Part shown: one piece after another, positions 1 through 64,000 of the stretch
How the letters are laid out: each line of letters starts with the position of its first letter
Numbering within the stretch: position 1 is the first letter of the stretch
DNA from: Candidatus Multivoradales bacterium
GTDB taxonomy: Bacteria > Acidobacteriota > Thermoanaerobaculia > Multivoradales > JAHEKO01
Length of the DNA: 64,000 nt
Assembly: GCA_965248055.1 (NCBI GenBank)
Contig: CBDFIJ010000004.1
Location: 988,299 to 1,052,298, forward strand
Reading direction: 5' to 3'
Made by a program: the position numbers and the translations under genes
The notes under the pieces: model-generated
What the model was told of the DNA's origin: nothing
Database searches by the model: none
The model's input: only the letters and a program-made list of their open reading frames with translations

Positions 1-625
1 CAGCGCTCAAAGAGACGTTGGCAAGATAGAAGTCGAGCATCAATTTCTCGGTGTCCGACCCGACGTAGGTACCTTTGGGCCGACTGTAGAACAGATGCGG
101 CGCCCCAGTATCAAACGCTTCCCCGTCACTTCCCTCGCTCACCACCACCTCGGTCAATACCGCTGCGGTCGGCTCTTTGACGCTCTCATGGTACGACCGT
201 GAGAGAAACGCCAACACGGTGTGTCGGCCCGGTGCAAGATCGATCTCGGCTTGATCAGTGTAGTGCGCCGAGTAGGGGCCGTTATCGACGATCAAGTGGA
301 TGTGCTGCCCTTTCCCAGAATTGGCCAAGCCGTTGGACCCGGCGTCAGCGGTCTGGGTGCCGAGTTCGTAGCCCGCGACGGCGAAGTCGAAGGTACCGTT
401 CGCGGGGTCAAAGTCATTCAAAGTCAACGTGACACCCGGGTAATCGGGTGACCCTGACAAAGGACTCAGCCTGATGGACGACACTGGGACGGAAGACGCA
501 ACGGCAGCGGTCTCAGTAGAAGCCGCAGTCGATGCCTCTTCGCCTGCTTGGTCGGCTGGCGCGCAACCCATGCCCACCGCCAACAGGGTCATCCATGCAA
601 GATTCCAAGAGTGGTGCTTTTTCAT
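1..625 (-). CDS. putative secreted lipoprotein (partial; C-terminus lies beyond the window start)
   Basis: Hand-translated reverse strand: ATG (625..623) then MKKHHSWNLAWMTLLAVGMGCAPADQAGEE..., i.e. a signal peptide followed by Cys (lipobox-like). The frame stays open to position 1. It is absent from the ORF track because no stop codon falls inside the window. Confidence 0.5.
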   Translation of the reverse strand, partial: MKKHHSWNLAWMTLLAVGMGCAPADQAGEEASTAASTETAAVASSVPVSSIRLSPLSGSPDYPGVTLTLNDFDPANGTFDFAVAGYELGTQTADAGSNGLANSGKGQHIHLIVDNGPYSAHYTDQAEIDLAPGRHTVLAFLSRSYHESVKEPTAAVLTEVVVSEGSDGEAFDTGAPHLFYSRPKGTYVGSDTEKLMLDFYLANVSLSA

Positions 626-695
626 CGTCGTCTCCCTGTCGATTCCAGTTCTGACCTGTTGAGGCAATTCGCCGATGTTGACAAACGCTCTGCAG

Positions 696-2225
696 CTAGC
701 CGCTGTCCTGACCGCCGCTACTTTCGGCGGCACCGATCGGTTCCGCTTGGCGCAATGTGGCAACGCCGGCTAGCACCTTATCGCAGGACTCAGACGATAG
801 TCGCAGTGCTCCAGGGCGATTGTCCGCAGTGGCCAAACAGCCTTGCTCTGGCGGCGTCACAGAGTACAGTTCTAAGACCCGTTCCTGGTTCTCGGTGGTC
901 AAAGTCACCGCCAAGCTGGGGTCGTCGGACAAGGAGGCCTCGATTTTCTCAAATGAATCTGCCCGGGCCTCGGACATCGCGTAAAGAACCTCGGTCGCTG
1001 CGGAGAAACTGATCGGCTCGCCGTCCCGCTGCCAATCTCCAGCGACCTTTGCAAGTTGAATCTCACCGTCAGCATCGACTAGCACCGCACCATCAACGTC
1101 GTAACCTTGAACCGGGGACCAGGTGGGAGATCGCCACTCGCCCGCGGCACGCGTCGCTGCTTTATACAAAGCAGTAGTATCGAGACGCACCCGCTCTCCG
1201 TCAACCACTGCCTGACTACCAGTCTGATTGGCAGTCTGATTGGCACCACCCCAGCTGACACTCCAGGTCTCGCCGTTTTCCAACTCCACCAATAAGCTGG
1301 TGCTGCTGGCTCCAGTCAGTGCTTCGGCTCCAGTCAGTGCTTCGGCTCCAGTCAGTGCTTCGGCTCCAGTCAGTGCTTCGCTGTCGCCAGAAGTCAACGG
1401 CTCTGGGGCCCCACCTGGCGAATCGTCGAGATAAGCCTCTGCGCGCAGACCCACAATGGTGGCGAGCAAGGAATCCACCAAACTGCGGTCCGCAAGGTCG
1501 TCCACTGGTGCCGTGAGGCGAAACCCCGTAGCTGTGTCCCTTTCCAGCGTCACAGTATTTTCTGAAGTCACAGGGTCTTCCAGGGCCACAGTGTCTTCCT
1601 GTGTCAACCGGTCGCCACCCGAGAAAGAAACCCGTTGGATCTGGCCTCGGGCCTGCCAAAACAAGCGCTTGCTACGCCACTCAATCGGCTCACTTTCCAG
1701 TTGATCGAGCCAGGTGTCCGGCACCAGATCGACCGCTGCATCGCCCAGGGATATCGCCACTTGCTCCAATCCCGGCAGACGATCACCCACCGCCAGGTCA
1801 TAAGACCCTTCGTCGGTTGCAAGCTGGAGTCGCCACTGGGGATCTCCCAGTCCGTAGTCGGTCAGATCAACGTCATCCAAATGGCGACTGCGATCTAGAT
1901 CGGCCAACGATTGCACAATGCGAGAGATCTTTGCCTCATCGGCGTGGGCTTTGATCGGTTGGCGTAGCCACCAACGCGCTTCATCGACCGGGTCGCCATC
2001 TTGATCCTCACTTTCATGAACATCAGTCGGTTCTCGCTCCAAGACTATTTCGCTGTCGCCTGAACTCAATACCAGACGCTGGACCCGGTCGGCCTCAATT
2101 TGAAAGATCCGATCCGCGCGCTCTCGACGCTGTGTGCTGCCGGGGCGATCGCGATCGACAAACCAAGCGAACAAGCCGAGCACAACCACCGCCAAAGCCA
2201 GCCAGAAAATCGATTTGGGCTTCAT
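696..2225 (-). CDS. DUF4340-like membrane-anchored protein, usual downstream partner of GldG-type ABC auxiliary proteins; contains an (EALTG)n tandem repeat
   Basis: N-terminal TM helix MKPKSIFWLALAVVVLGLFAWFV. Position immediately 3' of the GldG-like gene. Internal 15-bp x4.5 repeat at 1306-1380. Confidence 0.55.
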   Translation of the reverse strand: MKPKSIFWLALAVVVLGLFAWFVDRDRPGSTQRRERADRIFQIEADRVQRLVLSSGDSEIVLEREPTDVHESEDQDGDPVDEARWWLRQPIKAHADEAKISRIVQSLADLDRSRHLDDVDLTDYGLGDPQWRLQLATDEGSYDLAVGDRLPGLEQVAISLGDAAVDLVPDTWLDQLESEPIEWRSKRLFWQARGQIQRVSFSGGDRLTQEDTVALEDPVTSENTVTLERDTATGFRLTAPVDDLADRSLVDSLLATIVGLRAEAYLDDSPGGAPEPLTSGDSEALTGAEALTGAEALTGAEALTGASSTSLLVELENGETWSVSWGGANQTANQTGSQAVVDGERVRLDTTALYKAATRAAGEWRSPTWSPVQGYDVDGAVLVDADGEIQLAKVAGDWQRDGEPISFSAATEVLYAMSEARADSFEKIEASLSDDPSLAVTLTTENQERVLELYSVTPPEQGCLATADNRPGALRLSSESCDKVLAGVATLRQAEPIGAAESSGGQDSG

Positions 2226-2259
2226 TGCAACCTTGCCACGACCGAGTTTGGTACAACGT

Positions 2260-3816
2260 CTAGCGGCGACGACGCCGATAGACCGCGAATCCCGCCACCA
2301 AGACCGTCAAGGGGACTAATACAACGGTCAACCAACGAGCTCCCGCCATCTGATTCTGGGTCAGGTTGAGCCGGGTCTGCTCTGGAGTGCGCGGAGGAAT
2401 TGCCACCGCCGCGTCTCGCTCTGCCAGCCAATTGACCAGATTGGAGAACAGAAAGGCGTTTCCGGAGTTGCCGATCTGATTGTCGGTGGCAAACTCCGAA
2501 TCGCCGATCACCACCATGCGCAAGGAATCTGTCCGATCAACGGCATCTGCAGTCGATTCCGCTGTGGAATCGGACAACTCTCCGGGAGCATCAAAACTCT
2601 CACCCCCGGCAGCCAGTTCCGATTCAGATTCCACCTCGACCGCGATCGCCAAGGCCACTGGCCCGAGACGATCCGACTCATCTCGCTGCACTTGGTCCAA
2701 GTGCTCCAAGTCGCGTTCTCCCCAACCATCGTCAGTGGTTTGAATCAAAGTCTCGGAGCGCAGACCTTCAACTTCGGTCGCCGCCACCGACTGCGCCAGC
2801 GGCAAGATCACGTTCAATGAAGCCTCTTCCAAAGTCCGGGTTGCCGGGTGGTCGCCAAAATTTCCGGCGAACAACGTCTCAGCACCAAAAAACGGTACCG
2901 CTCCCGACGGGTCGACCACGATGTCGGCACCCAGTTCGACGCCGTTGGCCGCCAGAACTTGCTCCAATCCGGTCGTCGCCGCTCCACCCAAAGGAGAAAA
3001 CTGTGGGTCGATCATCGCCAATAGTCGTCCCCCGGAGTCTAGGTAGCTAGCAATGGCGTCCGCCTCTGGCGGCGTGAATGGGATCTTGGGCCCCGCGACC
3101 ACCAGCAGTTCGGTTCCTGATGGTACCGAAGGATCGGCCAGCGATTCCCAGGCAACGACCTCAAAGTTGTCGCGCTCCAGTAGCGTCTTGACCGCGGTGA
3201 GCCCGGCACCACTGGGGTCATCGACATCGGCCTCGCCATGACCGCGGGTCAGCGCAACCACGCGACGACGGCCTTCCGCCAAACCCAAGATCGCCGCGGT
3301 GAATTCTTGCTCTCCCTTGAATCCCTTGATCGTCGGCCCCTCGCCGAATTGCATCCCGGAATAGTCGTATTCGATCAGGTCGTCGGTTTCCACCATGCGC
3401 TGAGCTTCGCCACTGTCGAAGATCACCACATTGACCGCACCCTGCTGCATCAGCTCCTGAGCCCGAGCCAGGTCGCGTGCCGGATCGACATCGACCACGC
3501 TGATTCGCGACGAGGCCGCCTCATAGCGGCTGAGCAACTCTTTGGCCTGTTGATAGCCAGCGGCTTCAGGATCGACAAACATCGTCACCGCAATGTCCTG
3601 ATCGAGCTCAGCAAGGATGTTCTCGCTCTTCTCCGACAACGAATAGAGACTGCTTTGGGTCCAATCCCAGCGCGCGAAGTACTTCCACCCAAAGTAATTC
3701 ACCAGTAGACACAGTGCCACGGCCAACAGAGCGGCGACCCCCAGGGTCGACTGACGCGTCAAAGTGCGTGTTCGTTGACTGTCGCTCACGTTAGATCCAT
3801 CGCCTACTAGTTCCAC
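2260..3816 (-). CDS. GldG-like ABC transporter auxiliary component
   Basis: 518 aa. N- and C-terminal TM segments. Resembles the GldG/ABC-type uncharacterised transport system auxiliary protein. Overlaps the permease stop by 10 bp. Confidence 0.65.
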   Translation of the reverse strand: MELVGDGSNVSDSQRTRTLTRQSTLGVAALLAVALCLLVNYFGWKYFARWDWTQSSLYSLSEKSENILAELDQDIAVTMFVDPEAAGYQQAKELLSRYEAASSRISVVDVDPARDLARAQELMQQGAVNVVIFDSGEAQRMVETDDLIEYDYSGMQFGEGPTIKGFKGEQEFTAAILGLAEGRRRVVALTRGHGEADVDDPSGAGLTAVKTLLERDNFEVVAWESLADPSVPSGTELLVVAGPKIPFTPPEADAIASYLDSGGRLLAMIDPQFSPLGGAATTGLEQVLAANGVELGADIVVDPSGAVPFFGAETLFAGNFGDHPATRTLEEASLNVILPLAQSVAATEVEGLRSETLIQTTDDGWGERDLEHLDQVQRDESDRLGPVALAIAVEVESESELAAGGESFDAPGELSDSTAESTADAVDRTDSLRMVVIGDSEFATDNQIGNSGNAFLFSNLVNWLAERDAAVAIPPRTPEQTRLNLTQNQMAGARWLTVVLVPLTVLVAGFAVYRRRRR

Positions 3817-4550
3817 TTCTTACTTTCCAAGACCCGTGCGGCCAAAAACACGAACAGAGCACTGGTGGTCACCAGGAATACCAACCGACGAGAATCGACA
3901 ATGCCGCGGGCAAACTCATCCATGTGGACCCACAAGTTGGCGTAGGACAAGCTCTCCTTGAGCAGCGGCGCCTGCACCAGATTCTCCAGCAAAGCCGCAG
4001 CGAATATTCCGATCAAGATGGCGAAGGCGATCACCGCCGCCACGATCTGACTGCGAGCCCAGGCTGAAGCGAAGATCCCGACCGCCAAGAACAAGGCACC
4101 GATTAGAAATACTCCCAGGTAACCCGACGCCACCGGGCCCCAGTCGACTTCGCTATAGAGGTCCAAGATCAACGGATAGGCGATGGTCGGCGCCCAAACA
4201 AAGCAATAAAAGGTAAGCGCGGCCAAGTACTTGCCCAGCACCACCTGACCCTCGGTCACCGGTGCCGTCATCAATACCTCCAGGGTTCCCTGACGCCGTT
4301 CTTCGGCGACCAATTTCATGGTCAACACCGGGGCCAAGAACAGCAACACCAACCAGAACAGAAAGGTGCCGCCAAAGAACAACTGCAACGGGGCTACTTC
4401 TCCACCGCTACGCGGGTCGTTCAAGAAGGCTAAGAGAATCCAAAATACAAAACCGTTGACCAGCAGCACCATCGCCGCCACAACCCAGCCCAGCGGCGAA
4501 TAGAAAAACGCCTTCAACTCGCGAAGGTACGTAGCCAGGAACGCCCTCAT
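3807..4550 (-). CDS. ABC-2 family transporter permease (GldF-like)
   Basis: Multi-TM protein with MRAFLATYLRELKAFFYSPLGWVV... The start is chosen at the ATG that overlaps the ATPase stop (ATGA). The longer ORF-track start at 4754 would overlap the upstream gene by 200 bp. Confidence 0.7.
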   Translation of the reverse strand: MRAFLATYLRELKAFFYSPLGWVVAAMVLLVNGFVFWILLAFLNDPRSGGEVAPLQLFFGGTFLFWLVLLFLAPVLTMKLVAEERRQGTLEVLMTAPVTEGQVVLGKYLAALTFYCFVWAPTIAYPLILDLYSEVDWGPVASGYLGVFLIGALFLAVGIFASAWARSQIVAAVIAFAILIGIFAAALLENLVQAPLLKESLSYANLWVHMDEFARGIVDSRRLVFLVTTSALFVFLAARVLESKKWN

Positions 4551-5620
4551 GAGACTGGATCCTGGTCGATCCGCTCTTCTTTCACTGCTGCCTCTTCGTC
4601 TCCGGATTCTGCGACAGCGCCTTCTGCAGCAGCGGCTTCGTCCACGGCGCTCTCGATATTCGGCGGTCCGTTCTCCAGCCCATCGCGAGTGGTCAAGCGG
4701 ACAAAGATGTCCTCCAACGAAGCCTGTTCTCGGGTCATCTCCAAGATCGTCCACCCCTTGGCAACCGCCAAACTAAAAACCTCCGCTCGCAAGTCTTGAT
4801 CTCCGGCAACCGCCAGCCGAAGCCGGAGATCTCCTGACTCCTGGCTCCGATCGCCGGTCACTACCGCCGCATCGACTCCATCAAGTTGTTGCAGAGAGTC
4901 AAGCGCGGACTCCGGTCTACCGAGTAACTCGAGCCGTAGGCCACTGGGGCCACTCCACTCGCGGCGCAGATTCTCGGGAGTGCCTTCGGCCACGATCTTT
5001 CCGCGATCGATAATCAGCACTCGCGAGCACAGCAACTCGACCTCGGGCAAAATATGCGTCGAAAGCAGAATCGTATGCTTGCGACCCAGCTCGCGAATCC
5101 GTTCGCGAATGGCAACGATCTGTTTCGGATCCAAACCCACCGTTGGTTCGTCCAACACCAGCACGTCGGGGCGATGCAAAATCGCCGCGGCCAAACCAAT
5201 TCGCTGCCGGTAGCCCTTGGAAAGAGTGCCGACAATCTGTCGCCGGACATCGGTGATCAAACACGCGTCCATCGCCTCAGCGACTGTGCTACCGATCTCG
5301 CCCCGTGCCATTCCAACCAACTGCGCTCGATAGTTCAGATACTCCTCGACCCTCATCTCCGGGTAGACGGAAACATTCTCCGGTAGGTAGCCGATTTGCT
5401 GGCGCGCTTTGGCCGGCTCGTCGAACAGGTCGACGCCACTGACCGAGACCTGCCCGCCGCTCGGAGGTAGAAAGCCAGTGACCATCCGAATGGTGGTGGT
5501 TTTGCCCGCCCCGTTGGGTCCTAAGATACCGACGATCTCCCCTTCGTTGACGGTGAAAGACACGCCATCAACGGCAGTGAAGTCGCCGTAGCTACGCGAA
5601 AGATTGGTTGCTTCAATCAT
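4547..5620 (-). CDS. ABC transporter ATP-binding protein (GldA-like) with acidic C-terminal tail
   Basis: Walker A GPNGAGKTT. Signature LSKGYRQR. Walker B VLVLDEPT. Confidence 0.85.
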   Translation of the reverse strand: MIEATNLSRSYGDFTAVDGVSFTVNEGEIVGILGPNGAGKTTTIRMVTGFLPPSGGQVSVSGVDLFDEPAKARQQIGYLPENVSVYPEMRVEEYLNYRAQLVGMARGEIGSTVAEAMDACLITDVRRQIVGTLSKGYRQRIGLAAAILHRPDVLVLDEPTVGLDPKQIVAIRERIRELGRKHTILLSTHILPEVELLCSRVLIIDRGKIVAEGTPENLRREWSGPSGLRLELLGRPESALDSLQQLDGVDAAVVTGDRSQESGDLRLRLAVAGDQDLRAEVFSLAVAKGWTILEMTREQASLEDIFVRLTTRDGLENGPPNIESAVDEAAAAEGAVAESGDEEAAVKEERIDQDPVS

Positions 5621-5808
5621 GGATGATACTTAACAGAACCAGAGTCCGTCCGGATATGCGCGAGTCTAGTCTTCAACCCCAACGCCACGGACCGGCTCCT
5701 GCTGACGGTGCATTCTAAGCAAACCTCAATCCAGCACCAAGTGGGGACCCTCGGCGACCGCGCTGCCCTTCTACTGACACTGCTACTAAGACTCTGAGAG
5801 TCAACGAG

Positions 5809-7434
5809 TTAAGCTAACTTCAACCAGTGCTTTGCCCGCCGTACTGCGTCGGTACTGCCGCAGATATAGACATCGTCGTTTGCAGCAAAGACAAAGGATG
5901 GCGCCAGATCGGCATGGACTTGGCCAGCGCGTTCGACCGCGACAACTGTGGTCCCAGTGTTTTCCCGCACTCCAGCTTGCTCCAAACTACGGCCAGCAAG
6001 CCGTACCGCCGAGAGACATAGAACCTTGAAACGCGGGTCGAGTGCGATCGCTTCTTCCTCGACCAGATGAGCCGCCAAAATACGTCCGGCGACTTGGTCC
6101 AAGGACACCGCATAGCTGGCTCCGGCGCGATGAATATTGTCCAAATTCCCAGCATCATTGACCCGCACCACCAGCGGCACGGAAGGCGCCAGGTCATGCA
6201 CCACCAAGGTGGCAAACAGGGTGGCAGCGTCAGAGTCCAGAGCCAGAAGCACGGAACCTGCGTTGCGTACATCCGCCTGCACCAAGGTCTCGGGGTCGCG
6301 AAAATCAGCGACCAGATCGACCCCCGGATCTGCCCGGCGATCAATCACATAGACCTCTTCTCCCGCCTCGCGCAGAAGCTCGGTCGCCCTGCGTCCGACC
6401 TCGCCATAACCGCCGACCACGTGCCGTGAGCCGCGCTCTGCAGCGCTACCGATCGCCTCAACCCGCATGCGCTCGATCGCCTCTCTGCTGCCGGCCACCA
6501 CCAGAGTCCCCTCGGGCTCAATAACCGTGGCGCCGGACAAGTCGGTGACTAGGTCCCCACCAACCCACTGTGCAACCACCGAGACTCCCCAGTTCTTGCC
6601 CAGCTTGGCGTCGTCCAATCTGCGCCCCGCGAGCGGACTACTCTCGACCATGCGCACCGACTCAAGCCGCAGCTTGCGGCCGTAGGAAAAGACGCCGGCG
6701 GTCGAAGCCACCTTGGGGCAAACTCGGTGCGCCAACGCCGCACCCAATTCGTACTTGGGGGTGACCACTTCGGACGCCCCAGCCAACTGAATGGCTCGGC
6801 GATGGGTCAATTCTGTCGCCACGGCGACGATGGTCCCAGTGAAGCCGCTCTGCCGCGCCGCCACCGATACCGCGGCATTTTCGTCGTCGCTACCGTTAGC
6901 GATCAACGCCGCCGCGGTTTCCAGGCTGGCTCCGGCCAATGACTCGTCGGTGATACCACCCAAAATCACCGGAACTCCGCTCAAGGCGGTGGCCCGCGCT
7001 GAGGAGATGTAGGGCTCCAACACCACCACCGATCGCTTGTCGCGCATTAAATCCTGGACCAGCCCGGCAACCGCGGCGCCATAGCGATAAATCACGATGT
7101 GGTCTTGGAGCCCTCCCATCTTGCGCGGAATCCGCGCTTCGAAGCGCTCCTCCATCAGCGGAATGAGATAGATCGGGAAGATCAAGAAGACCAGGAATAC
7201 CCCGAGAAACTGAGTCAGGGTGACAAACACCACCATCGCCGGGTGATGCCACGAATGGTCCGCGCCATAGCCGGTGGTGGTGACGGTTTCTGCCGCCCAA
7301 GAGAGCGCCGCCCAAAACGACCGGGGCGATCCTTCCAACCAACGCATTCCAGCCGCGTAGAGTAACGCCAAGACCACCAGCGCTGCTGCCAATGCGGCGA
7401 CCAACCATAAGAGTCTTTTCCATGCGCGCGACAC
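5809..7434 (-). CDS. potassium channel with tandem RCK/TrkA-type cytoplasmic domains
   Basis: Selectivity filter TVTTTGYGAD. N-terminal TM helices. Two Rossmann-like RCK regions (VIDRRADPG..., VVVLEPYIS...). Confidence 0.8.
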   Translation of the reverse strand: MSRAWKRLLWLVAALAAALVVLALLYAAGMRWLEGSPRSFWAALSWAAETVTTTGYGADHSWHHPAMVVFVTLTQFLGVFLVFLIFPIYLIPLMEERFEARIPRKMGGLQDHIVIYRYGAAVAGLVQDLMRDKRSVVVLEPYISSARATALSGVPVILGGITDESLAGASLETAAALIANGSDDENAAVSVAARQSGFTGTIVAVATELTHRRAIQLAGASEVVTPKYELGAALAHRVCPKVASTAGVFSYGRKLRLESVRMVESSPLAGRRLDDAKLGKNWGVSVVAQWVGGDLVTDLSGATVIEPEGTLVVAGSREAIERMRVEAIGSAAERGSRHVVGGYGEVGRRATELLREAGEEVYVIDRRADPGVDLVADFRDPETLVQADVRNAGSVLLALDSDAATLFATLVVHDLAPSVPLVVRVNDAGNLDNIHRAGASYAVSLDQVAGRILAAHLVEEEAIALDPRFKVLCLSAVRLAGRSLEQAGVRENTGTTVVAVERAGQVHADLAPSFVFAANDDVYICGSTDAVRRAKHWLKLA

Positions 7435-7616
7435 CCAGGAATTCTACTCGCCATTAGCTCCCCTGACCGTACTTAGCAGACCGCAAGTTATTGCGCTCGC
7501 CGAACGATAGACTCTGGTCATGGCTTTGGAGAGTGAAGACCTCAAAGATCGATCGCCCCATGATCTCGCCACAGATCACCACATTGGCCAAGGGGTCCGA
7601 TGAAAGAAAGTGCCCG

Positions 7617-7979
7617 ATGAAAGTTCGTCTGGATAAATGGCTGCAGGTAGCTCGCGCCTTTCGCACCCGCACCAAAGCCACCGAAGCCTGCAAAAAAGGC
7701 AAGGTCCGCGTCGACGGAGCGACCGCTCGCCCGCATCAGCCGGTGGCTATCGCGCAAAAGATCGAAATCGATCAAGGTCAGGGATGGACGCGAATCTTGA
7801 AGGTGCGCCAACTCGCCAATCGCCCGCTGCCCAAGGCGCAAGCTGCCAGCCTCTTTGAGGATTTATCACCACCCCGGCCCCAAGCGGGGCCAAGCTTCGG
7901 CGTCTTCCGGGATCGCGGACTAGGTCGTCCCACGGGTCGAGATCGCCGCATTCTGGAACGCTTTCGTCGCGGTGAGTAG
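7617..7979 (+). CDS. S4-domain RNA-binding protein (Hsp15-like)
   Basis: MKVRLDKWLQVARAFRTRTKATEACKKGKVRVDG... is a typical S4 fold. Start moved to the internal ATG at 7617. The ORF-track TTG at 7491 adds a non-conserved leader. Confidence 0.6.
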   Translation: MKVRLDKWLQVARAFRTRTKATEACKKGKVRVDGATARPHQPVAIAQKIEIDQGQGWTRILKVRQLANRPLPKAQAASLFEDLSPPRPQAGPSFGVFRDRGLGRPTGRDRRILERFRRGE

Positions 7980-8012
7980 CGGTCCTCTAAGTTATTAGGA
8001 ATCTTTAGAATC

Positions 8013-9512
8013 ATGGCGCTCAAAGAGATCTACGGTCAGTCTTTGTCCCTACTGACCGACTTGTACCAATTGACCATGGCCTACGGCTATTGGAAGGCGG
8101 GCGTCGCTGAGCGCGAAAGTGTCTTTCAAATGGTGTTTCGCGCCAATCCGTTTCAAGGCGGCTACGCGGTCGCCGCAGGACTCGGGCCAGCCCTTGAGTT
8201 TCTGGACGGATTTGGCTTTAGTCCCAGCGACCTCGACTACCTAGCTGGGCTTCTTGGTAACGATGGTCAGCCATTGTTTGAACAGGACTTTCTCCGCTAC
8301 CTCGAAGACATGAAACTCGAAGTTCAGGTAGACGGGGTGCGCGAGGGCGACGTGGTGTTTGCCCACGAACCGATGTTGCGGGTGCAAGGACCGATCGCTC
8401 AGTGCCAGATTCTTGAAACACCGCTTCTCAACCTACTCAATTTTCACACCTTAGTCGCCACCAAAGCCGCCCGCGTTTGTTCCGCGGCTGCGGGTCAACC
8501 GGTGATGGAGTTCGGATTGCGGCGCTCCCAAGGAGTCGACGGTGCCCTGACCGTAGCTCGTGCCGCTTACATTGGCGGCTGTTCCGGCACTTCCAACTTG
8601 CTCGCCGGCAAATTGTTCGGCATCCCGGTGCTTGGCACCCACGCACACAGTTGGGTGATGTTTTTTGAAGACGAGAGCGTCGCCTTCCAAGAATACGCAG
8701 CGGCCATGCCCAACAATTGCGTATTCTTGGTCGACACCTACGACACCCTGCGTGGAATCGACCGGGCGATTGAAGTCGGCGAATCGCTGCGCCAACGTGG
8801 TCATCGACTGGCAGGCATTCGTCTGGATTCTGGAGACCTCGCCCATCTTTCGATCGTTGCCCGCCACAAGCTTGACCAGGCTGGATTTGAAGATGCTGCG
8901 ATCGTCGCCTCCAACGATCTGGACGAACACATCATCACCAGCCTTAAGGACCAAGGTGCGGCGATCGGCCTTTGGGGGGTGGGCACTCGGTTGGCGACCG
9001 CCTACGACCAGCCAGCGCTGGGGGGCGTTTACAAGCTGGTCGCGCTGCGCAATCCGGTCGGAGATTGGGACTATCGCATCAAACTCTCCGAGCAAACGAT
9101 CAAGATCCCGACCCCCGGCGTGCTACAAGTACGTCGCTTCTATCGGAACGGGCAAATGGTCGGCGATGTCATTTTTGACTTGCACCGGGAGACACCGGCC
9201 AGTGGATCGATGTACTCGCCGACTAACCCGACGCGAAGCTGGCCGATCCCGGACCGCGACCAATATCGAGACTTGTTGGTACCGGTATTCGGCGAGGGTC
9301 GAATCTTGGATCAACCGCGCCCCTTGGACTTGGCGCGCAGCGCAGCGCAAGAAGAACTTGGTCGCCTCGACAGCCGCTCCAAGCGTCTACTCAACCCTGA
9401 GGAGTACCCAGTCGGCCTGGATCAGATCGTCAGCGAACGCAAGCTGCGGATGATCGCCGACGCGAAGATAGGACAAAATCCGAAAACAACCGTGACGCCG
9501 GTCGCCGGGTAA
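8013..9512 (+). CDS. pncB: nicotinate phosphoribosyltransferase
   Basis: Full-length similarity to the NAPRTase family: [29 protein letters not shown]. Confidence 0.85.
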
Positions 9513-9515
9513 ATC

Positions 9516-11501
9516 GTGCGACCGCTACACCTGGGCTGCGCCGCTCTCAACCAAACGCCGCTCGACTGGACTGGCAATCGACGACGAATCGAACAGGCCA
9601 TCGAGGAAGCCCGACGCCGTGGGGTACGTGTTCTGTGCCTGCCGGAGTTGTCGATCTCCGGCTATGGCTGCGAGGATGCTTTCCTTTCGCGCCACGTTTC
9701 ACAAACCGCGCTTGAGGTGCTCGGCGAGATATTGCCCCAGACCCAAGGCATGGTGGTGGCGCTGACCATTCCTTTTTTCCACCGCCGTGCTCTCTACAAC
9801 ACCGCCTGCCTGGCGGTCGACGGTCGCGCGGTCGGATTGGTGGGCAAACAAAATCTGGCGGGAGATGGCGTCCACTACGAGCCACGCTGGTTCAAGCCCT
9901 GGCAACGCGGCGAGGCGGTCGATGTAGACGCTGGGCCGCTCGGCACCTTGCCACTGGGAGATCTGGTCTTCAACTGCGACGGTATTCGCATCGGTTTTGA
10001 AATTTGCGAAGACGCTTGGGTCGCCGACCGGACTGGAAGGCACTTAGCTGGGGATGTCGACTTGCTGCTCAATCCCAGTGCCAGCCACTTCGCTTTCGGC
10101 AAACAAACCATCCGGCGGCGTCAGGCCACCGAGGGATCCCGTGCCTTTGGGGTGGCCTACGTTTTCGCCAATCTGTTGGGCAATGAAGCCGGGCGAGCGC
10201 TCTACGATGGCGGCCTGTTGATTGCCAGCGAAGGCAAGCGGGTCGCCGAAGCAAGTCGCTTCTCCTATCAGGAAGTGGTGCTCGAGGACGCGGTGGTCGA
10301 CGTTGACGCCAACCGCATGGACATTGCTGAGCGCAGCCACCGCGAACAGGGCACAGGTGCCCGCTTGGTCTCGGTAGACACCACCCTTGTGGACGCCGAC
10401 CCGGGAGCTCTGACCCCCCCACTACCGGCGGTGGGCGATGACGACCGCCACTGGGAGTTCGAGTCGGCGATTGCTTTGGGACTCTTCGACTACTTGCGCA
10501 AAAGCCACTCTCAGGGGTATGTGGTGTCGCTGTCGGGAGGTGCCGATTCCACCGCCGTTTCCCTGCTGGCAGCGGCCTCGATCACCAAAGCCCTGAATGA
10601 ACTGGGCGGCGAGGAAGTCGCGAGTCGCCTCGGCTATTTGCCAAATCAACCCAAGAGCGAAGCACCCAAGGAGTGGGTGCGTCGTCTGCTCACCTGCGTC
10701 TACCAGGAAACGCGCAATAGTTCGCAGGCCACCGCCGACTCAGCGCGCATCATCGCTGAATCTCTGGGCGCGGTCTTTCATTCCTTCAACGTCGACACCG
10801 CAGTCGACTTCTACATGCAGCTCGGACAAGCAGCAGCCGGGCGAGACCTCACTTGGACCGACGATGACCTGGCACTGCAGAACATCCAAGCCCGTTCGCG
10901 AGGGCCCTCGGTTTGGCTTCTCGCCAACCTCAAATCGGCGCTACTGCTGGCGACCAGCAACCGTTCCGAGGCCGCGGTCGGCTACGCGACCATGGACGGC
11001 GATACCTGTGGCGGCTTGAGCCCGATTGGCGGCATCGACAAGGACTTCTTGCTCGATTGGCTGCGCGCCAAAGAATCTGAGATGCCGGAACTCGCAGCGG
11101 TGAATCGCCTCCAGCCGACTGCCGAGCTACGACCTCCCGGCTCAGGGCAAACCGACGAGTCAGACTTGATGCCGTATGCCATCCTGGAACAGATTGAGGA
11201 CGCTGCGATTCGCGATCGTCTGAGTCCGCTGGAGGCGTTTCGCAGTTTGCGTTCCAAAACGGAGATCGATGACGCCAGCTTGGCCGAGTACCTGACCCGT
11301 TTTTTCCGCTTGTGGTCGAGAAACCAATGGAAGCGAGAGCGTTACGCACCGTCCTTCCACGTCGACGACAAAAACCTCGACCCCAAGACTTGGTGCCGTT
11401 TTCCAATTCTTTCGGGCGGCTACCAGCGCGAGTTGCAGCAGCTCGCGAGCTACTTGGAATCTTCAAATGACTTGGAGTCTTCAAATAACAGTGACATCTG
11501 A
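9516..11501 (+). CDS. nadE: glutamine-dependent NAD+ synthetase (nitrilase domain + NAD synthase domain)
   Basis: N-terminal CN-hydrolase domain (LCLPELSISGYGCED; catalytic C in EICEDAW). C-terminal PP-loop domain SLSGGADS. GTG start 4 bp after pncB. Confidence 0.9.
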   Translation: MRPLHLGCAALNQTPLDWTGNRRRIEQAIEEARRRGVRVLCLPELSISGYGCEDAFLSRHVSQTALEVLGEILPQTQGMVVALTIPFFHRRALYNTACLAVDGRAVGLVGKQNLAGDGVHYEPRWFKPWQRGEAVDVDAGPLGTLPLGDLVFNCDGIRIGFEICEDAWVADRTGRHLAGDVDLLLNPSASHFAFGKQTIRRRQATEGSRAFGVAYVFANLLGNEAGRALYDGGLLIASEGKRVAEASRFSYQEVVLEDAVVDVDANRMDIAERSHREQGTGARLVSVDTTLVDADPGALTPPLPAVGDDDRHWEFESAIALGLFDYLRKSHSQGYVVSLSGGADSTAVSLLAAASITKALNELGGEEVASRLGYLPNQPKSEAPKEWVRRLLTCVYQETRNSSQATADSARIIAESLGAVFHSFNVDTAVDFYMQLGQAAAGRDLTWTDDDLALQNIQARSRGPSVWLLANLKSALLLATSNRSEAAVGYATMDGDTCGGLSPIGGIDKDFLLDWLRAKESEMPELAAVNRLQPTAELRPPGSGQTDESDLMPYAILEQIEDAAIRDRLSPLEAFRSLRSKTEIDDASLAEYLTRFFRLWSRNQWKRERYAPSFHVDDKNLDPKTWCRFPILSGGYQRELQQLASYLESSNDLESSNNSDI

Positions 11502-12565
11502 GGTGGCTCAGGGCGGTCCAGAGAGACCAGCCCAGAAGCGGTAACCCCGAGCAATCGCACGCCACGATCAGCAGCTTCGGAACGTTTGTAGAGCTGCCCG
11601 GTGGTCTCTGCGATCAGGTCGGCCGAAGCGGTCGGTGTCGACAGAGTCAGAGCGCGGGTGATGGTCTCAAAGTCTGGATAGCGCACCTTGATCGACAGGG
11701 TGCGCGCCGTCAGATCTCTTTTTTCCAAGCCCCTAGCGACTTTCTCAGCTAGGTTGGAAAGCTCCTCCAGCATGCCTTCGCGATCGTTCATGTCCTGACC
11801 GAAAGTCCGCTCACAGCTCAGACTTTTCCGCTTACGTTCTGTGGATACCAAACGATCATCTTCCCCGTTGGCGAATCGGTGTAAGACAGTACCGAACTTA
11901 CCGAATCGCTGCTCCAAGGCTGTGCGTTCGGTTTTCCTCAGCTGGCCGACGGTATGGAATCCGAGATCAATAATGCGGGCCTCAGTCGCCGGACCCACTC
12001 CGCGCAACGCCCGTACCGGCAGCGGATCCAAGAAGTTCTGCACTTGTTCGGGCTTCACCACAGTCAAGCCATCGGGCTTATCGTGATCGGAAGCGATCTT
12101 GGCAATCAATTTGTTTGGCCCCACGCCCACGCTGACGGTGAGGTCGAGTTGCTGCTGCACTCTGCGTCGAATTTCTTGCGCTACCGCGGTCGCCGAACCC
12201 CAAGGCTCCAGATGATCGCTGACATCCAAATAAGCTTCGTCGATCGACACCACCTGCACCAAAGGGGTGAACTCGCGAAAAATCGAAGTCACCTCCGCAG
12301 AGACCTTGCGATAACGAACAAAATCACTGCGCAAGAAGATCAACTGCGGGCACAATCGTAGTGCCCGAGCCGAAGGCATAGCAGAACGGACGCCAAAGGC
12401 TCGGGCCTCATAGCTTGCGGATGCAACTACTCCACGCCCCCCGGGGTCACCCCCGATGGCCACCGGTTTGCCGCGTAACGAAGGGTCATCGCGCTGATGA
12501 ACCGAAGCGTAGAAAGAATCCATATCGCAGTGCAGGATGCGACGTACTTGATCGCCTTTTTCCAT
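11450..12565 (-). CDS. dinB: DNA polymerase IV
   Basis: ILHCDMDSFYASV, SIDEAYLDV, and little-finger domain similarity. 3' end overlaps the nadE 3' end by 52 bp (convergent). Confidence 0.85.
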   Translation of the reverse strand: MEKGDQVRRILHCDMDSFYASVHQRDDPSLRGKPVAIGGDPGGRGVVASASYEARAFGVRSAMPSARALRLCPQLIFLRSDFVRYRKVSAEVTSIFREFTPLVQVVSIDEAYLDVSDHLEPWGSATAVAQEIRRRVQQQLDLTVSVGVGPNKLIAKIASDHDKPDGLTVVKPEQVQNFLDPLPVRALRGVGPATEARIIDLGFHTVGQLRKTERTALEQRFGKFGTVLHRFANGEDDRLVSTERKRKSLSCERTFGQDMNDREGMLEELSNLAEKVARGLEKRDLTARTLSIKVRYPDFETITRALTLSTPTASADLIAETTGQLYKRSEAADRGVRLLGVTASGLVSLDRPEPPQMSLLFEDSKSFEDSK

Positions 12566-12766
12566 CGCCTAACTCTACGGTAGATGTGTCATAGGTCACA
12601 CTACCCGGCGGCCCGTTCAGCCGACAATCTCACAAAGAAAATCGCGGCCTGGATGGTGAGTTCAGTTGGCATCACAATTCCTTCCAGCATATTTGTCGAA
12701 CTCAATCCGATCTATTACTCTGTCCCGATGTTCTTGAACGCAAAGGATCCCCGATAGGATAGATCC

Positions 12767-14035
12767 ATGTCGAGTGAGATTCCGACGGACACCGCCGTGG
12801 AGCCGACACCGTGGTACAGAAGGCCACGTTTTCTGGGTATCCTCGCCATCGTTGCGGTCGCAATCATCGTCGGCTCGTATCTCCGCCAGCACCCTGGCAC
12901 CGGGCGGATTCTGGCACAGGACATAGAAGTCGCCGCTGTTCACCGAGGTGAGTTCGTGAATGAACTCTCGACTTTATGTGATTTTCAACCGAACTCATCT
13001 TTCAAGCTCGATACGGCCGACGGAGGCCGCGTCGTAATACAGTATGTTGAAGCCAGCGCGGTGGTTGACAAAAACCAGTCGATCTTGCTGCTAGACAATC
13101 CTGAACTTGAATCCGAGCTAATGAGGCGCACCGCCGAACACCTGGAGCATTTGAGCGCCCTTGCCACGCTTCAGCTAGAGTTCGAGAGACTCGATCTGGA
13201 GATTAACGAGCGGCTCATCAGCCTTGAAGCTGCAGTCAGACAAAGAAGTGAGACACACAATAGGCTGACCAAACTCGTGGTAGCCGGACTCGTCGCGCAG
13301 TCCGACTTTGAAGAGTCTGAAAACGAAATCGCGCGACTGACACATTTGATAGAAACGGTCCAAATTTCGAAAAGGCGTACTCACCAAGTACGGGATCGCC
13401 AGCTCGAAAGTACTGAGCAGTCGGCCGAAGCGCTCAAAGGCCAACTTGAGAGAATTCAGCGGCGAATAGACGCGCTGCAGATTCGAGCGCCTGCACCGGG
13501 GCTCCTGGCATTGATCGATGTGCTGCCCGGGCAACAATTGCAGCCCGGGGCTGAAATTGGAGAGGTGTACACTGAGGGAGATTTTTCCATCCGCTGCGCT
13601 ATCGATGAGAGGTACCTTCAGGATATTGAAGTCGCCACAACCAAAGCTGAGCTGGGTACGCCAGAACACTCATACCAGCTTGGAGTCACTAGCGTTTTTC
13701 CGACCGTGACCAACGGGCGTTTCGTGGCCGAGTTGGGGTTTCTTGGTGATCGGCCCGAAAAGATGAGCAAAGGACAATCCGCTCGCCTCCGCATCGCGCT
13801 GCGTTCAGCGGGTGAGCGCCTGCTACTGCCAGTTGGAGACTACCTCCGAGAATCTGGAGGAACCTGGGTTTTCGTCCAGCAAGGCGACCAGGGTACCGCA
13901 GTCAAGAGAGACGTACGCATGGGCAAGCGCAACAGTTCTTCGGTTGAGGTTCTTGGTGGGTTAGATGAGAAAGAGTTAGTCATCATCTCCAGTTACGCCA
14001 ATCTGACGCAGTTTGAAACTCTAGAGATCGACTGA
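12767..14035 (+). CDS. HlyD-family membrane fusion / periplasmic adaptor protein
   Basis: N-terminal TM helix, long coiled-coil region, C-terminal beta-barrel-like segment. Precedes the MacB-like ABC pair. Confidence 0.7.
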   Translation: MSSEIPTDTAVEPTPWYRRPRFLGILAIVAVAIIVGSYLRQHPGTGRILAQDIEVAAVHRGEFVNELSTLCDFQPNSSFKLDTADGGRVVIQYVEASAVVDKNQSILLLDNPELESELMRRTAEHLEHLSALATLQLEFERLDLEINERLISLEAAVRQRSETHNRLTKLVVAGLVAQSDFEESENEIARLTHLIETVQISKRRTHQVRDRQLESTEQSAEALKGQLERIQRRIDALQIRAPAPGLLALIDVLPGQQLQPGAEIGEVYTEGDFSIRCAIDERYLQDIEVATTKAELGTPEHSYQLGVTSVFPTVTNGRFVAELGFLGDRPEKMSKGQSARLRIALRSAGERLLLPVGDYLRESGGTWVFVQQGDQGTAVKRDVRMGKRNSSSVEVLGGLDEKELVIISSYANLTQFETLEID

Positions 14036-14051
14036 CGCAAGGGAGCGGCTA

Positions 14052-14732
14052 ATGATACAAACCGACCAGCTTACTCGGATCTATCACACAAAATATGTAG
14101 AGACCGCTGCCCTACAGCAAGTCAGTCTCGACATTAGTGAAGGAGAGTTCGTCTCACTAATGGGCCCATCTGGCTCAGGGAAATCAACTCTACTGCGCAT
14201 TCTCGGGCTTCTCGATCAGGCTACCTCGGGAAGCTATCTGTTAGATGGCTCAGAGACGGTTGACCTTTCGCCAGCGTCAAGACACAAGATAAGGCTCGGC
14301 ACAATTTCTTTCGTGTTTCAGGATTTCTGCCTGATTGATGATCTCACCATCGCGCAGAACGTTAGTCTTCCCTTGCGCTATCAAGGAGTGGCGCGGGAAG
14401 CGATTCGCGACAAGGTCGAAGCCACAATAAGCTCAGTCGGGATCTCGCACAGACAGCGACACTTTCCCTCTCAATTGTCTGGCGGCGAACAACAGCGAGC
14501 CGCGATTGCCCGCGCCTTGGTGACCGAACCCAAGCTACTTCTGGCCGATGAGCCTACCGGCAATCTAGATCAACAGACCGGCCTAACCGTACTCGAACTG
14601 CTTAGCGACCTAAACACCAGCGGTTGCACAGTCGCCATGGCAACCCATTCCCAAGAATGTGCCGCTTTTAGCTCGCGCGTAGTTACACTAAAAGACGGCC
14701 GTGTCGCGGCGGATACAGGTCAGAGTGAATAG
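14052..14732 (+). CDS. ABC transporter ATP-binding protein (MacB/LolD family)
   Basis: [36 protein letters not shown]. Confidence 0.85.
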
Positions 14733-17088
14733 GTTCGAACTCAACACCGCTCTGAAGAGCTTGGTCAGAAACTGGCCTTCTACCGTCTTGAGCATGGTCG
14801 TTCTCGGAGTATGTAGCGCAGCTTTCTTCCTCGTGGCGTTCTTCGCGATTCGTGAGTATTCATACGAACGATGGTTACCCGGCTACAGACAAATCTACCG
14901 AATCTGGCTTGAGCTAGAGGAACCCGGCGAACCGCTTCGAGTAGCTGTCACCCCAGTACCTCTCGGCCCAACCGTTGCGGAGCAAGCCCCGCAAGTAGAA
15001 AGCTACACTAGGCTTTTGAAATATCCTCGACGACCAGTACTCGTTGAAGCTGGCGGGCTCAGATTTTTTGAAGAAGAAAACTTCTTCACCACTGATCAGA
15101 GCTTCTTTGATGTCTTTCGAATCTCGCTTGTCCGCGGTGACACACCTACCGCGCTAACCGGTAGCGACTCCCTGGTGATTACTGATCGTGCAGCCTTCAA
15201 GTACTTTGGAACACTCGACTGCGTCGGGCGAACGATGCTGCTTAACAAAGAAGACCTCAAGACTGTTACGGGAGTGATGTCCTCGCGACAAGGACCCACC
15301 CATCTTGTTTACGACTTTCTGGCGAAGCATCCTCCGGACCCTGCGCCCAACTGGTACCAGTTCAAAGCACGCACCTATGTTCGGTTTGCTCAGGAAGACA
15401 ATCGCGGCAGGGTGACGGACATTTTGCGCAGGATTGAACTCGACAAATACGGAGTCGACGCGTCCGACTACCACTACCATCTCCAGCCAATCGATGAGAT
15501 CCATCTCAATTCCAATTTCTTGGGAGAATTCCCCGGAGCTGGATCTGCTGCGACAGTACGTACTGCGATCTGGGCAGCGTTGATATTCCTCGCCCTCGGA
15601 GCCACCAATTTCGCTGTCTTCGAGGCCGTACGCCAGAGTACTCGAGCCAAGGAAACGGTGATTCGAGTTGTTAACGGAGCCTCCAGTCGTCAAGTATTGG
15701 CTCAAGCTATCGTCGAAGGGCTAATCGTTGCATCGATTAGCGTACTAATCGGCCTGTTCGTTTATTGGGTGGGTGGATTTCGTCTGATCGGCCTGCCAGA
15801 AGCCAAGTTCCAGCTGCTTGCCAGCCAGGAAAGCTGGTGGATTCTCGGAGCTATTGGCTTGGTTATAGCAGTGGTCGTGTTGGCGGCCTCCATCTATCCA
15901 GCCTACGTGGCCCTTAAGGTCGATCTTTCCGGGGTGACCAAGGGGACCTGGAGAAAACGCTCGGGACGTCTATCGATTCGACGATTTCTAGTAGGCGTGC
16001 AATTACTGATCGCTTTTGTCCTCGTCTTTGCCAGCTTCAGATTAACCTCGCAGGCCCATCAGCTCTCTCAGCTCTCTGTCGGTTTCTCAACTGCAGGCCT
16101 GATGGAGGTAGAGCTTCCGCGCAGCACGCAGATCAGCACCCAAAACCTGCGCGACCTAGTGGGTCGAGACCCGCTCGTAACTAAAGCGTCTTTGGTCTCC
16201 CAAGCCCCGGGTAGTGCTCTCAGAAAAGCGTCATTCATACCGGAAGGCAACGGTGCCGAGCACGTTATGGCCAGCGTCCTTTGGGGTGACGAGTATCTGC
16301 CAATGGTCATGGAACTCAAGCAAGTGGCCGGCCAGAGTTTTGGTGTTGACTCCCAAGCAAATAGAGAGTCGGCATTCATCATCAATGAAAAAGCAGCATC
16401 TATTTTTGGCTGGGAGAATGCTGTTGGAAAGCGACTCACACTAGATTCTGATGAAGACACCCTGGAGGGATCGGTGGTTGGCACGGTGGCAGATTTTCAT
16501 TTCGGCTCAGTTGTCGAAGTTATCGACCCGATCGTGATCATGTACGCACCTGACAAGGCACAGAAAATTTTGCTACGAACCAAGCCAAATACCAGTGATC
16601 CAAAAGCAGTACTCGAAGCGATATGGAGACAAGCGATCCCCGGCGAACCTCTGAGAGCAATCGACACGTCCGCCAAACTCGACAATCTCAATCAGTCCAA
16701 TCACCAACTGGCGCGTGCAGGGAAACTTGTCGCCAGTAGCGCTAGCCTAGTTGCCGCACTCGGCCTCGTGGCGCTGATCGCGGTGTTGCTTACCGCCAAG
16801 ACTCGTGAAATCTCTATACGCAGGCTATGCGGAGCCTCGCAGGAGCGCCTGATCGCAACCCTAGCTGGCAAACTGGGCCTCTTGGTCGCGATTGTCGGAG
16901 TTATTGCGATACCAATTGGCTCTCAACTAGTCTCACAAGTGAACGAAATCGTCGAATCCGAAGTGAAGGTCCTGATCGTTGGGTACTTTCTGGTAATTGG
17001 ACTGTTCGAGGCACTGCTCGTTGCAACAACAGCCTTATTTCTATGGAGGCGGAGGGATCGTTCGATTGTTGACGGTTTCATGGATTAA
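14725..17088 (+). CDS. FtsX-family ABC transporter permease (MacB-type, two FtsX domains)
   Basis: 795-aa ORF with two multi-TM FtsX-like blocks. Start set at GTG 14725, which overlaps the ATPase stop by 8 bp. The ORF-track start is 14701. Confidence 0.7.
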   Translation: MNRFELNTALKSLVRNWPSTVLSMVVLGVCSAAFFLVAFFAIREYSYERWLPGYRQIYRIWLELEEPGEPLRVAVTPVPLGPTVAEQAPQVESYTRLLKYPRRPVLVEAGGLRFFEEENFFTTDQSFFDVFRISLVRGDTPTALTGSDSLVITDRAAFKYFGTLDCVGRTMLLNKEDLKTVTGVMSSRQGPTHLVYDFLAKHPPDPAPNWYQFKARTYVRFAQEDNRGRVTDILRRIELDKYGVDASDYHYHLQPIDEIHLNSNFLGEFPGAGSAATVRTAIWAALIFLALGATNFAVFEAVRQSTRAKETVIRVVNGASSRQVLAQAIVEGLIVASISVLIGLFVYWVGGFRLIGLPEAKFQLLASQESWWILGAIGLVIAVVVLAASIYPAYVALKVDLSGVTKGTWRKRSGRLSIRRFLVGVQLLIAFVLVFASFRLTSQAHQLSQLSVGFSTAGLMEVELPRSTQISTQNLRDLVGRDPLVTKASLVSQAPGSALRKASFIPEGNGAEHVMASVLWGDEYLPMVMELKQVAGQSFGVDSQANRESAFIINEKAASIFGWENAVGKRLTLDSDEDTLEGSVVGTVADFHFGSVVEVIDPIVIMYAPDKAQKILLRTKPNTSDPKAVLEAIWRQAIPGEPLRAIDTSAKLDNLNQSNHQLARAGKLVASSASLVAALGLVALIAVLLTAKTREISIRRLCGASQERLIATLAGKLGLLVAIVGVIAIPIGSQLVSQVNEIVESEVKVLIVGYFLVIGLFEALLVATTALFLWRRRDRSIVDGFMD

Positions 17089-17284
17089 GCACTACTACCA
17101 AGGTGTTACACCTTGATTTGGCGTTACAAATTGAAGGCTAACCCCATCCACCGGGCAATTATCGGAAGCGAAGCATACGAGAATTTGACTTGCGCTGGGA
17201 AAAAGCCTACATTTGAAGCGTTAGTTAACAGAGGGCGTTGGATTGAGTCGCCGAGTCGTCCTCGCAACGAAAGGAGAACGACCA

Positions 17285-17365
17285 ATGCTCACACTTATCA
17301 CGATGGTTCTTACCGCCGATCACGAGACTGCCGGATCCGACGCCAAGGGTGGTGTCGAACTCTAG
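17285..17365 (+). CDS. small ORF (26 aa, MLTLITMVLTADHETAGSDAKGGVEL) with a strong Shine-Dalgarno sequence
   Basis: AAAGGAGA sits 7 nt upstream of the ATG. The ORF lies between the efflux operon and the next gene in an otherwise non-coding ~750-bp stretch. Confidence 0.3.
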   Translation: MLTLITMVLTADHETAGSDAKGGVEL

Positions 17366-17854
17366 GCGAGTACGGTTCGATTTTCTCTAGTTCCTGCGTC
17401 TAGGAACTCATCGGCTTGGCGCCACCGGAGACCTCTTTTGAGTTGTATCTCTGGAACCCCACCGTTTGGCGCTGATTTACCGCGAGAAATTTCTCCGCCA
17501 GCGATGGCCTCTACCTCCACGCCGATCTCGCCGACTTTGAGAAGCGACTCCAGCCCGCTTCCTTTGATCGGCTGTGGCTTCTGATTACAGTCCTGAGCAG
17601 GTCACATTCTGCGCCAGTCGTTCACAGACTACCAGTAGGATTTCAGGGGGATCCATTGGACAACTGCGCGAAGGATTACCGCGCGTACGTCTTGGCCGCG
17701 CCCATATTCTGGATTGGCCCTAAGCCATCCGACATCCTCAATGATCGAGTGAGCAGTACTGCAACCCCGCCCACAGATGACCGAGGATCAATACAGCTGA
17801 ACCGAGAACTAAGATTGTTGTCATGGCTATAGTTTACGCCTTTTTTGCGCCCTC

Positions 17855-18958
17855 GTGCAACACCCTCCCTGTGGACTAGATATATTGTGTTTCACAGCCG
17901 CTTTTCGAAGAACTAGTTTTGCAATAGTTGGTTCTTTGACGATTGCATTCTGGGCTGAGCTCCTGGATGCTGCGGAGAACGCGCCGATCGATCAGACTAG
18001 TGCGCCGTCGTCGACCTCAAACGATAGTGAGTTCATTGAGGCCATCACGGTGCGTGAAACCTCAATCATTCTGCGCAAGTCGGTATCGCGAGAGGATCTG
18101 ATAGTTAGCGTTGGAGGACGTGTTCTCACCCAAACCTCCACTTTGACGCTAAATTCGGGTGATCTTCCGGTCTCGATTTACGTCAACCACTGCAATACTG
18201 ATTTAACTGGCGTTACCCGAGGTCTAGGGATGCTACAGGCGCTGGCGCCGCAGCTCTCCGCGTTCGGCCCGACGACCGTGTGGTCGGCAGGAGCATCTCT
18301 CGTTCAACTGGCTGCACCTGCTACGACTCCAGAACGAATCGTGTGGTTGATAAATGACCTCGTGGGTTTCACTCCGAAGCTCTGTTCGGCATCAGCAGGC
18401 GATTCAGCGATCCTGGCCAATGCAATCGATAAGTTGCCTTTGCAGGACCCGCACCGTCTTGTCTTCCTCTTGGGCTTCTTTGAGAACGAACTCTACAATC
18501 CTAGTTTGAAAGAGCTGAGCCAAACGATTTCCGCGCGAGGCTTGATCCCAGTGATAATCGCTCCGAGCGCCACTAGCCAGCCTTTAGAGAGTACGGACGT
18601 GCGACCCAGCATTATGGATCCGGACCCTAAACCGCCCGTGTTCAACTTAAACAATTTTCTGGTTTGGCTGTTTAGTCGTGAGAAAGACACCAGGCTCAAG
18701 AACGATCCGCGCATCTATGACCATGCCCTCGATCCCCGTTACCAAACAATGCGTGCCTTCATCGGCCCAACCGATGGCCGGATAGTTAACCATCACGAGC
18801 AATTGGAGAACTTCGTTGCCTCGCTTCAGCAGGCCACTGTGGTCCATTTCAGCCTTCCAGAAGGCCTACCCCTGGACACTCCACTGCCCTTGCGCGTTAT
18901 CGACGCACGCCGGGGTCGGGATGTTTCGCGAAGAAAGTGGTTAGCCGTCTTACGATGA
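17855..18958 (+). CDS. hypothetical protein (start uncertain)
   Basis: 367-aa ORF with lower GC than the flanks. No recognisable motifs. Confidence 0.4.
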   Translation: MQHPPCGLDILCFTAAFRRTSFAIVGSLTIAFWAELLDAAENAPIDQTSAPSSTSNDSEFIEAITVRETSIILRKSVSREDLIVSVGGRVLTQTSTLTLNSGDLPVSIYVNHCNTDLTGVTRGLGMLQALAPQLSAFGPTTVWSAGASLVQLAAPATTPERIVWLINDLVGFTPKLCSASAGDSAILANAIDKLPLQDPHRLVFLLGFFENELYNPSLKELSQTISARGLIPVIIAPSATSQPLESTDVRPSIMDPDPKPPVFNLNNFLVWLFSREKDTRLKNDPRIYDHALDPRYQTMRAFIGPTDGRIVNHHEQLENFVASLQQATVVHFSLPEGLPLDTPLPLRVIDARRGRDVSRRKWLAVLR

Positions 18959-18978
18959 CATTGGTATAGCACCTCGCG

Positions 18979-20370
18979 CTACCCTTCTCCGGTCTGACTC
19001 CAGGGATCCAGAGCCTCGCTGAGATCCTCCGGCGACATCACCTGCTGTTCCAAACACAGCGCGCGGATGGTCTTGCCGCTAGCGTAGGCCTCCTTGGCGA
19101 TTGCCGCGGCGCGGTCGTAGCCGATCTTGGGTACCAGCGCGGTGACCATCGCCAGCGACTTTTCGACCATCTCGGTGGCGCGCTCTCGATCCGCTTTGAG
19201 ATTGTCAACACAACGCTCGGCGAGCAACCGCGACGCACTGGCCAGAATTTCGACCGACTGCAGCAAGTTGTAGCCGATTACCGGCATCATCACGTTGAGT
19301 TCAAAGTTACCCGATAGACCGCCCAAAGCAATGGTGGCGTCATTGCCGATCACCTGCGCTGCGACCATCAACACCGACTCCGGGATCACCGGATTCACTT
19401 TGCCGGGCATGATTGAGGACCCCGGCTGCAAGCTGGGGAGGACCAACTCACCCAGTCCGCAACGCGGACCCGATCCCAACCAGCGTAGGTCGTTGGCGAT
19501 CTTGGTCAGCGAAACAGCGATGCCGCGCAACGTTCCGGAGGCATCCACCGCCGCGTCCTTGGCGGCCAGTGCTTCGAATTTGTTCGGAGCCGGGACAAAC
19601 GGATGCCCGGTGCGCCCCGCGATCCGTTCAATCGCCGCGTCGGCAAATCCAGCTGGGGCATTAAGACCGGTGCCAACCGCGGTTCCACCCAACGCCAATT
19701 CCGCCAACAGCCGCAGCGACTCCTCCAGACGGGTGATGCCGTTGCGAATCTGGCGCTCATAACCGGAGAACTCCTGCCCCAGACGAACCGGAACTGCATC
19801 TTGCAAGTGGGTGCGGCCGATCTTGACGATGCTGTCGAACTCGGTCGCCTTGGCAGCCAGAGAAGTCGCCAAGATCGACAACGACGGCAACAAGTCTTCA
19901 GCGATCGCTCCATAGGCAGAAACGTGAATCGCCGTGGGAATCGTGTCATTCGACGATTGGCCCCGATTAACATGATCGTTCGGGTGGACCGGGGTTTTGC
20001 TACCCACCACGCCACCGAGAATTTCGATCGCCCGATTGGCGATCACCTCATTGGTGTTCATGTTGGTCGAGGTCCCGGAGCCGGTCTGAAAAATATCCAG
20101 TGGAAAATGCTCGTCGAGCTTGCCTGCGATGACCTCCTCGGCAGCTTCAATAATTGCTTTGGCTAGGTCTGGCTCGAGATCACCGCGCTGCAGGTGAACT
20201 TCCGCTGCCGACACCTTAATGGTGCCCATAGCCGCGACAAAGCGGCGTGGAAAGCGCAGCCCGCTGACCGGGAAATTGAGCCTCGCTCGCTCCGTTTGGG
20301 CCCCGTAGTACTTATCAGAAGCGACTTCCATTTCACCCAGACTGTCTCTTTCGATTCTCGTATTACTCAT
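18979..20370 (-). CDS. aspA: aspartate ammonia-lyase (aspartase/fumarase superfamily)
   Basis: Signature [15 protein letters not shown]. The C-terminal half tracks Bacillus-type aspartase ([21 protein letters not shown] ... LNPY-like end). Also has YYGAQT and [20 protein letters not shown]. Start overlaps the carB stop (ATGA). Confidence 0.7.
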
Positions 20371-23300
20371 GATGCGGCCCTCTCCTGTGGTCTTTCTTGT
20401 AGCGACCGAACCTGCCAGTCGCTGGTTTGTAGTGCCTCTATTGCTTCGGTTGCGACGTGCGCAGCAGCAATGGTGGTGAAACAGGGGACTGAATGACGCA
20501 ACGCTGTGCGCCGAATCATGGTCCCATCTTGCTGCGCGGAATGGCCCGACGGAGTATTGATCACTAGATCAACCTCATGGTTACTCAAACAATCCACCAC
20601 GTGGGGGCGACCTTTGGTCAGCTTAAAAACATGTTTCACCGGAATTCCCGCTGCCTCGATCGCCGCGGCGGTCCCTTCGGTCGACAACAACCGAAAACCC
20701 AGCCTTACCAAGTCCTGGGCGATCGGCAGCACCGCCTGCTTGTCGCCATCGCGAACCGAGATGAAGGCGGTGCCAGTGGTAGGCAGTGCATTACCAGCCG
20801 CAATCCAGGCTTTGGCAAAGGCGTGCCCGACATCGTCGGCGACGCCCATTACTTCGCCCGTGGCTTTCATCTCCGGGCCCAGCACCGGGTCTGCCTCGGG
20901 GAAACGGTTGAAGGGAAACACCGGCACCTTAAGAAACACCCCCGGTACCCCCGGCTCGTCTACCAGGCCCAGTTCCTCCAGGCTGGCGCCTGCCATCACC
21001 TGTGCCGCCACCTTGGCCAGCGGGATCCCCACTGCTTTGGCAATGAATGGAACCGTACGGGAGGCTCGTGGGTTGACCTCCAGCAGGTATAAGCGCCCCT
21101 CATGGACCGCTGCCTGGACGTTCATCAAGCCGACAACCCCAAGGTCCAACGCTAGCGATTTAGCCATCGAGCGCAGTTCACCCAGCAACTCTTGATCAAC
21201 GCTATGGGGCGGCAGCACTGCCGCTGAATCCCCAGAGTGAACCCCGGCTTCTTCAATGTGTTGCAGAATTCCAAGCACCACCGCGCGTTGACCATCACAG
21301 ATCAGGTCGAGGTCCAGTTCAATGGCGTTCTCGAGGTAGCGATCGATCAGGATCGGATGCCCAGCGGAGACCTCCGCCGCTTGCCGCAGGTAGCCCACCA
21401 AGGTTTCCGGCCGATAACAAACCGCCATCGCCCGTCCGCCCAACACATAACTGGGGCGCACCAAGACCGGGTAGCCGATGCTCTCAGCAACTTGAACCCC
21501 CTCTTCGATCGACCTAGCGGTGCCATTCTCCGGCTGCAAGATCCCGTGCTTGCGCAGCAAGTTGCCGAACTGTTCTCGATCCTCGGCAAGATCAATCGCT
21601 TCCGGCGAAGTGCCCCAGATCGGTACACCGGCGGCGGCTAGAGGGCCGGCCAGTTTGAGAGGCGTCTGACCGCCCAACTGGACGATCACCCCTTGTGGCT
21701 GCTCGCGAGCAACCACCGCCAGTACGTGCTCTTCGGTGAGCGGTTCAAAGTACAAACGGTCTGAGGTGTCGTAGTCGGTGGAAACGGTTTCAGGGTTGCA
21801 GTTAATCATCACCGTCTCGAAGCCTTGTTCGCGTAGCGCGTACGAGGCGTGGACACAGCAGTAGTCAAATTCGATGCCTTGGCCGATGCGATTGGGACCC
21901 GATCCGAGAATGATCACCTTGGGTCGATCGGTCGGCTCCGCCTCGTCCTCCGAGCCATAGGTCGAGTACAGATACGGCGTCAACGCAGGGAACTCGGCAG
22001 CACAGGTGTCAATGCGTTTGTAGACGCGGCGGATTCCCCCTTCGGCAAGCCGCGCCTCGACCTCGGCAGCCTCACAGCCAAGCAACTGAGCCATTCGCGA
22101 AAGCGAGACACCGCTGGCCGCCGCCTCTTCCAGGCGGTCGAGTGGAACACTGCCTAGATCCCAGAACCCGACCTCTGCCTCAGCCTCAACAATCCTCTGC
22201 ATCTCACGCAAAAACCAGGGATCGAGGTGAGAGATCTCAGCCAGTTCGTCAACCGTCCAACCTTGGCGAAGCGCCGCAAAGACGGCAAACAGACGCTCCC
22301 AGTTGGGGTACGCCAGCCTGCCCCTCAGGCGCACCGGGTCGGCCATCCTACGGTCTCGCACCGACGAAGACTCCAGTTCCAATGAGGCGAGTGCTTTCAT
22401 CAAGGCTTCACGAAATGTCCCGCCGATCGCCATCGCCTCCCCCACCGACTTCATAGAAGTTCCCAGCATCGGCGGAGCCGCTGGGAATTTCTCAAACGCC
22501 CAACGCGGAATCTTCACCACTGTGTAGTCCAGGGTTGGTTCAAAAGCAGCGTAGGTTTCGCCGGTGATGTCGTTGCGGATCTCGTCGAGGTGGTAGCCGA
22601 CCGCCAGCAAGGCAGCAATCTTGGCAATCGGAAAACCGGTCGCCTTGGAGGCCAATGCAGAACTGCGCGACACCCGGGGATTCATCTCGATCACCAGTCG
22701 TTCGCCGGTTTCCGGGTTAACGGCAAATTGAATGTTGGAGCCGCCGGTGGCGACTCCTACCCGACGAATCACCCGGAAGGCGTCATCGCGCATCTCTTGG
22801 TATTCGTGATCCGAAAGGGTTTGCTGCGGAGCGACGGTGATCGAATCGCCGGTGTGAACCCCCATGGCATCAACGTTCTCGACCGAACAAACGACGATCG
22901 CATTGTCCGCCGAGTCGCGCATCACCTCCAGTTCAAACTCTTTCCAGCCGACCACCGACTGTTCCAGAAGAATCTTTCGCACCGGGCTGGCGTCCAGCGC
23001 CAGCTCCACGACCTCCCTCAGCTCGTCGAGGTTAAACGCCACCCCTCCGCCTTCGCCCCCCAGAGTAAAACTCGGGCGCACGATCGCCGGAAATCTGATC
23101 TCCGCGACAATGTCCGTCGCCTCAGCGACTGACCCTGCGTAGCCACTGGCGGGGACCGCTAGACCAATTTCCAACATTGCTTGCTTGAACTCCAATCGAT
23201 CCTCGCCCAAGCGCAGTGCATCCACCGCAGCACCGAGCAGCTCAACTCGAAAGCGCTCCAGGACTCCCGCCTCGTCCAAAGCCAGCGTCAAGTTAATTCC

Positions 23301-23582
23301 GGTTTGACCTCCTACCGTGGGCAGGATCGCGTCCGGTCGCTCCCGTTCAATGATCTTTTCGACCACACTTGGGGTCAAGGGCTCGATATAGGTCCGATCA
23401 GCAAAGCCAGGGTCGGTCATGATGGTGGCGGGGTTCGAGTTCACCAGCACTACCCGATACCCCTCACTTTGCAAGACACGGCAGGCCTGGGTCCCCGAGT
23501 AGTCGAACTCGCAGGCTTGACCGATGACAATCGGACCCGATCCGAGGATCAAAATCGAACAGATATCGTCGCGCTTTGGCAC
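20367..23582 (-). CDS. carB: carbamoyl-phosphate synthase large subunit
   Basis: Two ATP-grasp repeats and the MGS-like C-terminus. Start placed at the GTG giving MPKRDDI.. (the ORF track extends to 23642). Confidence 0.9.
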
Positions 23583-23835
23583 TACTGTGAGTGTAGCTGG
23601 GAATCGTCCAGCCGGACACACCCTAGTACCGGATTCGGTCAAAGATCTGGTTCTCTATTGCCAATGCCACAGGATTTCCTTAGAATCCTTCTCTAGGACC
23701 ACAGTGTCCACATTTCGGAGGTCACCTCGGCGCGTCCGCGTTGAGGATTTTGTACCTCCACCGCGGAGCCAAGACTCGTTCTTGGTTTCGTCACGTCTTT
23801 TTTCCTACCGGTTGTCCTAACAGGCAACTACTTCC

Positions 23836-23862
23836 AGCCGAATGTGAGGGCCGAATTTTTCG
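23836..23862. terminator. perfect GC-rich hairpin (TGAGGGCCG-AATTTTT-CGGCCCTCA) in the carB upstream / permease downstream gap
   Basis: 9-bp perfect inverted repeat seen directly in the sequence. No U-tract follows on either strand. Confidence 0.3.
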
Positions 23863-23931
23863 GCCCTCATCCTCTTTGGGGGAAAATATTTCTAGCCTCA
23901 ACCGGAAGCACGACTTGAAAAGCGAAATCGG

Positions 23932-25158
23932 TTACTCGGCGCGCAGCGCTCGCGCAGGCTCCACCCGGGTCGCCCGTGCCGCTGGGATCGCCGAGGCGAT
24001 CGCTCCAGAAGTAATCGCCAAGAGCGCCACCGACACTAAATCTCTCGACGTCACATGAAACGGAACGGCATTGAGAAAGTACACCGTCGCCAGATCATCA
24101 CCCAGTCGTATCAGTTGTAAAACGTCGAGCGTCCACGCCAACAAAGCACCCAAGCCGAGGCCGAGTGCGGTACCCACCAAGGTCAACAATAATCCAGACT
24201 CGAACAACGTCCGTCCCAACGACCTTTGATCGAGCCCCAAGGCTGCCAGAACCCCGAGATCTCTACGCCGCTCCCGGATCAACACCACCAGCGCTGAAGC
24301 CACATTAGCGGTGGCTACCAAGACGATCAACCCCAACAACAAGAACAACAACACTTGTTGTCCGGCGAGCGCGGCAAACAACGCTTGATTGGCAACTCGG
24401 AAATCTCGGATCTCATAACCCAGGCCCACCAGCTCGGTAATCTGTTCGCGAATCGACTCGAGGTCCTGGTCAGCGGCGACGCCGACCTCAAACGAACCCG
24501 GAGCCGCGGTCGCTTGCCGCAGGAAAGCCCGATCCACCACCACCCACGAGCGATCAAACTCGTGGTAACCGGTTTCGATCACCTGATGGATTTGCACCGA
24601 ACGGTAACGGAACTTAGGCCTGGGAGTGGAGACATCCATCAACATCAGGCGCACCGTATCGCCCGCTTCGACCCCCACCGTACGCGCCAGCTTGCTTCCC
24701 ACCACCGCACTATCGGGTGTCGGTAGCTCGAAACTGCGATTCCAAAAAAGACTCCCGTACTCGACCCCTCGCAGGGTCACGGCGGTTGAGGTTCCTGAGG
24801 TGGAGTCGCTTGCCAACAAAGAACCCTGGGCGTAGGCAACCGGATCCACCGATTCCACTCCGGGCATCGCCTGCAACGTCTGGGCAACCCGGGCTTGTTC
24901 TTGATCGGTGATCGATGCGTACGGGTAGACGCCGAAGTCCGCACCGCCCACCAGCAACCGATCCTCAAGTTCGGTGCGATAGCCGGTCATCAGCGCCATC
25001 GCCACCACCATTGCCACCACGCCCAGCGCGGTCGAGATCAGTGCCACCCGGGCGGTGCGGTGCCCAAGCAGCCCTTTGCGACCGAATACGAACCGCGACG
25101 CTAGCCCCCAGGTGAGACTGCTACGGGAGCTTCCACCCAGCCTTGCCGTGCGCTTCAT
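23932..25158 (-). CDS. FtsX-family permease (LolC/LolE-like)
   Basis: N-terminal TM helix, large periplasmic domain and three C-terminal TM helices typical of LolE/MacB-like permeases. No ATPase partner gene adjacent. Confidence 0.7.
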   Translation of the reverse strand: MKRTARLGGSSRSSLTWGLASRFVFGRKGLLGHRTARVALISTALGVVAMVVAMALMTGYRTELEDRLLVGGADFGVYPYASITDQEQARVAQTLQAMPGVESVDPVAYAQGSLLASDSTSGTSTAVTLRGVEYGSLFWNRSFELPTPDSAVVGSKLARTVGVEAGDTVRLMLMDVSTPRPKFRYRSVQIHQVIETGYHEFDRSWVVVDRAFLRQATAAPGSFEVGVAADQDLESIREQITELVGLGYEIRDFRVANQALFAALAGQQVLLFLLLGLIVLVATANVASALVVLIRERRRDLGVLAALGLDQRSLGRTLFESGLLLTLVGTALGLGLGALLAWTLDVLQLIRLGDDLATVYFLNAVPFHVTSRDLVSVALLAITSGAIASAIPAARATRVEPARALRAE

Positions 25159-26285
25159 GATTGATTTCGTCGCTGTTCGGCGACCAGCGCCAGAAATTCG
25201 TCAAACATGCACCCAGCGTCATGCGGACCGGGAGCCGCTTCTGGGTGGTATTGGGTCGAAAAAATCGATTTCCCTTGCACCATGAAGCCCTCTGCCGTGC
25301 CGTCATTGAGATTTACCTGGTTGACCCGACAGCCGTCAGGAAGCGATTCAGGGTCAACCGCAAAACCATGATTTTGACTGGTGATCAAGACTTTGCCGGA
25401 GTCGCTGTCGAGAACCGGCTGATTGGCCCCATGATGGCCGAAGGGAAGTTTGAACGTGGTCCCGCCGAGAGCCAAACCGAGCAATTGATGTCCCAAACAA
25501 ATGCCGAAAATCGGAATCTCACTGTTCACCAACTCGCCCACAATCTCAATCACCGAACTCAGCGCTGCTGGATCTCCTGGGCCATTCGACAGCAGCACGC
25601 CATCGACCTGTTTGGCCAACACGCTTTGTGCCGCCGTCTCGGCGGGTACCACCGTCAGCCGAGCACCCCGCATTGCCATCAACCGCAAGATGTTGCGCTT
25701 GACGCCAAAGTCGTAGACCGCGATATGGAACCGTTCTTCGCCCTCGGCAGGGATCTCCTCGATCTCCGATCGAGTCACCCGATCGACCAATCCAAGACCC
25801 TCCATCAACGGCAGGGCCCGAACCTGTTCCAAAATTCGATGCCGATCCTCAATTTCGCTGGTCAGCGCTCCGCGCATCGCCCCGGCGACTCGCAGTTTGC
25901 GCACCACGGCACGAGTATCCAGGCCCTCGAGGGCAGGGATCCCCCCGGTCTTCAGGTACTCGACCAACTCGCGCTCAGCAACATGACTCGAGGCTTTGGC
26001 GGTGAACTGCTTGGCGACGAACCCTTCGACCCAAGTCCGGTGTGACTCTGCTACCCGGGTCTCAATCCCATAGTTGCCGACGTGTGGAACCGTCATCACC
26101 ACAATCTGACTGCAATACGAGGGGTCGGTGAGGATCTCCTGATATCCGGTCATCGAGGTATTGAACACCACCTCACCAAAACCAGTACCGGCGACCGGCA
26201 TCCATCCGCGGTAGACCGAACCGTCTTCCAGGATCAGAAGTCCGGGCTGGCGTTGCTTGGTGGCTGGGTCGAAGAGTTGGGACAC
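25155..26285 (-). CDS. carA: carbamoyl-phosphate synthase small subunit (glutamine amidotransferase)
   Basis: Class I GATase motif GICLGHQLL and the N-terminal CPSase small-chain domain. Confidence 0.9.
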   Translation of the reverse strand: MSQLFDPATKQRQPGLLILEDGSVYRGWMPVAGTGFGEVVFNTSMTGYQEILTDPSYCSQIVVMTVPHVGNYGIETRVAESHRTWVEGFVAKQFTAKASSHVAERELVEYLKTGGIPALEGLDTRAVVRKLRVAGAMRGALTSEIEDRHRILEQVRALPLMEGLGLVDRVTRSEIEEIPAEGEERFHIAVYDFGVKRNILRLMAMRGARLTVVPAETAAQSVLAKQVDGVLLSNGPGDPAALSSVIEIVGELVNSEIPIFGICLGHQLLGLALGGTTFKLPFGHHGANQPVLDSDSGKVLITSQNHGFAVDPESLPDGCRVNQVNLNDGTAEGFMVQGKSIFSTQYHPEAAPGPHDAGCMFDEFLALVAEQRRNQS

Positions 26286-26303
26286 AACCTACGTTCGTTT
26301 GAG

Positions 26304-27329
26304 CTATGAAGCAGTGAAAGCGGAAACAGTGGGTTTCGGTGACCAGCTTTGAACGTCGTCCATCAATTCGACCAAAACCTCGGGGGCGATCGCCTGACGA
26401 CCATCGGAAAGCGCCTCGTGGGGTCGATCGTGGACTTCGATCATTAATCCGTCTGCCCCCGCTGCCACCGCAGCGCGAGCCAAGTGAGGCACCTTGGCGT
26501 AGTCGCCAGCCGCGTGACTGGGGTCGACAATGATCGGCAAGTGGCTGACCTTCTTCACCGCCGGCAATATCGCCAAATCCAAGGTCGATCGAGAATGGTC
26601 GGACAAGGTCCGGATACCGCGCTCACAGAGGACAACTTGCGAATTCCCTTGTTCGAGAATGTACTCAGCAGCCAGCAGAAGCTCGGTCATGGTGGCGGCG
26701 AAAGACCGCTTCAACAAGATCGGTTTGCCACAACCTCCCGCCGCCTTGAGCAGCGAGAAGTTATACATGTTGCGGGCGCCGATTTGCACCATGTCAGCGA
26801 CCTCGGCCACCCGCGGCAACACCGCAACGTCCATCGCCTCGGTCACCACCGGGAGTCCGACTTCCTGTCGTACCCGCCGCAAGATTTCCAATCCCTCGTC
26901 GCCAAGTCCTTGGAAACTGTAGGGGCTAGTGCGCGGCTTCCATGCGCCTGCCCGGAGCATTTGCCCACCGGCTCCCCGCACCGCCTCAGCGATGCGCGCC
27001 ACTTGGTCATAACTTTCCACCGAGCACGGCCCGGCGATCCAGGCTAGGACTCCGCCACCGAATACCGCTTCACCCACCTGAACCACGGTATCTTCCGGCT
27101 TGATCTCCCGGGACACCAAGCGATACGGAGGCCCGACCGGGATCACTTCGTAGACACCTTCCAGAGTGGCGAAGCCGTTAACCTCAAGTGCAGTCATGTT
27201 GCCGGTCACCGCGACCGAGGTGCGTTGACTGCCTTCGATCGGTGTCGCCTGCAGAGCCCGCGACCGAACGCGTTGGATGACATCTTCCACTTGCTTCGGG
27301 GTGGCATCCATTCGCATAACGATAAGCAT
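26304..27329 (-). CDS. aroG: 3-deoxy-7-phosphoheptulonate (DAHP) synthase, type I-beta with N-terminal ferredoxin-like regulatory domain
   Basis: Strong end-to-end resemblance to the Thermotoga-type DAHPS: IAGPCSVES, KPRTSPYSFQGLG, LLKRSF, VDPSH. Start set at the internal ATG (MLIVMRM..). Confidence 0.8.
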   Translation of the reverse strand: MLIVMRMDATPKQVEDVIQRVRSRALQATPIEGSQRTSVAVTGNMTALEVNGFATLEGVYEVIPVGPPYRLVSREIKPEDTVVQVGEAVFGGGVLAWIAGPCSVESYDQVARIAEAVRGAGGQMLRAGAWKPRTSPYSFQGLGDEGLEILRRVRQEVGLPVVTEAMDVAVLPRVAEVADMVQIGARNMYNFSLLKAAGGCGKPILLKRSFAATMTELLLAAEYILEQGNSQVVLCERGIRTLSDHSRSTLDLAILPAVKKVSHLPIIVDPSHAAGDYAKVPHLARAAVAAGADGLMIEVHDRPHEALSDGRQAIAPEVLVELMDDVQSWSPKPTVSAFTAS

Positions 27330-27485
27330 GAGGGTTCCAAGTGATCGGGATCGCGCCCGAGGGACTGTTATCATAGCAACGTGTTTGCGCGAAAAGGTGT
27401 CCCAATTGGCTCCGCTGTAGCGATCAAACGTTCTTGGCTCTGGTGTGGCTGCAAGCCCGTCAACCGACCCACGCGAGAGAGGGCT

Positions 27486-28214
27486 ATGGGATGGGCCGCT
27501 CTGCTGGTGGCGGTTCTGGCCTCGCCGATCTTGGCGGCCGCCGACACCATCGTCTTGAGAGACGGTCGCCGAATCGAAACCCGCGAGCCGTACAAAATTG
27601 AGGGTGACCAGGCGGTGCTAGTTCTCACCAACGGCACCGTGACCACGCTCCCGCTATCCAGCATCGACGCTCGCAAGACCGAAGAAGCGAGTCGGCTTGG
27701 TGGCTCCGCCAAGGTGATTGATGGGCGGGAGTCGCGACCGATTCAACCCGGGCAGCAACCACGCCCGTCCAGCTCCTCTTTGAGTCAGGTCGCTGGCCAA
27801 AGGCGTTTGGCTGACCGCCGAACGCGGCAACCACGGCCATCGGACAACCCACCCACGATGGCTACGCAAAGGGTGCAACTTGCCGACGATGCCACCCGTG
27901 GCTTCCTGAGCAGCCTCTATGCTTCCCAGGGATTGTCGGCAGAGCTATTGGAAAGCACCGGCCCGGGCACCGCAACCGTGCGCCTGAGTACTGACTCAGA
28001 AGCCGAGGTATTTCGAGCCCTGGTGGCCACCGCAGTGGCCTTGCTGCAGTCAGCGGAAAAACTTGAGAATCCGCTCGCCGTGCTCGAACTGGAGATGAGG
28101 TCCTCGGATGGCGGCCAAGCGGGTGACTTCCGCATCACCCACGATCGAGCTGAGGCCCTGCGCACTCAGGCGATCTCGCCGCAGGAGTTCTACGTCCGTT
28201 TCGTCGAGTTCTGA
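27486..28214 (+). CDS. hypothetical secreted protein
   Basis: Start chosen at the ATG preceded by GAGAGAGGG. Signal peptide MGWAALLVAVLASPILAAAD. Pro/Gln/Arg-rich middle. Confidence 0.45.
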   Translation: MGWAALLVAVLASPILAAADTIVLRDGRRIETREPYKIEGDQAVLVLTNGTVTTLPLSSIDARKTEEASRLGGSAKVIDGRESRPIQPGQQPRPSSSSLSQVAGQRRLADRRTRQPRPSDNPPTMATQRVQLADDATRGFLSSLYASQGLSAELLESTGPGTATVRLSTDSEAEVFRALVATAVALLQSAEKLENPLAVLELEMRSSDGGQAGDFRITHDRAEALRTQAISPQEFYVRFVEF

Positions 28215-28261
28215 TCGAGCCCACCGCTTTGCCGCTGCGTTCTTTTGAGCCGCGATTCAGC

Positions 28262-28851
28262 TTATTCGCTGTCAATCTCGGAAAGGTAGAGATCCCCTCG
28301 CGAAGTGGAGAGCGAGTAGACAATCCCTTCCTGGGTCAGCGCCATGGTCGCCGCGTCTTCTAGCTCGCTTTTTGCTTCGGTCTCCGCCAGTTTGGCCAAG
28401 CCACAGGTCCAACACTTTCGCCTGCCCTCTCTGGTTCACCATCACGTTGGCGGGTTTGAAGTCACAGTGGATGATTCCCTTAGCGTGAGCTTCGGCCAGG
28501 GCGTCGGCGATGGGAATGGCAAGATCAAACAGCTTGCTGAGCCCAAGACCATCTGCAGGAACGTGCTGGTCAAGAGTCTCACCTTCCACCAGCTCCATAG
28601 TCAGGAAGTGAATCCCGTCGGTTTCTTCGACCGAGTGGATGGTGACGATATTGGGGTGGTTGAGCGCTGCCACCGTCTTGGCCTCGCGTTTGAAGCCCTC
28701 CAAACGATTGGGATCGCTGGCCAGCCGCTGGGGTAAAACCTTTAAGGCTACTGAAAACGGCTGAGCCCTCCGTGCCCGATACACCTCTCCCATTCCCCCC
28801 TCGCCGAGCTTGGAAAGGGATACGGTAGTGAGACAGCCTCTCTCCGATCAC
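28262..28851 (-). pseudogene. Ser/Thr protein kinase remnant (frameshifted, truncated)
   Basis: GTG + MIGERLSHYRI, then +1 shift into the frame encoding LSKLGEGGMGEVYRA (Gly-loop), ALKVL (VAIK), and a degenerate catalytic loop HCDFKPANVMV. A second shift follows near LD(FG)LAKL, with termination ~190 aa before the activation segment/APE. Confidence 0.55.
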
Positions 28852-28960
28852 CAGTTTGTGTCCTTTCGAGATAGAGATCTTTCGCTCGGCTCAGGACTCA
28901 GCGCCGAGCGCCTCGGCTTGGCGGTGATCTGGTAGTGAGAGAGGGTGGTACCAATCACGC
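28795..28960. repeat. direct repeat copy 1 (~165 bp, ~85% identical to 29700-29878) covering the kinase 5' end and upstream hairpin
   Basis: Base-by-base comparison of the two stretches. Both contain GAGATCYTTCGCTCGGCTCAGGACTCAGCGCCGAGCG. Confidence 0.75.
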
Positions 28961-29401
28961 CAGCGGGTCCTCGACCGCTAGTCCCGGGATGGATTGGAAG
29001 TTGCGATCATGAGTCCAGATCACCGAGGCTCCGTTGTCAAACGCCGCCAAGGCGATCTGAAGGTCGAAGACCCGCACACCGCGGATGTCCCGGTCTGTAG
29101 CAACCTGCAGTAGCCGAGGGCCGAATTCCGGGCCAGGCCGCCAAAGACGGCCGCCGCCGTCTACCAATCCCTGCAAGAAAGCCTGTGCCTCGAGTGGCTC
29201 AGAGGGGCGACCGGTAGCGGTCGGATGGGTCACGATGCTCCAGAACTCGGCGATCGCAGGCGAGGCAACACCCCAACCACGACCACTGTCGGCAGCTCGT
29301 TGAATCGCTTCGCGCGCCGCGGCGTGCTCAGAAACCCCAGTGCGATGGGCGTAAACCAAAAGGTTGGTATCGATGGCGATCACGATACCGTTCGCAACCA
29401 T
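28955..29401 (-). CDS. vapC: PIN-domain ribonuclease toxin
   Basis: IAIDTNLLVYA (acidic PIN residues), 148 aa. Overlaps the upstream antitoxin gene by 22 bp. Confidence 0.8.
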   Translation of the reverse strand: MVANGIVIAIDTNLLVYAHRTGVSEHAAAREAIQRAADSGRGWGVASPAIAEFWSIVTHPTATGRPSEPLEAQAFLQGLVDGGGRLWRPGPEFGPRLLQVATDRDIRGVRVFDLQIALAAFDNGASVIWTHDRNFQSIPGLAVEDPLA

Positions 29402-29625
29402 TCACGCATCGCGGCGCGATCGGCGACGTCTATCCCCGCAGGTAGGCCTCCATTCACCGTCACGAACTCGAGTCGCTGAGTTCGATGCTCCGCGATCGGT
29501 CGATCGCTCTCCAGCTCGCGCCGCAGGCCACGGGTAAACAACTTGCGCAGAGTCGTCCTCTCTTCTGCGGCCTTTTTCTTGGCCGCGACCAGCAACTCTT
29601 CAGGTAGGTCAATGGTGGTTTTCAT
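29380..29625 (-). CDS. vapB: type II antitoxin (VapB-like, MKTTIDLPEELL family)
   Basis: 81 aa. MKTTIDLPEELLVAAKKKAAEE is characteristic of VapB/ribbon-helix-helix antitoxins. Confidence 0.65.
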   Translation of the reverse strand: MKTTIDLPEELLVAAKKKAAEERTTLRKLFTRGLRRELESDRPIAEHRTQRLEFVTVNGGLPAGIDVADRAAMREWLRTVS

Positions 29626-29674
29626 GAACCCATATTGCCATATTTATGGTTATACGGCACATCTCATCTTGGCC

Positions 29675-29764
29675 TCACTGCACTTTCGCGCGATAAACCT
29701 CTTTCATCCCACCTATGCCCAGCTTGGAAAGGATGCGGTAGTGAGACAGTCTCTCTCCGGTCAT
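29675..29764 (-). pseudogene. 30-codon kinase N-terminal remnant (MTGERLSHYRILSKLGIGGMKEVYRAKVQ*) inside direct repeat copy 2
   Basis: Hand translation. Intact Gly-loop in frame, preceded by AAAGGA, but terminates after 30 codons. Confidence 0.4.
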
Positions 29765-29878
29765 CAGTTCGCGTCCTTTTGAGATTGAGATCCTTCGCTC
29801 GGCTCAGGACTCAGCGCCGAGCGCCTTAGCTTGGCGCTTATCTGGTAGTGGGAAAGCGTGGTGCCGATCAGTTCCCCC
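29700..29878. repeat. direct repeat copy 2 flanking vapBC
   Basis: See copy 1. Same orientation. The vapBC pair lies exactly between the copies. Confidence 0.75.
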
Positions 29879-29905
29879 CCGGTCCACAGGCACTATCACC
29901 TAGGG

Positions 29906-30340
29906 TTAGTCAGCGGCTTCTACCTCGTCCGGCGCTTGTGACAACTCCACCAACACTCCCCCTGCAGAGCGCGGATGGATGAACTGAACCCAGCAACCTC
30001 CCGCACCCAGGGTGGGCTGTGGACGGAGGACATCTGCGCCTGATTCTTCCAGTTTGAGTTGGTCAGCGTGGATGTCATCAGTGGCAAAGCAGATGTGGTG
30101 GACGCCTGGACCGCGCTTGTCGAGGAAGCGTCGTACGGGCGAGTCTTCAGTGGTGGGTTCGAGTAGCTCGATCCGGGTCTCACCGACTTCGATCATTGCC
30201 ACCCGAACGCCCTCTTGGGGTACCTCTTCGATGTGATCGATAGTCAGTCCTAGGGTCTGGTAGAACTTGGCTGACTCCTCGATCGACTCGACGGCAATGC
30301 CAATGTGATCATATTTTGAACTGCCACGGTTGACCTGCAA
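29906..30340 (-). CDS. methylmalonyl-CoA epimerase (VOC/glyoxalase family)
   Basis: DHIGIAV ... HHICF pattern. 144 aa. Confidence 0.65.
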   Translation of the reverse strand: MQVNRGSSKYDHIGIAVESIEESAKFYQTLGLTIDHIEEVPQEGVRVAMIEVGETRIELLEPTTEDSPVRRFLDKRGPGVHHICFATDDIHADQLKLEESGADVLRPQPTLGAGGCWVQFIHPRSAGGVLVELSQAPDEVEAAD

Positions 30341-30346
30341 GGCCCC

Positions 30347-31543
30347 TTACCGGTTATCCAGGAGTTGGCGCGCTATCACCAATCGCTGAATCTCACTGGT
30401 CCCTTCGCCGATCGTGCAAATCTTGCAGTCGCGGTAAAACTTCTCAGCACGGTAATCCTTGATGTAGCCATAGCCACCGTGGATCTGCACTCCGCGCTCA
30501 GCACAAAACACCGCAGCTTCTCCGGCGTAGAGCTTGGCTTCCGCGGCCAAGCGAGTCACCCGCTCTCCACGATTCATTTTTTCCGCCGCTGCCATAACCA
30601 GCGCTTCGGAGGCGGCAATGCGGGTCGCCATCTCGGCGAGATGAAACTGCACCGCTTGAAACTTGGCGATCGCCTTGCCGAACTGTTCCCGTTCCTTGGA
30701 GTAAGCCAGCGCCAGATCGAACGCGCCCCGAGCAGTCCCCAAGCCCAAAGCGGCGATCGAAATTCGTCCGCCGTCGAGAATCTTGAGCGACTGAATGAAG
30801 CCGTCGCCGCGCTCCCCCAACAGATGGTCATCGGGAACCAAGCAGTCCTCCAAAATCACCTCAGACGTGTCCGAAGCGCGGCTTCCCAGTTTGTCTTCCT
30901 TCTTACCGGCACGAAATCCCTCCATCCCCTTCTCAACCACAAACGCAGAAATATTATGGTGCCGGGGTGCATCTGGATCGGTAACCGCCAGGACCACGCA
31001 GACGTCGCCTACTTTGCCGTGGGTAATAAAGGTCTTGGAGCCATTCAGCAGCCACCCACCATCGACCTTCTCGGCCTTGGTCCGCGTCCCTGCAGCGTCT
31101 GAGCCCGCTCCTGGTTCGGTCAAGGCCCAAGCGCCGATCTTGCGCCCGGTGGCCAAATCTGGCATCCAACGCTGGCGTTGTTCTTGGTTGCCAAACTTAT
31201 AGATGTGCTGGCTGCACAAAGAGTTATGGGCTGCGACCGAAAGCCCGATCGACGGGTCGATCCGGCTAATCTCATCCAAAATCAGGACGTACTCAATGTA
31301 GCCCAGGCCAGCGCCCTCGAACTCCTCTGGAACGACCACACCGAGAAAACCCAACTCGCCCATTTTGGCGAATAGTTCCCGCGGAAACTTCTGTGCTTCG
31401 TCGATTTCTTCAACGATCGGATCGATTTCTTGCAAGGCGAAGTCGCGTGCGGCCTCACGGATGGCGCGCTGCTCTTCAGTGAGTCCGAAATCAATCCCGG
31501 AATCGGTTTGCACTGGCGTCGTTGATGCTGTTGCTGTGGTCAC
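30347..31543 (-). CDS. acyl-CoA dehydrogenase (short/branched-chain type)
   Basis: ACAD N-terminal, middle and C-terminal domains. ALTEPGAGSD, GGYGYIKDY, catalytic E in IGEGTSEIQ. Confidence 0.85.
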   Translation of the reverse strand: MTTATASTTPVQTDSGIDFGLTEEQRAIREAARDFALQEIDPIVEEIDEAQKFPRELFAKMGELGFLGVVVPEEFEGAGLGYIEYVLILDEISRIDPSIGLSVAAHNSLCSQHIYKFGNQEQRQRWMPDLATGRKIGAWALTEPGAGSDAAGTRTKAEKVDGGWLLNGSKTFITHGKVGDVCVVLAVTDPDAPRHHNISAFVVEKGMEGFRAGKKEDKLGSRASDTSEVILEDCLVPDDHLLGERGDGFIQSLKILDGGRISIAALGLGTARGAFDLALAYSKEREQFGKAIAKFQAVQFHLAEMATRIAASEALVMAAAEKMNRGERVTRLAAEAKLYAGEAAVFCAERGVQIHGGYGYIKDYRAEKFYRDCKICTIGEGTSEIQRLVIARQLLDNR

Positions 31544-31748
31544 TCTGGCATGCCCCCCTCAGCGGTCAAGGATATCTCTTGTCGGTCGTCATCGGAACCA
31601 GACCTCAGGAATGCAACCGCGATGGGGTCACAGGCAGGTGGATTGAGATAGATACCGGCCCTCCTCCCTAACCCCCGCCGGGATGACATAGAAGAGGCTT
31701 CTCCGCCGGGATGCCCCGAGGGGAGTCCCGACGATGGTCATACCGGTC

Positions 31749-31890
31749 TGAGGCACTTCAACGTGTCGTTCCACACTGAGACACTTCATCGTGTTGTCCC
31801 ATCCTGAGACACTTAATCGTGTCGTCCCACACTGAGGCACTTCAGCGCGTCATCCCACGCCGTGGAACATCAACGCGTCGTCTCCTTCAG
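31749..31890. repeat. 28-bp imperfect tandem repeat x5 (TGAGRCACTTNANCGTGTYGTCCCAYNC)
   Basis: Aligned by eye. Flanked by partial F1-type elements (..CCTAACCCCCGCCGGGATGAC..) at 31663-31691 and 31995-32025. Confidence 0.7.
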
Positions 31891-32077
31891 TACTTCCTCG
31901 TCATCCTCGTAGGGTGGGGGTTTTGGGGATCGAGGATCTCCAACAGCGTCAGCGACCCACAGCCAGTATCTGGACGGCCACCGAATCCCGTCCCCCCTCC
32001 CTAACCCCCGCCGGGATGACGATGGGTGGAATCTCCTCTGCCTCTTGTTCAGAGGCGGTCCTGCTGTTGTCTGGTGA

Positions 32078-32110
32078 CGAAAAAAGTGTCCCCGCTGGAA
32101 CGAAGGGGAG
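32078..32110 (-). terminator. candidate intrinsic terminator downstream of the BMC operon (weak hairpin + T6 on the minus strand)
   Basis: Minus strand reads ..TCCCCTTCGTTCCAGCGGGGACACTTTTTTCG.. Confidence 0.3.
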
Positions 32111-32167
32111 GAAGCTGAAGTTCGGCTGTTGTCTTATCGAGAGAACAAGACCCTAACCGCGGCAACC

Positions 32168-32437
32168 CTAAGTCAGATCAACCGAGTCAACAATCCCCAC
32201 CACCATGGTGCGGATCGGTGCGGTGTCATCAAGCATAATCTGGCGAGAGGAGTTACCCTCGTCCAAGATCAGCACCACTTGATCGACGCCCGCGCCCACC
32301 GCGTCGATCGCCAAGGTGTAGTCGCCCTCGGGTTGCAAATTGGGGCTCAGCCACTGGCAGATCAACAAGCGCATACCATCGCGAACCGGATGATGGATGG
32401 TTGAGACCACGGTCCCGGTGACCCGAGCGATCTTCAT
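32168..32437 (-). CDS. BMC vertex protein (BMC-P; EutN/CcmL/PduN family), paralog 3
   Basis: MKIARVTGTVVSTIHHP.. is the canonical EutN/PduN N-terminus. 89 aa. ATGA overlap with the upstream gene. Confidence 0.8.
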   Translation of the reverse strand: MKIARVTGTVVSTIHHPVRDGMRLLICQWLSPNLQPEGDYTLAIDAVGAGVDQVVLILDEGNSSRQIMLDDTAPIRTMVVGIVDSVDLT

Positions 32438-32703
32438 GCCGTGCGATCCGGATGCTCGATCTGATCGACCAGGCCGACAATCGCGTGATCGACCGGCACG
32501 AACCAGGGGTCCATCGCCACCGCAGCTTCTCTGCTAGCAACGTAGTAAATCTCTTGACCGACGCCGGCTTGGCCGGTGGCGTCGGCGGCGACGATTGCCG
32601 ACCCGTTCGGTGACCCATCCTCGGCCAGCGGGCTGACAAGTAGCAACCGCATTCCGTCCATGCTTGAGACGCGCATCGTTGCCACTACGCTGCCGGTTAC
32701 CAT
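32434..32703 (-). CDS. BMC vertex protein (BMC-P), paralog 2
   Basis: Start set at the ATG giving MVTGSVVATMRVSSMDGMRLLLV.., 11 nt after the upstream stop. 89 aa. Confidence 0.7.
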   Translation of the reverse strand: MVTGSVVATMRVSSMDGMRLLLVSPLAEDGSPNGSAIVAADATGQAGVGQEIYYVASREAAVAMDPWFVPVDHAIVGLVDQIEHPDRTA

Positions 32704-32714
32704 CCCCAAATGCA

Positions 32715-33317
32715 CTAGTCGGGGCTCCCAACCGAGTCGGTATTGATCCGAGAGTGAAACAACGGTGCCTGCTCTAGGTTGCGCCAAACGTCCTCGCCGA
32801 GCTGGGCGATCAGTCGCTGCTCCAACACCACTTCTGGGTGAGCCAGGGACCCGACTCCGGCCTCCATCGCCGCTTGAACCTCATGCAGAACGCCAGAGAA
32901 CAGCAAGTAGCCCTTGCCTCCAAGGCCGTCGGCCATGCGTAGCGTCGCGATCGAGACCTCTGCCCCTTTGACGCCCGCATCGGCAACTTGCAGCAGGCCG
33001 GCGACGGTTTTTGTCTCGACGATCCCCAAAGCTTCACCCGAACGCTGATCGGTCTCCGTCAGAGCTTTCACCACCGCAGGATGAACGTCCGGCAATAATA
33101 CGCAGTCCAAGGGTTGAGCTAGGCCGATGGCGGCACTGCGGGCCTCGTCAACCGGTCCTACCTCGCCAGCCGCCAGGATCAAGAATCGCCCGGGTTGGAC
33201 TGTTCCCAGCCGCAAGTCTCCAAGTGGCGCTCGCTTGGCCATGGCGTCCGCGGCGGTGATGCCAACCGCGATCGATTGGTACTCCATCAGCAGGATGGCT
33301 GGATAATTTTGCGACAT
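32715..33317 (-). CDS. BMC-T shell protein, tandem BMC domains (PduT-like) lacking the Fe-S cysteine
   Basis: Two Pfam00936-like domains (AILLMEYQSIAVGITAADAMAKRA.. and ALGIVETKTVAGLLQVADAGVKGA..) aligning along PduT. The position of the PduT Cys is occupied by Q (GTVQPGRF). Confidence 0.8.
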   Translation of the reverse strand: MSQNYPAILLMEYQSIAVGITAADAMAKRAPLGDLRLGTVQPGRFLILAAGEVGPVDEARSAAIGLAQPLDCVLLPDVHPAVVKALTETDQRSGEALGIVETKTVAGLLQVADAGVKGAEVSIATLRMADGLGGKGYLLFSGVLHEVQAAMEAGVGSLAHPEVVLEQRLIAQLGEDVWRNLEQAPLFHSRINTDSVGSPD

Positions 33318-34810
33318 TAGACGATGCGCAGGCTGCCGACCACCGTCAGCCTACGGATGCGTGAGAAAGTGCGCGGTCGAGACAGGCCTTCCCCAGTTGG
33401 TGTGGCGATCGAGAACGAGGAGAAGCCCTCGCCCATTTGACCCAGGCCGGCGAAGTTGGAGCAGTTGGCGACGAAAATTGAGCAGTTCATGCGCCGCGCC
33501 ATCTCGGTAATCACGTCGACGTTGCGTGAATAGACCGAGGCGGTGTGGCGAAACCCGTGTTCCGCGGTCACCGAGAGCTGAATGCCTTCCTCCACGTCTC
33601 TCACCCTTACCACCGGCAGCACCGGCATCATCTGTTCGGTCCAGACCAAAGAGTGCTCGCGCGGGACTTCTGCCACCACCAGCCGAATCTCATCGCCAGC
33701 ACTAACGCCGATTTCAGCCAAAATCTTGGCCGCGTCTTGACCCACCCATTTGCGATTAATCCTGCCGGGCTTGCCGGCGGGGCCTAGCTCCTCAAAGATC
33801 GCCCGTTCCAGCTTGCGCAACTCGTGGTCGCGCAGCACTTGCGCTCCATTGGCGGCCATCGCCTTGACCAAATCGTCGGCCACCGCGTCGACCACAAAAA
33901 CTTCCTTCTCGTCGGTGCAGACCATGTTGTTGTCAAAAGATGCGCCTTGAACGATCGAGCGCCCAGCGTGGGAAATGTCCGCGCTGTCGTCGACCAGCAC
34001 CGGTGGATTTCCAGGGCCTGCGGTAATCGCTCGCTTGTCCGTCTTGAGTGCTTCCTTAACCACCCCTGGCCCTCCGGTGACCAGCAACAGGCGGATCTTG
34101 GGGTGCGACATCAGGTCTTGTGCTGACTCGATGGTCGGTTCGGCGATACAGGTCGCCAAAGTCTTGGGCCCTCCTGCCTCAGCGATCGCTTCATTGAGCA
34201 TGCCGACGTTCTCGGCGGAAACTCGTTGCGCACCCGGGTGGGCATTGAACACCACCGAGTTGCCGGCGGCCACCATGGCAATGGTGTTGTTGATCACCGT
34301 CGAGGTTGGGTTGGTGGTTGGAGTGATCGATCCAATGACGCCAAAAGGGGCGTACTCGGTGAGCATCTGCCCGTGGTCCCCGGTGACCACCTGCGGTTCC
34401 AAGTCTTCCGGGCCGGGGGTCTTGGTGGTGACTAAGCGATTCTTAAGGATCTTGTCGGCAATGCGGCCCAAGCCGGTTTCAGCGTGGGCTGCGCGTGCCA
34501 GATACTCACCTTGCTCCAGCATCCGCGCCCGCATCGCCTCGACCACCCGAAACCTACGATCCAGGCCCATCGCGGCAAAGCTTTTCTGTGCCTCGAAGGC
34601 AGCGTCTACCGCTTCATCAACGGTGGCGAAAGCGCCGAGAGGATAGGCATCGCGCGATGAACGCCCAGCCTGGTTCTTGGGTTGGCTCTGGGCTTGGCCC
34701 TGGCGGGTAGGAGAAACCGGAGGTGCCACGCGAGGCGCACCAGCGGCGAACCGCTCCCGCACCCGGCTGATCACCGCCTGTACGTCACCGTCAGCGCGCG
34801 CCGCAGCCAC
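33317..34810 (-). CDS. CoA-acylating aldehyde dehydrogenase (PduP/EutE family) with ~110-aa N-terminal extension
   Basis: Catalytic Cys in NNMVCTDEKE. GPGNPPVLVDDSADI. GTG start with GGGAG upstream. N-terminus has amphipathic DVQAVISRVRERF followed by a P/Q-rich linker (possible encapsulation peptide). Confidence 0.85.
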   Translation of the reverse strand: MAAARADGDVQAVISRVRERFAAGAPRVAPPVSPTRQGQAQSQPKNQAGRSSRDAYPLGAFATVDEAVDAAFEAQKSFAAMGLDRRFRVVEAMRARMLEQGEYLARAAHAETGLGRIADKILKNRLVTTKTPGPEDLEPQVVTGDHGQMLTEYAPFGVIGSITPTTNPTSTVINNTIAMVAAGNSVVFNAHPGAQRVSAENVGMLNEAIAEAGGPKTLATCIAEPTIESAQDLMSHPKIRLLLVTGGPGVVKEALKTDKRAITAGPGNPPVLVDDSADISHAGRSIVQGASFDNNMVCTDEKEVFVVDAVADDLVKAMAANGAQVLRDHELRKLERAIFEELGPAGKPGRINRKWVGQDAAKILAEIGVSAGDEIRLVVAEVPREHSLVWTEQMMPVLPVVRVRDVEEGIQLSVTAEHGFRHTASVYSRNVDVITEMARRMNCSIFVANCSNFAGLGQMGEGFSSFSIATPTGEGLSRPRTFSRIRRLTVVGSLRIV

Positions 34811-34898
34811 TAGCTAGCTCCCCGAGCCCAAGCCGCAGACCCACCAAGTCGTGACCTGAATCGCGACCCGGCACCGGGTCTTGGACAGCTTGGCCCCA

Positions 34899-35195
34899 TT
34901 AGCCGTCGCCCTTGCGGTAGACCTCACGCCCCTCGACGTCCCAACTGTCGACAATCGCCATAATCACCGCATCGCAGGGGCGATCTTGGGTGGCCACCGT
35001 CTGCCGCGCCGAGCTGCCAGTGGCATAGAGCACCACTTCGCCCTCGCCCGCACCCACCGCGTCCACCGCGACCACGTAGCCACCGGTAGTTTTGGCTCGG
35101 TCGTCGAGTTGTTCGACCACCATGAACTTGAATCCAGCCACTCCGGGGTCTTTCTGGCTTGCCACCAGATTACCGACCACCTTGCCAAGCAGCAT
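34899..35195 (-). CDS. BMC vertex protein (BMC-P), paralog 1
   Basis: MLLGKVVGNLVASQKDPGVAGFKFMVVEQ.. 98 aa. Confidence 0.8.
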   Translation of the reverse strand: MLLGKVVGNLVASQKDPGVAGFKFMVVEQLDDRAKTTGGYVVAVDAVGAGEGEVVLYATGSSARQTVATQDRPCDAVIMAIVDSWDVEGREVYRKGDG

Positions 35196-35198
35196 CGA

Positions 35199-35489
35199 CT
35201 AGCTCTTTTTGGGCGCGCGACCCAATGGCAACGCCGCGTCGACGTTGTTGTGCGGACGAGCGATCACATGAGTGGAGACCACTTCACCGACTTTTTCGGC
35301 TCCGCGTACCCCTGCCTCAACCGCTGCTTTCACCGCGGCAACGTCGCCCCGCACCACGGCAGTGACGTAGCCACCGCCGGTCTTTTCATAACCCACCAAG
35401 TCAACCTTGGCCGCCTTCACCATCGCGTCGGCGGCTTCGACCATGGCGGAAAAACCCCGCGTCTCGATCATTCCCAGTGCTTCAGCCAT
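35199..35489 (-). CDS. BMC-H hexameric shell protein (PduA/EutM-like)
   Basis: [29 protein letters not shown].. Start at ATG 35489 with AAGGAG 6 nt upstream. Confidence 0.85.
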
Positions 35490-35597
35490 ACTCTTCTCCT
35501 TCGCCCTCAGGCGATTGTCCATTTCTTGTTAATAGCTCTCTTTACAAACTGCATTGACTGCTTTGCTTCCACTTGGCCCTTCTAACTAGCCCTGCGT

Positions 35598-36224
35598 CTA
35601 GTCGACCTTGCGTCCGTCGATCCCATCCAGGGCCGCAACTGCTGCCCGCCAACCGACGTCAATATCTCTCTCTTCACCGCCCAGGTAGACCCGGCCGAAA
35701 GAACCGATCGAGCGAACCTCCAAGACGTTGATCCCGGATGCTTTCTCGGCCTCGTTGGCGGCCAGAGCAGCGTACGGAGCGGGTTCCACCTCCAGCACAT
35801 ATAGCGTCTGCCCTGGAATAATCATCTGCCCATGCCGCATGCGATTCACCAATTGCGCTTGGTGGTCGTCAATCGCCCGCACGATTTGGCTAGAAAGCAC
35901 TTTGGGTTTGATTCGGTCACTCTCCTTCAAGCCAATGTCAGCCAAGATCGCCTCGCCCGCAGCGCGAGTCTCGGCTTGGTCCTCCGAATGGACTTCAAGT
36001 AACCCGTAGTAACGCTCGACGACCTGCATCCCCGGGCGAACCCGGGTTGACTTCAGCGCCACATCGGTCAGCCGATTAATTTCGATTCCCGGTGAAATTT
36101 CTACATATAACGAACAATCCCCGGCCAAAGGTAAGAACCCTTGTGCCACGGTGCCCATAAAAGCAGCGTATTGCGGCTGCAAGCTGTCCAAAAATACGTA
36201 CGATCGAAGATCAATATCCGCCAC
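35598..36224 (-). CDS. BMC-T shell protein with circularly permuted BMC domains (PduB/EutL-like)
   Basis: TDVALKS..V.. and [29 protein letters not shown] match the permuted-domain hallmarks of PduB/EutL. Start placed at GTG 36224 (AAAGGA 8 nt upstream). The longest ORF reaches 36374 but would overlap deoC by 160 bp. Confidence 0.6.
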
Positions 36225-37104
36225 TTGCCCCATCCTTTCGAGAAACAATGTCCTTTCCGGAGACAATCGAAATTCCTGCTGACGCGCCGATGCGGGTCGC
36301 GCCAACATTGATGAACTCGCGGACCTGTTCCGCGGTACTAATTCCACCCGACGCCTTGACCTCAAGGTCACCACCCACCGCTTCGTGCATCAACGCCACG
36401 TCATACAACTCTGCACCACCGTTGCCGAAACCGGTCGAAGTCTTGACGAAGTTGGCTTTCGCCGATTTGGCCAACCGCGACGCGACGACCTTTTCCTCAT
36501 CGGTTAACAATCCGGTCTCCAAAATCACCTTGCAGGTGGCGCCAACTTCGCGACAGGCGTCGGCAACCTTAGCGATGTCCTGCTCGACCGCTTGGTAATC
36601 ACCACTTTTCAGAGCGCCAATGTTGATCACCATGTCGATCTCACGTGCACCATCGCGCAACGCCTTGCGGGTTTCCATCGCTTTGATCTCGGTGCTGTGG
36701 GCACCCGAGGGAAACCCAACCACCGACGCCACCCGCACCGGAGAATTGCGCGTGCGCGAAGCCGCTCGGGCAACCCAAAACGGGTTGACACAGACCGCGG
36801 CAAAGCCGTAATGCTTAGCCTCATCACACAGTTGGTCGATATCGGCGGCTGTTGCACTGGGCTTCAACAGGGTGTGGTCGATGTATTGCGCCAAATCAGA
36901 CGGTACCCGACCTCCCTCTCCGTTATAGGACACACGGCGCGCACCGGTGTGGACGATCGCTCGCACCTTGTCCGAACAACAGGCGGCACAACTGCCCTCG
37001 CAGTCACTGCATTCACCTTCACTGCATTCACCCCCACTGTCTGCGCCCAGCGCGGCTAGAACTTTTTCGGTGATCTGGTTGATCAATTGCTCTCGGTCAC
37101 TCAC
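36211..37104 (-). CDS. deoC: deoxyribose-phosphate aldolase with ~75-aa N-terminal extension (amphipathic helix + Cys-rich linker)
   Basis: DeoC core YIDHTLLKP ... KVILETGLL ... KTSTGF (Schiff-base Lys region). N-terminal [15 protein letters not shown] + [25 protein letters not shown] start 3 nt after the rpiB stop. Confidence 0.85.
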
Positions 37105-37107
37105 GGT

Positions 37108-37611
37108 TTACCTCGCGCCATAGGTGCGCTCAAGTTCGTCAATCTTAGCGACTCGCAGTGCGTGGCGCCCAGGACCGTGCGGTGTCGCCAGCCAAGTGTC
37201 GACAATCTGCAAAGCCAGGCCCCTGCCGATCAGCCCGGCACCAAGGGTCAAGACGTTGGCGTGGTTGTGTTCGCGGCTGTTGCGCGCCGAAGAAATGTCA
37301 TAACAGAGGGCCGCGCGCACACCGGGCACCTTGTTGGCGGCCATCGCTGATCCAATACCCGCACCGTCAACCACTATTCCAGCGGTTGCGGACCCGTTCG
37401 CCACTTTCTGCGCTACTGCGTGCGCCATATCTGGATAATCCACCGCTTCCGGCCCGTTGGTACCGCAATCGATCACCCGGTGTCCGGTGTCGGCTAGGTG
37501 CGCCGCAATGGTGTCTTTCAATTCGAATCCGCCATGGTCTGCCCCGACCGCGACCACCAAGTCACCCCCACCATTGACCTGCTGCGTTGTGGACACACCA
37601 GCAGCGGCCAC
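37108..37611 (-). CDS. rpiB: ribose-5-phosphate isomerase B (RpiB/LacAB family); true start possibly internal near 37554
   Basis: VGADHGGFELK, catalytic Cys in VIDCG, HN..ANVLTLGAGLIG. Confidence 0.85.
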   Translation of the reverse strand: MAAAGVSTTQQVNGGGDLVVAVGADHGGFELKDTIAAHLADTGHRVIDCGTNGPEAVDYPDMAHAVAQKVANGSATAGIVVDGAGIGSAMAANKVPGVRAALCYDISSARNSREHNHANVLTLGAGLIGRGLALQIVDTWLATPHGPGRHALRVAKIDELERTYGAR

Positions 37612-37732
37612 GGAGGCGATCGGCCCGGTCTCTGAGGCGACTTCCGAGGCGATGCTCTCGGCTACTGCCTGAGCTACTAACTCTCGAATTCGATCTGGAT
37701 CAGGTTTCAGCGTTGACTCCGTTCATTACAAG

Positions 37733-37797
37733 ACTTATTTACCACAGGACCTATTTGCCACAGGACCTATTTGCCACAGGACCTATTTACCACACCC
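37733..37797. promoter_or_regulatory. 16-bp tandem direct repeat x~4 (CTATTTRCCACAGGAC) in the region upstream of the BMC operon
   Basis: Seen directly at 37733-37797, ~125-190 bp upstream of the rpiB start on the minus strand. Each unit contains TGTGGYAAATAG on the coding strand. Confidence 0.5.
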
Positions 37798-37844
37798 TTA
37801 ACAATAATGTTTATCTAATATCCGCTGCGACTCCCGCAAAACCG

Positions 37845-39914
37845 TCATGAGAGGTCTGGAGCCGCGGTTCGAATCGCCCCCAATTGGTCAATCTGCTCCA
37901 GTTTCAACCCGCTGTAGTAGTGATCCAAAATCTCGGTAAAACCGGACCCGCGAAGCGCCATCCGGTAGGCACCCCGCTGACACATCCCCACCCCGTGCCC
38001 CCAACCGCGACCACTGAAAACCCAACCCGGCGCCTGTTGGCTGCCACTACTACGACGCACCCGAAACCAAGTCTCCGGGATATCCAAGAACCAGCGGATC
38101 GACAACCCTTTGAGCTCGCGGGTCTCTCCGCCGGTGCCATGCAACTTAAAGGTCTTCAAACGGCCGGAAACCCCCCGCTCGCCGAGCTCGAAAGAACGAT
38201 AACCAAAACCCGGAAATTCGGCGCTGGCTCGACGCGCCAAATCGCTGTCACTGCGGTGCTCACTCCATACCTTGGTCCCCGGTGCCCGGCTGGCATTACG
38301 ACTACTACGGGCTGGGATCAACGCCGCCACCGGATCACCCTCCACCAGCACCACGCGCACCGGATCCCCGGCCGCCAAGAGGCCATCGCCAGGGGCCTGC
38401 CAGTGCCACACCGTATCCCCAGGAAGGAGTAGATCTCCCTGCGCCGAACCCTGGGTTTGCACCTTGAAAGCAGCTTGGCTGCGAGCGACGAATTTGGTCG
38501 ACTGCTCGACCACCAGTGCCACCTCTTGAGCGACTTGATAGAGGATTCGGCGCAGATCGGCCAACAGTACGTGCTTACTCCCCTTGGGCAAACGCCGCAG
38601 AGAACCCGCCAATGGCTGATGATCATCAGCCACGGTTGCCGAAAACCAAGCCGGATCGGCGACCAGGTCGAGTACCGAGCCAAGAAAGCGGCGCACCTCG
38701 GAACCGATAAAACTCTCTAGGCGATCTTCACCCGGGGTTAGACCCGCCTTCTTCATCAATCGGCGAAAGGATTCGCCCACCTCCCGTGGGCTCGATCCCA
38801 GATCGCCGATCAGCCTACGCATGACTCGGCTCTCGATCACCGTCCAATCGCCCCGCCGACCGATTGAAACTAGGCCCCCTTCAATGCAGGGCACCCCACG
38901 AAGATAAGAATGGTGCTTGGCCGGAAAGACGGTTGCGACATCCTCGGTGTGACCACCGCAGGTCGCGGTATACAGAGTGTCTGCGGGGCGCCGGTCGGCG
39001 GTCACCAGTACCAGTCCGGCGGTTTCGCTCACCGCCTGATTCGACAACGGCTGTTCCGCCCCTAAACCTCCAAACACCTGGCAACGCGGCGTCGCACAAA
39101 CATCAAAGCCCTCAGCGGCAAACTCGCCCAAGTTGTGCAGTACATAGGATCGGGCGGCTACCGCCAACGCCTTGAGAGCATCCAGGTCGTTGTAGATTTT
39201 CGGCCCCATTTCCCGGGGCACCACGCCCCGCAGGTAATTCTCCAACTCGGTCACCAACACCACATTGATCGAGCCCCGGCGATTCAAGGTCAGTTGCAAA
39301 CCGCCACGATAAGTGCCCCCGGCCCAAGCCATAGGCCCACCGTCGGACCGCCGGACCACAACGGTGGTACCCGCCTTTTGCGCTCGGGAACCGGTAATTT
39401 GTAGACCCGCGTTGGCGATCTCACCGATCTCTTCGACCACCCAAGCGTCACGACCGCGGGCGCTCAGACGAGCCTGAGCGGCGACCGCGTCCTGACGTTG
39501 GTGCCAAATCCCCAACCGAACCCGCGTTAGTCCGGTCTCAGCATCGAAAGCGAGATCCGACGATAGACCGGTGAAACGCTCCAAGTCCTCAGCAAGTCGT
39601 TGCGCTTGCGCGGGCTCACGCAGCGCCGCAATTTGCAATCGGTAGCTCCAAGCCCGGACTACATCTCCTGTTGGCCGTACCACCAAATGCGATCCTTGAT
39701 CGACAACCTGACCTCCGGCGATCACTTCCATGGCGTGGCGACCGGCCAACACCACCTCCCGCACATCGGTCGCCAACCCCACCCGGAGTTGAAATTCTTG
39801 AGGCTCGCCTTCGAGCGCCGGCCAAAGCGGGCGCGAGACAACTAGGCCCAGGTAAGCCACAGCACAAACAACCGCGAAGCGAATCACGGGGCGGCGTTGG
39901 AAAAAGATTCTCAA
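37845..39914 (-). CDS. SpoIID/LytB-domain protein (cell-wall amidase enhancer family)
   Basis: Central SpoIID-like block (..NYLRGVVPREM.., ..AVAARSY.., GFDVCATPRCQVFGG). N-terminal TM helix. Confidence 0.7.
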   Translation of the reverse strand: MRIFFQRRPVIRFAVVCAVAYLGLVVSRPLWPALEGEPQEFQLRVGLATDVREVVLAGRHAMEVIAGGQVVDQGSHLVVRPTGDVVRAWSYRLQIAALREPAQAQRLAEDLERFTGLSSDLAFDAETGLTRVRLGIWHQRQDAVAAQARLSARGRDAWVVEEIGEIANAGLQITGSRAQKAGTTVVVRRSDGGPMAWAGGTYRGGLQLTLNRRGSINVVLVTELENYLRGVVPREMGPKIYNDLDALKALAVAARSYVLHNLGEFAAEGFDVCATPRCQVFGGLGAEQPLSNQAVSETAGLVLVTADRRPADTLYTATCGGHTEDVATVFPAKHHSYLRGVPCIEGGLVSIGRRGDWTVIESRVMRRLIGDLGSSPREVGESFRRLMKKAGLTPGEDRLESFIGSEVRRFLGSVLDLVADPAWFSATVADDHQPLAGSLRRLPKGSKHVLLADLRRILYQVAQEVALVVEQSTKFVARSQAAFKVQTQGSAQGDLLLPGDTVWHWQAPGDGLLAAGDPVRVVLVEGDPVAALIPARSSRNASRAPGTKVWSEHRSDSDLARRASAEFPGFGYRSFELGERGVSGRLKTFKLHGTGGETRELKGLSIRWFLDIPETWFRVRRSSGSQQAPGWVFSGRGWGHGVGMCQRGAYRMALRGSGFTEILDHYYSGLKLEQIDQLGAIRTAAPDLS

Positions 39915-40969
39915 GGCTTATTTTCGACTGCAGGACTGTTTGAGGTAACGGTTACTGTGCCTTGATTCACTGCGTCTCGATCTACTGTGTCTCTATTGAC
40001 TGTGTCTTGATTTCCTGCATCTTGATTCACTGGGTCTTGATTCACTGGGTCTTGATCTCGTGCCAGAGCGATTGCCGCGCCCCATACCAACAGCACCACC
40101 GCACCCATAGCGAGCGCCTGGATCACTCCCGAAACAATTTGACCCACTACTACCGCCACCAGATTGGAGCCGGCGAACATCTGCACCGACCAGCTCAAGA
40201 GCAGCACCGGCACCGACGCCGCAAGCATGACGAGAAAGGCAATGCCGATCATCATCAACCACGCACCGCCACGGCGGATAAAACTGCGCGACCCACGGCG
40301 AATCGCCTGGCCTAGCGGCAAGAACGGGAGGTGCATCTCGACCACCCACCACCACAGCCAGAGCAGTAACAGCAAGGTCGACACGATCAAGACGGCCAAG
40401 CAGCCCGCAACTAGCGCCGTCCCGCGCATGCCTCCCATCAGCATTCCCATCAAGAAAAACGGCACCATCGAAACCAGCACCAAAGTGACAGCGACCGGCA
40501 CCCGCCAAATCAACAGCCGCCACACAAGCTGTCCACCCCAGCCGAAGAACTCACCCCAGTTGAAGGTTTCAAACCAGTCTGCAGTCAAAGCTTGGGTCGC
40601 CGTCGCCTGCGAGGGCGCCTGACGATCGCCCGCGGCCAGTGTGCCCAAGACACCGCCGTCGAGGAAGGTCTGAATCAAGACTTGGATCAAGCCACCGAGC
40701 AACAACACCGCCACCGCCCAGGGGAGTTCGGCAGGCAAGTGCTGCAAAGACATCCACCGCGGCAACGCATCGACCAACCCCTCGGAATTCCCCGACATCA
40801 TGTCCAGATACAAGTCCCCCAGCCCCAGGAGTTTCAGCGCCGGGATCAGGGTCGCCGCAATCACCGCCATCGATAACAGACTCTTGAGTAACACCGTCCA
40901 GAGGAGCCGGTGATTGCCGCGCAAGTTCAGTGCGCCTCGCTCAAAGCAGGAAATCGTGCCGCGTCGCAT
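39911..40969 (-). CDS. integral membrane protein with D/N/Q-rich repetitive C-terminal tail
   Basis: Multiple TM helices. C-terminal DQDPVNQDPVNQDAGNQDTVNRDTVDRDAVNQ encoded by a 15-bp tandem repeat at 39955-40060. 4-bp overlaps with both neighbours. Confidence 0.5.
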   Translation of the reverse strand: MRRGTISCFERGALNLRGNHRLLWTVLLKSLLSMAVIAATLIPALKLLGLGDLYLDMMSGNSEGLVDALPRWMSLQHLPAELPWAVAVLLLGGLIQVLIQTFLDGGVLGTLAAGDRQAPSQATATQALTADWFETFNWGEFFGWGGQLVWRLLIWRVPVAVTLVLVSMVPFFLMGMLMGGMRGTALVAGCLAVLIVSTLLLLLWLWWWVVEMHLPFLPLGQAIRRGSRSFIRRGGAWLMMIGIAFLVMLAASVPVLLLSWSVQMFAGSNLVAVVVGQIVSGVIQALAMGAVVLLVWGAAIALARDQDPVNQDPVNQDAGNQDTVNRDTVDRDAVNQGTVTVTSNSPAVENKP

Positions 40970-40972
40970 GCT

Positions 40973-41824
40973 CTATTTCAGGCTGTTCGCCGCTTTCTGT
41001 CCAGAAACCTCGCGCCGATAATCTTCCGACCAAACCTGAATCGGGCGCACCATCTCAAACATGCGGCTCAATAGCCGCTGCGGAATGCGAGCAGCCAAGT
41101 TGCTCTTGTTGAAATCTTGGTCCTGCGCTGATGGTTCGCGATCCAAGGATTCTTCGAACCCGGTCTGAGTATCCATCTGCTCCGGCTTGGGCATCGGATA
41201 GTTGGAAGTAAAGATGGTTGGCAGCCGTGCGTTGTAGCGCGTGTTGATCAGTAGGTCGAGTTGTTCCAAGGCCCAAGGACGAGGTGTCTGAGCACCAAGC
41301 TCGTCCAAGACCAGCAACTCTGCACGCAACGCCGGGTCCAAAATCTTGCCTCGATTGGGTCCACCATTGTTGCCAAAGGTTGCCTGAATACTGTGGATCA
41401 AAGAGGCGAAGTCGACGAAGTGAGCGCGCACCTGGTAGCGCTTAACCAACTCGTGAAGGATGGCCACCGCCAAATGGGTCTTGCCGGTGCCCGGAGGCCC
41501 CCAAAATAACAGGCCGGTATCGGTAAAGGTGCCATCCCTACGAATGAAACGTTCGACATAGCGCTCGGCCAAGGTTTTGGCCTCCAGCAAGCTCTTGTGG
41601 TGACCTGGCTTGTGATGATTGGGATCAAAATTCTCCAAGGTGCAGTTGCGGTGCCGAACCGGCACTCCCGACGCAGCCAGAGCGCCCGCCAAAAGCGACT
41701 TCTCCCGGCACTCACAAGGCTCCGCGGCCCCCGCTTCGCCGTCGTCTACCACCACCCAACCCAGACCGCCACACTTGAGGCAGTTCTCGGTCTCTACTGT
41801 TGAATCAACGCCTCCCTTTTGCAC
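40973..41824 (-). CDS. IstB/DnaC-like AAA+ ATPase with N-terminal Cys cluster
   Basis: Walker A WGPPGTGKTHLAVAI. Walker B LLVLDELG. N-terminal CLKCGGLG...CEC zinc-ribbon-like. Confidence 0.6.
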   Translation of the reverse strand: MQKGGVDSTVETENCLKCGGLGWVVVDDGEAGAAEPCECREKSLLAGALAASGVPVRHRNCTLENFDPNHHKPGHHKSLLEAKTLAERYVERFIRRDGTFTDTGLLFWGPPGTGKTHLAVAILHELVKRYQVRAHFVDFASLIHSIQATFGNNGGPNRGKILDPALRAELLVLDELGAQTPRPWALEQLDLLINTRYNARLPTIFTSNYPMPKPEQMDTQTGFEESLDREPSAQDQDFNKSNLAARIPQRLLSRMFEMVRPIQVWSEDYRREVSGQKAANSLK

Positions 41825-41894
41825 GGTTGGATGCTAACAGAGGAAAGATCCCATTCGCGCACTAGAATTCCCCGATGAGCAGACTTCAAAACCG

Positions 41895-42635
41895 GTGGTT
41901 GTGATTTCTCTTTTGGCGGTGACCTCCGGGTTGATCGGCCATCCACGACTCAAGCCCGATGAAGTCGACCTAACCCATAGCGCCACGCTCTTGGCCCGAT
42001 CTATCGCTTACCACGACCCCGGCGGGCGCTGGGGCCAAACCCCGCTGGCACTCGGGTTTGAAGAGACCCGCCCCGATGGCTCGGCGCGCCACACCAGCGT
42101 GGTCCTTGACCCAGTCCATCAGCGCTTTGAGTGGAGTTCACAGCGCGGTGAAGATCTGTTGCAAGGGTCGCTGAACGAGGGCGAATGCACGGTCACTCTC
42201 AACGGCTCGGCTACGTTTTCTGCAGCCCAGCGTGACACCTACAGCCTCGACTGCGATCGCGTCACCCTCTATCGCGACTACTACAGCTACCTGTGGGGAC
42301 TGCCGATGAAACTGCGCGACCCCGGTACTCGCCTGGATCCTGAGGTTCGAGACACCGAGTTCAACCGGCAACAGGTTAAGAGCATCCGCGTCACCTACGA
42401 CCAGGAAGTCGGTAGTGACACCTGGTATTTCTACTTTGACCCGGAATCCGCCCGGTTAGTCGGATACCGCTTCTTCCACGATCAAGCGGCCAACGATGGT
42501 GAGTACATCTTTCTGCAGGGTGAACTCAAAGCCGAAGGACTACGCCTGCCGATGTCGAGAACTTGGTATACCAATGCCGAAGATCAGTTGCTGGGAACCG
42601 ATACTTTGGTTGAGTTGGTTGCGGAAGCTGAGTGA
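41895..42635 (+). CDS. hypothetical protein
   Basis: 246-aa ORF with a GTG start and a hydrophobic N-terminus. No recognisable motif. Confidence 0.4.
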   Translation: MVVISLLAVTSGLIGHPRLKPDEVDLTHSATLLARSIAYHDPGGRWGQTPLALGFEETRPDGSARHTSVVLDPVHQRFEWSSQRGEDLLQGSLNEGECTVTLNGSATFSAAQRDTYSLDCDRVTLYRDYYSYLWGLPMKLRDPGTRLDPEVRDTEFNRQQVKSIRVTYDQEVGSDTWYFYFDPESARLVGYRFFHDQAANDGEYIFLQGELKAEGLRLPMSRTWYTNAEDQLLGTDTLVELVAEAE

Positions 42636-42673
42636 ATAGATTGTTCCTCCGCGTCGAGACCTGACAGCGCGCG

Positions 42674-42697
42674 GGAGCCCGCAAGGGGCTCCTACAT
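42674..42697 (+). terminator. GC-rich stem-loop (GGGAGCCCGCAAGGGGCTCC) 40 bp past the stop of the preceding gene
   Basis: 7-bp stem and 6-nt loop seen in the sequence. No U-tract. Confidence 0.3.
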
Positions 42698-42734
42698 TGA
42701 CCTCGCACATCCTGAATTGCCGGAACGCAAGGAG

Positions 42735-43880
42735 CTGGAGATTCAGCCAACATCGAGATCCTTCGACTCGGGCTACGCCCTCGCTCAGGATGACAACGGA
42801 AGAGGTAGCTCCCCACGCCGCTATCCAGCATGCAACGAAATGCCTTCATCGGAGCGAGCTGTCCACGATCCCAATGAACTAACCCGGCCTGCTCTTCGTC
42901 GGGGAGGGGCAAGTTCAAACGGCCCTACACGCCGGGGTTATCCTGAGTGGCCGAAGCGTGCAGCTCTACCCCGTAGTCACCCTGAACGGACTATCCAAGG
43001 CCCCAAATGAACTAACCCGGCTGTTCTTCGTCGGAGAGGGGATTGCCCCCTCCCGCACCCTTTCACTGTGGTGGTCCAGAGCGACCGAAGCGTACAGCTC
43101 TACCCCGTAGTCACCCTGAACGGGCTATCCAAAGTCCCAAAATGAACTAACCCGGCGCTGTTCTTCGTCGGAGAGGGGATTGCCCCACCCGCACCATTCC
43201 ACCGCAGTGGTCCAGAGCGACCGAAGCGTATTGCTCTACCCCGTCGTCATTCTGAGCGAACCAGTCATCCGCTCAGCACCCATTCCACCCGTGGTCATCC
43301 TGAGCGACCCCGAGTCCGCGAGGGAGAGTCGAAGGATCTCAACTTCACAGCGCACACTCTTTCTGCAGAGGGCAGCATTGTCGCGACCCGAACTGAGGAA
43401 GGCAAAAAACGGGAACCCCCAAGGGGATCCCCTACATCGTCTTCCAACGTCAGGTGAATCGCCGAAACGGAGAACCATTCGCCAGCATCGAGATTCTTCG
43501 ACTCGGGCTACGCCCCTCGCTCAGGATGACAACGGAAGAGGTAGCTCGCCACCCCGGTACCCAGCATGCAACGAGTTGCCTTCATCGAAGCGAGCTGTCC
43601 ACGATCCAAATGAACTAACCCGGGCTGTTTCTTCATAAGAGAGGGCTTGTCCCCTCTCACACCCCTCCACCGCGGTCGTCCCGATCGACCGAAGCGTACA
43701 GCTCTACTCCGTTGTCATCCTGAGCGACCCCGAGTCCGCGAGGGTGAAGTCGAAGGATCTCAACTGCACCGCGTACACTTCTTCTGGAGAAGGCAGCATT
43801 GTCGCGCCACTAACTCAAGAGGACAGAACGGGAACCTACGAGGGCGCCCCTACATTTCTTTTTCTTGGTGGCTTCGTAGG
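42735..43880. repeat. complex repeat region: two ~370-bp duplicated modules carrying F2 elements (GAGATCCTTCGACTC..CGCTCAGGATGAC in both orientations), plus three tandem ~128-bp subunits each carrying a GAGGGG-N5-CCCCTC hairpin
   Basis: 42750-42890 matches 43487-43625, and 43290-43440 matches 43712-43855, at ~90% identity. Subunits at 42875/43003/43131. Reading frames through it (DDNGRGSSPRRYPACNE..) are repeat-derived. Confidence 0.7.
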
Positions 43881-43892
43881 TGCGAGAACCGA

Positions 43893-44267
43893 CTAACGCC
43901 GCACCAAAGGACCCGCGTCAATCTCCACCAACGCATGACGCCGATCGACGCCTGCCCTACGATCGCCCATCTCCTGACGGACAAACTCGGACATCCGTTC
44001 GACCTCGGCTTCTAGCTGGTCGATTCGCGCTTGGAGTTTGAGGATGACGTCGACGCCGGCTAGGTTGACGCCCATGTCACGGGTGAGGGTAAGGACGGTT
44101 TCTAAGCGCTTGAGAGTGTCGTCGTCGTAGAGGCGGGTGTTGCCGTCGCTGCGCGGTGGGTCGATCAAGCCTTCGCGCTCGTAGAGCCGCAAGGTTTGAG
44201 GGTGGATGTCGAAGCGTTCAGCGACGACGCTGATCATCACCGTTGTTTGTCGCTTTCTTTTCACCAT
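43893..44267 (-). CDS. hspR: MerR-family heat-shock repressor
   Basis: MISVVAERFDIHPQTLRLYEREGL aligns with the HspR HTH. Located 240 bp downstream of dnaK. Confidence 0.7.
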   Translation of the reverse strand: MVKRKRQTTVMISVVAERFDIHPQTLRLYEREGLIDPPRSDGNTRLYDDDTLKRLETVLTLTRDMGVNLAGVDVILKLQARIDQLEAEVERMSEFVRQEMGDRRAGVDRRHALVEIDAGPLVRR

Positions 44268-44505
44268 GATGACGGCCTCGCTTTGTCCGGTTGTCCGATC
44301 GGTCTAGATGCCAGTCTAGCTTGCAGCTCCTGGGTCACCTGTTGCTCATGCCTGAAGCAAGAGAATCAAGAGGAGCGATTGTTAGCCAACCGCCCCTCGA
44401 ATGATTCACTCCTGTTCGGGAAGCCTGCTCAGGAAGCCTAGTCAGCCAGCCCAATCGGCCAGTGCCAGTCGGCCAGCCTCACCGACCAGCGACCCGGTAA
44501 TCGAG

Positions 44506-46482
44506 TTAGCTGGCCTTCTGCTGGTCTTCAGCAGCCTCGTCCTCAGCAGCCCCGTCCTCAACAGACCCGTCGTCAGCAGTTGAGTCCTCAACGACCTCGT
44601 CCGCCTCGTCTACAAACTCAGCATCGATGACTTCGTCCTCGTCGCTGGCCGCGTCGCCACCGGCATCCGGTGCCGCACTCTCTTCAGCAGCCTGCTGATA
44701 CATCGCCTCGGCGAGTTTGTGCGACGCCTGCGACAAGTTGGCCATGGCTTCTTCCATGGTGGTGGCGTCATCGCTCTCTAGTGCGGTCTTGGCGGTCGCC
44801 AAAGCCTCATCCAAGGTTGCCTTGTCGGCGTCCGCGAGTTTGTCGCGGTGTTCACCCAAACTCTGCTCGGTCGAGTAGACCAAGCTGTCCAGCTGGTTGC
44901 GAACCTCGACGGTCTTACGACGCTCTTTGTCGGTATCGGCGTTGTCTTCCGCCTCACTGACCATGCGCGAAATCTCGTCGTCACTCAAACCACTGGAAGC
45001 GGTAATGGTGATGTTCTGCTCCTTGCCGGTGCCCTTGTCTTTGGCCGAGACGTTGACGATGCCATTGGCATCGATGTCGAACGCGACCTCAACCTGCGGG
45101 ATGCCACGTGGCGCCGGCGGAATGCCTACCAGGTGGAAACGACCGAGAGTCCGGTTGTCCTTGGCCATCTCGCGCTCACCCTGGAGCACGTGAACCTCGA
45201 CCGAAGTCTGGTTGTCCGCGGCAGTCGAGAACACCTCGCTCTTGTTAGTCGGAATGGTGGTGTTGCGCTCGATCAAGCGAGTGAACACACCGCCCAAGGT
45301 CTCGATACCCAGCGATAGCGGCGTAACGTCCAGCAGCAGAACGTCTTTGACGTCCCCGGCCAGCACACCACCCTGTACCGCGGCACCGATCGCCACCACT
45401 TCATCCGGGTTGACGCCCTTGTGTGGCTCCTTGCCGAAAAACTCCGCGACCTTCTTCTGGATCAACGGCATCCGGGTCTGGCCACCGACCAAGACCACTT
45501 CGTCGATGTCACTGGCTTTGACGCCAGCGTCTTTGAGCGCCTGAGCACAAGGCTTCAACGACCGCTCGACCAGGTCACCAACCATCTTCTCCAGCTGGCT
45601 GCGTTGGATCTTGACGTTGACGTGCTTGGGGCCGGAGGCATCGGCAGTGATAAACGGCAGATTGACCTCGGACTCGGAAGCAGTGGAAAGCTCAATCTTG
45701 GCCTTCTCCGCCGATTCCTTGAGCCGCTGCATCGCCATCGGATCGCCGGAGAGATCCAAGCCTTGGTCCTTCTTGAACTCAGTCAGCAACCACTCGATGA
45801 TCACTTGGTCGACGTTGTCGCCACCCAAGTGGGTATCACCGTTGGTCGCCTTGACCTCGACCACCCCGTCGCCCACTTCCAGAATCGAAATATCAAAGGT
45901 ACCGCCACCGAAGTCATAGACCGCGATCAGCTCGTCACCCTTCTTGTCCAAACCGTAGGCTAGTGCTGCCGCAGTCGGCTCGTTGACCAAACGCTCGACT
46001 TCCAGACCGGCAATCTTGCCCGCGTCCTTGGTCGCCTGGCGCTGCGCGTCATTGAAGTATGCCGGCACCGTGATCACTGCCTTGGTGACCTTCTCTCCCA
46101 GATAATCCTCGGCAGCCTGCTTCAGCTTGCGCAGAATCATCGCCGAAATCTCTGGTGGCGAATACTCCTTGCCACCAGCGACCACCCGCAACGCGCCGTC
46201 GTTGTCGTTGACCTTGTAGGGAACCATCTTCATCTCTTCCGAGACTTCGTCCCGGTTGCGGCCCATAAACCGCTTGATCGAAAACACCGTGTTCTCGGGG
46301 TTGGTCACCGATTGGCGCTTCGCCACCTGCCCCACCAGCCGCTCACCGCCCTCAGTGAATGCGACCACCGAAGGGGTGGTGCGGTTGCCTTCCGAATTGG
46401 CGATCACGGTCGGGTCTGAACCCTCCATCACCGCAACCACGCTGTTGGTTGTTCCTAAGTCAATACCAATAATTTTGCTCAA
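44506..46482 (-). CDS. dnaK: molecular chaperone DnaK (Hsp70)
   Basis: [32 protein letters not shown]. Full-length 658 aa. Confidence 0.95.
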
Positions 46483-46577
46483 AGTTCATTCCTCCCGACC
46501 CAATCCAGTGAGTCGCAGTCAATTTGGAGATGCCCAGACTGGAGATCCGCTAGAGCTTTCTAGTCAGGTTTCCGCCG

Positions 46578-46617
46578 GGTGAATTGACAATATTCGCATG
46601 AGCGCGTCTTTGTCAAA
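46578..46617 (-). promoter_or_regulatory. candidate dnaK promoter (TTGACA-16-AATATT on the minus strand) embedded in an inverted repeat GAATTGACAA-N19-TTGTCAAATTC
   Basis: Palindrome and hexamers read directly from the sequence ~100-135 bp upstream of the dnaK start. Confidence 0.4.
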
Positions 46618-46655
46618 TTCGTCCTACACTTTATATGACAAGAATAAGCGCAGAT

Positions 46656-48569
46656 TTATTCCCGGTGTCGGGCCGCCGCCAAACACAGCTGCGTAGTCAG
46701 CAGATCGAGTGCGTTTAACTCGCACCCTTCATTATGGAGACGCTCTAACGTCGCTGCGATATGCATTGTTTTCTTTGACTTCCGATTGGAGACCCCAAGC
46801 TCAACGGCAACCTCACCCCACGCCCGATCCCAGCAAGAATCGCCGATGTCACCTTTGATAGCCGCCTCTATGTCCCTCGGCCACAGTACGCAGTTGTCAA
46901 GAAACTGAGTAGTACGAGGGTGCTGTTCGTTCTGCTGCTGTCCTAGGACGCCCAGAATGGAATTATTGAGATCATTACTCCTCGTATCGCCCAAGGAATG
47001 CCCTTCTCTATGATCCCCGTCCACCACGGCGTACACAGGAATCCCCAATTGCACCAATATTGCGGCAAAGTCTTGTATCTTGTCCTTTCCACCACATTCA
47101 ACAATGTGTCCACCGTAGCCTCGGAACTCATCCCAACGCCCAAACAGCCTTAGGCTGGTCGCGACATGTGCCACATCCTCCAACCCCTCAACCAATACCA
47201 CAAATGATGCAAAGAACATTTCCGCTTGGCTAGGTCGAAGACACTGTTCGACCGCCATCATTTGACTGCTAGGAAGCCTTGGCGCGCCGCCACCGGCCTC
47301 AGCCAAAACTTCACACAACTTTTTGTAGCTTAGTCCGGTAACCAAAGCCTCTTGTCTCTGATTATGCCTTCGAACCAATCGTACTGATTCAAATCCACGA
47401 CCAGACACAAATTGGGGACTATGACTTGTAACAACTATCTGCACGCCCACATCAGTCGCGAGTCGCTCAAGAACAGCGGCAAGATGTCGCGTTTGTGGTG
47501 GATGCTGAAAGAGTTCAGGCTCCTCGAAACCCAAGAGAAGAGTTCTCCCCTTATCGGACCTCGCATCCGCCAACTCTTCAAGCACTGCGGCGACATAAGC
47601 TCGCTGCAGCCCATGCCCCGTTCTTGAAAACGTCCCGACAAATTCATCGTCATCGCCGAGATGTACTTCGGCCTGAGGTCGAGCAACTTGAATCGACCGA
47701 GATGGTTCCGAAGCCCACTGCAGATTCAACGCAACTCTGGAATGGGACCAGGTGCGAAGTCTCTCTCTGAGGGCAGAACGCAGCGCATCAAGATCAACCT
47801 GCCTTCGGTCTATGATCCCCTGATAGTCAGACTCAGTGCGCTTTCGAAGGGCCTCGACCTCTTCATCAAGGGCAGTGTGCCCTTGGAGTGACAGACTTAG
47901 AAGTTCAGCCAGTGCACTATTCCGTGCATCTGTGGATTCATCAGAGGGGTCCTGCATGGCCGGAATCCTGATCCACTGGAGATGCCTTCCTAACTTGCTT
48001 CCTTGTTGCCAGCCGTAGAACTGGTCTCGGCTTTGTATCTCGACGCACTCACCGCGATGCTCTTCTTCATATGTTCGAAGAGCCAACTTCATGTTTGCCT
48101 TCACTCGTTCGTCGGGCAGGTCTGAAAATTCCTCCCGAAGTTTTGAATATATTCCTCTCAAATCGACCGCAGCCCCGCCACTTGAATCAACTTCGAAATA
48201 GGCAGCGAACCTTTCAATCCCGAGTCTTGATCCAAACTGAACAATTAGAGCTTGCTGTTTTTCAACATCCCACTCCGCGACAGCGCTTACCACCAATTCA
48301 CCACTCCGGACGTAATCCTCTAGTTCGGCCAGCGCATCAACCGAGAGACTCGAAAACGTCAGGGTAATCCGAATTGGCGATGATGTATTTCGGCGATGAA
48401 AATCCTCTTCTTCTAACGACCCCCCCTTGCGAAAAAAGACATCCATTGCCTCCAAGACCGTAGATTTTCCTGCACCATTTGGGCCTACAAAGCAGACGTA
48501 TTCATCGAAGTAGATGGTAATATCCTTAAAGCAGCGAAAATTTTCCACGCGGAGCTTAGTTAGCTGCAT
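46656..48569 (-). CDS. OLD-family ATP-dependent endonuclease (ABC-type ATPase + Toprim; GajA/AriAB-like)
   Basis: Walker A VGPNGAGKST near the N-terminus. FEEPELFQHP (Walker B). VVTSHSP. C-terminal Toprim with VLVEGLED and VVDGD. GC content ~48% vs >60% in the flanks. Confidence 0.75.
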   Translation of the reverse strand: MQLTKLRVENFRCFKDITIYFDEYVCFVGPNGAGKSTVLEAMDVFFRKGGSLEEEDFHRRNTSSPIRITLTFSSLSVDALAELEDYVRSGELVVSAVAEWDVEKQQALIVQFGSRLGIERFAAYFEVDSSGGAAVDLRGIYSKLREEFSDLPDERVKANMKLALRTYEEEHRGECVEIQSRDQFYGWQQGSKLGRHLQWIRIPAMQDPSDESTDARNSALAELLSLSLQGHTALDEEVEALRKRTESDYQGIIDRRQVDLDALRSALRERLRTWSHSRVALNLQWASEPSRSIQVARPQAEVHLGDDDEFVGTFSRTGHGLQRAYVAAVLEELADARSDKGRTLLLGFEEPELFQHPPQTRHLAAVLERLATDVGVQIVVTSHSPQFVSGRGFESVRLVRRHNQRQEALVTGLSYKKLCEVLAEAGGGAPRLPSSQMMAVEQCLRPSQAEMFFASFVVLVEGLEDVAHVATSLRLFGRWDEFRGYGGHIVECGGKDKIQDFAAILVQLGIPVYAVVDGDHREGHSLGDTRSNDLNNSILGVLGQQQNEQHPRTTQFLDNCVLWPRDIEAAIKGDIGDSCWDRAWGEVAVELGVSNRKSKKTMHIAATLERLHNEGCELNALDLLTTQLCLAAARHRE

Positions 48570-48627
48570 TGCTGGTCCTCAATTTGTAGCAGAGGCCGTT
48601 TCATTAAAGCACAAAAAAACCAACGCC

Positions 48628-48843
48628 ATGAACAGAACTCCAGTTGACTCATCCAATATAGCCTCTGTTGGGTACGATTCAAAACGTCGGATTCTTGAGG
48701 TCCAGTTCAATAACGGAACAGTCTACGAGTACTATGAAGTACCCTCGACAACTCACAGCAGCTTGATGTCTGCGGGCTCTACTGGTAGCTACTTCAACGC
48801 CAATATTAGGGATCGATTCCGCTTTACTAAGATTCAATCTTAA
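48628..48843 (+). CDS. KTSC-domain protein
   Basis: IASVGYDSKRRILEVQFNNGTVYEYYEVP.. matches the KTSC (lysyl-tRNA synthetase C-terminal-like) domain. Start moved to ATG 48628. Confidence 0.55.
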   Translation: MNRTPVDSSNIASVGYDSKRRILEVQFNNGTVYEYYEVPSTTHSSLMSAGSTGSYFNANIRDRFRFTKIQS

Positions 48844-48911
48844 GCGTACAGCGCAGCTGGCTGCATAAGAATTGGGCACAGATCTAAAGTATCCTCAGTA
48901 AAGAAGGGCAC

Positions 48912-49360
48912 ATTTTGATCGACGCGCCGATGGAGGAGAACCCTATCTGCCAACTGTCTCAAAGTTGTTGACAGGTTCCGAGAACGCGGCACAGATCCTC
49001 GCCAATGTCGCAGCCCTGGGATTTCGCGTCGAGGACATCGAGATCTTGTTGGCATCGCACGCCCATTTCGACCACACCGGGGGCATGGCGGAGGTCAAGG
49101 AACGAACGGGAGCCCATATTTCAGGAGGGCAGTTTTCGGAAGCCCCGTTTTCGAAAGCACTGCTGTGGCTGAGCGCGGCGGGCGCGGAGCTTGGCAGCAC
49201 GGGAGGCAAGGGGAATTTTCACTTCGGCGATGCGCTTGCCTACCCTGCGGTCGCTGCCGACCACATCCTGGAGCACAGCGCCCCTACAGAAGAGCCCACG
49301 GTTGAGCTCGGTGGACACTCGCTGACCGCGCTGCTAACCCCAGAACATATTGCTCATTAG
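48912..49360 (+). pseudogene. metallo-beta-lactamase (B3-like) gene fragment, frameshifted and truncated
   Basis: ILIDAP in one frame. The next frame holds AAQILANVAALGF...LLASHAHFDHTGG...HFGDALAYP...GHSLTALLTPEH, then a premature stop at about half the normal MBL length. Confidence 0.5.
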
Positions 49361-49477
49361 ATATTGGGGGCTGCACCAGTTGGACGTTCGAGGTCATGGA
49401 CGGTGACCGAAAGCTCAAGGCGCTCATCGCCTGTAGTCTCACTGCCCTACCTCTCGATCGAGGCAGGAGGTCGCCTT

Positions 49478-49524
49478 GTTCGTGAAGATTGTAAGTTGAA
49501 TTGACAATTTTCACGAACAATCCT
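49478..49524. promoter_or_regulatory. 11-bp-arm inverted repeat (TTGTTCGTGAA-N24-TTCACGAACAA) upstream of the AAA ATPase gene
   Basis: Perfect arms seen in the sequence. Contains TTGACA. Confidence 0.35.
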
Positions 49525-49535
49525 AGGATCCTCTC

Positions 49536-50726
49536 GTGCCTATTCGTCGCGATGTTGCCTCCCACATATCTGCATTATGTGAGTCCTTCCCGGTGGTCAC
49601 CATTACCGGTCCCCGTCAGTCGGGCAAGACAACTCTTTGCCGGGATCTTTTTCCAGACAAACCGTATCTCTCTCTGGAATCGCTCGATCAACGCGAGTAC
49701 GCGTCAGGCGATCCACGTGCCTTTCTTGATGAATACCGCGAAGGTGCAGTGATCGACGAGGTGCAGCGAGTCCCCGACTTGCTCTCGTACCTACAGACTG
49801 AGGTCGACCAAGACCCGAGGGCTGGGCGGTTCATCCTCACCGGTTCTGCGAATCTCGCCCTTTTGCAGTCGGTTTCACAATCACTCGCAGGCCGCACTGG
49901 GCTGGTCACATTGCTACCCTGCACGCGTCGAGAAATAGAGCGCTTTCCCGACTACCCCCCAGTCTCTTGGAAGCAGGACCTTTGGGAGCACATTTGGCGC
50001 GGTGGCTTTCCTGCAATTCCAGACCGCGGTATCGCCCCTGCAGACTGGTTTGAGGCCTACGTTGCAACCTACGTCGAACGCGATGTCCGCCAAATCACCA
50101 ATGTCACCGATCTGTCGGCATTCCAAACCTTCCTGGGATTGATTGCTGGACGCACCGGGCAGTTGCTCAATCTTTCGCAGGTGGGCAACGACGCGGGCAT
50201 AACCCACAACACCGCAAAGTCCTGGCTCTCGGTACTGGAAACGGGGTACCTCGCTTTCCGGCTGCGTCCGTTTCACGCCAACCTGCGCAAGCGTTTGGTC
50301 AAGTCTCCGAAGACCTATTTCTACGACACTGGGTTGGCCTGCTTTCTGATCGGCATTCGCTCACCCGATCAGTTGGCGACACACCCGCTGCGGGGAGCTC
50401 TGTTCGAGAACTACGTTGTCTGCGAGATACTGAAGTCGATCCTGAACAAGGGTCGACGTCCCCGGCTCTCTTTCTACCGCGACCACTACGGACACGAAGT
50501 CGATCTGTTGGTGGAGCGAGAGACCGACATCACCGCTGTTGAGATCAAATCGGGCGGTACGATTGCCAGCGACTTCTTCAAGGACTTGAAATGGTTGCGC
50601 GAGCAGGGCAAGGGAACTCTCAATGCGACCATGAATCCGATGTTGGTATACGGAGGAAGAGAAGCACAAGAGCGCAGCCACGCCAAGGTTGTCCCGTGGC
50701 CCGATATCGAAGATTTCAATTGGTAG
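49536..50726 (+). CDS. AAA-superfamily ATPase with DUF4143 C-terminal domain
   Basis: VVTITGPRQSGKTTL (Walker A), DEVQRVPDL (Walker B) and a C-terminal DUF4143-like region. A common stand-alone ATP-binding protein family. Confidence 0.75.
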   Translation: MPIRRDVASHISALCESFPVVTITGPRQSGKTTLCRDLFPDKPYLSLESLDQREYASGDPRAFLDEYREGAVIDEVQRVPDLLSYLQTEVDQDPRAGRFILTGSANLALLQSVSQSLAGRTGLVTLLPCTRREIERFPDYPPVSWKQDLWEHIWRGGFPAIPDRGIAPADWFEAYVATYVERDVRQITNVTDLSAFQTFLGLIAGRTGQLLNLSQVGNDAGITHNTAKSWLSVLETGYLAFRLRPFHANLRKRLVKSPKTYFYDTGLACFLIGIRSPDQLATHPLRGALFENYVVCEILKSILNKGRRPRLSFYRDHYGHEVDLLVERETDITAVEIKSGGTIASDFFKDLKWLREQGKGTLNATMNPMLVYGGREAQERSHAKVVPWPDIEDFNW

Positions 50727-50753
50727 TAAGTTCTTATTCGGAGGATCGATCAC

Positions 50754-51644
50754 ATGCAGCACGAGAGCATCGGAAACACCGCATTCTCGGCCTCATCCGT
50801 CTCCTACGGCGCCTGGCCGCTTTCCGACCCGTCCCCTCGCCCCACCGAAGCGGAGGCTATTCAGGTGGTCCACGCCGCGTTGGATGGTGGAGCGACGCTG
50901 ATCGATACCGCGGATGCTTACTGCCTGGAGCAGAGCGAGGTGGGGCACAACGAGCGGTTAGTGGCCAAGGCGCTGAAGGCCTGGTCGGGGCCGCAATCTG
51001 GAGCCAAGCATGAGATCACGGTGGCAACCAAGGGCGGGTTCGTCCGGCCCGGCGGTCAGTGGGTGTCGAAGGCCGATCCAGAGCACTTACGCTCCGCTTG
51101 TGAGCATTCGCTGCGATGTCTCAACACCGACTGCATCGACCTGTATCAACTCCATGCCCCAGATCCCAAAGTGCCGCTGGAGGACAGCGTTGGAACGCTG
51201 GCCGCTCTGCAGCAGGAAGGCAAGATTGACAAGATCGGGCTTTCCAATGTCTCGGTGGCAGAGATCGAGATCGCCCGATCGATCGTTGAGATCGTCAGCG
51301 TGCAGAGCCGACTCAATCCGTTCTTCCGTGAGGCGCTGCGCGACGGCGTAGTCGATCATTGCGACCAGAATGGTCTGGTGTTCTTCGCCTACAGCCCGCT
51401 GGGCGGTGGCCGGCTCAACCGCAAGTTGCCCGAGATTCCCGAACTGCAGGCGATCGCCGAGAGCCACGGTGCCTCCAACCATGCGGTGGTCTTGGCCTGG
51501 GTGCTGGCGCAAGGGTCCAACGTGGTGGCGATCCCGGCTGCGCGTAGGATTGCACACGTGCTCGATAGCCAGTCGGCTGCCTCAATCGAACTCAGCGCCG
51601 AAGAACTGGCCTTGATCGACGCGGCGACCTTCTCCATCGCTTAG
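50754..51644 (+). CDS. aldo/keto reductase
   Basis: LIDTADAY (Asp/Tyr of the catalytic tetrad), AKR-type (beta/alpha)8 barrel throughout. Confidence 0.85.
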   Translation: MQHESIGNTAFSASSVSYGAWPLSDPSPRPTEAEAIQVVHAALDGGATLIDTADAYCLEQSEVGHNERLVAKALKAWSGPQSGAKHEITVATKGGFVRPGGQWVSKADPEHLRSACEHSLRCLNTDCIDLYQLHAPDPKVPLEDSVGTLAALQQEGKIDKIGLSNVSVAEIEIARSIVEIVSVQSRLNPFFREALRDGVVDHCDQNGLVFFAYSPLGGGRLNRKLPEIPELQAIAESHGASNHAVVLAWVLAQGSNVVAIPAARRIAHVLDSQSAASIELSAEELALIDAATFSIA

Positions 51645-51650
51645 GACAGC

Positions 51651-52406
51651 GTGCCAACCTTCGCCCTTTTGTGTCTTCTGCGCCTCTTGGCGGTCGGGGC
51701 GGAAGACGACAATCGCCCTGCTGTCCCGGAGCTTCTGTACGGCAGCCAGACGCAATACCCGATCTGGGTTTCGCTGGATGCGATCAACCAGAACGGTGTC
51801 GACCCGAACTATCCGCACAATGAGGTGGTGTGGGACAACCGCCCCATCGCACTCATGCCCTCCGCCGAATGCGACGAAACGACCATGATCTACGATCATT
51901 TCGGATGGATCGAGCGCCGCCCGGAGAGTGTTGAAGAGCTGTTGACAAACGAGCAGCCGATACTCCGTTTTGAAATCGTGCATTCGACTCCTGGCTTCTA
52001 TACCGGCATGCCGGCGTTCATGCTCCAATTGCGGACCGAGTGGATGAGCGAATCCGCGTTCCGAAAGTACGGCTGGCGGTCGTACTTCAATGCTGCATTG
52101 TTGGAAGGTTCATTCAGACAAGGGGATCAGTACCAATGCTGGAATCAATTAGGTGATGGAGAGCTTGCTCTCCAATCTCTCACTGTTGGATCAGACGTCC
52201 TGTACTTGCCATTGCACGAAGCATACGGTCACGAGGCTTTGGAGTTCGTATATGCGGAAGAAATCTTCGCGCGAGGCCAGGACGGCACCGAGTTGATCCC
52301 CGACGAGCTGAGCAAATCCAGCCCATCACCTTTGTCTTTTGAAGTGATTGAGAAGGTGGTCCGCAGTAGCTTACGCCAAGTGGTACAGCCGGAAGACTTC
52401 GACTAG
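51651..52406 (+). CDS. hypothetical protein
   Basis: 251-aa ORF. GTG start 7 bp after the AKR stop. Lower GC. No known motif recognised. Confidence 0.35.
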   Translation: MPTFALLCLLRLLAVGAEDDNRPAVPELLYGSQTQYPIWVSLDAINQNGVDPNYPHNEVVWDNRPIALMPSAECDETTMIYDHFGWIERRPESVEELLTNEQPILRFEIVHSTPGFYTGMPAFMLQLRTEWMSESAFRKYGWRSYFNAALLEGSFRQGDQYQCWNQLGDGELALQSLTVGSDVLYLPLHEAYGHEALEFVYAEEIFARGQDGTELIPDELSKSSPSPLSFEVIEKVVRSSLRQVVQPEDFD

Positions 52407-52469
52407 AAACGCTCTAAGTACCCGCTCGTTCGCCGCAGACGGCGTGCGAGAACAGGCCGACTCAGGTGG

Positions 52470-53095
52470 GCCGGTCGATACAGATTCCCGCCCCTCGCTC
52501 CCCACCCGCTGGAATGACGGGCTGCTACTACCTTTTACCCCACCCGCGTCAGAATGGGAGGGGGCAACCCCCTCGATCCAACTCAGCGCCGAAGAACTGG
52601 CCTTGATCGAAGCCGCGACCTTCTCCATCGCCTAGCTATCAACGTATTCAAAACGACACACCCCCAACTCGTCATCCCGGCGGGGAAAGGATTGGGGGGC
52701 CGGGATCTACACATCTCAGCTGCGGAATCTGCACGCCCACCTTGGCAAAGATTCCCGCCCCACGCTCCCCTCCCGCGGGAATGACCGCCTGCTTTGCAGG
52801 GGCGGGTTTTACCCGCCCGCGTCAGAACGGGCGGGGACAAACCTCCCCCCTACTTCTCCATCGCCTAGCTATCTCCGCGCGCCCTTATGACCTACCCAAA
52901 CTCGTCATCCCGGCGGGGGAAGGATTGGGGGGCCGGGATCTACGCATCCCAGCTGCGGAATCTGCACGCCCACCTTGGCAAAGATTCCCCCCCACGCTCC
53001 CCGCCCGCGGGAATGACGGGCTGCTTTGTAGGGTCGGGCTTTACGCCCGCCCGCGTCGGAAGGGAGGGGATAAACCCCTCCCCTACACCTAGCTG
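52470..53095. repeat. tandem array D: ~240-bp module x~2.6, each carrying a divergent F1 palindromic element, a GGGAGGGG-N4-CCCCTCCC hairpin and a copy of the last ~60 bp of the AKR gene
   Basis: 52650-52890 vs 52890-53095 ~90% identical. Tail ..SAEELALIEAATFSIA* at 52577-52635 duplicates the AKR C-terminus (51585-51644). Confidence 0.7.
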
Positions 53096-53140
53096 GCGTA
53101 TGCGTACGAAGCGCGGCCCGAGCACTGCTACCATCACCGC

Positions 53141-55078
53141 ATGATGTATCGCCGTCTTCTATTTGCTGCCGTTGGATCGGCCTTAGCTTTCGTCGCCACA
53201 GCCCTCGCTGCGCCCACCGACAAACCGGTACTCCACGCCCAGCATTGGCTGGCGATCACCGGTAAGCCTTTGGGAGCCAGCGCCGGAGCACAGATATTCA
53301 CTCAAGGCGGCAACGCGGTGGACTCGGCTTGCGCGATGCTGGCTGCGACTTCCACCATGTGGGACACGTTGGGTTGGGGCGGGGAAACGCAGGCGTTGAT
53401 CTATCACCCAGGCGAGAAACGGGTGATCGGCATCAATGGACTAGGGGTCGCTCCCAGCGGCGCCACGGTCGAGTTTTTCCGCGAACAAGGATTACTCTAC
53501 CCACCTGAATTCGGTCCGCAAGCAGCGGTGACCCCAGGAACGCCGGGCGCGCTGATGACCATGCTGGCCGAGTACGGAACGATGTCGTTAGCCGAAGTGC
53601 TGGCCCCGGCGATGCAGATGGCTGAGGGCTATCCAGTTGAGGCGCAGCAGGCCAACAACATGGAGCGTCGGCGCGAGATTCTCGTCCAGTGGCCGAGTTC
53701 GAAAGAGGTTTTCCTACCCCACTGGGATACCTGCGCTGCGGCGAGCGAGGACGGAGTCCCTTCCGAAGACTGCCGTGTAGCCCCCTACCCAGGGGAGATC
53801 TTGCGCCAACCGGACCTGCACCGCACCTTAGCCAAACTGGTGGAGACCGAAGTCGAGGCTTTGGCTGCAGGCAAGTCGCGCAGCGAAGCAATCTACGCCG
53901 CCTATGACCGTTTCTATCGTGGAGACGTCGCGGAAGACTTGGTTGCCGCTACCCGCGAAGCGGGAGGACTGTTCACCGTCGAAGATCTGGACAACTGGCA
54001 GGTATATATCGAGGAGCCGGTGTCGGCGGACTACCGAGGCATTGAGGTCTACAAATTGACCCATTGGGTGCAAGGGCCGGTGATGCTGCAAGCTTTGAAC
54101 ATGCTCAAGAAACTCGACCTAGAGCCGATGGGCTACAACTCCGCGCTCTACATCCACTTGGTCAATCAGGTGATGAACCTGGCCTTCGCCGATCGAGATT
54201 TCTACTACGGCGACCCATATTTTCCGCCCGAGGAACCGATTGAAGGTCTGCTGTCGGATGACTATGCCGCTCACCGCTTGCTCCAGATCGACTGGAAGCA
54301 GAATGACGCGGACGCCAAGCCCGGTAATCCCTACCCGTTTCAGAACGGTGAGAATCCGTTCAGCGACCTCCTAGAGTCTTGGAGCAATATCCCGGCCACC
54401 GTGGACGCAGAAGGAAAGGAGAGCTGGCAGCAGACCTTGCTTCCTCCGAATGGAGCCACACCCCGCGGTTCGATGACCGCGGACGAGGCGTTCGTCGCCG
54501 GCACCACTTCGATCCAAGCCGCCGACGAGCAAGGATGGGTGGTCTCGATCACCCCGTCCGGCGGTTGGATTCCCGCGTTTATCGCCGGGGATACCGGCAT
54601 CGGCTTATCGCAGCGGATGCAGAGCTTTGTTTTGGACGAACGGCTCAATCCCTACAACTTGTTGGAACCGGGAAAGCGGCCCCGCGCCACCCTCACTCCT
54701 GGCATGGCACTCAAAGACGGCAAGCCGTATCTCTCGTTTGCCGTCCAAGGTGGTGACACCCAGGATCAGAATCTGCTGCAGTGGTTCTTGAACGTGGTTG
54801 AGTTTGGCATGAACGCCCAGCAAGCCGCCGAGGCTGCCAACTTCAACTCCTACCAAATGCAGTCCAGCTTCGGCGCCCACAACGCCGAGCCGGGACGTTT
54901 GGTGGTGCGCGAGGACCTGCCGGTGTGGGTCACCGACAAGCTGAACGAAATGGGCTATTCGGTGGAAAAGAGAGCCAAGACCTCGGGACCGATTACTGCC
55001 ATTGTCTTTGACCATGAAACCGGGACCATGTGGGGAGCGGCGAGTGACTTTGGGGAGGACTATGGGGTCGGGTGGTAA
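53141..55078 (+). CDS. ggt: gamma-glutamyltransferase family protein
   Basis: Signal peptide. GGT-like N-terminal region. Autoprocessing/nucleophile region ..AGTTSIQAADEQGWVVSITPSGG.. Confidence 0.75.
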   Translation: MMYRRLLFAAVGSALAFVATALAAPTDKPVLHAQHWLAITGKPLGASAGAQIFTQGGNAVDSACAMLAATSTMWDTLGWGGETQALIYHPGEKRVIGINGLGVAPSGATVEFFREQGLLYPPEFGPQAAVTPGTPGALMTMLAEYGTMSLAEVLAPAMQMAEGYPVEAQQANNMERRREILVQWPSSKEVFLPHWDTCAAASEDGVPSEDCRVAPYPGEILRQPDLHRTLAKLVETEVEALAAGKSRSEAIYAAYDRFYRGDVAEDLVAATREAGGLFTVEDLDNWQVYIEEPVSADYRGIEVYKLTHWVQGPVMLQALNMLKKLDLEPMGYNSALYIHLVNQVMNLAFADRDFYYGDPYFPPEEPIEGLLSDDYAAHRLLQIDWKQNDADAKPGNPYPFQNGENPFSDLLESWSNIPATVDAEGKESWQQTLLPPNGATPRGSMTADEAFVAGTTSIQAADEQGWVVSITPSGGWIPAFIAGDTGIGLSQRMQSFVLDERLNPYNLLEPGKRPRATLTPGMALKDGKPYLSFAVQGGDTQDQNLLQWFLNVVEFGMNAQQAAEAANFNSYQMQSSFGAHNAEPGRLVVREDLPVWVTDKLNEMGYSVEKRAKTSGPITAIVFDHETGTMWGAASDFGEDYGVGW

Positions 55079-55336
55079 GAATGACGAGCACGGGCCATCA
55101 TCAACGCCCCTTGGACGTCGGAGAATACGCGGACAGATCCCGGCTCCCCTCCCCCACCCCCGCCGGGATGACGGAGGCGGCGCTCCCCGAAATGACTCGG
55201 GTTGAGGCGCCCGCCGGAACGACATGAGCATGAGACGGGCTTGCCCTCGGTCGAGGGCGTCATTCCCGCGGGCGGGAGTGCCCGGACCGGAAAGCCGAGG
55301 GCGGGAATCTGGTGGACGATGAATATCCAATAGCTA

Positions 55337-56146
55337 ATGAAGAGACCACCCCAAAGAGATCCGGTGATCAGCGGCGAGACCTCCATCGACCGGCTTCGCG
55401 CCCTCATCGAACATCTGCGCGGACCCGACGGCTGTGCCTGGGACCGAGAACAGACTGTGCAATCGGTGCGCGCCAATCTGCTGGAGGAAGCGCACGAAGT
55501 CGCCGCAGCAATCGACGGCGGTGACAACGACGAACTGCGGGAAGAGCTGGGCGATCTGCTGTTCCAAGTCGCGTTCTTGGCGCGCATGGCTGAGGAAGAA
55601 GGGATCTTCGATTTCGACCAAGTCGCCAATGAAGTAGTCGACAAGATGATCGCCCGGCATCCGCACGTATTCGGCGATGAGGTCGCCGAGACCGCCGCCG
55701 AAGTGCGTAAGCAGTGGGAGCACCGCAAACAGGCAGATCGAGAAGATAAGAGCGGAACCAGATCGGCGCTGGATGGCGTTCCCACCACCCTGCCGGCACT
55801 CACCGGCGCCTATCGCCTGTCACAGAAAGCAGCAGCGCTGGGCTTTGATTGGCCGGACATCGAAGGCGTCCTCGACAAACTCACGGAAGAATGTCGCGAA
55901 CTGGCCGAAGCCGAGACTGCGGATGAAATCGCCGATGAATTTGGTGATGTGCTGTTCAGTTTGGTTAACCTAGCCCGACACCTGGGGCTGGAACCAGAGG
56001 GGGCCCTGGCGGCGGCCAACATTAAGTTCCGCACCCGCTTTGGGAAAATGGAAGAGATAGTCGCCAACGAAGGGGATCGAGTCTCGGATCTAACGTTAGA
56101 TCAGCTTGAGGACCTCTGGCAGAGGGCCAAACAGAGCCTCGATTAA
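55337..56146 (+). CDS. mazG: nucleoside triphosphate pyrophosphohydrolase MazG (tandem MazG domains)
   Basis: EEAHEVAAAIDGGD..EELGDLLFQV and a second copy EECRELAEAE..DEFGDVLFSLVNLARHL. Confidence 0.85.
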   Translation: MKRPPQRDPVISGETSIDRLRALIEHLRGPDGCAWDREQTVQSVRANLLEEAHEVAAAIDGGDNDELREELGDLLFQVAFLARMAEEEGIFDFDQVANEVVDKMIARHPHVFGDEVAETAAEVRKQWEHRKQADREDKSGTRSALDGVPTTLPALTGAYRLSQKAAALGFDWPDIEGVLDKLTEECRELAEAETADEIADEFGDVLFSLVNLARHLGLEPEGALAAANIKFRTRFGKMEEIVANEGDRVSDLTLDQLEDLWQRAKQSLD

Positions 56147-56264
56147 GACTCATGAACGGGAGGGGATGACCCCCTCCCCTGCCTTAAGAAAATAGTTTGT
56201 GGAGATAAACGGATCGCCTTTGCGTGTTTCTCGTAGGGAGAGGGCCGCGATCGCCTCCGACTCA

Positions 56265-57060
56265 CTCGTCATCCCCGAAGGGCGGGGGTTTGGCGGTCAG
56301 GGTCTTACAAGCGAAAAGACTACCGACGGATTACGTGACTGGCTGAGATCCCGGCCCCCCGCCCTCACACCCGCCGGGATGACGAGGGCTACCCGCGGCC
56401 GGATGACGAAGGAAGTGCCTGCCGGGATGACAAGGGAAATGTACGCCGAGATGACGGAAGCGGTACCCGCCGGACGACTCATCTGTGTCATCCCCGAAGG
56501 GAGGTGGCTCCGGGGGGCGGGAATCTTTCAAGCGCAGGGTCACCGACGGATTACCTGGTTGGCTGAGATCCCGGCCCCCCGCCCTCACACCCGCCGGGAT
56601 GACGAGGGCTACCCGCGGCCGGATGACGAAGGAAGTGCCTGCCGGGATGACAAGGGAAATGTACGCCGGGATGACGGAAGCGGTACCCGCCGGACGACTC
56701 ATCTGTGTCATCCCCGAAGGGAGGTGGCTCCGGGGGGCGGGAATCTTTCAAGCGAAGGGTCACCGATGGATTACCTGGTTGGCTGAGATCCCGGCCCCCC
56801 GCCCTCACACCCGCCGGGATGACGAGGGGTACCCGCGGCCGGATGACGAAGGAAGTGCCTGCCGGGATGACAAGGGAAATGTACGCCGAGATGACGGAAG
56901 CGGTACCCGCCGGACGACTCATCTGTGTCATCCCCGAAGGGAGGTGGCTCCGGGGGTCGGGGATCTTTCAAGCGAAGGGTCACCGACGGATTACCTGGCT
57001 GAGATCCCGGCCCACCGCCCGCACACCCGCCGGGGTGACGAAGGAAGTGCCTGCTGGAAT
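56265..57060. repeat. tandem array A: ~220-bp unit x~3.7 built on the F1 element (TCGTCATCCCCGAAGGG..GGTCGGGGATC..GATCCCGGCCCCCCGCCCTCACACCCGCCGGGATGACGA) followed by four ~24-bp sub-repeats with a GGATGAC core
   Basis: Unit boundaries 56485/56705/56925 read from the sequence. Units >95% identical. Open frames on both strands are not in register across units (220 is not a multiple of 3). Confidence 0.8.
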
Positions 57061-57106
57061 GACGGAAGAGGCGCAGGCGCCTGCTTTTCAAGCATCTACT
57101 TATCGA

Positions 57107-57535
57107 CTACGCGAAATGCGCCTGCAGTGCTCCCAGCAATGCCTGATAGATCGGCATGCAAAATTCGTGGGTGTCTGCGTCACTGGCGGTTTGGTAGTTA
57201 CTCTGCCACTCAACGAAGGTCCGCTCTCCGATCGTCACTGGCAAGACTCGGATACTGCCCACGTAGCGGACAATGTTCGCTGCCTCTAGGGGACCAGGGC
57301 CATCGTCGATGGTGTACTGCAGGGTTCGGTATTGGTCGTCGAGCCCGATCAAGGTCTCGTGGAACACGCCATTTAAAACCCGTTTGGCGCCAATTTGATC
57401 GGCGGCGGCTCCGCCGGTCGGCTCGTTACTCTCCAAGACTCCCGCTGCCCAATCGGTATTGTGAAAATTCCGTAGCGCAGCCCAGACATCGTCGACCGAA
57501 GCGTTGACTACACAACTGTTGTAACAGTGACCCAT
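57107..57535 (-). CDS. SRPBCC (START/Bet v1-like, polyketide-cyclase-type) domain protein
   Basis: 142 aa. ..VDDVWAALRNFHNTDW.. pattern of SRPBCC ligand-binding proteins. Sits between two repeat arrays. Confidence 0.55.
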   Translation of the reverse strand: MGHCYNSCVVNASVDDVWAALRNFHNTDWAAGVLESNEPTGGAAADQIGAKRVLNGVFHETLIGLDDQYRTLQYTIDDGPGPLEAANIVRYVGSIRVLPVTIGERTFVEWQSNYQTASDADTHEFCMPIYQALLGALQAHFA

Positions 57536-58019
57536 CTTCCCCCCTTCCGCGGTGTCGCGGAGATGTTGTGACCGGAGAGTACCCCGACTTTGATCATGCA
57601 GCCGCCGCTCGTCGGCGACCTAGTGAGGGCAATACGGGTTGCTGCGGTGACAAGATTTATGGAATGAGCATGCTGTGAAAAGGGATTAATCCCGCTCCGT
57701 CGTGGCTGCGGAGAAGCACCTGTGGAAAGAGGCTGTGCTTCTCGCCCAACTCGCGAGGTAGACGGCGCATCGAGATCCTTCGACTCCCCTCTAAGACTCG
57801 GGTCGCTGAGGATGACAATAATTAGCGACACCGAAACACCAACCTCTCAATTTTGCCGCCGACCGCGGGGTGGAATGTGTCCGCTTACCCCAGAGAAAGT
57901 GGTTCATCCTTGATCGCTGTAAAACAATTCCCGGTGATCGTGGGAGGGGATAAACCCCTCTCCACATAAGGATTGGTTCACGGTTGACAACGCCGACGAT
58001 CCTCTTGTCGTGGCGGGGC

Positions 58020-58095
58020 CTGGATTCTCGGACCTGACGTTAGATCAACTTGCGGACTCCTGGCAGAGGGCGAAACAGAGCCTCGATCTTGACTG
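58020..58095. repeat. duplicated fragment of the mazG 3' end (last ~70 bp of CDS) fused to the head of array B
   Basis: ..TLDQLADSWQRAKQSLDLDW* at 58030-58097 vs mazG ..TLDQLEDLWQRAKQSLD* at 56095-56146. ~85% nucleotide identity. Confidence 0.7.
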
Positions 58096-58114
58096 GTAAA
58101 CGGGAAGGGATAAC

Positions 58115-59215
58115 TCATCTGTGTCATCCCCGAAGGGCGGGGGTTTGGCGGTCGGGGATCTTATGAGCGAAGGGATCAGCGACCGATTACGTACTGGACT
58201 GAGATCCCGGCCCCCCGCCCTCACACCCGCCGGGATGACGAAAGCGGGCCAGCCGGGATTACGGAGACGGTACCAACGGGAATTACAAAGGTGTGCCCGC
58301 CGGAATGACTCATCTTCGTCATCCCCGAAGGGCGGGGGTTTGGCGGTCGGGGATCTTATGAGCGAAGGGATCAGCGACCGATTACGTACTGGACTGAGAT
58401 CCCGGCCCCCCGCCCTCACACCCGCCGGGATGACGAAGGCGGGCCAGCCGGGATTACGGAGACGGTACCAACGGGGATTACAAAGGTGTGCCCGCCGGAA
58501 TGACTCATCTTCGTCATCCCCGAAGGGCGGGGGTTTGGCGGTCGGGGATCTTATGAGCGAAGGGATCAGCGACCGATTACGTACTGGACTGAGATCCCGG
58601 CCCCCCGCCCTCACACCCGCCGGGATGACGAAGGCGGGCCAGCCGGGATTACGGAGACGGTACCAACGGGGATTACGAAGGTGTGCCCGCCGGAATGACT
58701 CATCTGTGTCATCCCCGTAGGGAGGGGGTTTCGGGGGGTCGGGGATCTTTCAAGCGAAAGGACTACCGACGGATTACGTGACTGACTGAGATCCCGGCCC
58801 CCCGCCCTCACACCCGCCGGGATGACGAAAGCGGGCCAGCCGGGATTACGGAGACGGTACCAACGGGAATTACAAAGGTGTGCCCGCCGGAATGACTCAT
58901 CTTCGTCATCCCCGTAGGGAGGGGGTTTCGGGGGGTCGGGGATCTTTCAAGCGAAAGGACTACCGACGGATTACGTGACTGACTGAGATCCCGGCCCCCC
59001 GCCCTCACACCCGCCGGGATGACGAAGGCGGGCCAGCCGGGATTACGGAGACCGTACCAACGGGGATTACGAAGGTGTGCCCGCCGGGATGACGAAAGCG
59101 GGCCAGCCGGGATTACGGAGACGGTACCAACGGGAATTACAAAGGTGTGCCCGCCGGGATGACGAAGGGTGCGCCGGGGCAAGCTCTCACACCGCCGGGG
59201 TGACAAGCGCCCACC
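58115..59215. repeat. tandem array B: ~198-bp unit x~5.5 built on the F1 element
   Basis: Units begin at about 58115, 58312, 58510, 58707, 58905 and 59077 (partial). Identity is near 98%. The 3' end runs into the start region of the helicase gene. Confidence 0.8.
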
Positions 59216-59235
59216 ACCTGGCAAACAATGGCGCG

Positions 59236-61707
59236 ATGCGTATCGATGCCCAAGCCAGTCGCATCGAAGTTTCGGTCGCGGATCTGATCGAGTCCGGTTC
59301 CAGGGGGAGTCTGGGGTTCGGTCAGCGCGGCGGCTATGAGCGGATGTGGATCGGCCAGGCGATCCACACTCGTTATCAAGAGCAACAGCATAACGACGAC
59401 CCGAGTTATCAAAGCGAGCTCGGGATCAAATCCACGGTTGTCATTCGGGGCTGGGAGGTCACGGTGCGCGGTCGCATCGACGGCCTGCGGCAAGAACCTA
59501 ATGGCACAGCCGTGGTGCAAGAGCTCAAGTCAGTGCGGCGAGACCGACCACCCTCCGAGGCAACCCTGAAGATGTATCGGGAACAGGCGGCAGTCTATGC
59601 CTGGATGCTGTCTCAGGAGCAGGCGCAAGAGCAGGCGGATTCTTCGGAAGAGGAATCCGACGACGCTCCAGAGACTTCAACAACTTCGGCCAAGGTCGAT
59701 GCCGAGCTGGTGCTGATCGAGGTCGCCTCCTATGAGGCTTTGATTGAGCCGCTGGAATTGAACCTTTCCGAGGTCGACACTTGGGTTCGCAAGCGGCTAC
59801 AGCGGATGGTGGGACAAGCGCAGCAAGCACAAGCAGAGAGAGACACTCGGGCCCGTGCCGGCCGCCACTTAGTTTTCCCCCATGACCAGACGCGACCTGG
59901 GCAGCAAGCAATCATCAAAGCCACCGAGCGGGCAATCGAGCAACAAGAGCATTTGTTGATCGAGGCGCCGACCGGGTTGGGTAAAACCGTAGCCGCGCTC
60001 TATCCAGCGGTCAAAGCGGCGTTAGAGGACGATTTAAAGGTTTATGTGCTGACCGCCAAGAATCTGCAGCAAGAAATGGCGCTCAAGGTGATGGAGATGC
60101 TCAACGTAGAGCAGAGCTTCTCCAGTCTGCAGGTACGGGCCAAAGCACGGATGTGCGCCAACGACGAAATCGTCTGTCACGAGGACTACTGCCGTTTTGC
60201 TCGCGATTACTTCGGCAAGCTGCACGCCAGCGGCTTAGTGGATCAATTGGCGGACGGATCGACAGTTCGGCCCGATACGGTGTTTGAGGCAGCCAGTCAG
60301 TTGGAAGTCTGCCCGTTTGAGGTCAGCCTGGAGTTGGCGCGTCGTTGCCATACTGTGATCGGCGACTACAACTATGCCTTTGATCCCTATGTCGCCCTGC
60401 GCGACTTCGGACCGGAAGGCAATCTCGAAAACTCGATTTTGATCATCGACGAGATCCACAATTTGGTGGAACGCGCCCGCGGTTATTGGAGCCCCGAGCT
60501 CTCCAGCAAGTCATTGCGCATAGCGGCGGGATTTGTCGCTGCGCAAGGGTCAACCGGGCCAGCCATAGCCCATCTCATCGGCCAACTTGCTTCGCGTATT
60601 GAGGAAGACGTCGACTTCGCCTTTGAGGACCACCCGCCACAGATCCAAGAAGTCCAAGGGGAGCTAGCCGCCGACGCCTTTGCCCTGCTGCGCCCCGATT
60701 TTGATGACGCTTTCTTGGATCACCTGGAGTCGATGCGGGCTTCTAAGGCAATGACCGCCGATGACCCGATCCGCGATCAGTACTACGGATTTCAGCGTTT
60801 CATGGACACCGCCCGGGAGGCCGATGACCAGACTTTTTCCACCGTGTTTCGCCGGGATGGTGAGGATCGACGCATCCAGATCTTCTGTTTGGACCCGAGC
60901 CGTTTTCTCAAACGCATCTTTGAGCGCAGCCGTGCGATCATCGGGCTCTCGGCCACCCTGTCCCCTCCTGAGTTCTATCGCGACCTACTTGGGCTGGATC
61001 AAGATCGCTGGACATTCGAGAAAGTCGAGAGTCCCTTTCCCGAGGAAAACCGAAGGGTGGTGATCGACGATGAGGTCTCAACCCTGTGGCGTGATCGCCC
61101 TGACAACTACGGATTGATCGCCGAACGCCTGGGAGATTTCGCCTCGGCAGTACCCGGCAATGTACTGGCACTGTTTCCGAGCTATCAGTTTCTGGCTGAA
61201 GTGGCGCCGCGGATGCACCTGGATGGCAAGCGCATCGCAGTCCAAGAACAGGCCAACAGCGCCAAAGATCGTGACCGGCTGCTGGACACCCTGCGAGATG
61301 GCACCGGGAACGTGCTGCTGCTGGCGGTCGCTGGAGGGGTGTTCGCCGAGGGCGTCGACTATCCGGGCGAGATGTTGAAAGCGGTGGCGGTGGTCGGTCC
61401 GGCACTACCGCCGGTATCGCTCGAGCGTGAACTGCTCAAACGCTATTACCAGGAGCAGTTTGAGCGCGGCTTTGAATACTCCTTCGTACTTCCCGGTATG
61501 ACCCGGGTGGTGCAGGCTGCGGGACGATTGATCCGTTCCGACACCGACACTGGGGTGATCGCGCTGTTTGGTCATCGCTTCAAACGCGCCCCGTATCTGG
61601 ATTACCTGCCGGAGGAGTGGTTTGTCGATGGGGACGTTGCAGCCAGCATCGGTACTCCATCGGTGGCCACAGCGAAATTTTTTGCTGGGCTTGAAGTCGA
61701 GGCGTAG
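59236..61707 (+). CDS. PD-(D/E)xK nuclease domain fused to an XPD/DinG/Rad3-family Fe-S helicase
   Basis: N-terminus with GRIDGL ... VVQELKS (motif II/III of RecB-like nucleases). Helicase Walker A EAPTGLGKT. Four-Cys Fe-S module MCANDEIVCHEDYC..C. DEIH box (IIDEIHN). Start set at ATG 59236, downstream of array-derived sequence. Confidence 0.75.
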   Translation: MRIDAQASRIEVSVADLIESGSRGSLGFGQRGGYERMWIGQAIHTRYQEQQHNDDPSYQSELGIKSTVVIRGWEVTVRGRIDGLRQEPNGTAVVQELKSVRRDRPPSEATLKMYREQAAVYAWMLSQEQAQEQADSSEEESDDAPETSTTSAKVDAELVLIEVASYEALIEPLELNLSEVDTWVRKRLQRMVGQAQQAQAERDTRARAGRHLVFPHDQTRPGQQAIIKATERAIEQQEHLLIEAPTGLGKTVAALYPAVKAALEDDLKVYVLTAKNLQQEMALKVMEMLNVEQSFSSLQVRAKARMCANDEIVCHEDYCRFARDYFGKLHASGLVDQLADGSTVRPDTVFEAASQLEVCPFEVSLELARRCHTVIGDYNYAFDPYVALRDFGPEGNLENSILIIDEIHNLVERARGYWSPELSSKSLRIAAGFVAAQGSTGPAIAHLIGQLASRIEEDVDFAFEDHPPQIQEVQGELAADAFALLRPDFDDAFLDHLESMRASKAMTADDPIRDQYYGFQRFMDTAREADDQTFSTVFRRDGEDRRIQIFCLDPSRFLKRIFERSRAIIGLSATLSPPEFYRDLLGLDQDRWTFEKVESPFPEENRRVVIDDEVSTLWRDRPDNYGLIAERLGDFASAVPGNVLALFPSYQFLAEVAPRMHLDGKRIAVQEQANSAKDRDRLLDTLRDGTGNVLLLAVAGGVFAEGVDYPGEMLKAVAVVGPALPPVSLERELLKRYYQEQFERGFEYSFVLPGMTRVVQAAGRLIRSDTDTGVIALFGHRFKRAPYLDYLPEEWFVDGDVAASIGTPSVATAKFFAGLEVEA

Positions 61708-61784
61708 AGACGGCGGGTCGGGTTCTTTTTGTCGCGCCCATCGAACCTTTTGTGCCCGGCGTTTAACAGCCGCGCGCACTGGCG

Positions 61785-62545
61785 CATTGAGATCCTTCGA
61801 CTCCCTTCACTGCGCTCCGGTCGCTCAGGATGACAGGGAAAAGCGGGAGGATGCCCCCCTACAGATGGATCGTTGCTTGTCTTTCACGACTGGTTAGGTG
61901 ACCAATTCGTCATCCCCGAAGGGAGGCCTTCTTGAGGGTCGAGAATCTTTCAAGTGAACGACTCAGCGACGGACTTGCGTACTTGAAGAAGATCCCGGCC
62001 CCCCACCCCCACACCCGCCGGGATGACGAGGGAGGGGGTCGGCGAGAGGACTCATCGATGTCATCCCCGAAGAGAGGGGGTTCTGCGGGTCGGGATCTTT
62101 TTGGCGAACGGATCTCCGACGGATCACGCACTTGGCGGAGATCCCGGCCCCCCGCCCCCCCGGCTCCACATCCCCGTCGCGCCGGGGCAGGCTCTCAGTC
62201 CGCCGGGATGACGAGGGAGGTGCTTTGGGATGGCGAAGGGAGGGCCGGCGAAATGACTCTTCGGTGTCATCCCCGAAGAGAGGGGGTTCTGCGGGTCGGG
62301 ATCTTTTTGGCGAACGGATCTCCGACGGATCACGCACTTGGCGGAGATCCCGGCCCCCCGCCCCCCCGGCTCCACATCCCCGTCGCGCCGGGGCAGGCTC
62401 TCAGTCCGCCGGGATGACGAGGGAGGTGCTTTGGGATGGCGAAGGGAGGGCCGGCGAAATGACTCTTCGGTGTCATCCCCGAAGGGAGGGGGTTTCGGGG
62501 GTCGGGGATCTTTCAAGCGAAGGACTCAGCGACTTACCGCCTCCC
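61785..62545. repeat. F2 element followed by tandem array C (~206-bp units x~3) built on the F1 element
   Basis: F2 at 61785-61845 (CATTGAGATCCTTCGACTC..CGCTCAGGATGAC). F1 units from 61905. Units 62060-62265 and 62265-62470 are nearly identical. Confidence 0.75.
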
Positions 62546-62553
62546 GTCTTCGA

Positions 62554-63450
62554 TCAACCCGGCGCGACGACGCGCAGGCCTTTGGGCACCACGCTGATCT
62601 CAACCGGATCTTGGCCGACCTCAAGCATCGACTCACCGTCGCCATAGATCGGCAGGGTATGGCTCAGAGAAAGCTTCACTTTGCTGCTGCGGACCATTTC
62701 CACCGCTGGATGGTCGACGTGCTTGCCGTCGTAAACCTTGAGCAGCAGTGGTATCAGTTTGGGTTTGAAGGTTCGTTTGATCCACACCAAGTCCAGCAAG
62801 CCATCGTCGACTTTGGCCTGGGGCGCGATCTTCATCCCGGCGCCGAAGCGCCAGCAGTTGGCGGTGATAAAAGACATGCCTTCGCCGTGCCAGACCCCGG
62901 CGTCGTGTTCGATGGTGTAAACCGGGGGCTTGAATCCGGCCAGGACCGCGACCGCTGCCAGCGGATACCCCAAGGCACCGCGAAACACTCGCTGGCGGTT
63001 GGCCAGACGAGCCGAGAGACTGTCGATGCCAACCCCACAGTGGACTGCAAAATATACTTGTCGGTCGTGCTTGTCGTCGACCCGTCCAAGGTCTACTCGT
63101 CGAGTTCGACTCTCGACCGCCAGACCCAACGCGATGTCCAAGTTTTCTGGAATTCCTACCGAAGTGGCGAAGTCATTGCCTCGACCCAACGGAATCGGCG
63201 CCAAAGCAGTTTCTGAGCCGGCCAGCTCCTGCACCGCGTAGTGAACCGACCCATCTCCTCCCACCACCACCACACGCTCTTGACCTCGATCGCGAGCGAC
63301 AGCAACCGTCGCACGTAGATCGGCGGCACTGTTGGTGAGATGAAACTCCGCTCCTACCCGACGAGCACACTCTCTCAGGCTGGATAGACGCGCCGCCACC
63401 TTCCCCCGACCGGAGGTTGGATTGACGACGAATTGAATTTTGGACTGCAC
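62554..63450 (-). CDS. diacylglycerol kinase catalytic-domain lipid kinase (YegS/DagK family)
   Basis: VVNPTSGRG and GGDGSVHYAV (DAGK_cat signature). 298 aa. Confidence 0.8.
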   Translation of the reverse strand: MQSKIQFVVNPTSGRGKVAARLSSLRECARRVGAEFHLTNSAADLRATVAVARDRGQERVVVVGGDGSVHYAVQELAGSETALAPIPLGRGNDFATSVGIPENLDIALGLAVESRTRRVDLGRVDDKHDRQVYFAVHCGVGIDSLSARLANRQRVFRGALGYPLAAVAVLAGFKPPVYTIEHDAGVWHGEGMSFITANCWRFGAGMKIAPQAKVDDGLLDLVWIKRTFKPKLIPLLLKVYDGKHVDHPAVEMVRSSKVKLSLSHTLPIYGDGESMLEVGQDPVEISVVPKGLRVVAPG

Positions 63451-63567
63451 GAGACTCTGTTTCCACGAGACTATGTTCTCGATGGCAGTGTTCTCGCTGG
63501 CAGTATTCTCGTTAGCAGTGATCTCGTGGCGGCGCTCTTGACGGCGCTCCCGTTGACTAGCCGCTAC

Positions 63568-64000
63568 CTATCGCGAGTAGTACTCGATGACCAACTGCAC
63601 TTCGCAAATCACCGGCACTTCATCGCGCGGCGGCAGATGCTGCAGAGTGGTCTCGTAGCCGGATTCGGCGACGGAAAGATACGGCGGCAAGGTCACAGCG
63701 ACGCGGTTCTCGTTGAACATGCGTAGCTTCTGGCTCTTTTCGCGGATCGACACGACATCGTTGGTACCCACCTGGTAGGAAGGAATATCGACCTTCTTGC
63801 CGTTGACCATGATGTGGCCATGACCCACGAACTGACGCGCTGCGTAAATCGTCGGGGCAAAGCCGGCGCGATGAACCACCGAATCCAGGCGAGTCTCCAG
63901 CAACATGATCAAGTTGTCGCCAACGACACCCTTCATCGAGCTGGCCTTCTTAAAGTAGTTGCCCATCTGGCGCTCGGAAACGTTGTACTGAAAGCGTACC
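63568..64000 (-). CDS. rpsD: 30S ribosomal protein S4 (partial; N-terminus beyond the window end)
   Basis: ..VRFQYNVSERQMGNYFKKA..LLETRLDSVVHRAGFA..IMVNGKKVDIPSYQVGTNDVVSIREK.. aligns with the S4 C-terminal two-thirds. The frame is open to 64000. Confidence 0.85.
   Translation of the reverse strand, partial: VRFQYNVSERQMGNYFKKASSMKGVVGDNLIMLLETRLDSVVHRAGFAPTIYAARQFVGHGHIMVNGKKVDIPSYQVGTNDVVSIREKSQKLRMFNENRVAVTLPPYLSVAESGYETTLQHLPPRDEVPVICEVQLVIEYYSR

Follow-up and report, generated by a model that had tools for sequence, protein, structure and literature searches.

Described relatives of the locus

Bacterial microcompartments (BMCs) of the sugar phosphate utilisation (SPU) class are among the most widespread metabolosome types, with >280 loci in 26 phyla; their proposed role is the recycling of deoxyribose from DNA in soils and sediments. 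The SPU3 subtype was defined in Supplementary Data 2 of Sutter et al. 2021, Nat Commun (PMC8217296), where Acidobacteria are among the host phyla listed for it. In the SPU6 system of Chloroflexi bacterium GWB2_54_36, the aldolase (DERA) cleaves 2-deoxyribose-5-phosphate (dR5P) in vitro with a sub-millimolar Km, and the RpiB-like protein (RPI) has negligible ribose-5-P isomerase activity but forms a complex with DERA; a Cys to Asp substitution was reported for all SPU RPIs (Dwyer, Sutter and Kerfeld 2024, PMC11585597). More recently, an SPU-type shell from Asgard Hodarchaeales was shown to self-assemble (bioRxiv 2025, PMC12747264). The original prediction for the locus described here, made from the DNA alone, held that SPU had not been characterised experimentally, a statement outdated by these studies of 2024 (PMC11585597) and 2025 (PMC12747264).

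A nine-gene operon in an uncultured acidobacterium

The host is an uncultured, Thermoanaerobaculia-like Acidobacteriota bacterium and the locus is chromosomal. Nine co-directional minus-strand genes encode, in order, an RpiB-like protein, DERA/DeoC, a BMC-T, a BMC-H, a BMC-P, an acylating aldehyde dehydrogenase (AldDH), a second BMC-T and two further BMC-P proteins. They are listed below in gene order, together with two flanking sequence elements; coordinates refer to the window, the whole 64-kb stretch of DNA that was analysed.

37728..37794, minus strand: 16-bp tandem repeat, 4.2 copies, unit GGYAAATARGTCYTGT on the coding strand (TRF)
37108..37710, minus strand: RpiB-like protein (the SPU 'RPI'), 200 aa, CTG start; PF02502, 1.9e-52
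36211..37104, minus strand: DERA/DeoC, 297 aa; PF01791, 8.7e-21, over residues 72-279
35598..36224, minus strand: BMC-Tdp (CcmP-like, permuted, double-stacking pseudohexamer), 208 aa, GTG start; PDB matches
35199..35489, minus strand: BMC-H, 96 aa, ATG at 35489, Shine-Dalgarno (SD) AAGGAG; PF00936, 2.9e-30
34899..35195, minus strand: BMC-P1, 98 aa; PF03319, 2.9e-29
33317..34810, minus strand: CoA-acylating AldDH, 497 aa; PF00171, 1.2e-38
32715..33317, minus strand: BMC-Ts (PduT-like tandem), 200 aa; PF00936 twice, 3.6e-24
32434..32715, minus strand: BMC-P2, 93 aa, GTG at 32715, 1-nt overlap with the BMC-Ts stop; PF03319, 1e-17
32168..32437, minus strand: BMC-P3, 89 aa, ATGA overlap with BMC-P2; PF03319, 8.9e-23
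32088..32105, minus strand: weak terminator-like hairpin plus T-run, ~60 nt after the last stop codon (consensus scan)

Family support is strong for all nine products, each of which matches the family expected of it, by Pfam or, for the third gene, by PDB matches. The profiles proposed as a check (PF00936, PF03319, PF01791, PF02502 and PF00171) were searched, and all match within the operon. The locus thus holds what defines a BMC locus, at least one BMC-H (PF00936) and at least one BMC-P (PF03319) clustered with enzymes. No further BMC or EutN genes were found in the 64-kb window by tblastn. The tight packing described earlier was borne out, with gaps or overlaps of ≤4 nt at five of the eight junctions: in gene order, these are a 3-nt gap, a 14-nt overlap, a 108-nt gap, a 3-nt gap, an 88-nt gap, two 1-nt overlaps and a 4-nt overlap. 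The left-hand operon limit of 37611 proved too short, as the RpiB-like ORF extends upstream in the same frame as far as a CTG codon (37710).

This order of the nine genes was also seen in 22 fetched loci, each assembled independently, that represent four phyla, namely Acidobacteriota (Thermoanaerobaculia), Actinomycetota (Acidimicrobiia), Chloroflexota and Planctomycetota, and the arrangement is therefore not due to chance. Among the loci compared, the flanking genes are common only to the two closest relatives, so the nine genes form a conserved unit.

Upstream, the tandem repeat (TRF score 106, 92% matches) ends 18 nt before the RPI start codon. Its four copies are the sole matches in the window, against a chance expectation of 0.5, and they may represent a putative operator or promoter element. 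A consensus scan of 31500-38000 found no sigma-70 promoter. The same type of scan gave nine terminator-like sites in the region where 6.4 are expected, so the hairpin at 32088..32105 is only suggestive of a terminator.

Comparison with SPU loci

Feature by feature, and as judged from its sequence, the locus fits the published SPU3 description, which places it in an already catalogued and partly characterised class. The enzyme set common to SPU3 and this locus consists only of AldDH, pfam01791 and pfam02502, with RPI upstream of DERA (PMC8217296). [quoted passage not shown] The shell sets agree, with one BMC-H, a BMC-P triplet that includes two adjacent P genes, and a CcmP-like BMC-Tdp, and in both cases the BMC-Ts lacks a pore cysteine and there is no PduS (PMC8217296). 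There is no substantive difference; RPI and DERA are separate here and are fused in 12-20 SPU3 loci (PMC8217296). The assignment to the SPU class made in the original prediction is thus upheld, since a pfam01791 DERA with an extension, an adjacent Asp-variant pfam02502 protein and an acylating AldDH are all present.

Other SPU systems are similar in their core and differ in their periphery. SPU6 encodes a DERA with a ~70-aa N-terminal extension and the canonical D/K/K residues, as here, and an RPI with an Asp at the Cys66 position and an N-terminal EP, likewise matched here by an Asp and an EP-like helix. However, the SPU6 AldDH carries a C-terminal EP and belongs to a different AldDH branch, its BMC-Tdp falls into a different major clade from the one here, and SPU6 is without a BMC-Ts and carries additional EutQ-like and GntR genes (PMC11585597). 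Hodarchaeales SPU loci share the DERA and AldDH core, for which the same conversion of dR5P to glyceraldehyde-3-phosphate and acetyl-CoA was proposed. Unlike the present locus, they add PTAC, citrate synthase and MNdh (PduS) with a CPGK-pore BMC-Ts, their DERA is fused to a flavoprotein, and one of their P proteins ends in a DNA-binding tail (PMC12747264).

The three cargo proteins

All three encoded cargo proteins are extended at the N-terminus by a predicted helix and a linker, in the manner of encapsulation peptides. In DERA, this extension spans roughly 70 aa, in which an AF2 model and alignments place an amphipathic helix at residues 3-21, then a Cys-rich segment and a second helix at residues 44-52. 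The N-terminal helix has an AF2 pLDDT of ~80-85, and only 2% of shuffled sequences reach its hydrophobic moment, which supports an amphipathic helix. All of the 120 best homologues keep the extension, with 88-100% of the query covered, and the helix is conserved in orthologues. Within the TIM barrel, D157, K221 and K250 show no variation across 121 homologues, and their spacing of 64 and 29 is the same as in the active SPU6 DERA.

The AldDH begins with an EP-like helix (DVQAVISRVRERF) that is conserved in orthologues, followed by a Pro/Gln-rich linker and a domain with catalytic Cys298. Its match to PDB 5jfl, a BMC PduP-type AldDH (2.7e-120), brings the FDNN..C motifs into register and shows Cys298 to be conserved. 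In the hydrophobic-moment test, the best-scoring stretch (residues 19-32) falls largely beyond the proposed helix, within the Pro-rich linker; for AldDH the test is uninformative.

RPI likewise consists of an N-terminal EP-like helix (PDRIRELVAQAVAESI), a linker and a LacAB_rpiB domain. Its start was set at an in-frame CTG (37710), 99 nt upstream of the earlier call, which is preceded by GGAG at 6-nt spacing and lines up with the TTG at which the 191-aa orthologue of a close relative (L001) begins. By missing this CTG, the original prediction also missed the encapsulation-type helix; as a lesson for annotation, only gene calling that admits CTG as a start codon recovers the helix. The helix and the VDGAGIG motif are conserved in ~25 orthologues, and 25% of shuffles reach the helix's observed hydrophobic moment, which is not significant. 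Alignment with the Clostridium thermocellum RpiB (PDB 3ph3, 7e-46) puts 'ivvdGaG' opposite 'ivicGtG', so that Asp115 occupies the position of the RpiB catalytic Cys (E. coli Cys66). Because of this Asp, and because the SPU6 homologue is negligibly active on ribose-5-P and binds DERA, RPI is probably a packaging partner rather than the feeder of pentose phosphate that had been suggested, a role we consider unlikely. The substitution is no proof of inactivity on every substrate.

Proposed function

As a whole, the locus is very probably best explained as a complete main SPU3 locus for a dR5P-catabolising compartment. Judging by its gene content, the operon most likely produces a protein-shelled organelle that breaks down deoxyribose-5-phosphate from degraded DNA. 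The dR5P, arising from nucleoside or DNA breakdown, would enter the shell via the BMC-H pore or the gated BMC-Tdp. DERA would then split it into glyceraldehyde-3-phosphate, which would leave for glycolysis, and acetaldehyde, which AldDH would turn into acetyl-CoA inside the shell while reducing NAD+ to NADH. RPI itself would most likely be non-catalytic, binding DERA and aiding cargo condensation and packaging. This keeps the core of the original prediction, a self-contained SPU-type metabolosome locus in which DeoC makes acetaldehyde and an acylating AldDH consumes it.

The scheme follows the logic of EUT and PDU compartments: a signature enzyme produces a volatile toxic aldehyde, an acylating AldDH is encapsulated with it, and cargo is targeted by EPs. 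The differences from EUT/PDU are a cofactor-free class I aldolase as signature enzyme, a carboxysome-like gated BMC-Tdp in place of PduB/EutL, and the lack of both PTAC and alcohol dehydrogenase, which would recycle CoA and NAD+ internally. None of PTAC, alcohol dehydrogenase and PduS was found among the neighbouring and window ORFs screened. With these enzymes (PduS/MNdh included) missing from the locus and no Fe-S pore in the BMC-Ts, acetyl-CoA, CoA and NAD(H) would have to cross the shell, plausibly via the large gated BMC-Tdp pore, a conjecture in the literature too.

The same architecture might also serve another chemistry, acting on a different, perhaps rare, sugar phosphate or running the aldolase in the condensing direction for aldehyde detoxification or assimilation. 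DERA is reversible and promiscuous, which leaves room for this, and the 64-kb window contains neither deo genes nor others for nucleoside catabolism. Although the dR5P pathway offers RPI no role, the protein is conserved beside DERA and in some SPU3 loci is fused with it, and RPI-DERA pairs with similar N-terminal extensions and no shell genes within 10 kb occur in many Acidobacteriota. Nonetheless, the DERA catalytic residues are all canonical, the SPU6 enzyme cleaves dR5P (PMC11585597), the AldDH falls into the PduP/EutE-type group that oxidises acetaldehyde and propionaldehyde, and the locus is without any enzyme to consume a condensation product. We therefore regard another chemistry as unlikely. 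The enzyme assays available for SPU are of the SPU6 orthologue only, and the SPU6-like DERAs that were fetched are ~50% identical to the DERA here.

Shell proteins and the Haliangium ochraceum shell

The SPU3 assignment also draws on the shell inventory. The single BMC-H shares 78 of 93 residues (84%) with HO-5815 of the solved H. ochraceum (HO) shell (5v74 and related structures). It bears the interface motifs KAAK and ARPH, the latter one residue apart from the PRPH quoted for SPU1. BMC-P1 follows BMC-H and has the HO shell pentamer 5v74 as its best PDB match (8.5e-27). BMC-P2 and BMC-P3 are adjacent at the operon end; the former, whose start was set by alignment with the 91-aa L001 orthologue, matches 5v74 at 3.5e-12, and the latter matches EutN and CcmL at ~3e-13. 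The P proteins are ~33% identical to one another. The BMC-Ts is tandem and PduT-like, as originally proposed, with PF00936 found twice and a match to PduT (PDB 3pac) at 6.5e-25, where 'tvQpGrf' lies opposite 'tiCpGkf' and Gln41 replaces the Fe-S pore cysteine of PduT.

The third gene required a different assignment. All shell ORFs had been expected to match BMC or EutN profiles; this was found for the BMC-H (2.9e-30), the tandem BMC-T and the three EutN-like BMC-P proteins (2.9e-29, 1e-17 and 8.9e-23), while the third product reaches 17.7 bits against Pfam BMC, below the cut-off. By sequence it is nevertheless unambiguously a permuted BMC-T, with PDB matches to CcmP 4ht5 (2e-86), HO-5816 (3.9e-70) and CsoS1D (2e-56). 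A PduB/EutL-type BMC-Tsp, as first proposed, was ruled out: all nine PDB matches at E ≤1e-3 are BMC-Tdp proteins (CcmP, CsoS1D, HO T2/T3, RMM MSM0271 and MSM0275), with no PduB or EutL, and the Glu-Arg gating pair E70-R71 is conserved. The L001 orthologue, assigned to CsoS1D_N in precomputed Pfam annotation, begins at the corresponding codon and likewise overlaps deoC by 14 nt.

The BMC-Tdp (HO-5816/5v76), BMC-Ts (HO T1, 5dih) and BMC-P (HO pentamer) proteins are, like the BMC-H, homologous to HO shell proteins, so that the solved HO shell can serve as a direct template for modelling the shell architecture. HO shell proteins are the closest solved structures for BMC-H, BMC-P1 and BMC-Tdp, which would favour an HO-type BMC with DERA and RPI merely adjacent. 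In the same direction, the genes Hoch_5816 to Hoch_5812 presumably have the order of the central Tdp-H-P-AldDH-Ts segment here. Such an assignment is very unlikely. The HO main locus is without DERA and RPI, and in the catalogue's classification HO is separated from SPU by a main locus without pfam01791 and pfam02502 (PMC8217296); both are present here, and the HO type was rejected. Genes for RPI and DERA open the operon, overlapping or abutting shell genes; both proteins have EP-like extensions, and the synteny holds across 22 loci. In addition, HO encodes two paralogous BMC-Tdp proteins and has P genes in satellites, as opposed to one Tdp and all P genes in the operon here, and the published SPU3 description fits the sequence of the locus, putative EPs included.

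Judged from the window, from L001 and from published work, it is barely credible that these genes represent a decaying copy, or an accessory one of the satellite kind, depending on another BMC locus in the genome. None of the nine ORFs is disrupted, the catalytic, gating and interface residues are conserved, and a full H/T/P inventory plus cargo is present; L001 keeps an identical locus and flanks; and satellites are reported as uncommon for SPU3 and SPU as rarely alongside other BMC types.

A four-cysteine motif in the DERA extension

The sole under-described feature of this SPU3 locus is a C-x(2,4)-C-x3-C-x3-C motif between the encapsulation helix and the catalytic barrel of DERA. In the 121-sequence alignment C32, C35 and C39 are invariant and C43 is present in at least 90%, and the spaced motif occurs in 119 of the 120 closest homologues. 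At least four Cys residues are present in the DERA linker of 56 of the 81 fetched loci, including SPU6-like loci and shell-less RPI-DERA pairs. The motif matched no Pfam family and no description of it was found in the literature; it is absent from the main text of PMC11585597, and the available text of the catalogue (PMC8217296) does not discuss it for SPU. The motif could be a metal, Fe-S or redox-switch site that steers cargo condensation or electron and cofactor handling, a tentative idea that we consider rather improbable.

Significance

The locus is one more clean, compact nine-gene example of SPU3, from a Thermoanaerobaculia-like acidobacterium; it is real but ordinary, and leaves existing knowledge of SPU unchanged. 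As its shell proteins are very near the solved HO shell, it would be a reasonable construct for heterologous reconstitution. If the Cys site of DERA is what we tentatively suggest, it would serve SPU3 compartments that are without PduS, PTAC and alcohol dehydrogenase.

An intact SPU3 locus

The locus is a real, intact and canonical microcompartment operon of the SPU3 subtype of the sugar-phosphate-utilising (SPU) class, a kind that has already been catalogued and partly characterised. The ORF map, together with Pfam and PDB matches, confirmed the original prediction of nine co-directional genes on the minus strand. In the HMM check, eight of the nine ORFs were assigned to Pfam families (E 1e-17 to 1.9e-52), namely LacAB_rpiB, DeoC, BMC (single domain), Aldedh, tandem BMC and EutN_CcmL; the last was matched three times, as expected for three EutN-like BMC-P proteins. 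The third gene was recognised as a BMC-T by PDB match. Start codons were set by reading the DNA and by comparison with the closest related locus, L001, and several were moved. The DERA of L001 is 83% identical to that of the window, and its flanking genes are the same.

Genes of the operon, in window positions
37710-37108, minus strand, RPI, RpiB-like protein (LacAB_rpiB)
37104-36211, minus strand, DERA, DeoC aldolase (DeoC)
36224-35598, minus strand, BMC-Tdp, permuted double-stacking shell protein (PDB matches to BMC-Tdp proteins)
35489-35199, minus strand, BMC-H, shell protein (BMC, single domain)
35195-34899, minus strand, BMC-P1, shell protein (EutN_CcmL)
34810-33317, minus strand, AldDH, CoA-acylating aldehyde dehydrogenase (Aldedh)
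33317-32715, minus strand, BMC-Ts, PduT-like tandem shell protein (tandem BMC)
32715-32434, minus strand, BMC-P2, shell protein (EutN_CcmL)
32437-32168, minus strand, BMC-P3, shell protein (EutN_CcmL)

The predicted tight packing also holds on the corrected map: of the eight junctions, five measure at most 4 nt, one overlaps by 14 nt and the other two leave 108 and 88 nt between genes. With all nine proteins as tblastn queries, the 64-kb window yielded no BMC or EutN genes beyond those of the operon. A degenerate-pattern scan restricted to one genome per species yielded 80 related loci, or 81 with L001. When the nine window proteins were searched against these by tblastn, 22 loci showed all nine genes in unchanged order; their hosts are Thermoanaerobaculia, Acidimicrobiia/Actinomycetota, Chloroflexota and Planctomycetota. 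Loci on truncated contigs showed partial gene orders consistent with the nine-gene order. Only L001 and L002 have the same flanking genes, among them those for SpoIID/SPOR, an IstB-like ATPase, DAHP synthase, CarA, an acyl-CoA dehydrogenase and a glyoxalase-fold protein, so the nine-gene cassette is the unit. Membership of the acyl-CoA dehydrogenase, glyoxalase-fold, SpoIID and IstB-like ATPase genes in the system was rejected because they are syntenic only in these two nearest relatives. The host belongs to the Acidobacteriota and resembles Thermoanaerobaculia: among CarB homologues at 71-74% identity, all those with a taxon label were assigned to Thermoanaerobaculia, Acidobacteriota or Acidobacteria.

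The SPU3 passages of the catalogue of Sutter et al. 2021 (PMC8217296) list AldDH, pfam01791 and pfam02502 as the only enzymes, with pfam02502 first and encapsulation peptides (EPs) at the N-termini of AldDH and pfam01791. They give the shell as one standard BMC-H, a BMC-P triplet, a CcmP-like BMC-Tdp and a BMC-Ts without the pore cysteine and without PduS. They also call satellites uncommon and name Acidobacteria as one of the host groups. This description reads like the window locus, and the predicted SPU affiliation of the gene combination fits it. The accompanying claim that SPU compartments lacked experimental characterisation no longer holds. DERA and RPI of the SPU6 subtype were purified by Dwyer, Sutter and Kerfeld (Commun Biol 2024; PMC11585597), and a 2025 preprint (PMC12747264) described SPU-type compartments in Hodarchaeales and reconstituted their shells.

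Shell proteins and aldehyde dehydrogenase

The third gene scored only 17.7 bits against PF00936. Its PDB matches were CcmP (2e-86), the H. ochraceum T2 and T3 proteins (6.5e-76 and 3.9e-70) and CsoS1D (2e-56). These are all BMC-Tdp proteins, with PduB and EutL absent, and the PduB/EutL-like identity first proposed was rejected in favour of a double-stacking BMC-Tdp. A Glu-Arg pair in this protein aligns with Glu69-Arg70 of CcmP, which we take to be the gate residues. The second BMC-T is a tandem, PduT-like BMC-Ts, as anticipated; in the alignment, Gln41 stands where PduT has its Fe-S pore cysteine. BMC-H shares 78 of 93 residues with HO-5815, which is the hexamer in the solved Haliangium ochraceum (HO) shell, and the closest match of BMC-P1 is the HO pentamer. 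AldDH is nearest to the microcompartment PduP-type acylating dehydrogenase 5jfl (E 2.7e-120) and keeps the catalytic Cys as Cys298. Its N-terminal helix, DVQAVISRVRERF, is conserved and is followed by a Pro/Gln linker.

RPI and its start codon

The RPI reading frame remains open for 33 codons 5′ of GTG 37611, up to CTG 37710. The CTG codon (37708-37710) is preceded by a GGAG Shine-Dalgarno sequence at 6-nt spacing. The extra residues, (M)KPDPDRIRELVAQAVAESIASEV, align with the beginning of the L001 protein, LSPDPSKIRDLVAQAVDDAL, which initiates at TTG, and also with a conserved helix and variable linker in ∼25 orthologues. On these alignments the GTG start originally assigned was rejected as too far downstream. 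From sequence comparison, the RPI gene appears to start at CTG, with the L001 orthologue using TTG at the aligned position. ORF calling limited to ATG, GTG and TTG cuts RPI by 33 residues, and the encapsulation-type helix is lost; Dwyer et al. describe this annotation difficulty among SPU enzymes as well (PMC11585597).

A role for RPI in feeding or interconverting pentose phosphate, as once suggested, is made unlikely by two observations. Asp115 aligns with the catalytic Cys of the C. thermocellum and E. coli RpiB proteins, and Asp is found at this position in all SPU RPIs (PMC11585597). In addition, the SPU6 RPI shows next to no activity as a ribose-5-P isomerase (PMC11585597). It forms a stable complex of ∼131 kDa with DERA, and Dwyer et al. 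propose RPI as a packaging factor (PMC11585597).

DERA and its Cys-rich extension

DERA residues D157, K221 and K250 are invariant among 121 homologues. Their spacing (64 and 29 residues) equals that of SPU6 DERA, whose N-terminal extension causes insolubility and whose truncated form, ΔN-DERA, cleaves deoxyribose-5-P (dR5P; PMC11585597). The first 70 residues of the window DERA fall outside the Pfam domain, and a Pfam scan of the N-terminal extensions of RPI, DERA and AldDH at E up to 10 returned no matches. AlphaFold2 predicted a helix at 3-21 (pLDDT ∼80-85) and another at 44-52, followed by a TIM barrel. The intervening Cys-rich stretch (23-43) was poorly modelled (pLDDT ∼50), so the model is uninformative on a metal site. 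Hydrophobic moments were also tested for the N-terminal helices of all three proteins; the result was supportive for DERA only, and in AldDH the wrong segment was picked.

This extension carries four conserved cysteines, C-x(2,4)-C-x3-C-x3-C, at residues 32-43 (window 36976-37011). C32, C35 and C39 never vary in the 121-sequence alignment, and at least 90% of the sequences also have C43; the spaced motif occurs in 119 of the 120 closest homologues. At least four linker cysteines were found in 56 of the 81 loci, including SPU6-like loci, with the spacing C-x3-C-x4-C-x3-C, and shell-less acidobacterial RPI-DERA pairs. The motif is gone from most Acidimicrobiia SPU3 loci, where the full cassette is otherwise kept; this secondary loss in one lineage argues for an accessory role. 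The four cysteines may form a metal or redox site. They are the one under-described feature of the locus. The main text of Dwyer et al. makes no mention of them (PMC11585597), and our search for literature on Cys motifs in microcompartment cargo extensions found no description for DERA. The relevant parts of the catalogue (PMC8217296) describe unrelated four-Cys extensions on the MIC3 AldDH and MIC6 oxidoreductase, and none on SPU DERA.

Adjacent RPI-DERA pairs occur in many Acidobacteriota (Terriglobia, Vicinamibacterales, Bryobacterales and Pyrinomonadaceae). Shell-less pairs were seen at L027, L034, L035, L037, L039, L041, L044, L052, L054, L063-L065, L067, L072, L073, L075 and L077, with no shell-gene homologues within ∼10 kb on either side. 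The N-terminal helix is present in their DERAs, most of which also have the Cys-rich segment. This arrangement suggests either split loci or a shell-independent role of the pair.

Proposed mechanism

The published SPU scheme, operating on a minimal SPU3 set, is the best-supported explanation of the locus, whose gene content, residues and synteny are observed directly here. dR5P would enter the shell and be cleaved by DERA to G3P and acetaldehyde, which AldDH would convert to acetyl-CoA with production of NADH. RPI, DERA and AldDH would all carry EP-type helices. The original prediction of acetaldehyde production by DeoC and its trapping as acetyl-CoA inside the shell agrees with the enzyme families and catalytic residues; we infer its substrate, dR5P, from the SPU6 orthologue, which is ∼50% identical. 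RPI is conjectured to be a non-catalytic partner of DERA. The cofactor route is likewise conjecture: exchange would proceed through the gated BMC-Tdp, because PTAC, AlcDH and PduS are not encoded in the operon or in the window ORFs screened and the BMC-Ts pore is without a cluster ligand. SPU types without PTAC typically encode BMC-Tdp, a possible exit for acetyl-CoA (PMC11585597).

We consider it unlikely that the aldolase acts on another substrate or runs in reverse. Its catalytic residues are those of a canonical DERA, the SPU6 enzyme cleaves dR5P, and a condensation product would meet no consuming enzyme in the locus, even though DERA is reversible, RPI is conserved without a place in the dR5P pathway and the window contains no nucleoside-catabolic genes. 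Assignment to the HO type is very improbable and fails because DERA and RPI lie inside the operon. On the evidence of the 64-kb window, with nine intact ORFs and a full shell inventory plus cargo in one locus, a dependent or decaying copy is scarcely credible.

Repeats and other features of the window

Directly 5′ of the first start codon of the operon, at 37728-37794, a 16-bp unit (GGYAAATARGTCYTGT) is repeated in tandem 4.2 times. This repeat occurs nowhere else in the window; at the corresponding place in L001 there is one similar GGTAAATAAGAC. The repeat is a possible operator or promoter element; a sigma-70 promoter scan of the locus returned no sites. The intergenic DNA downstream of the operon holds four copies of a 28-bp tandem repeat (31737-31882), with a 36-nt element on either side (31652-31687 and 31985-32020; 92% identical). 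Together they make 31652-32020 a cluster of repeats that is REP- or MITE-like.

Several features lie elsewhere in the window. An apparently non-coding region of ∼1.1 kb (42700-43830), which separates a DUF6503 gene from the MerR/HspR-like gene upstream of dnaK, is dense in direct repeats, with families of 72-143 nt in 2-4 copies each (63-95% identical). The low-GC islet at 46656-50726 (0.53 versus ∼0.59) is probably a small defence island. It encodes an OLD-family ATPase-TOPRIM nuclease (PADLOC Old, 6e-51; AriA and GajA models also match), a DUF4143 AAA ATPase matching the candidate defence family PDC-S01 (1.7e-109) and a small ORF (48514-48843) that by eye resembles a KTSC-domain protein. At 28272-29870, two ∼185-nt repeats (28774-28957 and 29688-29870; 78-87% identical) enclose a truncated, 173-aa piece of a Ser/Thr kinase together with a PIN-domain toxin gene, which suggests a kinase gene broken by toxin-antitoxin insertion or duplication. 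Finally, a 15-bp tandem repeat of ∼8 copies (39952-40067) within the 3′ end of a 352-aa membrane-protein ORF encodes a repeated pentapeptide tail of the (D/N)-(P/T/A)-V-N-Q-D type.

Significance

The SPU3 locus is of value mainly as a construct for reconstitution, being compact and HO-like, and for the start-codon correction that it provides for RPI.

Follow-up and report, generated by a model that had tools for sequence, protein, structure and literature searches.

A conserved tetracysteine motif between an encapsulation-peptide-like helix and the catalytic barrel of a microcompartment DERA

In a DeoC/DERA aldolase encoded within a bacterial microcompartment (BMC) operon of the sugar-phosphate-utilisation (SPU) type, four cysteines with the spacing C-x2-C-x3-C-x3-C (C32, C35, C39 and C43) lie between an N-terminal helix resembling an encapsulation peptide (EP) and the catalytic barrel, and they are conserved in an alignment of 139 sequences. 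We infer that these cysteines bind one metal centre, most likely a structural Zn2+, whose role would be to stiffen the stretch that joins the targeting helix to the enzyme, and we put the chance that this reading of binding, metal and role is right at about even. The extension that carries the motif is already known, but in the literature searched we found no description of the tetracysteine site, of its natural Cys3-His form or of the variants that are without the motif. Positions refer to the window, i.e. the whole stretch of 64,000 nucleotides that was analysed, and the features are collected in Table 1.

Table 1. Position of the DERA gene, the parts of its product and the neighbouring operon genes in the window
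Feature	Coordinates	Strand	Basis or remark
DeoC/DERA gene	36211..37104	minus	297 aa, GTG start, translational coupling to the rpiB-like gene upstream
EP-like amphipathic helix, residues 3-21	37042..37098	minus	AlphaFold2 (AF2), hydrophobic moment, PduD match
Variable acidic/Gly linker, residues 22-31, including the non-conserved C27	37012..37041	minus	Gap-rich columns
In-frame 15-nt tandem duplication, GGTGAATGCAGTGAA/GGTGAATGCAGTGAC on the coding strand	37004..37032		Gives GECSE followed by GECSD
Tetracysteine motif, residues 32-43 (C32-S-D-C35-E-G-S-C39-A-A-C42-C43)	36976..37011	minus	139-sequence alignment
Conserved helix-strand unit, residues 44-68, joint between motif and barrel	36901..36975	minus	AF2 and alignment
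Class I aldolase TIM-barrel core, residues 69-297	36214..36900	minus	PDB DERA alignment
RpiB-like partner gene	37108..37710	minus	Pfam LacAB_rpiB, 176 bits; own EP-like N-terminal helix
Remaining BMC operon	32168..36374	minus	Pfam matches; same order in related loci
BMC-T, CsoS1D-like	ORF 35598-36374	minus	Probable start M48 = 36233
BMC-H	35199-35522	minus	Pfam
BMC-P	34899-35195	minus	Pfam
AldDH, acylating aldehyde dehydrogenase	33317-34810	minus	Pfam
Tandem-BMC protein	32715-33317	minus	Pfam
BMC-P, two genes	32434-32787 and 32168-32437	minus	Pfam

The aldolase, its N-terminal helix and its operon

By profile, fold and catalytic residues, the protein can be assigned to the DeoC/DERA class I aldolases. 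The Pfam family PF01791 (DeoC/LacD aldolase) matches residues 72-279 of the ORF with 75 bits, against a cut-off of 23.8. Solved DERA structures in the PDB align with E values of about 1e-68 and, for the best of them, 53-58% identity, while the best Foldseek matches to DERA structures reach a target-normalised TM of 0.82-0.90. D157, K221 and K250 are invariant in 68/68 close homologs and match the catalytic trio of the E. coli enzyme (D102, K167 and K201, i.e. the Asp, the Schiff-base Lys and the second Lys). Their spacing of 64 and 29 residues is also that of D165, K229 and K258 in the characterised SPU6 enzyme (PMC11585597). Since the solved DERAs align solely from residue 68-70 on, about 68 residues precede the barrel. 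The long extension announced in the original prediction, which had put it at about 75 residues, is therefore present according to both the PDB alignments and the start of the Pfam domain at residue 72.

Residues 1-68 are translated, because the M-x-x-R-E-x-L-I helix forms the N-terminal start in 120/120 of the best homologs and because nucleotide differences in the extension are mostly silent. These 120 best database homologs (63-87% identity) are alike in length (280-302 aa) and all carry the extension. From codon 32 to codon 68, the window and the closest genome locus (L087) differ by 25 synonymous and 2 non-synonymous changes; at the DNA level, this comparison shows these codons to be under purifying selection. 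In addition, the GTG start of the DERA ORF lies 4 nt past the TAA stop of the rpiB-like gene, as read from the ORF list and the sequence, with the SD-like GCGAGG immediately 5' of it. The choice of this GTG as start codon was therefore right, given the N-terminal helix shared by the homologs, the conservation of the extension as protein and its divergence at synonymous sites.

The N-terminus itself is predicted as a helix at residues 3-21/23 (pLDDT 81-89) in two AF2 runs made with 68 and 139 aligned sequences. The 15-residue peptide originally singled out as a candidate EP is present and falls in this helix. Amphipathicity is seen over residues 5-15 (hydrophobic moment 0.58); the moment of an 18-residue window is not above shuffles. 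Residues 1-16 share 8/16 identities, in register, with residues 1-16 of the PduD EP, a score attained by 0.05% of shuffles; the EP sequences used for comparison were confirmed to be present in PMC5405515. L7, V15 and L19 are kept in at least 90% of the homologs. Behind the helix, residues 20-31 vary in length among homologs and form gap-rich columns, and AF2 confidence in the linker falls below a pLDDT of 50.

The extension appears to be absent from non-BMC homologs. A profile made from the extension only, searched exhaustively against 1.84 billion representatives, retrieved 110 clusters, all but one of which look like N-termini of this DERA lineage; the exception (P0155) is a repetitive protein of 1075 aa with a partial match. 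The solved DERAs, as noted above, are without it. The EP-like character of the helix is thus supported by its terminal position, its predicted amphipathicity, the variable linker, its occurrence on this DERA lineage only and the PduD register, and the candidate put forward originally stands on the same features.

Between the cysteines and the barrel, AF2 predicts a helix at residues 44-52 and a strand at residues 57-60 (pLDDT 71-79). V47, R48, V51, G54, A55, R57, G62, G64 and P68 are conserved in this helix-strand unit. As a side observation, its pattern KVR..V..GA.R[IV].Y is weakly similar to alpha-beta units of designed TIM barrels; the similarity is not significant.

Pfam searches of the window ORFs gave the operon order RpiB-DERA-BMC-T-BMC-H-BMC-P-AldDH-BMC-T-BMC-P-BMC-P, all on one strand. 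The rpiB-like gene has a probable CTG start (37708-37710); the homologous codon in L087 is a TTG start, and GGAG precedes both. Related loci were collected from GTDB genomes with a full-length DERA alignment. The gene order was identical in 80/80 of them, and all 80 are BMC operons, from Chloroflexota, Actinomycetota, Thermoanaerobaculia/Acidobacteriota, one myxobacterium and one alphaproteobacterium. L087 has the same order, a DERA that is 83% identical and a BMC-T of the CsoS1D_N type. The single exception in context is an extension-bearing DERA (L084) with no shell genes within 10 kb. Neither PduS nor PduL/PTAC was matched among the larger ORFs scanned from 28272 to 39914, and neither is in the gene list of L087; a locus with no PduS and no PduL/PTAC is a trait of SPU6 (PMC11585597). 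To judge from its genes, the locus matches an SPU6-type sugar-phosphate-utilisation BMC (Sutter et al. 2021; Dwyer et al. 2024). The SPU assignment made earlier from the letters alone agrees with the Pfam gene content and with the order shared by the 80 related loci. Few BMC types are as widespread as SPU, for which more than 280 loci from 26 phyla are on record (PMC8217296).

Conservation, loss and replacement of the tetracysteine motif

The segment had been described as an 8-cysteine linker. We counted six cysteines in residues 1-75 (C27, C32, C35, C39, C42 and C43) and no others; moreover, the range first given ended at 36980, whereas the codon of C43 ends at 36976, so that the motif was cut by four bases. 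C32, C35 and C39 are Cys in 139/139 sequences and make up three of just nine invariant columns in an alignment that reaches down to 32% identity. At C43, 138/139 sequences have Cys, and at G37, 133/139 have Gly; in conservation the four cysteines equal the catalytic core. Position 42 is variable (His in 55, Cys in 30 and Ser in 17 of the 139 sequences), and 90/139 have a gap where this protein has C27. Because four positions are invariant or nearly so while C27 and C42 are not conserved, the cysteine stretch is, as the alignment reads, a discrete tetracysteine motif with lineage-specific extras and not a low-complexity linker. The unusual cysteine cluster of the original prediction is accordingly real, but as a conserved four-cysteine motif to which two non-conserved cysteines are added. 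Among 121 close homologs, the extension contains 4-8 cysteines and never fewer than four, with 5-8 in 61 of them. With its flanks, the motif has the consensus C-x-[DE]-C-x-G-x-C-A-A-x-C-[SPA]-D-K-V-R; directly behind the last Cys, the window encodes Ser, and 18/139 homologs have Pro there. In the AF2 models, a short helical turn at residues 39-42 carries C39-C43 just ahead of helix 44-52, and C32 and C35 are in a loop that AF2 does not fix in the absence of a ligand, within a segment of low confidence (22/23-34/38).

The extra C27 derives from a slippage duplication. The sequence GGTGAATGCAGTGA occurs at 37004-37017 and again at 37019-37032 as exact 14-mers, which bears out the earlier remark that a duplicated sequence encodes part of the Cys-rich stretch, here as an exact in-frame 15-nt tandem repeat. 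TRF reports a period of 15, 1.9 copies and 100% matches. A homolog with 87% identity (P0001) has one copy of the 15-nt unit.

We then looked at the motif beyond the close homologs. Divergent DERA subfamilies also have four cysteines, but the first half of the motif is spaced differently (CxC, Cx3C, gaps of 3-5): CxC-x3/4-C-x3-C, C-x3-C-x4-C-x3-C and C-x2-C-x5-C-x3-C were found, the last pair being always C-x3-C. We likewise found the motif in an RPI-DERA fusion (P0175) and in loci of another SPU architecture, RpiB-DERA-BMC-P-AldDH-BMC-H with a CsoS1D-like BMC-T. The idea that the motif is a PduS substitute specific to SPU6, which we had considered as a candidate, is weakened by its occurrence in this other architecture and in RPI-DERA fusions.

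The distribution among 255 unique extensions is bimodal: 156 have all four cysteines (Cys4), 43 are without the motif and 20 lack the fourth Cys alone. Where the fourth Cys is lost, it is preceded by His in 19/20 cases; the same position is His in 51/165 extensions in which the fourth Cys is present. The resulting Cys3-His form reads C-A-A-H-S-P-D-K-V-R, i.e. the fourth Cys is replaced by Ser and the neighbouring His is kept. Decayed forms have two Cys and a His, one Cys, or none, and come mostly from Acidimicrobiia and from some Acidobacteriota; in these homologs the first helix and the 44-68 unit are intact and the operon is complete. When a neighbour-joining tree was built from the catalytic core, the switch between Cys4 and not-Cys4 had to be made at least seven times, and Cys3-His appeared in separate places; this tree is without support values, and horizontal transfer could inflate such counts of "independent" events. 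The comparison of homologs thus speaks against universality, as some BMC-associated homologs are without the motif, and for a defined motif, as it does not vary like low-complexity sequence where it is present.

Finally, we compared the gene content of Cys4 loci with that of the rest (79 loci). No ferredoxin, thioredoxin or metal-handling gene tracked the motif in this comparison, which picked only lineage markers (for example a SorC/DeoR-type regulator in Chloroflexota loci) and antisense ORFs, and which is confounded by phylogeny.

Possible roles of the four cysteines

The four cysteines are proposed as a set of metal ligands because near-invariant cysteines are gathered in 12 residues around a knuckle Gly, a C-x3-C pair stands at a helix start, Cys is exchanged for His, and the motif is kept in an all-or-none manner. 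The sequence has what a zinc knuckle would have, namely four conserved Cys/His ligands in two close pairs and a knuckle Gly (G37), and the recurrence of Cys3-His in the tree is how a ligand set behaves. In the mechanism that we propose, the amphipathic EP-like helix (residues 3-21) would anchor the enzyme on the shell or on other cargo. It is followed by the variable acidic/Gly linker, lengthened here by the 15-nt slippage duplication that added one non-conserved cysteine. The compact C32-x2-C35-x-G-x-C39-x3-C43 would hold one metal with the geometry of a knuckle joined to a helix N-terminus. This site would turn a floppy junction into a rigid hinge and fix the targeting helix relative to the aldolase, the His at position 42 standing in for the fourth Cys where that is lost, and the helix-strand unit 44-68 leads into the TIM barrel.

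Several results count against this explanation or qualify it. Four ligands in 12 residues are unusually compact for Zn(Cys)4, and AF2 confidence in the predicted structure is low at residues 23-38. A Pfam search with the extension (E up to 10) found no zinc-finger or Fe-S family, and a PDB profile search with the extension gave matches at chance level only. Moreover, the putative metal site is dispensable for keeping the organelle and for encapsulation, since motif-less lineages keep the whole operon, and for catalysis and RPI binding, since the extension-less enzyme is active and still complexes RPI (PMC11585597). In E. coli, the SPU6 DERA became soluble only once its extension had been removed (PMC11585597); an EP, an unfilled metal site or the two together would be consistent with this.

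A second metal-based reading, which we consider possible though rather unlikely, is an Fe-S cluster ([4Fe-4S] or [2Fe-2S]) bound by the four cysteines. It would be a redox- or O2-sensitive element, serving as a sensor that ties assembly or tethering to the redox state or as one part of an electron path in SPU6 organelles. CX2CX3C serves as a cluster-binding start in some enzymes, and Fe-S clusters are also known with Cys3-His ligands; both were counted in favour of this reading. The 18 homologs with Pro directly behind the last Cys recall the CP motifs of ferredoxins. BMCs already have the Fe-S proteins PduS, PduT and GrpU and a tetracysteine extension on PduK (PMC6325248), SPU6 is the sole SPU subtype without PduS according to Dwyer et al. 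(PMC11585597), and a cluster left unassembled would be in keeping with the insolubility seen on aerobic expression in E. coli. Against these points, no Fer4 or other Fe-S Pfam family is matched, the spacing CX2CX3CX3C differs from the ferredoxin CX2CX2CX3CP and its first half varies between subfamilies, and the ligands are flanked by the acidic D34 and D45. DERA chemistry is electron-free, and there is no flavin or NADH site near. A cysteine-rich segment is absent from both window shell proteins checked, BMC-H having no cysteine and the tandem-BMC protein a single one (C72). Since the motif is found in another SPU architecture too, its presence is not tied to the absence of PduS. It is also kept in Gaiellales and Nitriliruptoraceae, which we take to be aerobic lineages; with lifestyles assigned from general knowledge, an aerobe/anaerobe split fails to separate Cys4 from motif-less lineages cleanly. 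A ferredoxin-type [4Fe-4S] motif in particular was considered and set aside on its different spacing, the Ser after the last Cys and the lack of a Fer4 match.

A broader proposal, that the site is redox-active, either as an Fe-S cluster or as a reversible Zn/thiol switch, and that it controls tethering, core condensation or enzyme release, seems doubtful to us. We regard as improbable a separate reading in which there is no metal and reversible intra- or intermolecular disulfides lock or cross-link the cargo in an oxidising lumen, i.e. a redox-sensitive tethering. The even number of cysteines (four), arranged in CxxC and Cx3C pairs, would suit it, as would the extra cysteines beside the motif in many lineages (the 61/121 extensions with 5-8 Cys), and the carboxysome scaffolds CcmM and CsoS2, with their redox-sensitive cysteines, are a precedent. 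The His that precedes the lost fourth Cys in 19/20 cases fits ligand exchange instead, and hallmarks of metal sites are seen in the knuckle Gly and in the C-x3-C that stands unchanged where a helix begins. In cytoplasmic proteins, four conserved cysteines within 12 residues usually bind metal, which also counts against disulfides.

That the Cys-rich stretch is a composition-biased, slippage-prone linker without specific function is disfavoured, and we hold it to be very improbable. The 15-nt slippage duplication in this genome is genuine, similar CS[DE]/EC repeats occur in other lineages, the motif is lost in about 1/5 of the family with the operon retained, and AF2 confidence is low. These points are outweighed by the four invariant or near-invariant positions in 139 sequences, which stand among gap-rich neighbouring columns, by the 25:2 ratio of synonymous to non-synonymous differences and by the retention of the motif in distant subfamilies and fusion proteins. 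Lastly, automated annotation often truncates such genes according to Dwyer et al. (PMC11585597), but a true start further downstream that would leave the extension untranslated is hardly credible given the M-x-x-R-E-x-L-I opening in 120/120 best homologs, the GTG placed 4 nt after the rpiB stop with its SD-like GCGAGG, and an extension that is conserved as protein while diverging at synonymous sites.

Meaning and comparison with known systems

If the four cysteines are metal ligands, as we favour, the "encapsulation peptide" of this enzyme would be a composite module (helix, putative metal knuckle and helix-strand unit) and not a simple tag, which bears on the loading of engineered shells. The Cys3-His and motif-less variants are natural experimental controls. 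Should the site prove redox-active, a metal or redox switch would be known for the first time on a cargo-targeting domain of a metabolosome, a control principle new for these organelles, and it would matter especially for SPU6, which is without the PduS redox module.

Compact zinc knuckles include the retroviral CCHC knuckle (C-x2-C-x4-H-x4-C) and the CxxCxG of rubredoxin and DnaJ. The DERA motif resembles them in having its ligands within 12-14 residues, a CxxC-x-G signature and Cys/His interchange at one ligand; it differs in having no profile or structure match, and metal binding is putative. In CcmM (SSUL) and CsoS2, cysteines are likewise found in the part that organises the cargo and potentially respond to lumen redox state, but as cysteine pairs in repeated scaffold domains, as against one tetracysteine cluster on a signature enzyme here. 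The EPs of PduD, PduP and EutC are also short N-terminal amphipathic helices followed by a linker. The classical EPs compared (16-18 residues) are cysteine-free, whereas a conserved module of about 45 residues intervenes here before the enzyme; we know of no conserved Cys motif between any classical EP and its enzyme.

Known metal sites of BMCs are in shell proteins (PduT, GrpU and the tetracysteine tail of PduK) or in PduS (PMC6325248), and none of them lies on a cargo enzyme's targeting domain. The C-terminal tetracysteine extension of PduK, PduT and GrpU share with the DERA motif the association with BMCs and conserved cysteines for which a cluster is proposed or shown, in an appended segment or a pore; they differ in being shell proteins and not a cargo enzyme, in their unrelated sequences and in their spacing. 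In the literature searched, the spacing C-x2-C-x3-C-x3-C turned up only as substrings of ferredoxin signatures and never as a motif in its own right. The motif goes unmentioned in the BMC surveys of 2014 and 2021, and a text search of the literature was likewise blank.

The nearest known system is the SPU6 DERA of Chloroflexi bacterium GWB2_54_36 (PMC11585597), whose extension is likewise about 70 residues long and has an amphipathic helix and, behind it, a stretch that is poorly modelled. It also has the same Asp/Lys/Lys spacing (+64, +29) and the same operon type, and the extension is not found on the non-BMC DERA. In that study, Dwyer, Sutter & Kerfeld (2024, Commun Biol; PMC11585597) reported that all SPU DERAs carry an extension of about 70 residues, modelled it as a helix and two low-confidence strands, and deleted it, as a putative EP, for solubility. 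The SPU signature enzyme has thus been characterised recently, but only without its extension, since the full-length protein was insoluble (PMC11585597). A conserved Cys site implies a cofactor or redox element that is absent from expression protocols, which we offer as a hypothesis for this insolubility. The main text of PMC11585597 contains no "zinc", "iron-sulfur" or "Fe-S", and the word "cysteine" comes up in it solely with regard to the active site of RPI and the mass-spectrometry settings. There the whole extension is treated as a putative EP; here the tetracysteine motif within it is set out, together with its Cys3-His and lost variants.

Graded loss of the cysteine motif in extended DERA proteins

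Across the 5' ends of the DERA genes of Acidimicrobiia and of some Chloroflexota, the tetracysteine motif was found to decay in a graded manner (L005, L012, L014, L015, L017, L019, L021 and L025-L028, among other loci). The series runs from four cysteines to Cys3-His (CxDCHGSCAAHSPDKVR), then to Cys2-His, to a single cysteine (DVCDTGDKVR) and finally to no motif at all. These decayed DERAs are natural mutants that can be used for testing the cysteine site.

Other architectures were also observed. The protein P0219 (466 aa) has at its N-terminus a domain of unknown function, about 200 residues long, that opens with an EP-like helix; C-x2-C-x5-C-x3-C and then DERA come after it. P0175 (531 aa) is an RPI-DERA fusion; the segment between its two domains retains the helix as well as the motif, here with six cysteines. 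P0224, a DERA whose extension comprises the helix and C-x2-C-x5-C-x3-C, is encoded next to a pyrimidine-nucleoside phosphorylase gene, with a deoxynucleoside kinase gene nearby; the 10 kb to each side contain no BMC shell gene. This may be a satellite cargo gene; otherwise, it is a DERA that carries the extension outside a BMC.

Translation starts in the BMC operon

The RpiB-like gene encodes an EP-like helix (PDPDRIRELVAQAVAESIASEV) ahead of its first canonical start codon, a GTG, and the frame upstream of this GTG contains no ATG, GTG or TTG. A CTG is the homologous counterpart of the TTG start of this gene in L087, the closest genome locus, and both codons are preceded by GGAG. On this sequence comparison, CTG is the likely start; the targeting helix would be lost from automated gene calls.

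The ORF of BMC-T (CsoS1D-like) overlaps the 3' end of DERA. Comparison with the 209-aa L087 gene indicates that the real start is probably M48, which would overlap the last DERA codons, suggesting that BMC-T is translationally coupled to DERA.

Regions flanking the operon

In the intergenic region that separates the SpoIID/SPOR gene from the beginning of the BMC operon, a 16-nt unit occurs in four tandem copies; L087 has only a single GGTAAATAAG-like copy. These repeats could be operator or iteron sites. Downstream of the operon and on the same strand, both the window and L087 carry an acyl-CoA dehydrogenase gene and a glyoxalase-family gene, which may be conserved accessory genes of their sub-lineage.

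Coordinates of the features (window positions unless a locus is named)
Feature	Position	Detail
Acyl-CoA dehydrogenase and glyoxalase-family genes	29906-31543	
Same genes in L087	L087:14469-16524	
BMC-T ORF/DERA overlap	36211-36374	
Probable BMC-T start	36233	M48
RpiB-like gene, EP-like helix region	37611-37710 (-)	
First canonical RpiB-like start	37611	GTG
Likely RpiB-like start	37708-37710	CTG
Tandem repeats	37728-37794	ACAGGACCTATTTACC; TRF score 106, 92% matches
P0224 gene	L084:10001-10918

Follow-up and report, generated by a model that had tools for sequence, protein, structure and literature searches.

A four-copy 16-bp tandem array upstream of rpiB probably derives from a conserved promoter-like core of a microcompartment operon in Thermoanaerobaculia

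A 64-kb stretch of DNA (referred to below as the window) from Candidatus Multivoradales bacterium contains a 16-bp unit repeated four times head to tail just ahead of rpiB, the first gene of a bacterial microcompartment (BMC) operon. With a probability that we put at roughly 0.6, this array is a lineage-specific tandem amplification of a module carrying the conserved core promoter of the operon. Judged from the sequence, it appears to be a fairly ordinary promoter-region tandem repeat, formed by local amplification of a short promoter-like element. The simplest view is that of a tandem duplication within a promoter region, in a genome prone to repeats, and it leaves current understanding intact.

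Tandem array and operon

TRF analysis revealed a repeat of period 16 at 37728-37794 (4.2 copies, 92% matches, score 106), in which four full units TGTGGYAAATARGTCY follow one another on the coding (minus) strand from 37794 to 37731 (Table 1). The four-copy 16-bp repeat described by the first-pass annotation is thus real; in the register used there, CTATTTRCCACAGGAC, it is found as well, but only three copies lie within 3 mismatches. The segment is also AT-richer, as had been said, with a GC content of 0.45-0.47 against 0.60-0.68 in the flanks. The copies are diverged (88-100% identity), and units 2 and 3 carry a C at position -12 of the putative hexamer described below, where the 11 orthologous cores all have T. 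Unit 1 retains the ancestral upstream flank (aaGGG) and an AT-rich upstream context. The TGTAATGAAC which follows unit 4 is ancestral flank and not a fifth copy.

On its upstream side, the array is bordered by a SpoIID/SPOR-domain gene, a conserved neighbour of rpiB (synteny in the related loci L001, L002 and L103). On the other side, rpiB is followed by deoC, BMC-T-like, BMC-H, EutN, aldehyde dehydrogenase, BMC and two EutN genes, in the same order in these three relatives. With RpiB, DeoC/DERA and aldehyde dehydrogenase accompanied by BMC-H, BMC-T and BMC-P shell genes, the locus corresponds to a microcompartment locus of the sugar-phosphate-utilisation (SPU) type (Sutter et al. 2021, PMC8217296; PMC11585597). 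The surrounding chromosome is the dnaK neighbourhood.

Table 1. Features of the rpiB upstream region and of the operon in the window. Transcription starts are predictions.
Feature	Position	Strand	Basis or remark
rpiB CDS, corrected, 200 codons and stop	37108..37710	-	in-frame translation; Pfam LacAB_rpiB
Operon remainder downstream of rpiB	32170..37104	-	Pfam
Putative uORF, ATG AAC GGA GTC AAC GCT GAA ACC TGA (MNGVNAET, stop)	37700..37726	-	ATG 9 nt past proximal core
Shine-Dalgarno GGAG	37720-37717	-	6 nt 5' of CTG start
Predicted transcription start, unit 4 (G of tGt)	37729	-	inferred, 7 nt past hexamer
Array of four 16-bp units	37731..37794	-	unit = 11-nt conserved core and 5 nt
Unit 4 (proximal), TGTGGTAAATAAGTCT	37746-37731	-	PWM 22.0 bits
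Unit 3, TGTGGCAAATAGGTCC	37762-37747	-	identical to unit 2; PWM 15.3 bits
Unit 2, TGTGGCAAATAGGTCC	37778-37763	-	PWM 15.3 bits
Unit 1, TGTGGTAAATAGGTCC	37794-37779	-	intact core; PWM 19.8 bits
Predicted equivalent starts, units 1-3	37777, 37761, 37745	-	inferred, ~7-bp rule
Spacer, 50 nt, spoIID-like stop codon to unit 1	37795..37844	-	contains AT-rich stretch
SpoIID/SPOR-domain gene, upstream of rpiB	37845..39914	-	Pfam

Corrected start of rpiB

The segment 37612-37844 had been regarded as intergenic throughout, with the repeats 125-190 bp upstream of rpiB. Both points have to be revised, since that distance was counted from a gene start placed at the first canonical start codon. The start of rpiB is the CTG at 37710-37708 and not the GTG at 37611, and 37612-37710 is an in-frame N-terminal extension of 33 codons encoding an encapsulation peptide. 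Because rpiB starts at this CTG, the array lies only 21-84 nt upstream of the gene. The resulting N-terminus, MKPDPDRIRELVAQAV, aligns with the N-termini of homologues, for example MSPDPSKIRDLVAQAV, and the layout GGAG-N6-start is common to the window, L003 and L001. The CTG start also accounts for the public RpiB protein of 167 aa being devoid of the encapsulation peptide, which is equally missing from the public protein of L003. N-terminal extensions on RpiB and DERA are shared with known SPU loci, and elsewhere too the extension is overlooked by gene callers (PMC11585597). Catalogues which infer encapsulated enzymes from N-terminal extensions would misclassify RpiB in this genome.

Conservation of the core in related lineages

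The lineages compared with the window were L001, L002, L003, L004, L099, L100, L101/L102, L103-L105, L008 and L028, the last two coming from a genome-collection scan with RpiB alignment. Among the matches listed in that scan, these were the sole informative loci, the others being mostly Acidimicrobiia and Chloroflexota loci without the core. RpiB identity across the related lineages was 57-76%, the upper value belonging to the closest relative found, and the order spoIID-rpiB-deoC-BMC was mostly kept. An 11-nt core, T-R-T-G-G-T-A-M-R-H-A, is present in one copy in each of the 10 related lineages (11 lineages with the window), always on the rpiB strand and 9-64 nt before the rpiB start. All 11 lineages agree in positions T1, T3, G4, G5, T6, A7 and A11 of the core, the flanks showing no conservation, and a longer conserved consensus reads T-R-T-G-G-T-A-A-A-Y-A-n-n-n-C. 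The core-bearing lineages are apparently all Acidobacteriota/Thermoanaerobaculia.

The 16-bp unit of the window spans this complete 15-nt block, including the conserved C at the fourth nucleotide past the core. When sites were scored with a core weight matrix (TRTGGTAAAYANNNC), every orthologous site reached at least 18.7 bits, against 15.3 for units 2 and 3. Alignment with L003 identified unit 4 as the orthologue of the single copy of this relative, in sequence as well as in spacing. Furthermore, the flanks of L003 match those of the window on both sides (aaGGG / core..GTCT / TGaAATG) and, because they agree on both sides, the window can be described as L003 with a 48-bp insertion of three extra units. 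Replication slippage on the TG/GTC microhomology would be the most likely cause of the amplification; unit 4 would have kept the ancestral geometry as the working orthologue and units 1-3 would be young duplicates.

A search for the 16-bp unit with up to 3 mismatches gave no other copy in the 64-kb window (0.45 expected by chance), and the unit is not met again in ~68 kb of related loci off the orthologous site, so that in this DNA it is not a dispersed repeat. With the weight matrix, no site of at least 12 bits was found beyond the orthologous position in ~132 kb (window and related loci). These results bear on the idea that the array is a dispersed genomic repeat of the REP/MITE kind, or a set of replication iterons beside an AT-rich segment. 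The window is indeed full of dispersed 195-233-bp repeat families, an AT-rich stretch adjoins the array, and 3 kb upstream there is a gene for a DnaC/IstB-like ATPase. However, no sequence is common to the array and the GTCATCCC...GGGATGAC family, the orthologous loci are single-copy, the context is chromosomal and the GC skew does not switch at the array. This reading is already contradicted within the DNA examined, and its chances are minimal.

No tandem version was detected in the other genomes and metagenome contigs searched. The metagenome scan was carried out with a 21-nt degenerate pattern which covers both unit-unit and unit-flank junctions, and it yielded the known L003 contig together with 13 chance-level single matches in unrelated low-GC contigs. 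A literature search for the 9-mer returned primers and unrelated sequences only.

The core as a promoter element

The core looks like an extended -10 element (TRTGn-TAnnnn) serving a near-leaderless transcript, since it is conserved as a single copy on the rpiB strand with an ATG close downstream. TRTGG stands directly before the hexamer in each of the 11 lineages, as it does in the four units of the window, and the T at -12 and the A at -11 of the hexamer are invariant in the 11 orthologous cores. In unit 4 the putative -10 hexamer is TAAATA (37741-37736). The earlier proposal of stacked -10 elements finds partial support: each unit has a TRTGn-TAAATA block, a single-copy counterpart is conserved at the corresponding site of 10 related lineages, and in most of these a start codon devoid of Shine-Dalgarno follows 8-12 nt later. 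TRTG and TGTG extension motifs have been described (bioRxiv 10.1101/2025.01.23.634641; PMC6212719). The arrangement is that of extended -10 promoters of the sigma-70 type (E. coli galP1, the Firmicute '-16 region', the T-17 G-16 T-15 G-14 motif of M. tuberculosis), with TRTG one base before a TA-hexamer, no conserved -35 element and a position directly upstream of the first gene of the operon on the coding strand. In contrast to these promoters, the core has A instead of T at -7, and its G at -13 and the downstream C are fixed.

As transcription preferentially starts at a Y-R-Y triplet ~7 bp downstream of the -10 element (bioRxiv 10.1101/2025.01.23.634641), the predicted starts of Table 1 were placed accordingly; in the window, a Y-R-Y triplet is present at the seventh nucleotide past the hexamer. 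The core would act as an extended -10, made of the TRTG extension, one base and a TAAAYA hexamer, for which a -35 element is not needed, and transcription would begin ~7 nt downstream of it, 1-5 nt before the ATG. A consensus scan of 37000-38400 gave no sigma-70 promoter. At a spacing of 16-19 nt, the lineages have no -35 element in common. A weak -35-like TAAACA (37813-37808, minus strand; 4/6 against TTGACA) lies 18 nt ahead of the hexamer of unit 1. With the units 16 bp apart, two RNA polymerases could not occupy neighbouring units simultaneously.

The last base of the hexamer (-7) is A in 11/11 lineages (TAAATA, TAAACA, TACAAA, TAAGAA), which violates the TANNNT rule. Together with the G at -13 and the C four nucleotides downstream, it makes up a set of invariant non-consensus positions, and their strict conservation looks more specific than a generic -10 needs. 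They could point to an alternative sigma factor or to a DNA-binding protein. The core may be the operator of a transcription factor encoded elsewhere, or an alternative-sigma -10, the four copies forming a multi-site array which alters repression or activation; we consider this unlikely, although several observations speak for it. The 11-mer is confined to the rpiB site in ~132 kb and for this reason is a specific rather than a generic motif. A GntR-like regulator lies beside RPI in Chloroflexi SPU loci (PMC11585597), so that control by a regulator has a precedent, and L008 and L028 contain a palindrome, GTAACC-N4-6-GGTTAC, 28-38 nt upstream.

On the other hand, the ancestral site is single, short and asymmetric, with no conserved partner half-site, and both its orientation and its spacing of 8-12 nt from an ATG without Shine-Dalgarno are fixed, neither of which is needed by an operator. 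In L103 the entire spoIID-rpiB intergenic region measures 22 nt and is essentially the core alone, which leaves no room for a separate downstream promoter. No regulator gene is visible by Pfam in the locus, as the first-pass annotation had also remarked, or in the conserved neighbourhood of L001, L002 and L103, in contrast to the characterised Chloroflexi SPU6 locus with its adjacent GntR-type regulator. As for an iterated transcription-factor site, the earlier suggestion is not supported: iteration occurs here only, none of the relatives having it; the 16-bp period would set successive sites on opposite faces of the helix; two of the copies are mutated; and no second site was found in ~132 kb. 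The array resembles direct-repeat operators and iterons (OmpR/PhoB boxes, plasmid iterons) in its four head-to-tail 16-bp copies beside an AT-rich stretch. It differs from them in a period which is not a multiple of the helical turn (~10.5 or 21 bp), in an iteration which is not conserved at orthologous promoters (10/10 relatives are single-copy), in the lack of a cognate regulator or rep gene nearby and in the two copies altered at an invariant base.

Other recognition motifs were compared by eye on the basis of their consensus sequences. The sigma-54 GG-N10-GC motif, sigma-32, sigma-28, PhoB/OmpR boxes, CRP/FNR, the GntR/HutC 'GTnTAnAC' motif and the marbox did not fit across lineages. A possible partner half-site (ACCAC...GTGGT) was discarded, as it is found in one sub-clade only and is due to CA-rich tandem repeats, which are also present in unrelated intergenic regions of the genomes of that sub-clade.

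Upstream open reading frames

An ATG lies 8-12 nt past the core in 9/11 lineages (binomial P ~8e-10, or ~6e-6 when only six clades are counted as independent), at exactly 9 nt in the window, L003 and L103. No Shine-Dalgarno sequence fits within this gap. For L103 and L028 (9 and 12 nt, respectively), this ATG is that of rpiB itself, without Shine-Dalgarno; elsewhere, it opens a uORF of 6-12 codons whose stop falls between -3 and +8 nt relative to the start of rpiB. The putative uORF of the window overlaps the start region of rpiB in another frame, and equivalents of 6-12 codons are found in L003, L002, L004, L099, L100 and L101. The junctions between uORF stop and rpiB start are CTGA in L003, TGATG in L002 and L004, TGAATG in L099 and L100, and ATGGCTTGA over TTG in L001. 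As read from these sequences, a stop codon which overlaps or abuts the next start codon, the geometry of putative uORF coupling, occurs in the window, L001-L004 and L099-L101.

Leaderless genes are recognisable by TA-like -10 signals situated ~12 nt ahead of the start codon (PMC3160421). Here, the ATG of 9/11 lineages follows the first T of the hexamer at a distance of 14-18 nt, 2-6 nt more than the published leaderless mode. As in the leaderless or short-leader mRNAs of mycobacteria (Shell et al. 2015, PMC4633059), a -10-like element is situated a few nucleotides before an ATG without Shine-Dalgarno, but the spacing suggests a leader of 1-5 nt rather than a strictly leaderless message. Leaderless short ORFs at the head of mycobacterial operons are reported by Canestrari et al. 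(bioRxiv 10.1101/834739), and the likeness extends to the uORF heading a polycistronic operon with its stop overlapping or abutting the next start. Unlike those uORFs, the peptide encoded here is not conserved and has no obvious sensor codons, and the host belongs to the Acidobacteriota.

Under the promoter reading that we prefer, the mRNA of some relatives would be near-leaderless and open with rpiB itself, whereas in most lineages, including this genome, it would open with a 6-12-codon uORF whose stop is on or next to the rpiB start. Translational coupling between uORF and rpiB may then give rise to the tolerance of CTG and TTG starts, seen here and in two relatives. A conserved leaderless-uORF arrangement of this kind is suggested by the comparison, and it might account for the non-AUG starts of the first cargo gene.

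Part of these observations might also be accommodated by an element of RNA-level function within a co-transcript of spoIID and rpiB, such as a protein-binding site, a processing site or an enhancer of translation independent of Shine-Dalgarno. No terminator after spoIID was predicted on the coding strand by the consensus promoter/terminator scan, and spoIID-rpiB synteny extends to many relatives, so that the array is probably transcribed from upstream too. For the same lack of a terminator, read-through from spoIID could serve the operon without the core. The fixed distance of 8-12 nt to the AUG could likewise reflect a role in translation. Nevertheless, the predicted fold is no better than that of shuffled sequences (z = +0.38), an Rfam scan of 36500-39000 gave chance-level results only, with no match below E = 2, and the invariant TRTGG is not complementary to the anti-Shine-Dalgarno. 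Moreover, a separate GGAG is available to rpiB in the window, L003 and L001, and the invariant bases are arranged as in a TGn-TA DNA element. An RNA-level role is hence highly improbable.

Extra copies of the unit

If the core is a promoter, as seems likely, the extra copies may nonetheless be inert, because two of the units are mutated and tandem repeats are everywhere in these genomes. The core would be functional, the proximal unit alone would matter and the remainder would be a neutral product of slippage; to this possibility we give somewhat less than an even chance. Both this genome and its relatives are rich in tandem repeats. The window contains at least 6 arrays of period 15-28 with ~4 or more copies, and 7-8-bp arrays are present in several of the intergenic regions of L001 and L002. 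An excess over chance thus says little, since slippage yields such arrays without selection. The alteration of units 2 and 3 at an invariant position and the restriction of the tandem version to this genome are also in agreement with inert copies.

Against inert copies, the duplicated segment is the whole conserved block, a coincidence which we estimate would be met by ~3-6% of random 16-bp duplications in the spacer. The duplicated segment has persisted through at least 3 duplication steps and two or three substitutions, and this is not expected under strict neutrality because such a duplication is the most apt to disturb the promoter. Unit 1, in addition, is intact in its native upstream context, with the 4/6 -35-like hexamer at 18-nt spacing. 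In the amplification that we favour, unit 1 may add a second site of initiation; the resulting transcript would be 48 nt longer and would rely on the Shine-Dalgarno sequence for its translation, and units 2 and 3 would be weakened by the T-to-C change at -12.

A stronger version, in which the array is a copy-number-variable stack of complete core-promoter modules tuning the expression of the microcompartment operon like a rheostat, seems to us decidedly unlikely. Each unit would bring an extended -10 and a discriminator, the TGT of the next unit being the start site. Initiation from the proximal unit would produce the near-leaderless, uORF-coupled message, and initiation from upstream units would produce transcripts 16-48 nt longer, translated through GGAG and CTG. 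In addition, there might be sigma-dependent pausing at the downstream -10-like copies. If this were true, the gain or loss of a unit would change how much of the first cargo enzyme is made and how it is translated. Whatever their activity, the four units constitute a natural series of intact and point-mutated minimal promoter modules on which stacked -10 behaviour could be tested.

Comparison with known systems

Simple-sequence repeats in or near promoters form the contingency loci of Neisseria, Haemophilus and Bordetella, and VNTR loci occur in intergenic regions. The array is similar to these in being a short tandem array, apparently made by slippage, inside a promoter region, and it could likewise alter promoter geometry or output by its copy number. 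As its unit contains the conserved -10-like core, it would count as a tandem repeat within promoter elements. It differs from contingency loci in the unit, 16 bp with the whole -10/discriminator block instead of a 1-8-bp tract in the spacer, and in the divergence of its copies.

For the SPU microcompartment operons of Acidobacteriota/Thermoanaerobaculia, the core represents a first concrete candidate promoter with a predicted start. In this clade, in contrast to other SPU loci, rpiB is preceded by the conserved spoIID/SPOR gene and by the core.

A 16-bp tandem array in front of the microcompartment operon

TRF analysis of the window revealed an array at 37728-37794 (period 16, 4.2 copies, 92% matches, score 106), resolved on the minus strand, which carries all genes of the locus, into four units (see the table). 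Its segment has a GC content of 0.45-0.47 vs 0.60-0.68 in the flanks, and the 16-mer of the first-pass annotation has no match outside the array at ≤3 mismatches in the window (0.45 expected by chance). These results establish that the 16-bp x4 repeat and its AT-richer setting, both reported in that annotation, are real, and its counter-explanation of a dispersed repeat does not hold in the window. By itself the array is statistically unremarkable, and its proper null is slippage, not chance base composition. TRF also found many other short arrays in the window, among them those at 1308 (18 bp x4.1), 31748 (28 bp x4), 39952 (15 bp x7) and 63474 (15 bp x3.9), and two related loci are as rich in repeats.

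The Pfam neighbours are a SpoIID/SPOR protein (37845-39914), RpiB, DeoC, BMC-H, two EutN-type pentamers, an aldehyde dehydrogenase and a second BMC-domain protein, and the locus is of the sugar-phosphate-utilisation (SPU) type as defined in PMC8217296 and PMC11585597. The listed rpiB ORF begins at GTG 37611, and in-frame translation showed the same frame open further upstream, reading ...L-KPDPDRIRELVAQAVAESIASEV... RpiB homologues begin MSPDPSKIRDLVAQAV, MPVEPDRIRRLVSQAV and MPDRDEIQRLVRQAV and cover 96-100% of the extended query, their initiator codon being aligned with CTG 37710-37708. A GGAG precedes this CTG as in the related loci L003 (GGAG-N6-CTG) and L001 (GGAG-N6-TTG). On this alignment and spacing rpiB starts at CTG 37710, and 37612-37710 (minus strand) holds its first 33 codons, which encode an encapsulation-peptide extension that the public 167-aa entry P0001 does not contain. 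Gene-caller errors of this sort on SPU enzymes have been described (PMC11585597). With the corrected start, the array lies 21-84 nt upstream of rpiB, not 125-190 bp as first annotated, and is separated by 50 nt from the stop codon of the spoIID-like gene before it. In this clade the microcompartment operon is always preceded by the string dnaK - merR/hspR-like - DnaC/IstB-like AAA protein (with an N-terminal Cys cluster) - membrane protein - SpoIID/SPOR.

A single-copy core conserved in related lineages

The DNA around RpiB homologues was compared in L001 and L002 (contigs of Mb scale that share the spoIID-rpiB-deoC-BMC order), L003, L004, L099-L105 and 80 representative-genome loci among the matches listed. 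Exactly one copy of an 11-nt core, T-R-T-G-G-T-A-M-R-H-A, was found on the rpiB strand 9-64 nt upstream of the rpiB start in each of 10 related lineages: L001, L002, L003, L004, L099, L100, L101/L102, L103-L105, L008 (Candidatus Multivoradales, class Thermoanaerobaculia) and L028 (Thermoanaerobaculia). It was absent from the Acidimicrobiia and Chloroflexota loci among the matches listed. With unit 4 representing the window, the tally over 11 lineages is T(11) R T(11) G(11) G(11) T(11) A(11) A(10) A(10) Y/A A(11); a C four nt past the core (10/11) extends the block to 15 nt, and the 20 nt upstream of the core show no conservation in these lineages. A weight matrix built from the core sites and scanned over ~132 kb (window, L001, L002, L103, L008, L028 and L101) gave no further site, the best other position reaching 11.8 bits; true sites score ≥18.7, and in the window's array units 2 and 3 reach 15.3.

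In L003, whose RpiB is 76% identical to that of the window, a single copy has the flanks of the window's array on both sides (aaGGG|TGTGGTAAATAGGTCT|TGAAATGcccaGGAGaacacaCTG), and the two loci differ by 48 bp, the three extra units of the window. Beyond the L003 contig, a 21-nt degenerate pattern spanning the unit-unit and unit-flank junctions retrieved from JGI metagenomes 13 single matches at chance level and no tandem version. Among the loci and metagenomes compared, the iteration is therefore private to this genome, and the iterated element itself is conserved.

The iterated transcription-factor site of the first-pass annotation is not supported, on four counts: relatives do not share the iteration, a period of 16 bp does not suit helical phasing, the DNA examined shows no regulon, and no regulator gene lies in the locus, as that annotation had itself remarked. 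Nor did an RNA-level role of the element find support, either in folding (z = +0.38) or in Rfam.

The core as a candidate promoter

The strongest clue to the function of the core is the position of an ATG 8-12 nt past it in 9/11 lineages, for a background of 0.0126 per position in these upstream regions (binomial P ~8e-10; ~6e-6 with only the six clades as independent). In L103, where the entire spoIID-rpiB spacer is 22 nt, and in L028, this ATG is the start of rpiB itself, 9 and 12 nt past the core, without a Shine-Dalgarno. In the window, L003, L002, L004, L099, L100 and L101 it opens, 8-11 nt past the core, a 6-12-codon uORF whose stop falls at -3 to +8 nt relative to the start of rpiB (CTGA, TGATG, TGAATG arrangements) and which encodes loosely related peptides (MPRR..., MR[IF]AVI...); in L001, a two-codon ATGGCTTGA overlaps the TTG start instead. 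A -10-like signal close before a start codon without Shine-Dalgarno is the signature of leaderless genes (PMC3160421), and in architecture the conserved region is similar to mycobacterial operon leaders headed by leaderless short ORFs (PMC4633059; bioRxiv 10.1101/834739). Translation of rpiB is predicted to be coupled to that of the uORF, and such coupling would allow starts at CTG and TTG to work. In L008 and L028, the two Thermoanaerobaculia genomes with rpiB without uORF, a GTAACC-N4-6-GGTTAC palindrome 28-38 nt upstream of the core (~2795-2812 and ~2093-2110) could be an operator.

The core shares the layout of TRTG-type extended -10 promoters (bioRxiv 10.1101/2025.01.23.634641; PMC6212719), with T-R-T-G at -17 to -14, one base, then a TA-initiated hexamer. 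No conserved -35-like hexamer was found at 16-19-nt spacing in the related lineages, as expected for such promoters. The core is therefore predicted, from sequence, to be the promoter of the microcompartment operon. The 'stacked -10' elements first annotated are partly supported, by a TRTG/TA layout that relatives conserve as a single core. The hexamer ends in A in every lineage (TAAATA, TAAACA, TACAAA, TAAGAA), against the T at -7 of the TANNNT rule, so that the core is not classed as a canonical sigma-70 -10 element. A simple consensus scan detected no promoter at the array, and the invariance of three bases (G at -13, A at -7, the downstream C) goes beyond the needs of a generic -10 element. 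The putative dnaK promoter in the window looks canonical (TTGACA-N18-TATTGT), and the lineage does not obviously have a different housekeeping consensus. Recognition of the core by an alternative sigma factor, or by a protein binding these 15 nt, is therefore a live alternative, although we consider it unlikely. The block GGGAATAAATCTGCGC..ATTCTTGTCATATA upstream of dnaK is common to the window and L002.

For the predicted promoter, a start ~7 nt after the hexamer (bioRxiv 10.1101/2025.01.23.634641) would place initiation from unit 4 at G 37729 (tGt context), leaving a 3-nt leader ahead of the uORF ATG (37726-37724).

What the four copies represent

The 16-bp unit coincides almost exactly with the whole 15-nt block, and the ancestral TG(A/T) flank is replaced by the TGT of the following unit, so that each unit would recreate a full -10/discriminator/start module; the starts are predicted at 37777, 37761, 37745 and 37729. 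Unit 4, which retains the ancestral sequence and distance to the uORF ATG and Shine-Dalgarno, is the orthologue of the single copy in relatives. In unit 1 the core is intact and the native AT-rich upstream context is kept, with TAAACA 18 nt before the hexamer. Units 2 and 3 are identical and carry C where all orthologues have T, as a single mutation followed by another duplication would produce. The array thus preserves traces of three or more duplication steps and of two or three substitutions.

The mutated copies and the repeat-prone genomic background favor inert duplicates, to which we give somewhat less than even odds; against them, a random 16-bp duplication in the ~46-86-nt ancestral spacer would cover the whole block only ~3-6% of the time, which hints that duplication was perhaps not indifferent to function. 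The other reading is of additional start sites, which would change output. The array behaves like a tandem repeat in a promoter region, its unit being an extended -10 element; it is not classed among contingency loci, for which copy-number polymorphism would be required. Array and core belong to known kinds. What is gained is a corrected gene model for rpiB, a candidate promoter with a testable start site for the SPU microcompartment operons of Thermoanaerobaculia, and a predicted natural stacked-promoter variant.

Coordinates of the array and of other features (in the window unless a locus is named)
Feature	Position	Strand	Detail
Unit 1	37794-37779	minus	TGTGGTAAATAGGTCC
Unit 2	37778-37763	minus	TGTGGCAAATAGGTCC
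Unit 3	37762-37747	minus	TGTGGCAAATAGGTCC, same as unit 2
Unit 4	37746-37731	minus	TGTGGTAAATAAGTCT
3' flank directly after unit 4		minus	TGTAATGAAC
C four nt past core	37732, 37748, 37764, 37780	minus	
Shine-Dalgarno GGAG	37720-37717	minus	six nt before CTG start
uORF	37700-37726	minus	
uORF, relatives	L002 9969-10001; L003 277-297; L004 53-88; L099 39-71; L100 51-83; L101 2300-2338		
dnaK promoter (putative) and upstream block	46590-46625	minus	
dnaK upstream block	L002 3320-3355		
dnaK-to-SpoIID/SPOR string	40973-46482	minus	
dnaK-to-SpoIID/SPOR string, relatives	L002 3439-9865; L103 1-4978		
195-233-bp repeats	31600-32120, 42951-43249, 52662-53086, 56268-57041, 58113-59168, 62020-62513; L101 ~2160-2250		
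28-bp repeat	31737-31882		x4, CTGAGACACTTCATCGTGTCGTCCCACA
Intragenic repeat	1308-1380		18 bp x4.1, 100% identity; 509-aa ORF 696-2225(-)
Intragenic repeat	39952-40056		15 bp x7, DPVNQ-like; C-terminus of 352-aa membrane protein upstream of spoIID
Intragenic repeat	37004-37039		15 bp x2.3; Cys-rich N-terminal extension of DeoC
Intragenic repeat	44524-44602		15/30-bp; acidic C-terminal tail of DnaK
CA-rich repeats	L002 5474-5510, 17192-17218; L101 2256-2279; L004 1-30; L099 1-20; L100 1-31		

Other repeats

A 195-233-bp repeat family (shared motifs GTCATCCCCGAAGG and CCGCCGGGATGACGA), present as long tandem arrays and shorter copies, fills several intergenic regions, among them the one that follows the final microcompartment gene; in L101, a related CCGCCGGGATGA segment lies upstream of the core. 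The 28-bp repeat, with a GACAC...GTGTC inverted repeat in every unit, separates the end of the microcompartment operon from an acyl-CoA dehydrogenase gene. CA-rich 7-8-bp tandem repeats (CCACCACA, CCATCCA, ACCACTAC), which may characterise 5' regions throughout the clade, adjoin the rpiB core in L004 and L099-L101 and, in L002, directly precede Shine-Dalgarno-less start codons (merR and a glyoxalase gene); three Logan contigs terminate within such tracts.

Follow-up and report, generated by a model that had tools for sequence, protein, structure and literature searches.

The convergent intergenic region of 1,257 bp that lies between a DUF6503 ORF and a MerR/HspR ORF in the window (the whole stretch of 64,000 nucleotides that was analysed, 58% GC) carries four intact copies of a short repeat, F2, within larger duplicated segments. 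It raises the question of what kind of element F2 is and how the repeated region around it was built. The presented results indicate, with a probability of roughly 0.7, that F2 is a REP family of the CGTC/TGTC-tagged superfamily and that the cluster is a mosaic of the BIME/NIME type.

F2 copies and the module region

The F2 unit, GTCATCCTGAGCGA...AGTCGAAGGATCTC, is present at six sites of the window in both orientations. The covariance model R1, which was built only from other genomes, gave exactly six strong matches in the 64-kb window (38-56 bits, E 1e-9 to 6e-15). These are the six positions claimed in the earlier note, which had rightly described F2 as a dispersed family in both orientations: the copies at 43290 and 43710 are on the plus strand and the other four on the minus strand. 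The 13-mer GTCATCCTGAGCG, with at most two mismatches, occurs 11 times against 2.3 expected, a number reached in 0 of 100 shuffles. The tag is TGTC in five of the six copies and GGTC in one.

42751-42798 (core GTC..CTC 42755-42794), minus strand: F2 copy a, R1 56.2 bits, E 5.7e-15; by its sequence, apical hairpin GGGC-GTA-GCCC and tag TGTC
43290-43344 (core 43294-43340), plus strand: F2 copy b, tag GGTC, R1 41.2 bits
43486-43534 (core 43490-43530), minus strand: F2 copy c, single arm substitution (GAATCTC), R1 53.2 bits
43290-43534: copies b and c as a tag-outside (HH) pair, b on the left, spacer 141 nt
43710-43765 (core 43714-43761), plus strand: F2 copy d, R1 45.6 bits
57768-57820 (core 57772-57816), minus strand: F2 copy e, R1 38.4 bits, in the MazG-to-DinG-like intergenic region with F1 tandem arrays on both sides
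61785-61838 (core 61789-61834), minus strand: F2 copy f, R1 44 bits, 78 nt past the stop codon of the DinG-like helicase ORF, with an F1 array following after 180 nt

The weaker R1 matches in the window are F1-type hairpins (13-20 bits) and one marginal relic flanking vapBC. The relation between F1 and F2 through a common GTCATCC end, proposed in the earlier note, holds: GTCATCC occurs 53 times on both strands of the window against about 12 expected, and the F1 hairpins are those that R1 weakly matches. The window contains 25 further GTC-tagged AT-first hairpins, where about one is expected, and CGTCATCC occurs in it 30 times; these counts point to the same machinery for F1 and F2.

The 1.1-kb region itself consists of the following elements.

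41895-42635, plus strand: DUF6503 ORF, left boundary (Pfam E 9e-24)
42672-43437 (766 bp), no strand: module A, composed of GC hairpin and CCTACAT, F2(-), linker, three subunits, F2(+), tail and GC hairpin
42672-42698 and 43830-43855: related hairpin and CCTACAT motifs
42873-43275, plus strand: three tandem subunits of 133-136 nt, each opening with AATGAACTAACCCGG (TRF period 136, 2.2 copies, 89% matches)
42937, 42976, 43110 and 43246: decayed F2-type 5' arms within the tandem subunits
43410-43855 (446 bp), no strand: module B, in the order of module A but with a single subunit
43411-43437, minus strand: GC hairpin followed by a minus-strand T-run, terminator-like (terminator scan)
43609-43741, plus strand: fourth subunit, in module B, its 3' end being the 5' arm of F2 copy d
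43893-44267, minus strand: MerR/HspR ORF, right boundary, with dnaK just past it

The region is intergenic, as had been claimed; the hypothetical gene on its left is the DUF6503 ORF, and the gene named as hspR is the MerR/HspR ORF. Homologues of the DUF6503 protein are labelled Acidobacteriota or Thermoanaerobaculia, weak evidence that the organism is probably a relative of this group. The duplications reported there are also real, but their dimensions had to be revised: the modules, given as ~370 bp, measure 766 bp (A) and 446 bp (B), and the repeated subunits are not three of ~128 bp but four of 133-136 nt, three in tandem and one in module B. Self-BLAST paired 42672-42988 with 43410-43726 (78.6%) and 43289-43437 with 43709-43855 (82.7%). 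Module A equals module B plus about 300 bp of additional subunits, and without this insert the two are 77% identical. The pairwise identity of the four subunits is 70-81%. Duplicates in the cluster are 20-30% diverged and are therefore not recent. The four intact F2 copies, in contrast, show one mismatch in 112 arm positions against the 23% divergence of the surrounding modules, which indicates that F2 has been held constant while its surroundings drifted. The internal subunit has no other occurrence elsewhere in the window, and in two metagenome scans neither a longer pattern built on the subunit start nor the window-specific extended F2 found a match.

Several ORFs of 50-152 aa traverse the F2 copies, and none of the ORFs within the cluster region carries a Pfam domain; F2 probably gives rise to spurious small ORFs. 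Rfam gave no match in the window at the gathering threshold, and the interval 42600-43900, searched at E ≤ 10, had two weak unrelated matches only. A known non-coding RNA or protein domain had been named beforehand as the finding that would explain the conservation of F2 without mobility, and no relevant Rfam match and no Pfam match was found. Neither DNA strings nor spurious-peptide strings led to any literature on F2 itself. The 1.1-kb region is repeat debris, a mosaic of intact and decayed F2 copies, and it is not a gene or a locus of regulatory RNA.

Structure of the F2 unit

F2 is a structured imperfect palindrome with a unit of 40-50 nt and two 14-base arms, which give 28 invariant arm bases. 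Its layout is (Y)GTC, ATCCT, GAG, CGA, A, variable hairpin, GNAG, TCG, A, AGGAT, CTC. In structural terms, an unpaired (Y)GTC tag is followed by a 5-bp foot starting with A-T (ATCCT/AGGAT), a GAG/A internal loop, a 3-bp helix (CGA/TCG), an A/GNAG internal loop and a variable apical hairpin that usually ends in a C-GNA-G triloop; a 3-nt CTC tail completes the unit. The apical stems, of 2-8 bp, are unrelated in sequence, the centre measures 7-30 nt, and GNA loops are present in 36 of the 98 distinct centres.

Folding of the unit as RNA had been proposed in the earlier note as a check, and it gave no support: in thermodynamic folding, single F2 units were not better than shuffles (z -1.9 to +1.1). 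Therefore, the structure was tested by covariation, and the structural evidence is comparative, not thermodynamic. When 149 distinct copies from other genomes were aligned with the model, 98.9% of the cells formed standard pairs, 110 cells had changes on both sides of a pair, and all three helices covaried. None of 500 shuffles reached any of these measures, and the slid controls collapsed. Compensated variants of the foot (ATTCT/AGAAT, ATTCC/GGAAT, ATCCC/GGGAT and ATCTC/GAGAT) were present among the looser matches. The first pairs of the foot are nearly fixed, A8-U99 in 146 and U9-A98 in 148 of the 149 copies. The pair 18-89, which closes the middle helix, is A-U in 113 copies, G·U in 30 and G-C in two, and it is mostly G·U in copies outside the scan-pattern selection (G in 32 of 47). 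Because of these G·U pairs, only the tag-bearing strand folds cleanly. The same 47 unselected copies have T in 85% at the first position of the tag, followed by G, T and C in 100% each, and in their tail C in 100%, T in 87% and C in 81%.

Distribution in other bacteria and rival explanations

Species-representative genomes were scanned for both F2 arms separated by a gap of 6-30 nt, which yielded at least 118 stretches. Among the matches listed, the arms are identical letter for letter in at least 15 phylum-level lineages: Acidobacteriota, Bacillota, Bacteroidota (including Rhodothermia), Actinomycetota, several classes of Pseudomonadota, Myxococcota/'delta', Bdellovibrionota, Verrucomicrobiota, Lentisphaerota, Planctomycetota, Chloroflexota, Gemmatimonadota, Armatimonadota, Fibrobacterota, Binatota, Omnitrophota and Patescibacteria. 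Cultured carriers among them are Rubrivirga, Chthoniobacter flavus Ellin428, Bifidobacterium pluvialisilvae 82T24 and Marinicella litoralis KMM 3900, and complete genomes rich in F2 are represented by Rubrivirga sp. IMCC45206, OY970187.1. The GC content of the loci ranges from 38 to 74% with identical arms throughout. The distribution is patchy, and the nearest relatives have no copy in 47 kb. R1 gave 235 matches in 0.70 Mb of F2 loci, which indicates that the copies cluster. Among adjacent copies in the 118 loci listed, 40 are '+-' tag-outside pairs, against 10 '-+' and 19 tandem pairs; 38 of the 40 lie within 188 nt of each other (6-188 nt), tandem pairs are mostly more than 300 nt apart, and the partners of a dimer differ in their apical hairpin. 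Of 173 copies in loci, 91 are located between ORFs and 25 at ORF ends, and single copies in co-directional contexts are found on the coding strand in 27 cases versus 8 (p = 0.002). The contexts in the window are convergent, unidirectional and convergent.

The genes bracketed by F2 are ordinary or housekeeping ones (MFS transporter, FabI-type reductase, DHFR, M24 peptidase, AIM24, Fic). There is no transposase among the bracketed ORFs, and none is enriched in the F2-dense loci among the top 25 families listed. A phage vector was rejected, with four matching contigs in 2.9 million viral contigs, as was a plasmid vector, with two weak matches in 72,556 plasmids. A link to GIY-YIG nucleases is not general: three small GIY-YIG ORFs were found in ~0.95 Mb, only one of which (locus L082) is bracketed by F2.

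The earlier note had suggested that F2 marks recombination-prone sequence, and had pointed to shortened F2 copies in the two direct repeats flanking vapBC.

28874-28899, minus strand: paralogous F2-like relic in the left direct repeat, shortly before a kinase-like ORF begins (recognised by sequence)
29783-29816, minus strand: shortened F2-like relic, TCCTGAGC..CGAAGGATCTCAAT, in the right direct repeat (R1 13.8 bits, E 0.07)

The direct repeat D1 (28815-28957 and 29728-29870) is 87% identical, and GAGATCYTTCGCTCGGCTCAGGAC is present in both of its copies, at 28874-28899 and 29787-29812. Shortened forms do occur in both repeats, as stated, but only the second obtains a marginal R1 score (13.8 bits); the interval 28874-28899 has no full-length match and only a partial one of 7.3 bits at 28895-28914. 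The duplicated segments around the relics, ~185 bp long, include the beginning of the kinase-like ORF; both relics fall midway along them, within the 5' leader of this ORF, and not at the junctions. In the cluster, the homology of modules A and B extends past the F2 pairs on both sides, by ~80 nt on the left and ~90 nt on the right, and F2 is therefore not the boundary of the duplicated unit. In the relative L125, whose orthologue is 68% identical, gene order is conserved as far as the DUF6503 gene and then diverges; four other relatives have no synteny at all. The one partial break, that in L125, is uninformative, since these four show no synteny anyway. The suggestion that F2 marks recombination-prone sequence is thus left without local support, the vapBC relics being internal and module homology passing through F2. 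By analogy, such a role would be plausible, with the dRS3/NIME proposals as precedent; the arrays of Neisseria have been proposed as substrates of recombination and as places where phages integrate (PMC1797815).

A stronger form of this suggestion is that a site-specific recombinase or an integrating element uses F2 as its site, in a dRS3- or attC-like manner, so that F2 would directly drive local rearrangements. It is quite improbable, even though the sister family dRS3 (CGTC-1) is an integration site of filamentous phages and a proposed promoter of recombination (PMC1797815), F1 and F2 lie in dynamic-looking mosaic arrays, and L125 synteny stops at the repeat region. The ORFs inside or adjoining the repeat arrays yielded no Pfam family, and the 25 of 80 window ORF families listed include no integrase or transposase. 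Moreover, the internal position of the vapBC relics, the module homology beyond the F2 copies, the 20-30% divergence of the duplicates, the want of synteny in the other relatives and the absence of the attC core GTTRRRY all speak against it. Another possibility is that F2(-)...F2(+) pairs are the terminal inverted repeats of a MITE of 270-590 bp, so that the two modules would be two insertions. Perfectly complementary 20-nt arms, TCGCTCAGGATGACAACGGA and TCCGTTGTCATCCTGAGCGA, do flank both internal segments. However, no target-site duplication was found at the outer ends of the F2 pairs in the cluster, module similarity continues beyond those ends, and the internal subunit is found nowhere else in the window, its longer start pattern being unmatched in the metagenome scan. 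Pairs elsewhere are mostly of the opposite, tag-outside type, with spacers of 6-150 nt. This reading is very improbable and was rejected on the missing target duplication and on the homology that passes the F2 ends.

A third alternative is that F2 acts in the first place as a functional RNA motif. It would be a hairpin of 3' UTRs or intergenic transcripts that serves to stabilise or end them, or to which a universally conserved RNA-binding factor attaches, with dispersal as a secondary matter. The three covarying helices with invariant loop bases, the G·U pairs confined to one strand, the sense-strand bias in co-directional contexts, the T-runs on both strands after some alphaproteobacterial dimers (loci L071 and L114) and the identity of the arms from 38% to 74% GC are consistent with it, and many REPs have been argued to act as RNA (Di Nocera et al., PMC3733652). 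It is nevertheless unlikely, although it retains a real chance, as there is no relevant Rfam match even at E ≤ 10, the element is patchy among relatives, the gene-adjacent copies of the window are antisense to those genes, copies decay in place, and the replication strand could account for the strand bias just as well. A hint in the same direction, and a hint only, comes from GNA triloops, which are classic DNA mini-hairpin loops and not typical stable RNA loops. As to the folded form that matters, these triloops and the analogy with REP/RAYT point to DNA, and the sense bias and T-runs point to RNA.

The assignment of F2 to the REP elements has difficulties of its own. REP families are normally lineage-specific, and a repeat that is only selfish would not usually have identical 28-nt arms over many phyla, which counts against this assignment. 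The outermost window copies, which are antisense to the adjacent convergent genes, versus the sense bias seen elsewhere (27 vs 8), were also counted against it. As a REP family, F2 would fold on the tag-bearing strand, as single-stranded DNA, RNA or both, and would be a non-autonomous selfish or commensal element like other REPs. A putative trans-acting enzyme, reading the tag and the foot of the hairpin, probably copies or maintains it; to our knowledge, no mobilising enzyme has been reported for the whole CGTC class. Copies would build up in permissive stretches between genes, frequently as tag-outside dimers. The cluster probably grew in two ways: a module of ~450 bp was duplicated in tandem long ago, and a subunit of ~135 nt was multiplied. 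It now holds four intact and several decayed F2 units, and selection or gene conversion may have kept the F2 units nearly invariant. Effects on local recombination or on mRNA 3'-end formation or stability, if any, would be secondary.

A further proposal, tentative and with the balance tilted against it, is that F2 represents an uncatalogued pan-bacterial family of three-helix hairpins, whose invariant tag, foot and loop bases would form the recognition surface of a widespread putative enzyme or factor with single-stranded nucleic acid as its substrate. If this were true, F2 would be the key to the origin and maintenance of the orphan CGTC-tagged REPs, and NIME-type mosaic arrays would be a general bacterial phenomenon and not a peculiarity of Neisseria. 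With 28 invariant arm bases and a defined structure, F2 can be scanned for in all genomes and its presence correlated with protein families in search of the partner enzyme. It is the cross-phylum identity of the arms, together with the missing enzyme, that makes F2 moderately interesting.

F2 among known repeat systems

F2 shares with integron attC sites an imperfect palindrome, conserved outer boxes, unpaired bases, a variable terminal structure and folding of one strand. The attC assignment was rejected, however, as no RYYYAAC/GTTRRRY core is present at the F2 ends and the orientations alternate; nor are the copies same-orientation sites bounding cassettes, and IntI is not among the window families listed (25 of 80). 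The hammerhead, the K-turn, the sarcin-ricin motif and an RP4-type nick site each fail in core motif or topology against the F2 alignment, and ATCCT was rejected as a nick core since it covaries as a stem.

In the REP/BIME elements of E. coli and the REPIN-RAYT system of Pseudomonas, the tag is GTAG, and a flanked single-copy Y1 HUH transposase (RAYT) mobilises the REPs. F2 resembles these elements in its short imperfect palindrome, unpaired tag, intergenic inverted doublets and clusters, and single-strand folding. It differs from REPIN-RAYT in its (Y)GTC tag and in its dimers, whose partners have different apical hairpins whereas REPIN partners are near-identical. No Y1_Tnp or other transposase family was present among those listed for the window ORFs or the F2-dense loci (top 25 per scan).

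The closest correspondence is with the CGTC-tagged REP superfamily (Di Nocera, De Gregorio & Rocco 2013, BMC Genomics 14:522; PMC3733652), which is defined by a CGTC tag, with TGTC or CCTC allowed, a stem starting with A-T and a 3-nt tail of consensus CCA. F2 has the unpaired TGTC-type tag (T in 85% and GTC in 100% of the 47 unselected copies), and A-T at stem positions 1 and 2 (146/149 and 148/149). Its conserved 3-nt tail reads CTC and not CCA. In the superfamily, HH dimers predominate and are often heterodimers, TT dimers are rare and HT dimers negligible; the repeats lie between unidirectional or convergent ORFs, have no flanking transposase and contain G·T pairs in their stems (PMC3733652). 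F2 likewise forms predominantly HH dimers (40 '+-' vs 10 '-+'), often heterodimers, with one such pair in the window (43290-43534), and it is intergenic in unidirectional or convergent contexts, with G·U (G·T) pairs, no flanking transposase and a patchy occurrence over phyla. The families CGTC-1 to CGTC-4 have a stem of 8-9 bp and a loop of 4-5 nt; CGTC-1 includes dRS3 of Neisseria and RPE-6 of Rickettsia, the superfamily also contains RPE-4, and five phyla were reported, compared with at least 15 phylum-level lineages with identical F2 arms (PMC3733652). F2 departs from all four in having three helices, one of 5 bp, one of 3 bp and one that varies between 2 and 8 bp, separated by the GAG/A and A/GNAG internal loops. 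Clustering was called rare among CGTC repeats, unlike the window copies of F2, and undetected bulged families were expected (PMC3733652). The F1 hairpins, some of which end in ATTCCC/GGGAAT as dRS3 does, are textbook members of the superfamily. F2 is filed as a new and structurally more complex family within it, and not as one of the four described, because its stem is interrupted, where theirs is an uninterrupted 8-9 bp with a 4-5-nt loop, and because its tail differs.

NIME arrays of Neisseria were reportedly described by Parkhill in 2000. In these arrays, dRS3 inverted repeats (20 bp, ATTCCCN8GGGAAT) flank RS repeats of 50-150 bp; dRS3 is the integration site of neisserial filamentous phages and has been proposed to promote recombination in the arrays, which according to Bentley (2007) were unknown outside Neisseria (PMC1797815). 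The arrays of the window belong to a host of a different phylum, with no associated phage or IS110-type recombinase seen, and NIME is a working likeness and not a membership, because F2 lacks the dRS3 consensus ATTCCCN8GGGAAT. The likeness lies in their intergenic position, in CGTC-type hairpins that alternate with ~40-230-bp repeat units of several families, and in a unit number that varies between paralogous modules (three subunits versus one). Mosaic arrays described only for Neisseria therefore appear to have counterparts in a distant phylum.

Tandem arrays of hairpins

The hairpin family F1, which belongs to the CGTC/TGTC-tagged REP superfamily and shares its GTCATCC end with the F2 repeat, forms four tandem arrays in the window with periods of 195-233 nt. 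The array unit is a tag-outside heterodimer, in which two different CGTC-tagged hairpins stand inverted with their tags outward, and which is repeated in tandem together with a spacer.

52662-53086: F1 tandem array
56268-57041: F1 tandem array
58113-59168: F1 tandem array, with an example heterodimer at 58123-58162 (+) and 58201-58239 (-)
62020-62513: F1 tandem array
31737-31882: 28/56-nt tandem repeat
31900-31940 (+) and 31982-32020 (-): CGTC-type hairpins, tag-outside pair

The ORFs of 170-340 aa crossing the F1 arrays lack Pfam domains and are likely to be spurious. The tag-outside pair at 31900-32020 directly adjoins the 28/56-nt repeat, and the whole site spans 31737-32020. Analogous tandem arrays, with units of 144-166 nt, were found in L008, an Acidobacteriaceae MAG (750-1090, 4570-5040 and 6870-7600); therefore, array formation recurs in other Acidobacteriota. 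Every unit of the L008 arrays bears an F2-type hairpin.

F2 in other genomes

In Bifidobacterium pluvialisilvae 82T24 (L082, 799-1729), F2 copies bracket a small GIY-YIG nuclease ORF (812-1256), and the surrounding segment holds recurring F2 pairs spaced by ~826 bp. In all, ~0.95 Mb of F2-containing loci yielded only three ORFs of this kind, so the link is not a general one; the GIY-YIG nuclease nevertheless remains a candidate partner of F2. Among 2.9 million viral contigs, only four matched the exact F2 pattern. Five F2-type matches lie within 11.7 kb of a single IMG/VR contig classed as viral (L120), possibly either a cellular fragment assigned to the wrong class or the border of a prophage.

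The vapBC locus and the F2 module region

28774-28957 and 29688-29870: direct repeats of ~185 bp either side of vapBC, 78-87% identical
28955-29401, minus strand: VapC, PIN-domain
29380-29625, minus strand: VapB
43411-43432, minus strand (that of hspR/dnaK): GC hairpin followed by GTTTTTTG, terminator-like

A Ser/Thr-kinase-like ORF is represented in each vapBC-flanking repeat by its leader and N-terminus (LSHYRI..KLG.GGMG). The repeat on the left runs on into a kinase-like ORF, which appears frameshifted close to its start (whole site 28272-29870). The terminator-like site, ~460 nt past the hspR stop on the same strand, is the only one in the 1.1-kb F2 module region, both ends of which carry diverged copies of its GC hairpin.

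Likeness to known repeat systems

The window as a whole contains 12 copies of the palindrome GCGATCGC, where ~3.4 would be expected, and CGATCGCC ranks among the commonest 8-mers, an excess that is similar in kind to HIP1 and unconnected with F2. The F1 arrays, as tandem tag-outside heterodimers with a spacer, resemble the NIME mosaic arrays of Neisseria. The window hairpins GTCATTCCCGCGGG...GGGAATCT (52748-52785, 52981-53017 and 55259-55311) have ATTCCC/GGGAAT ends identical to those of Neisseria dRS3, whereas their centre measures 20-35 nt and that of dRS3 8 nt.
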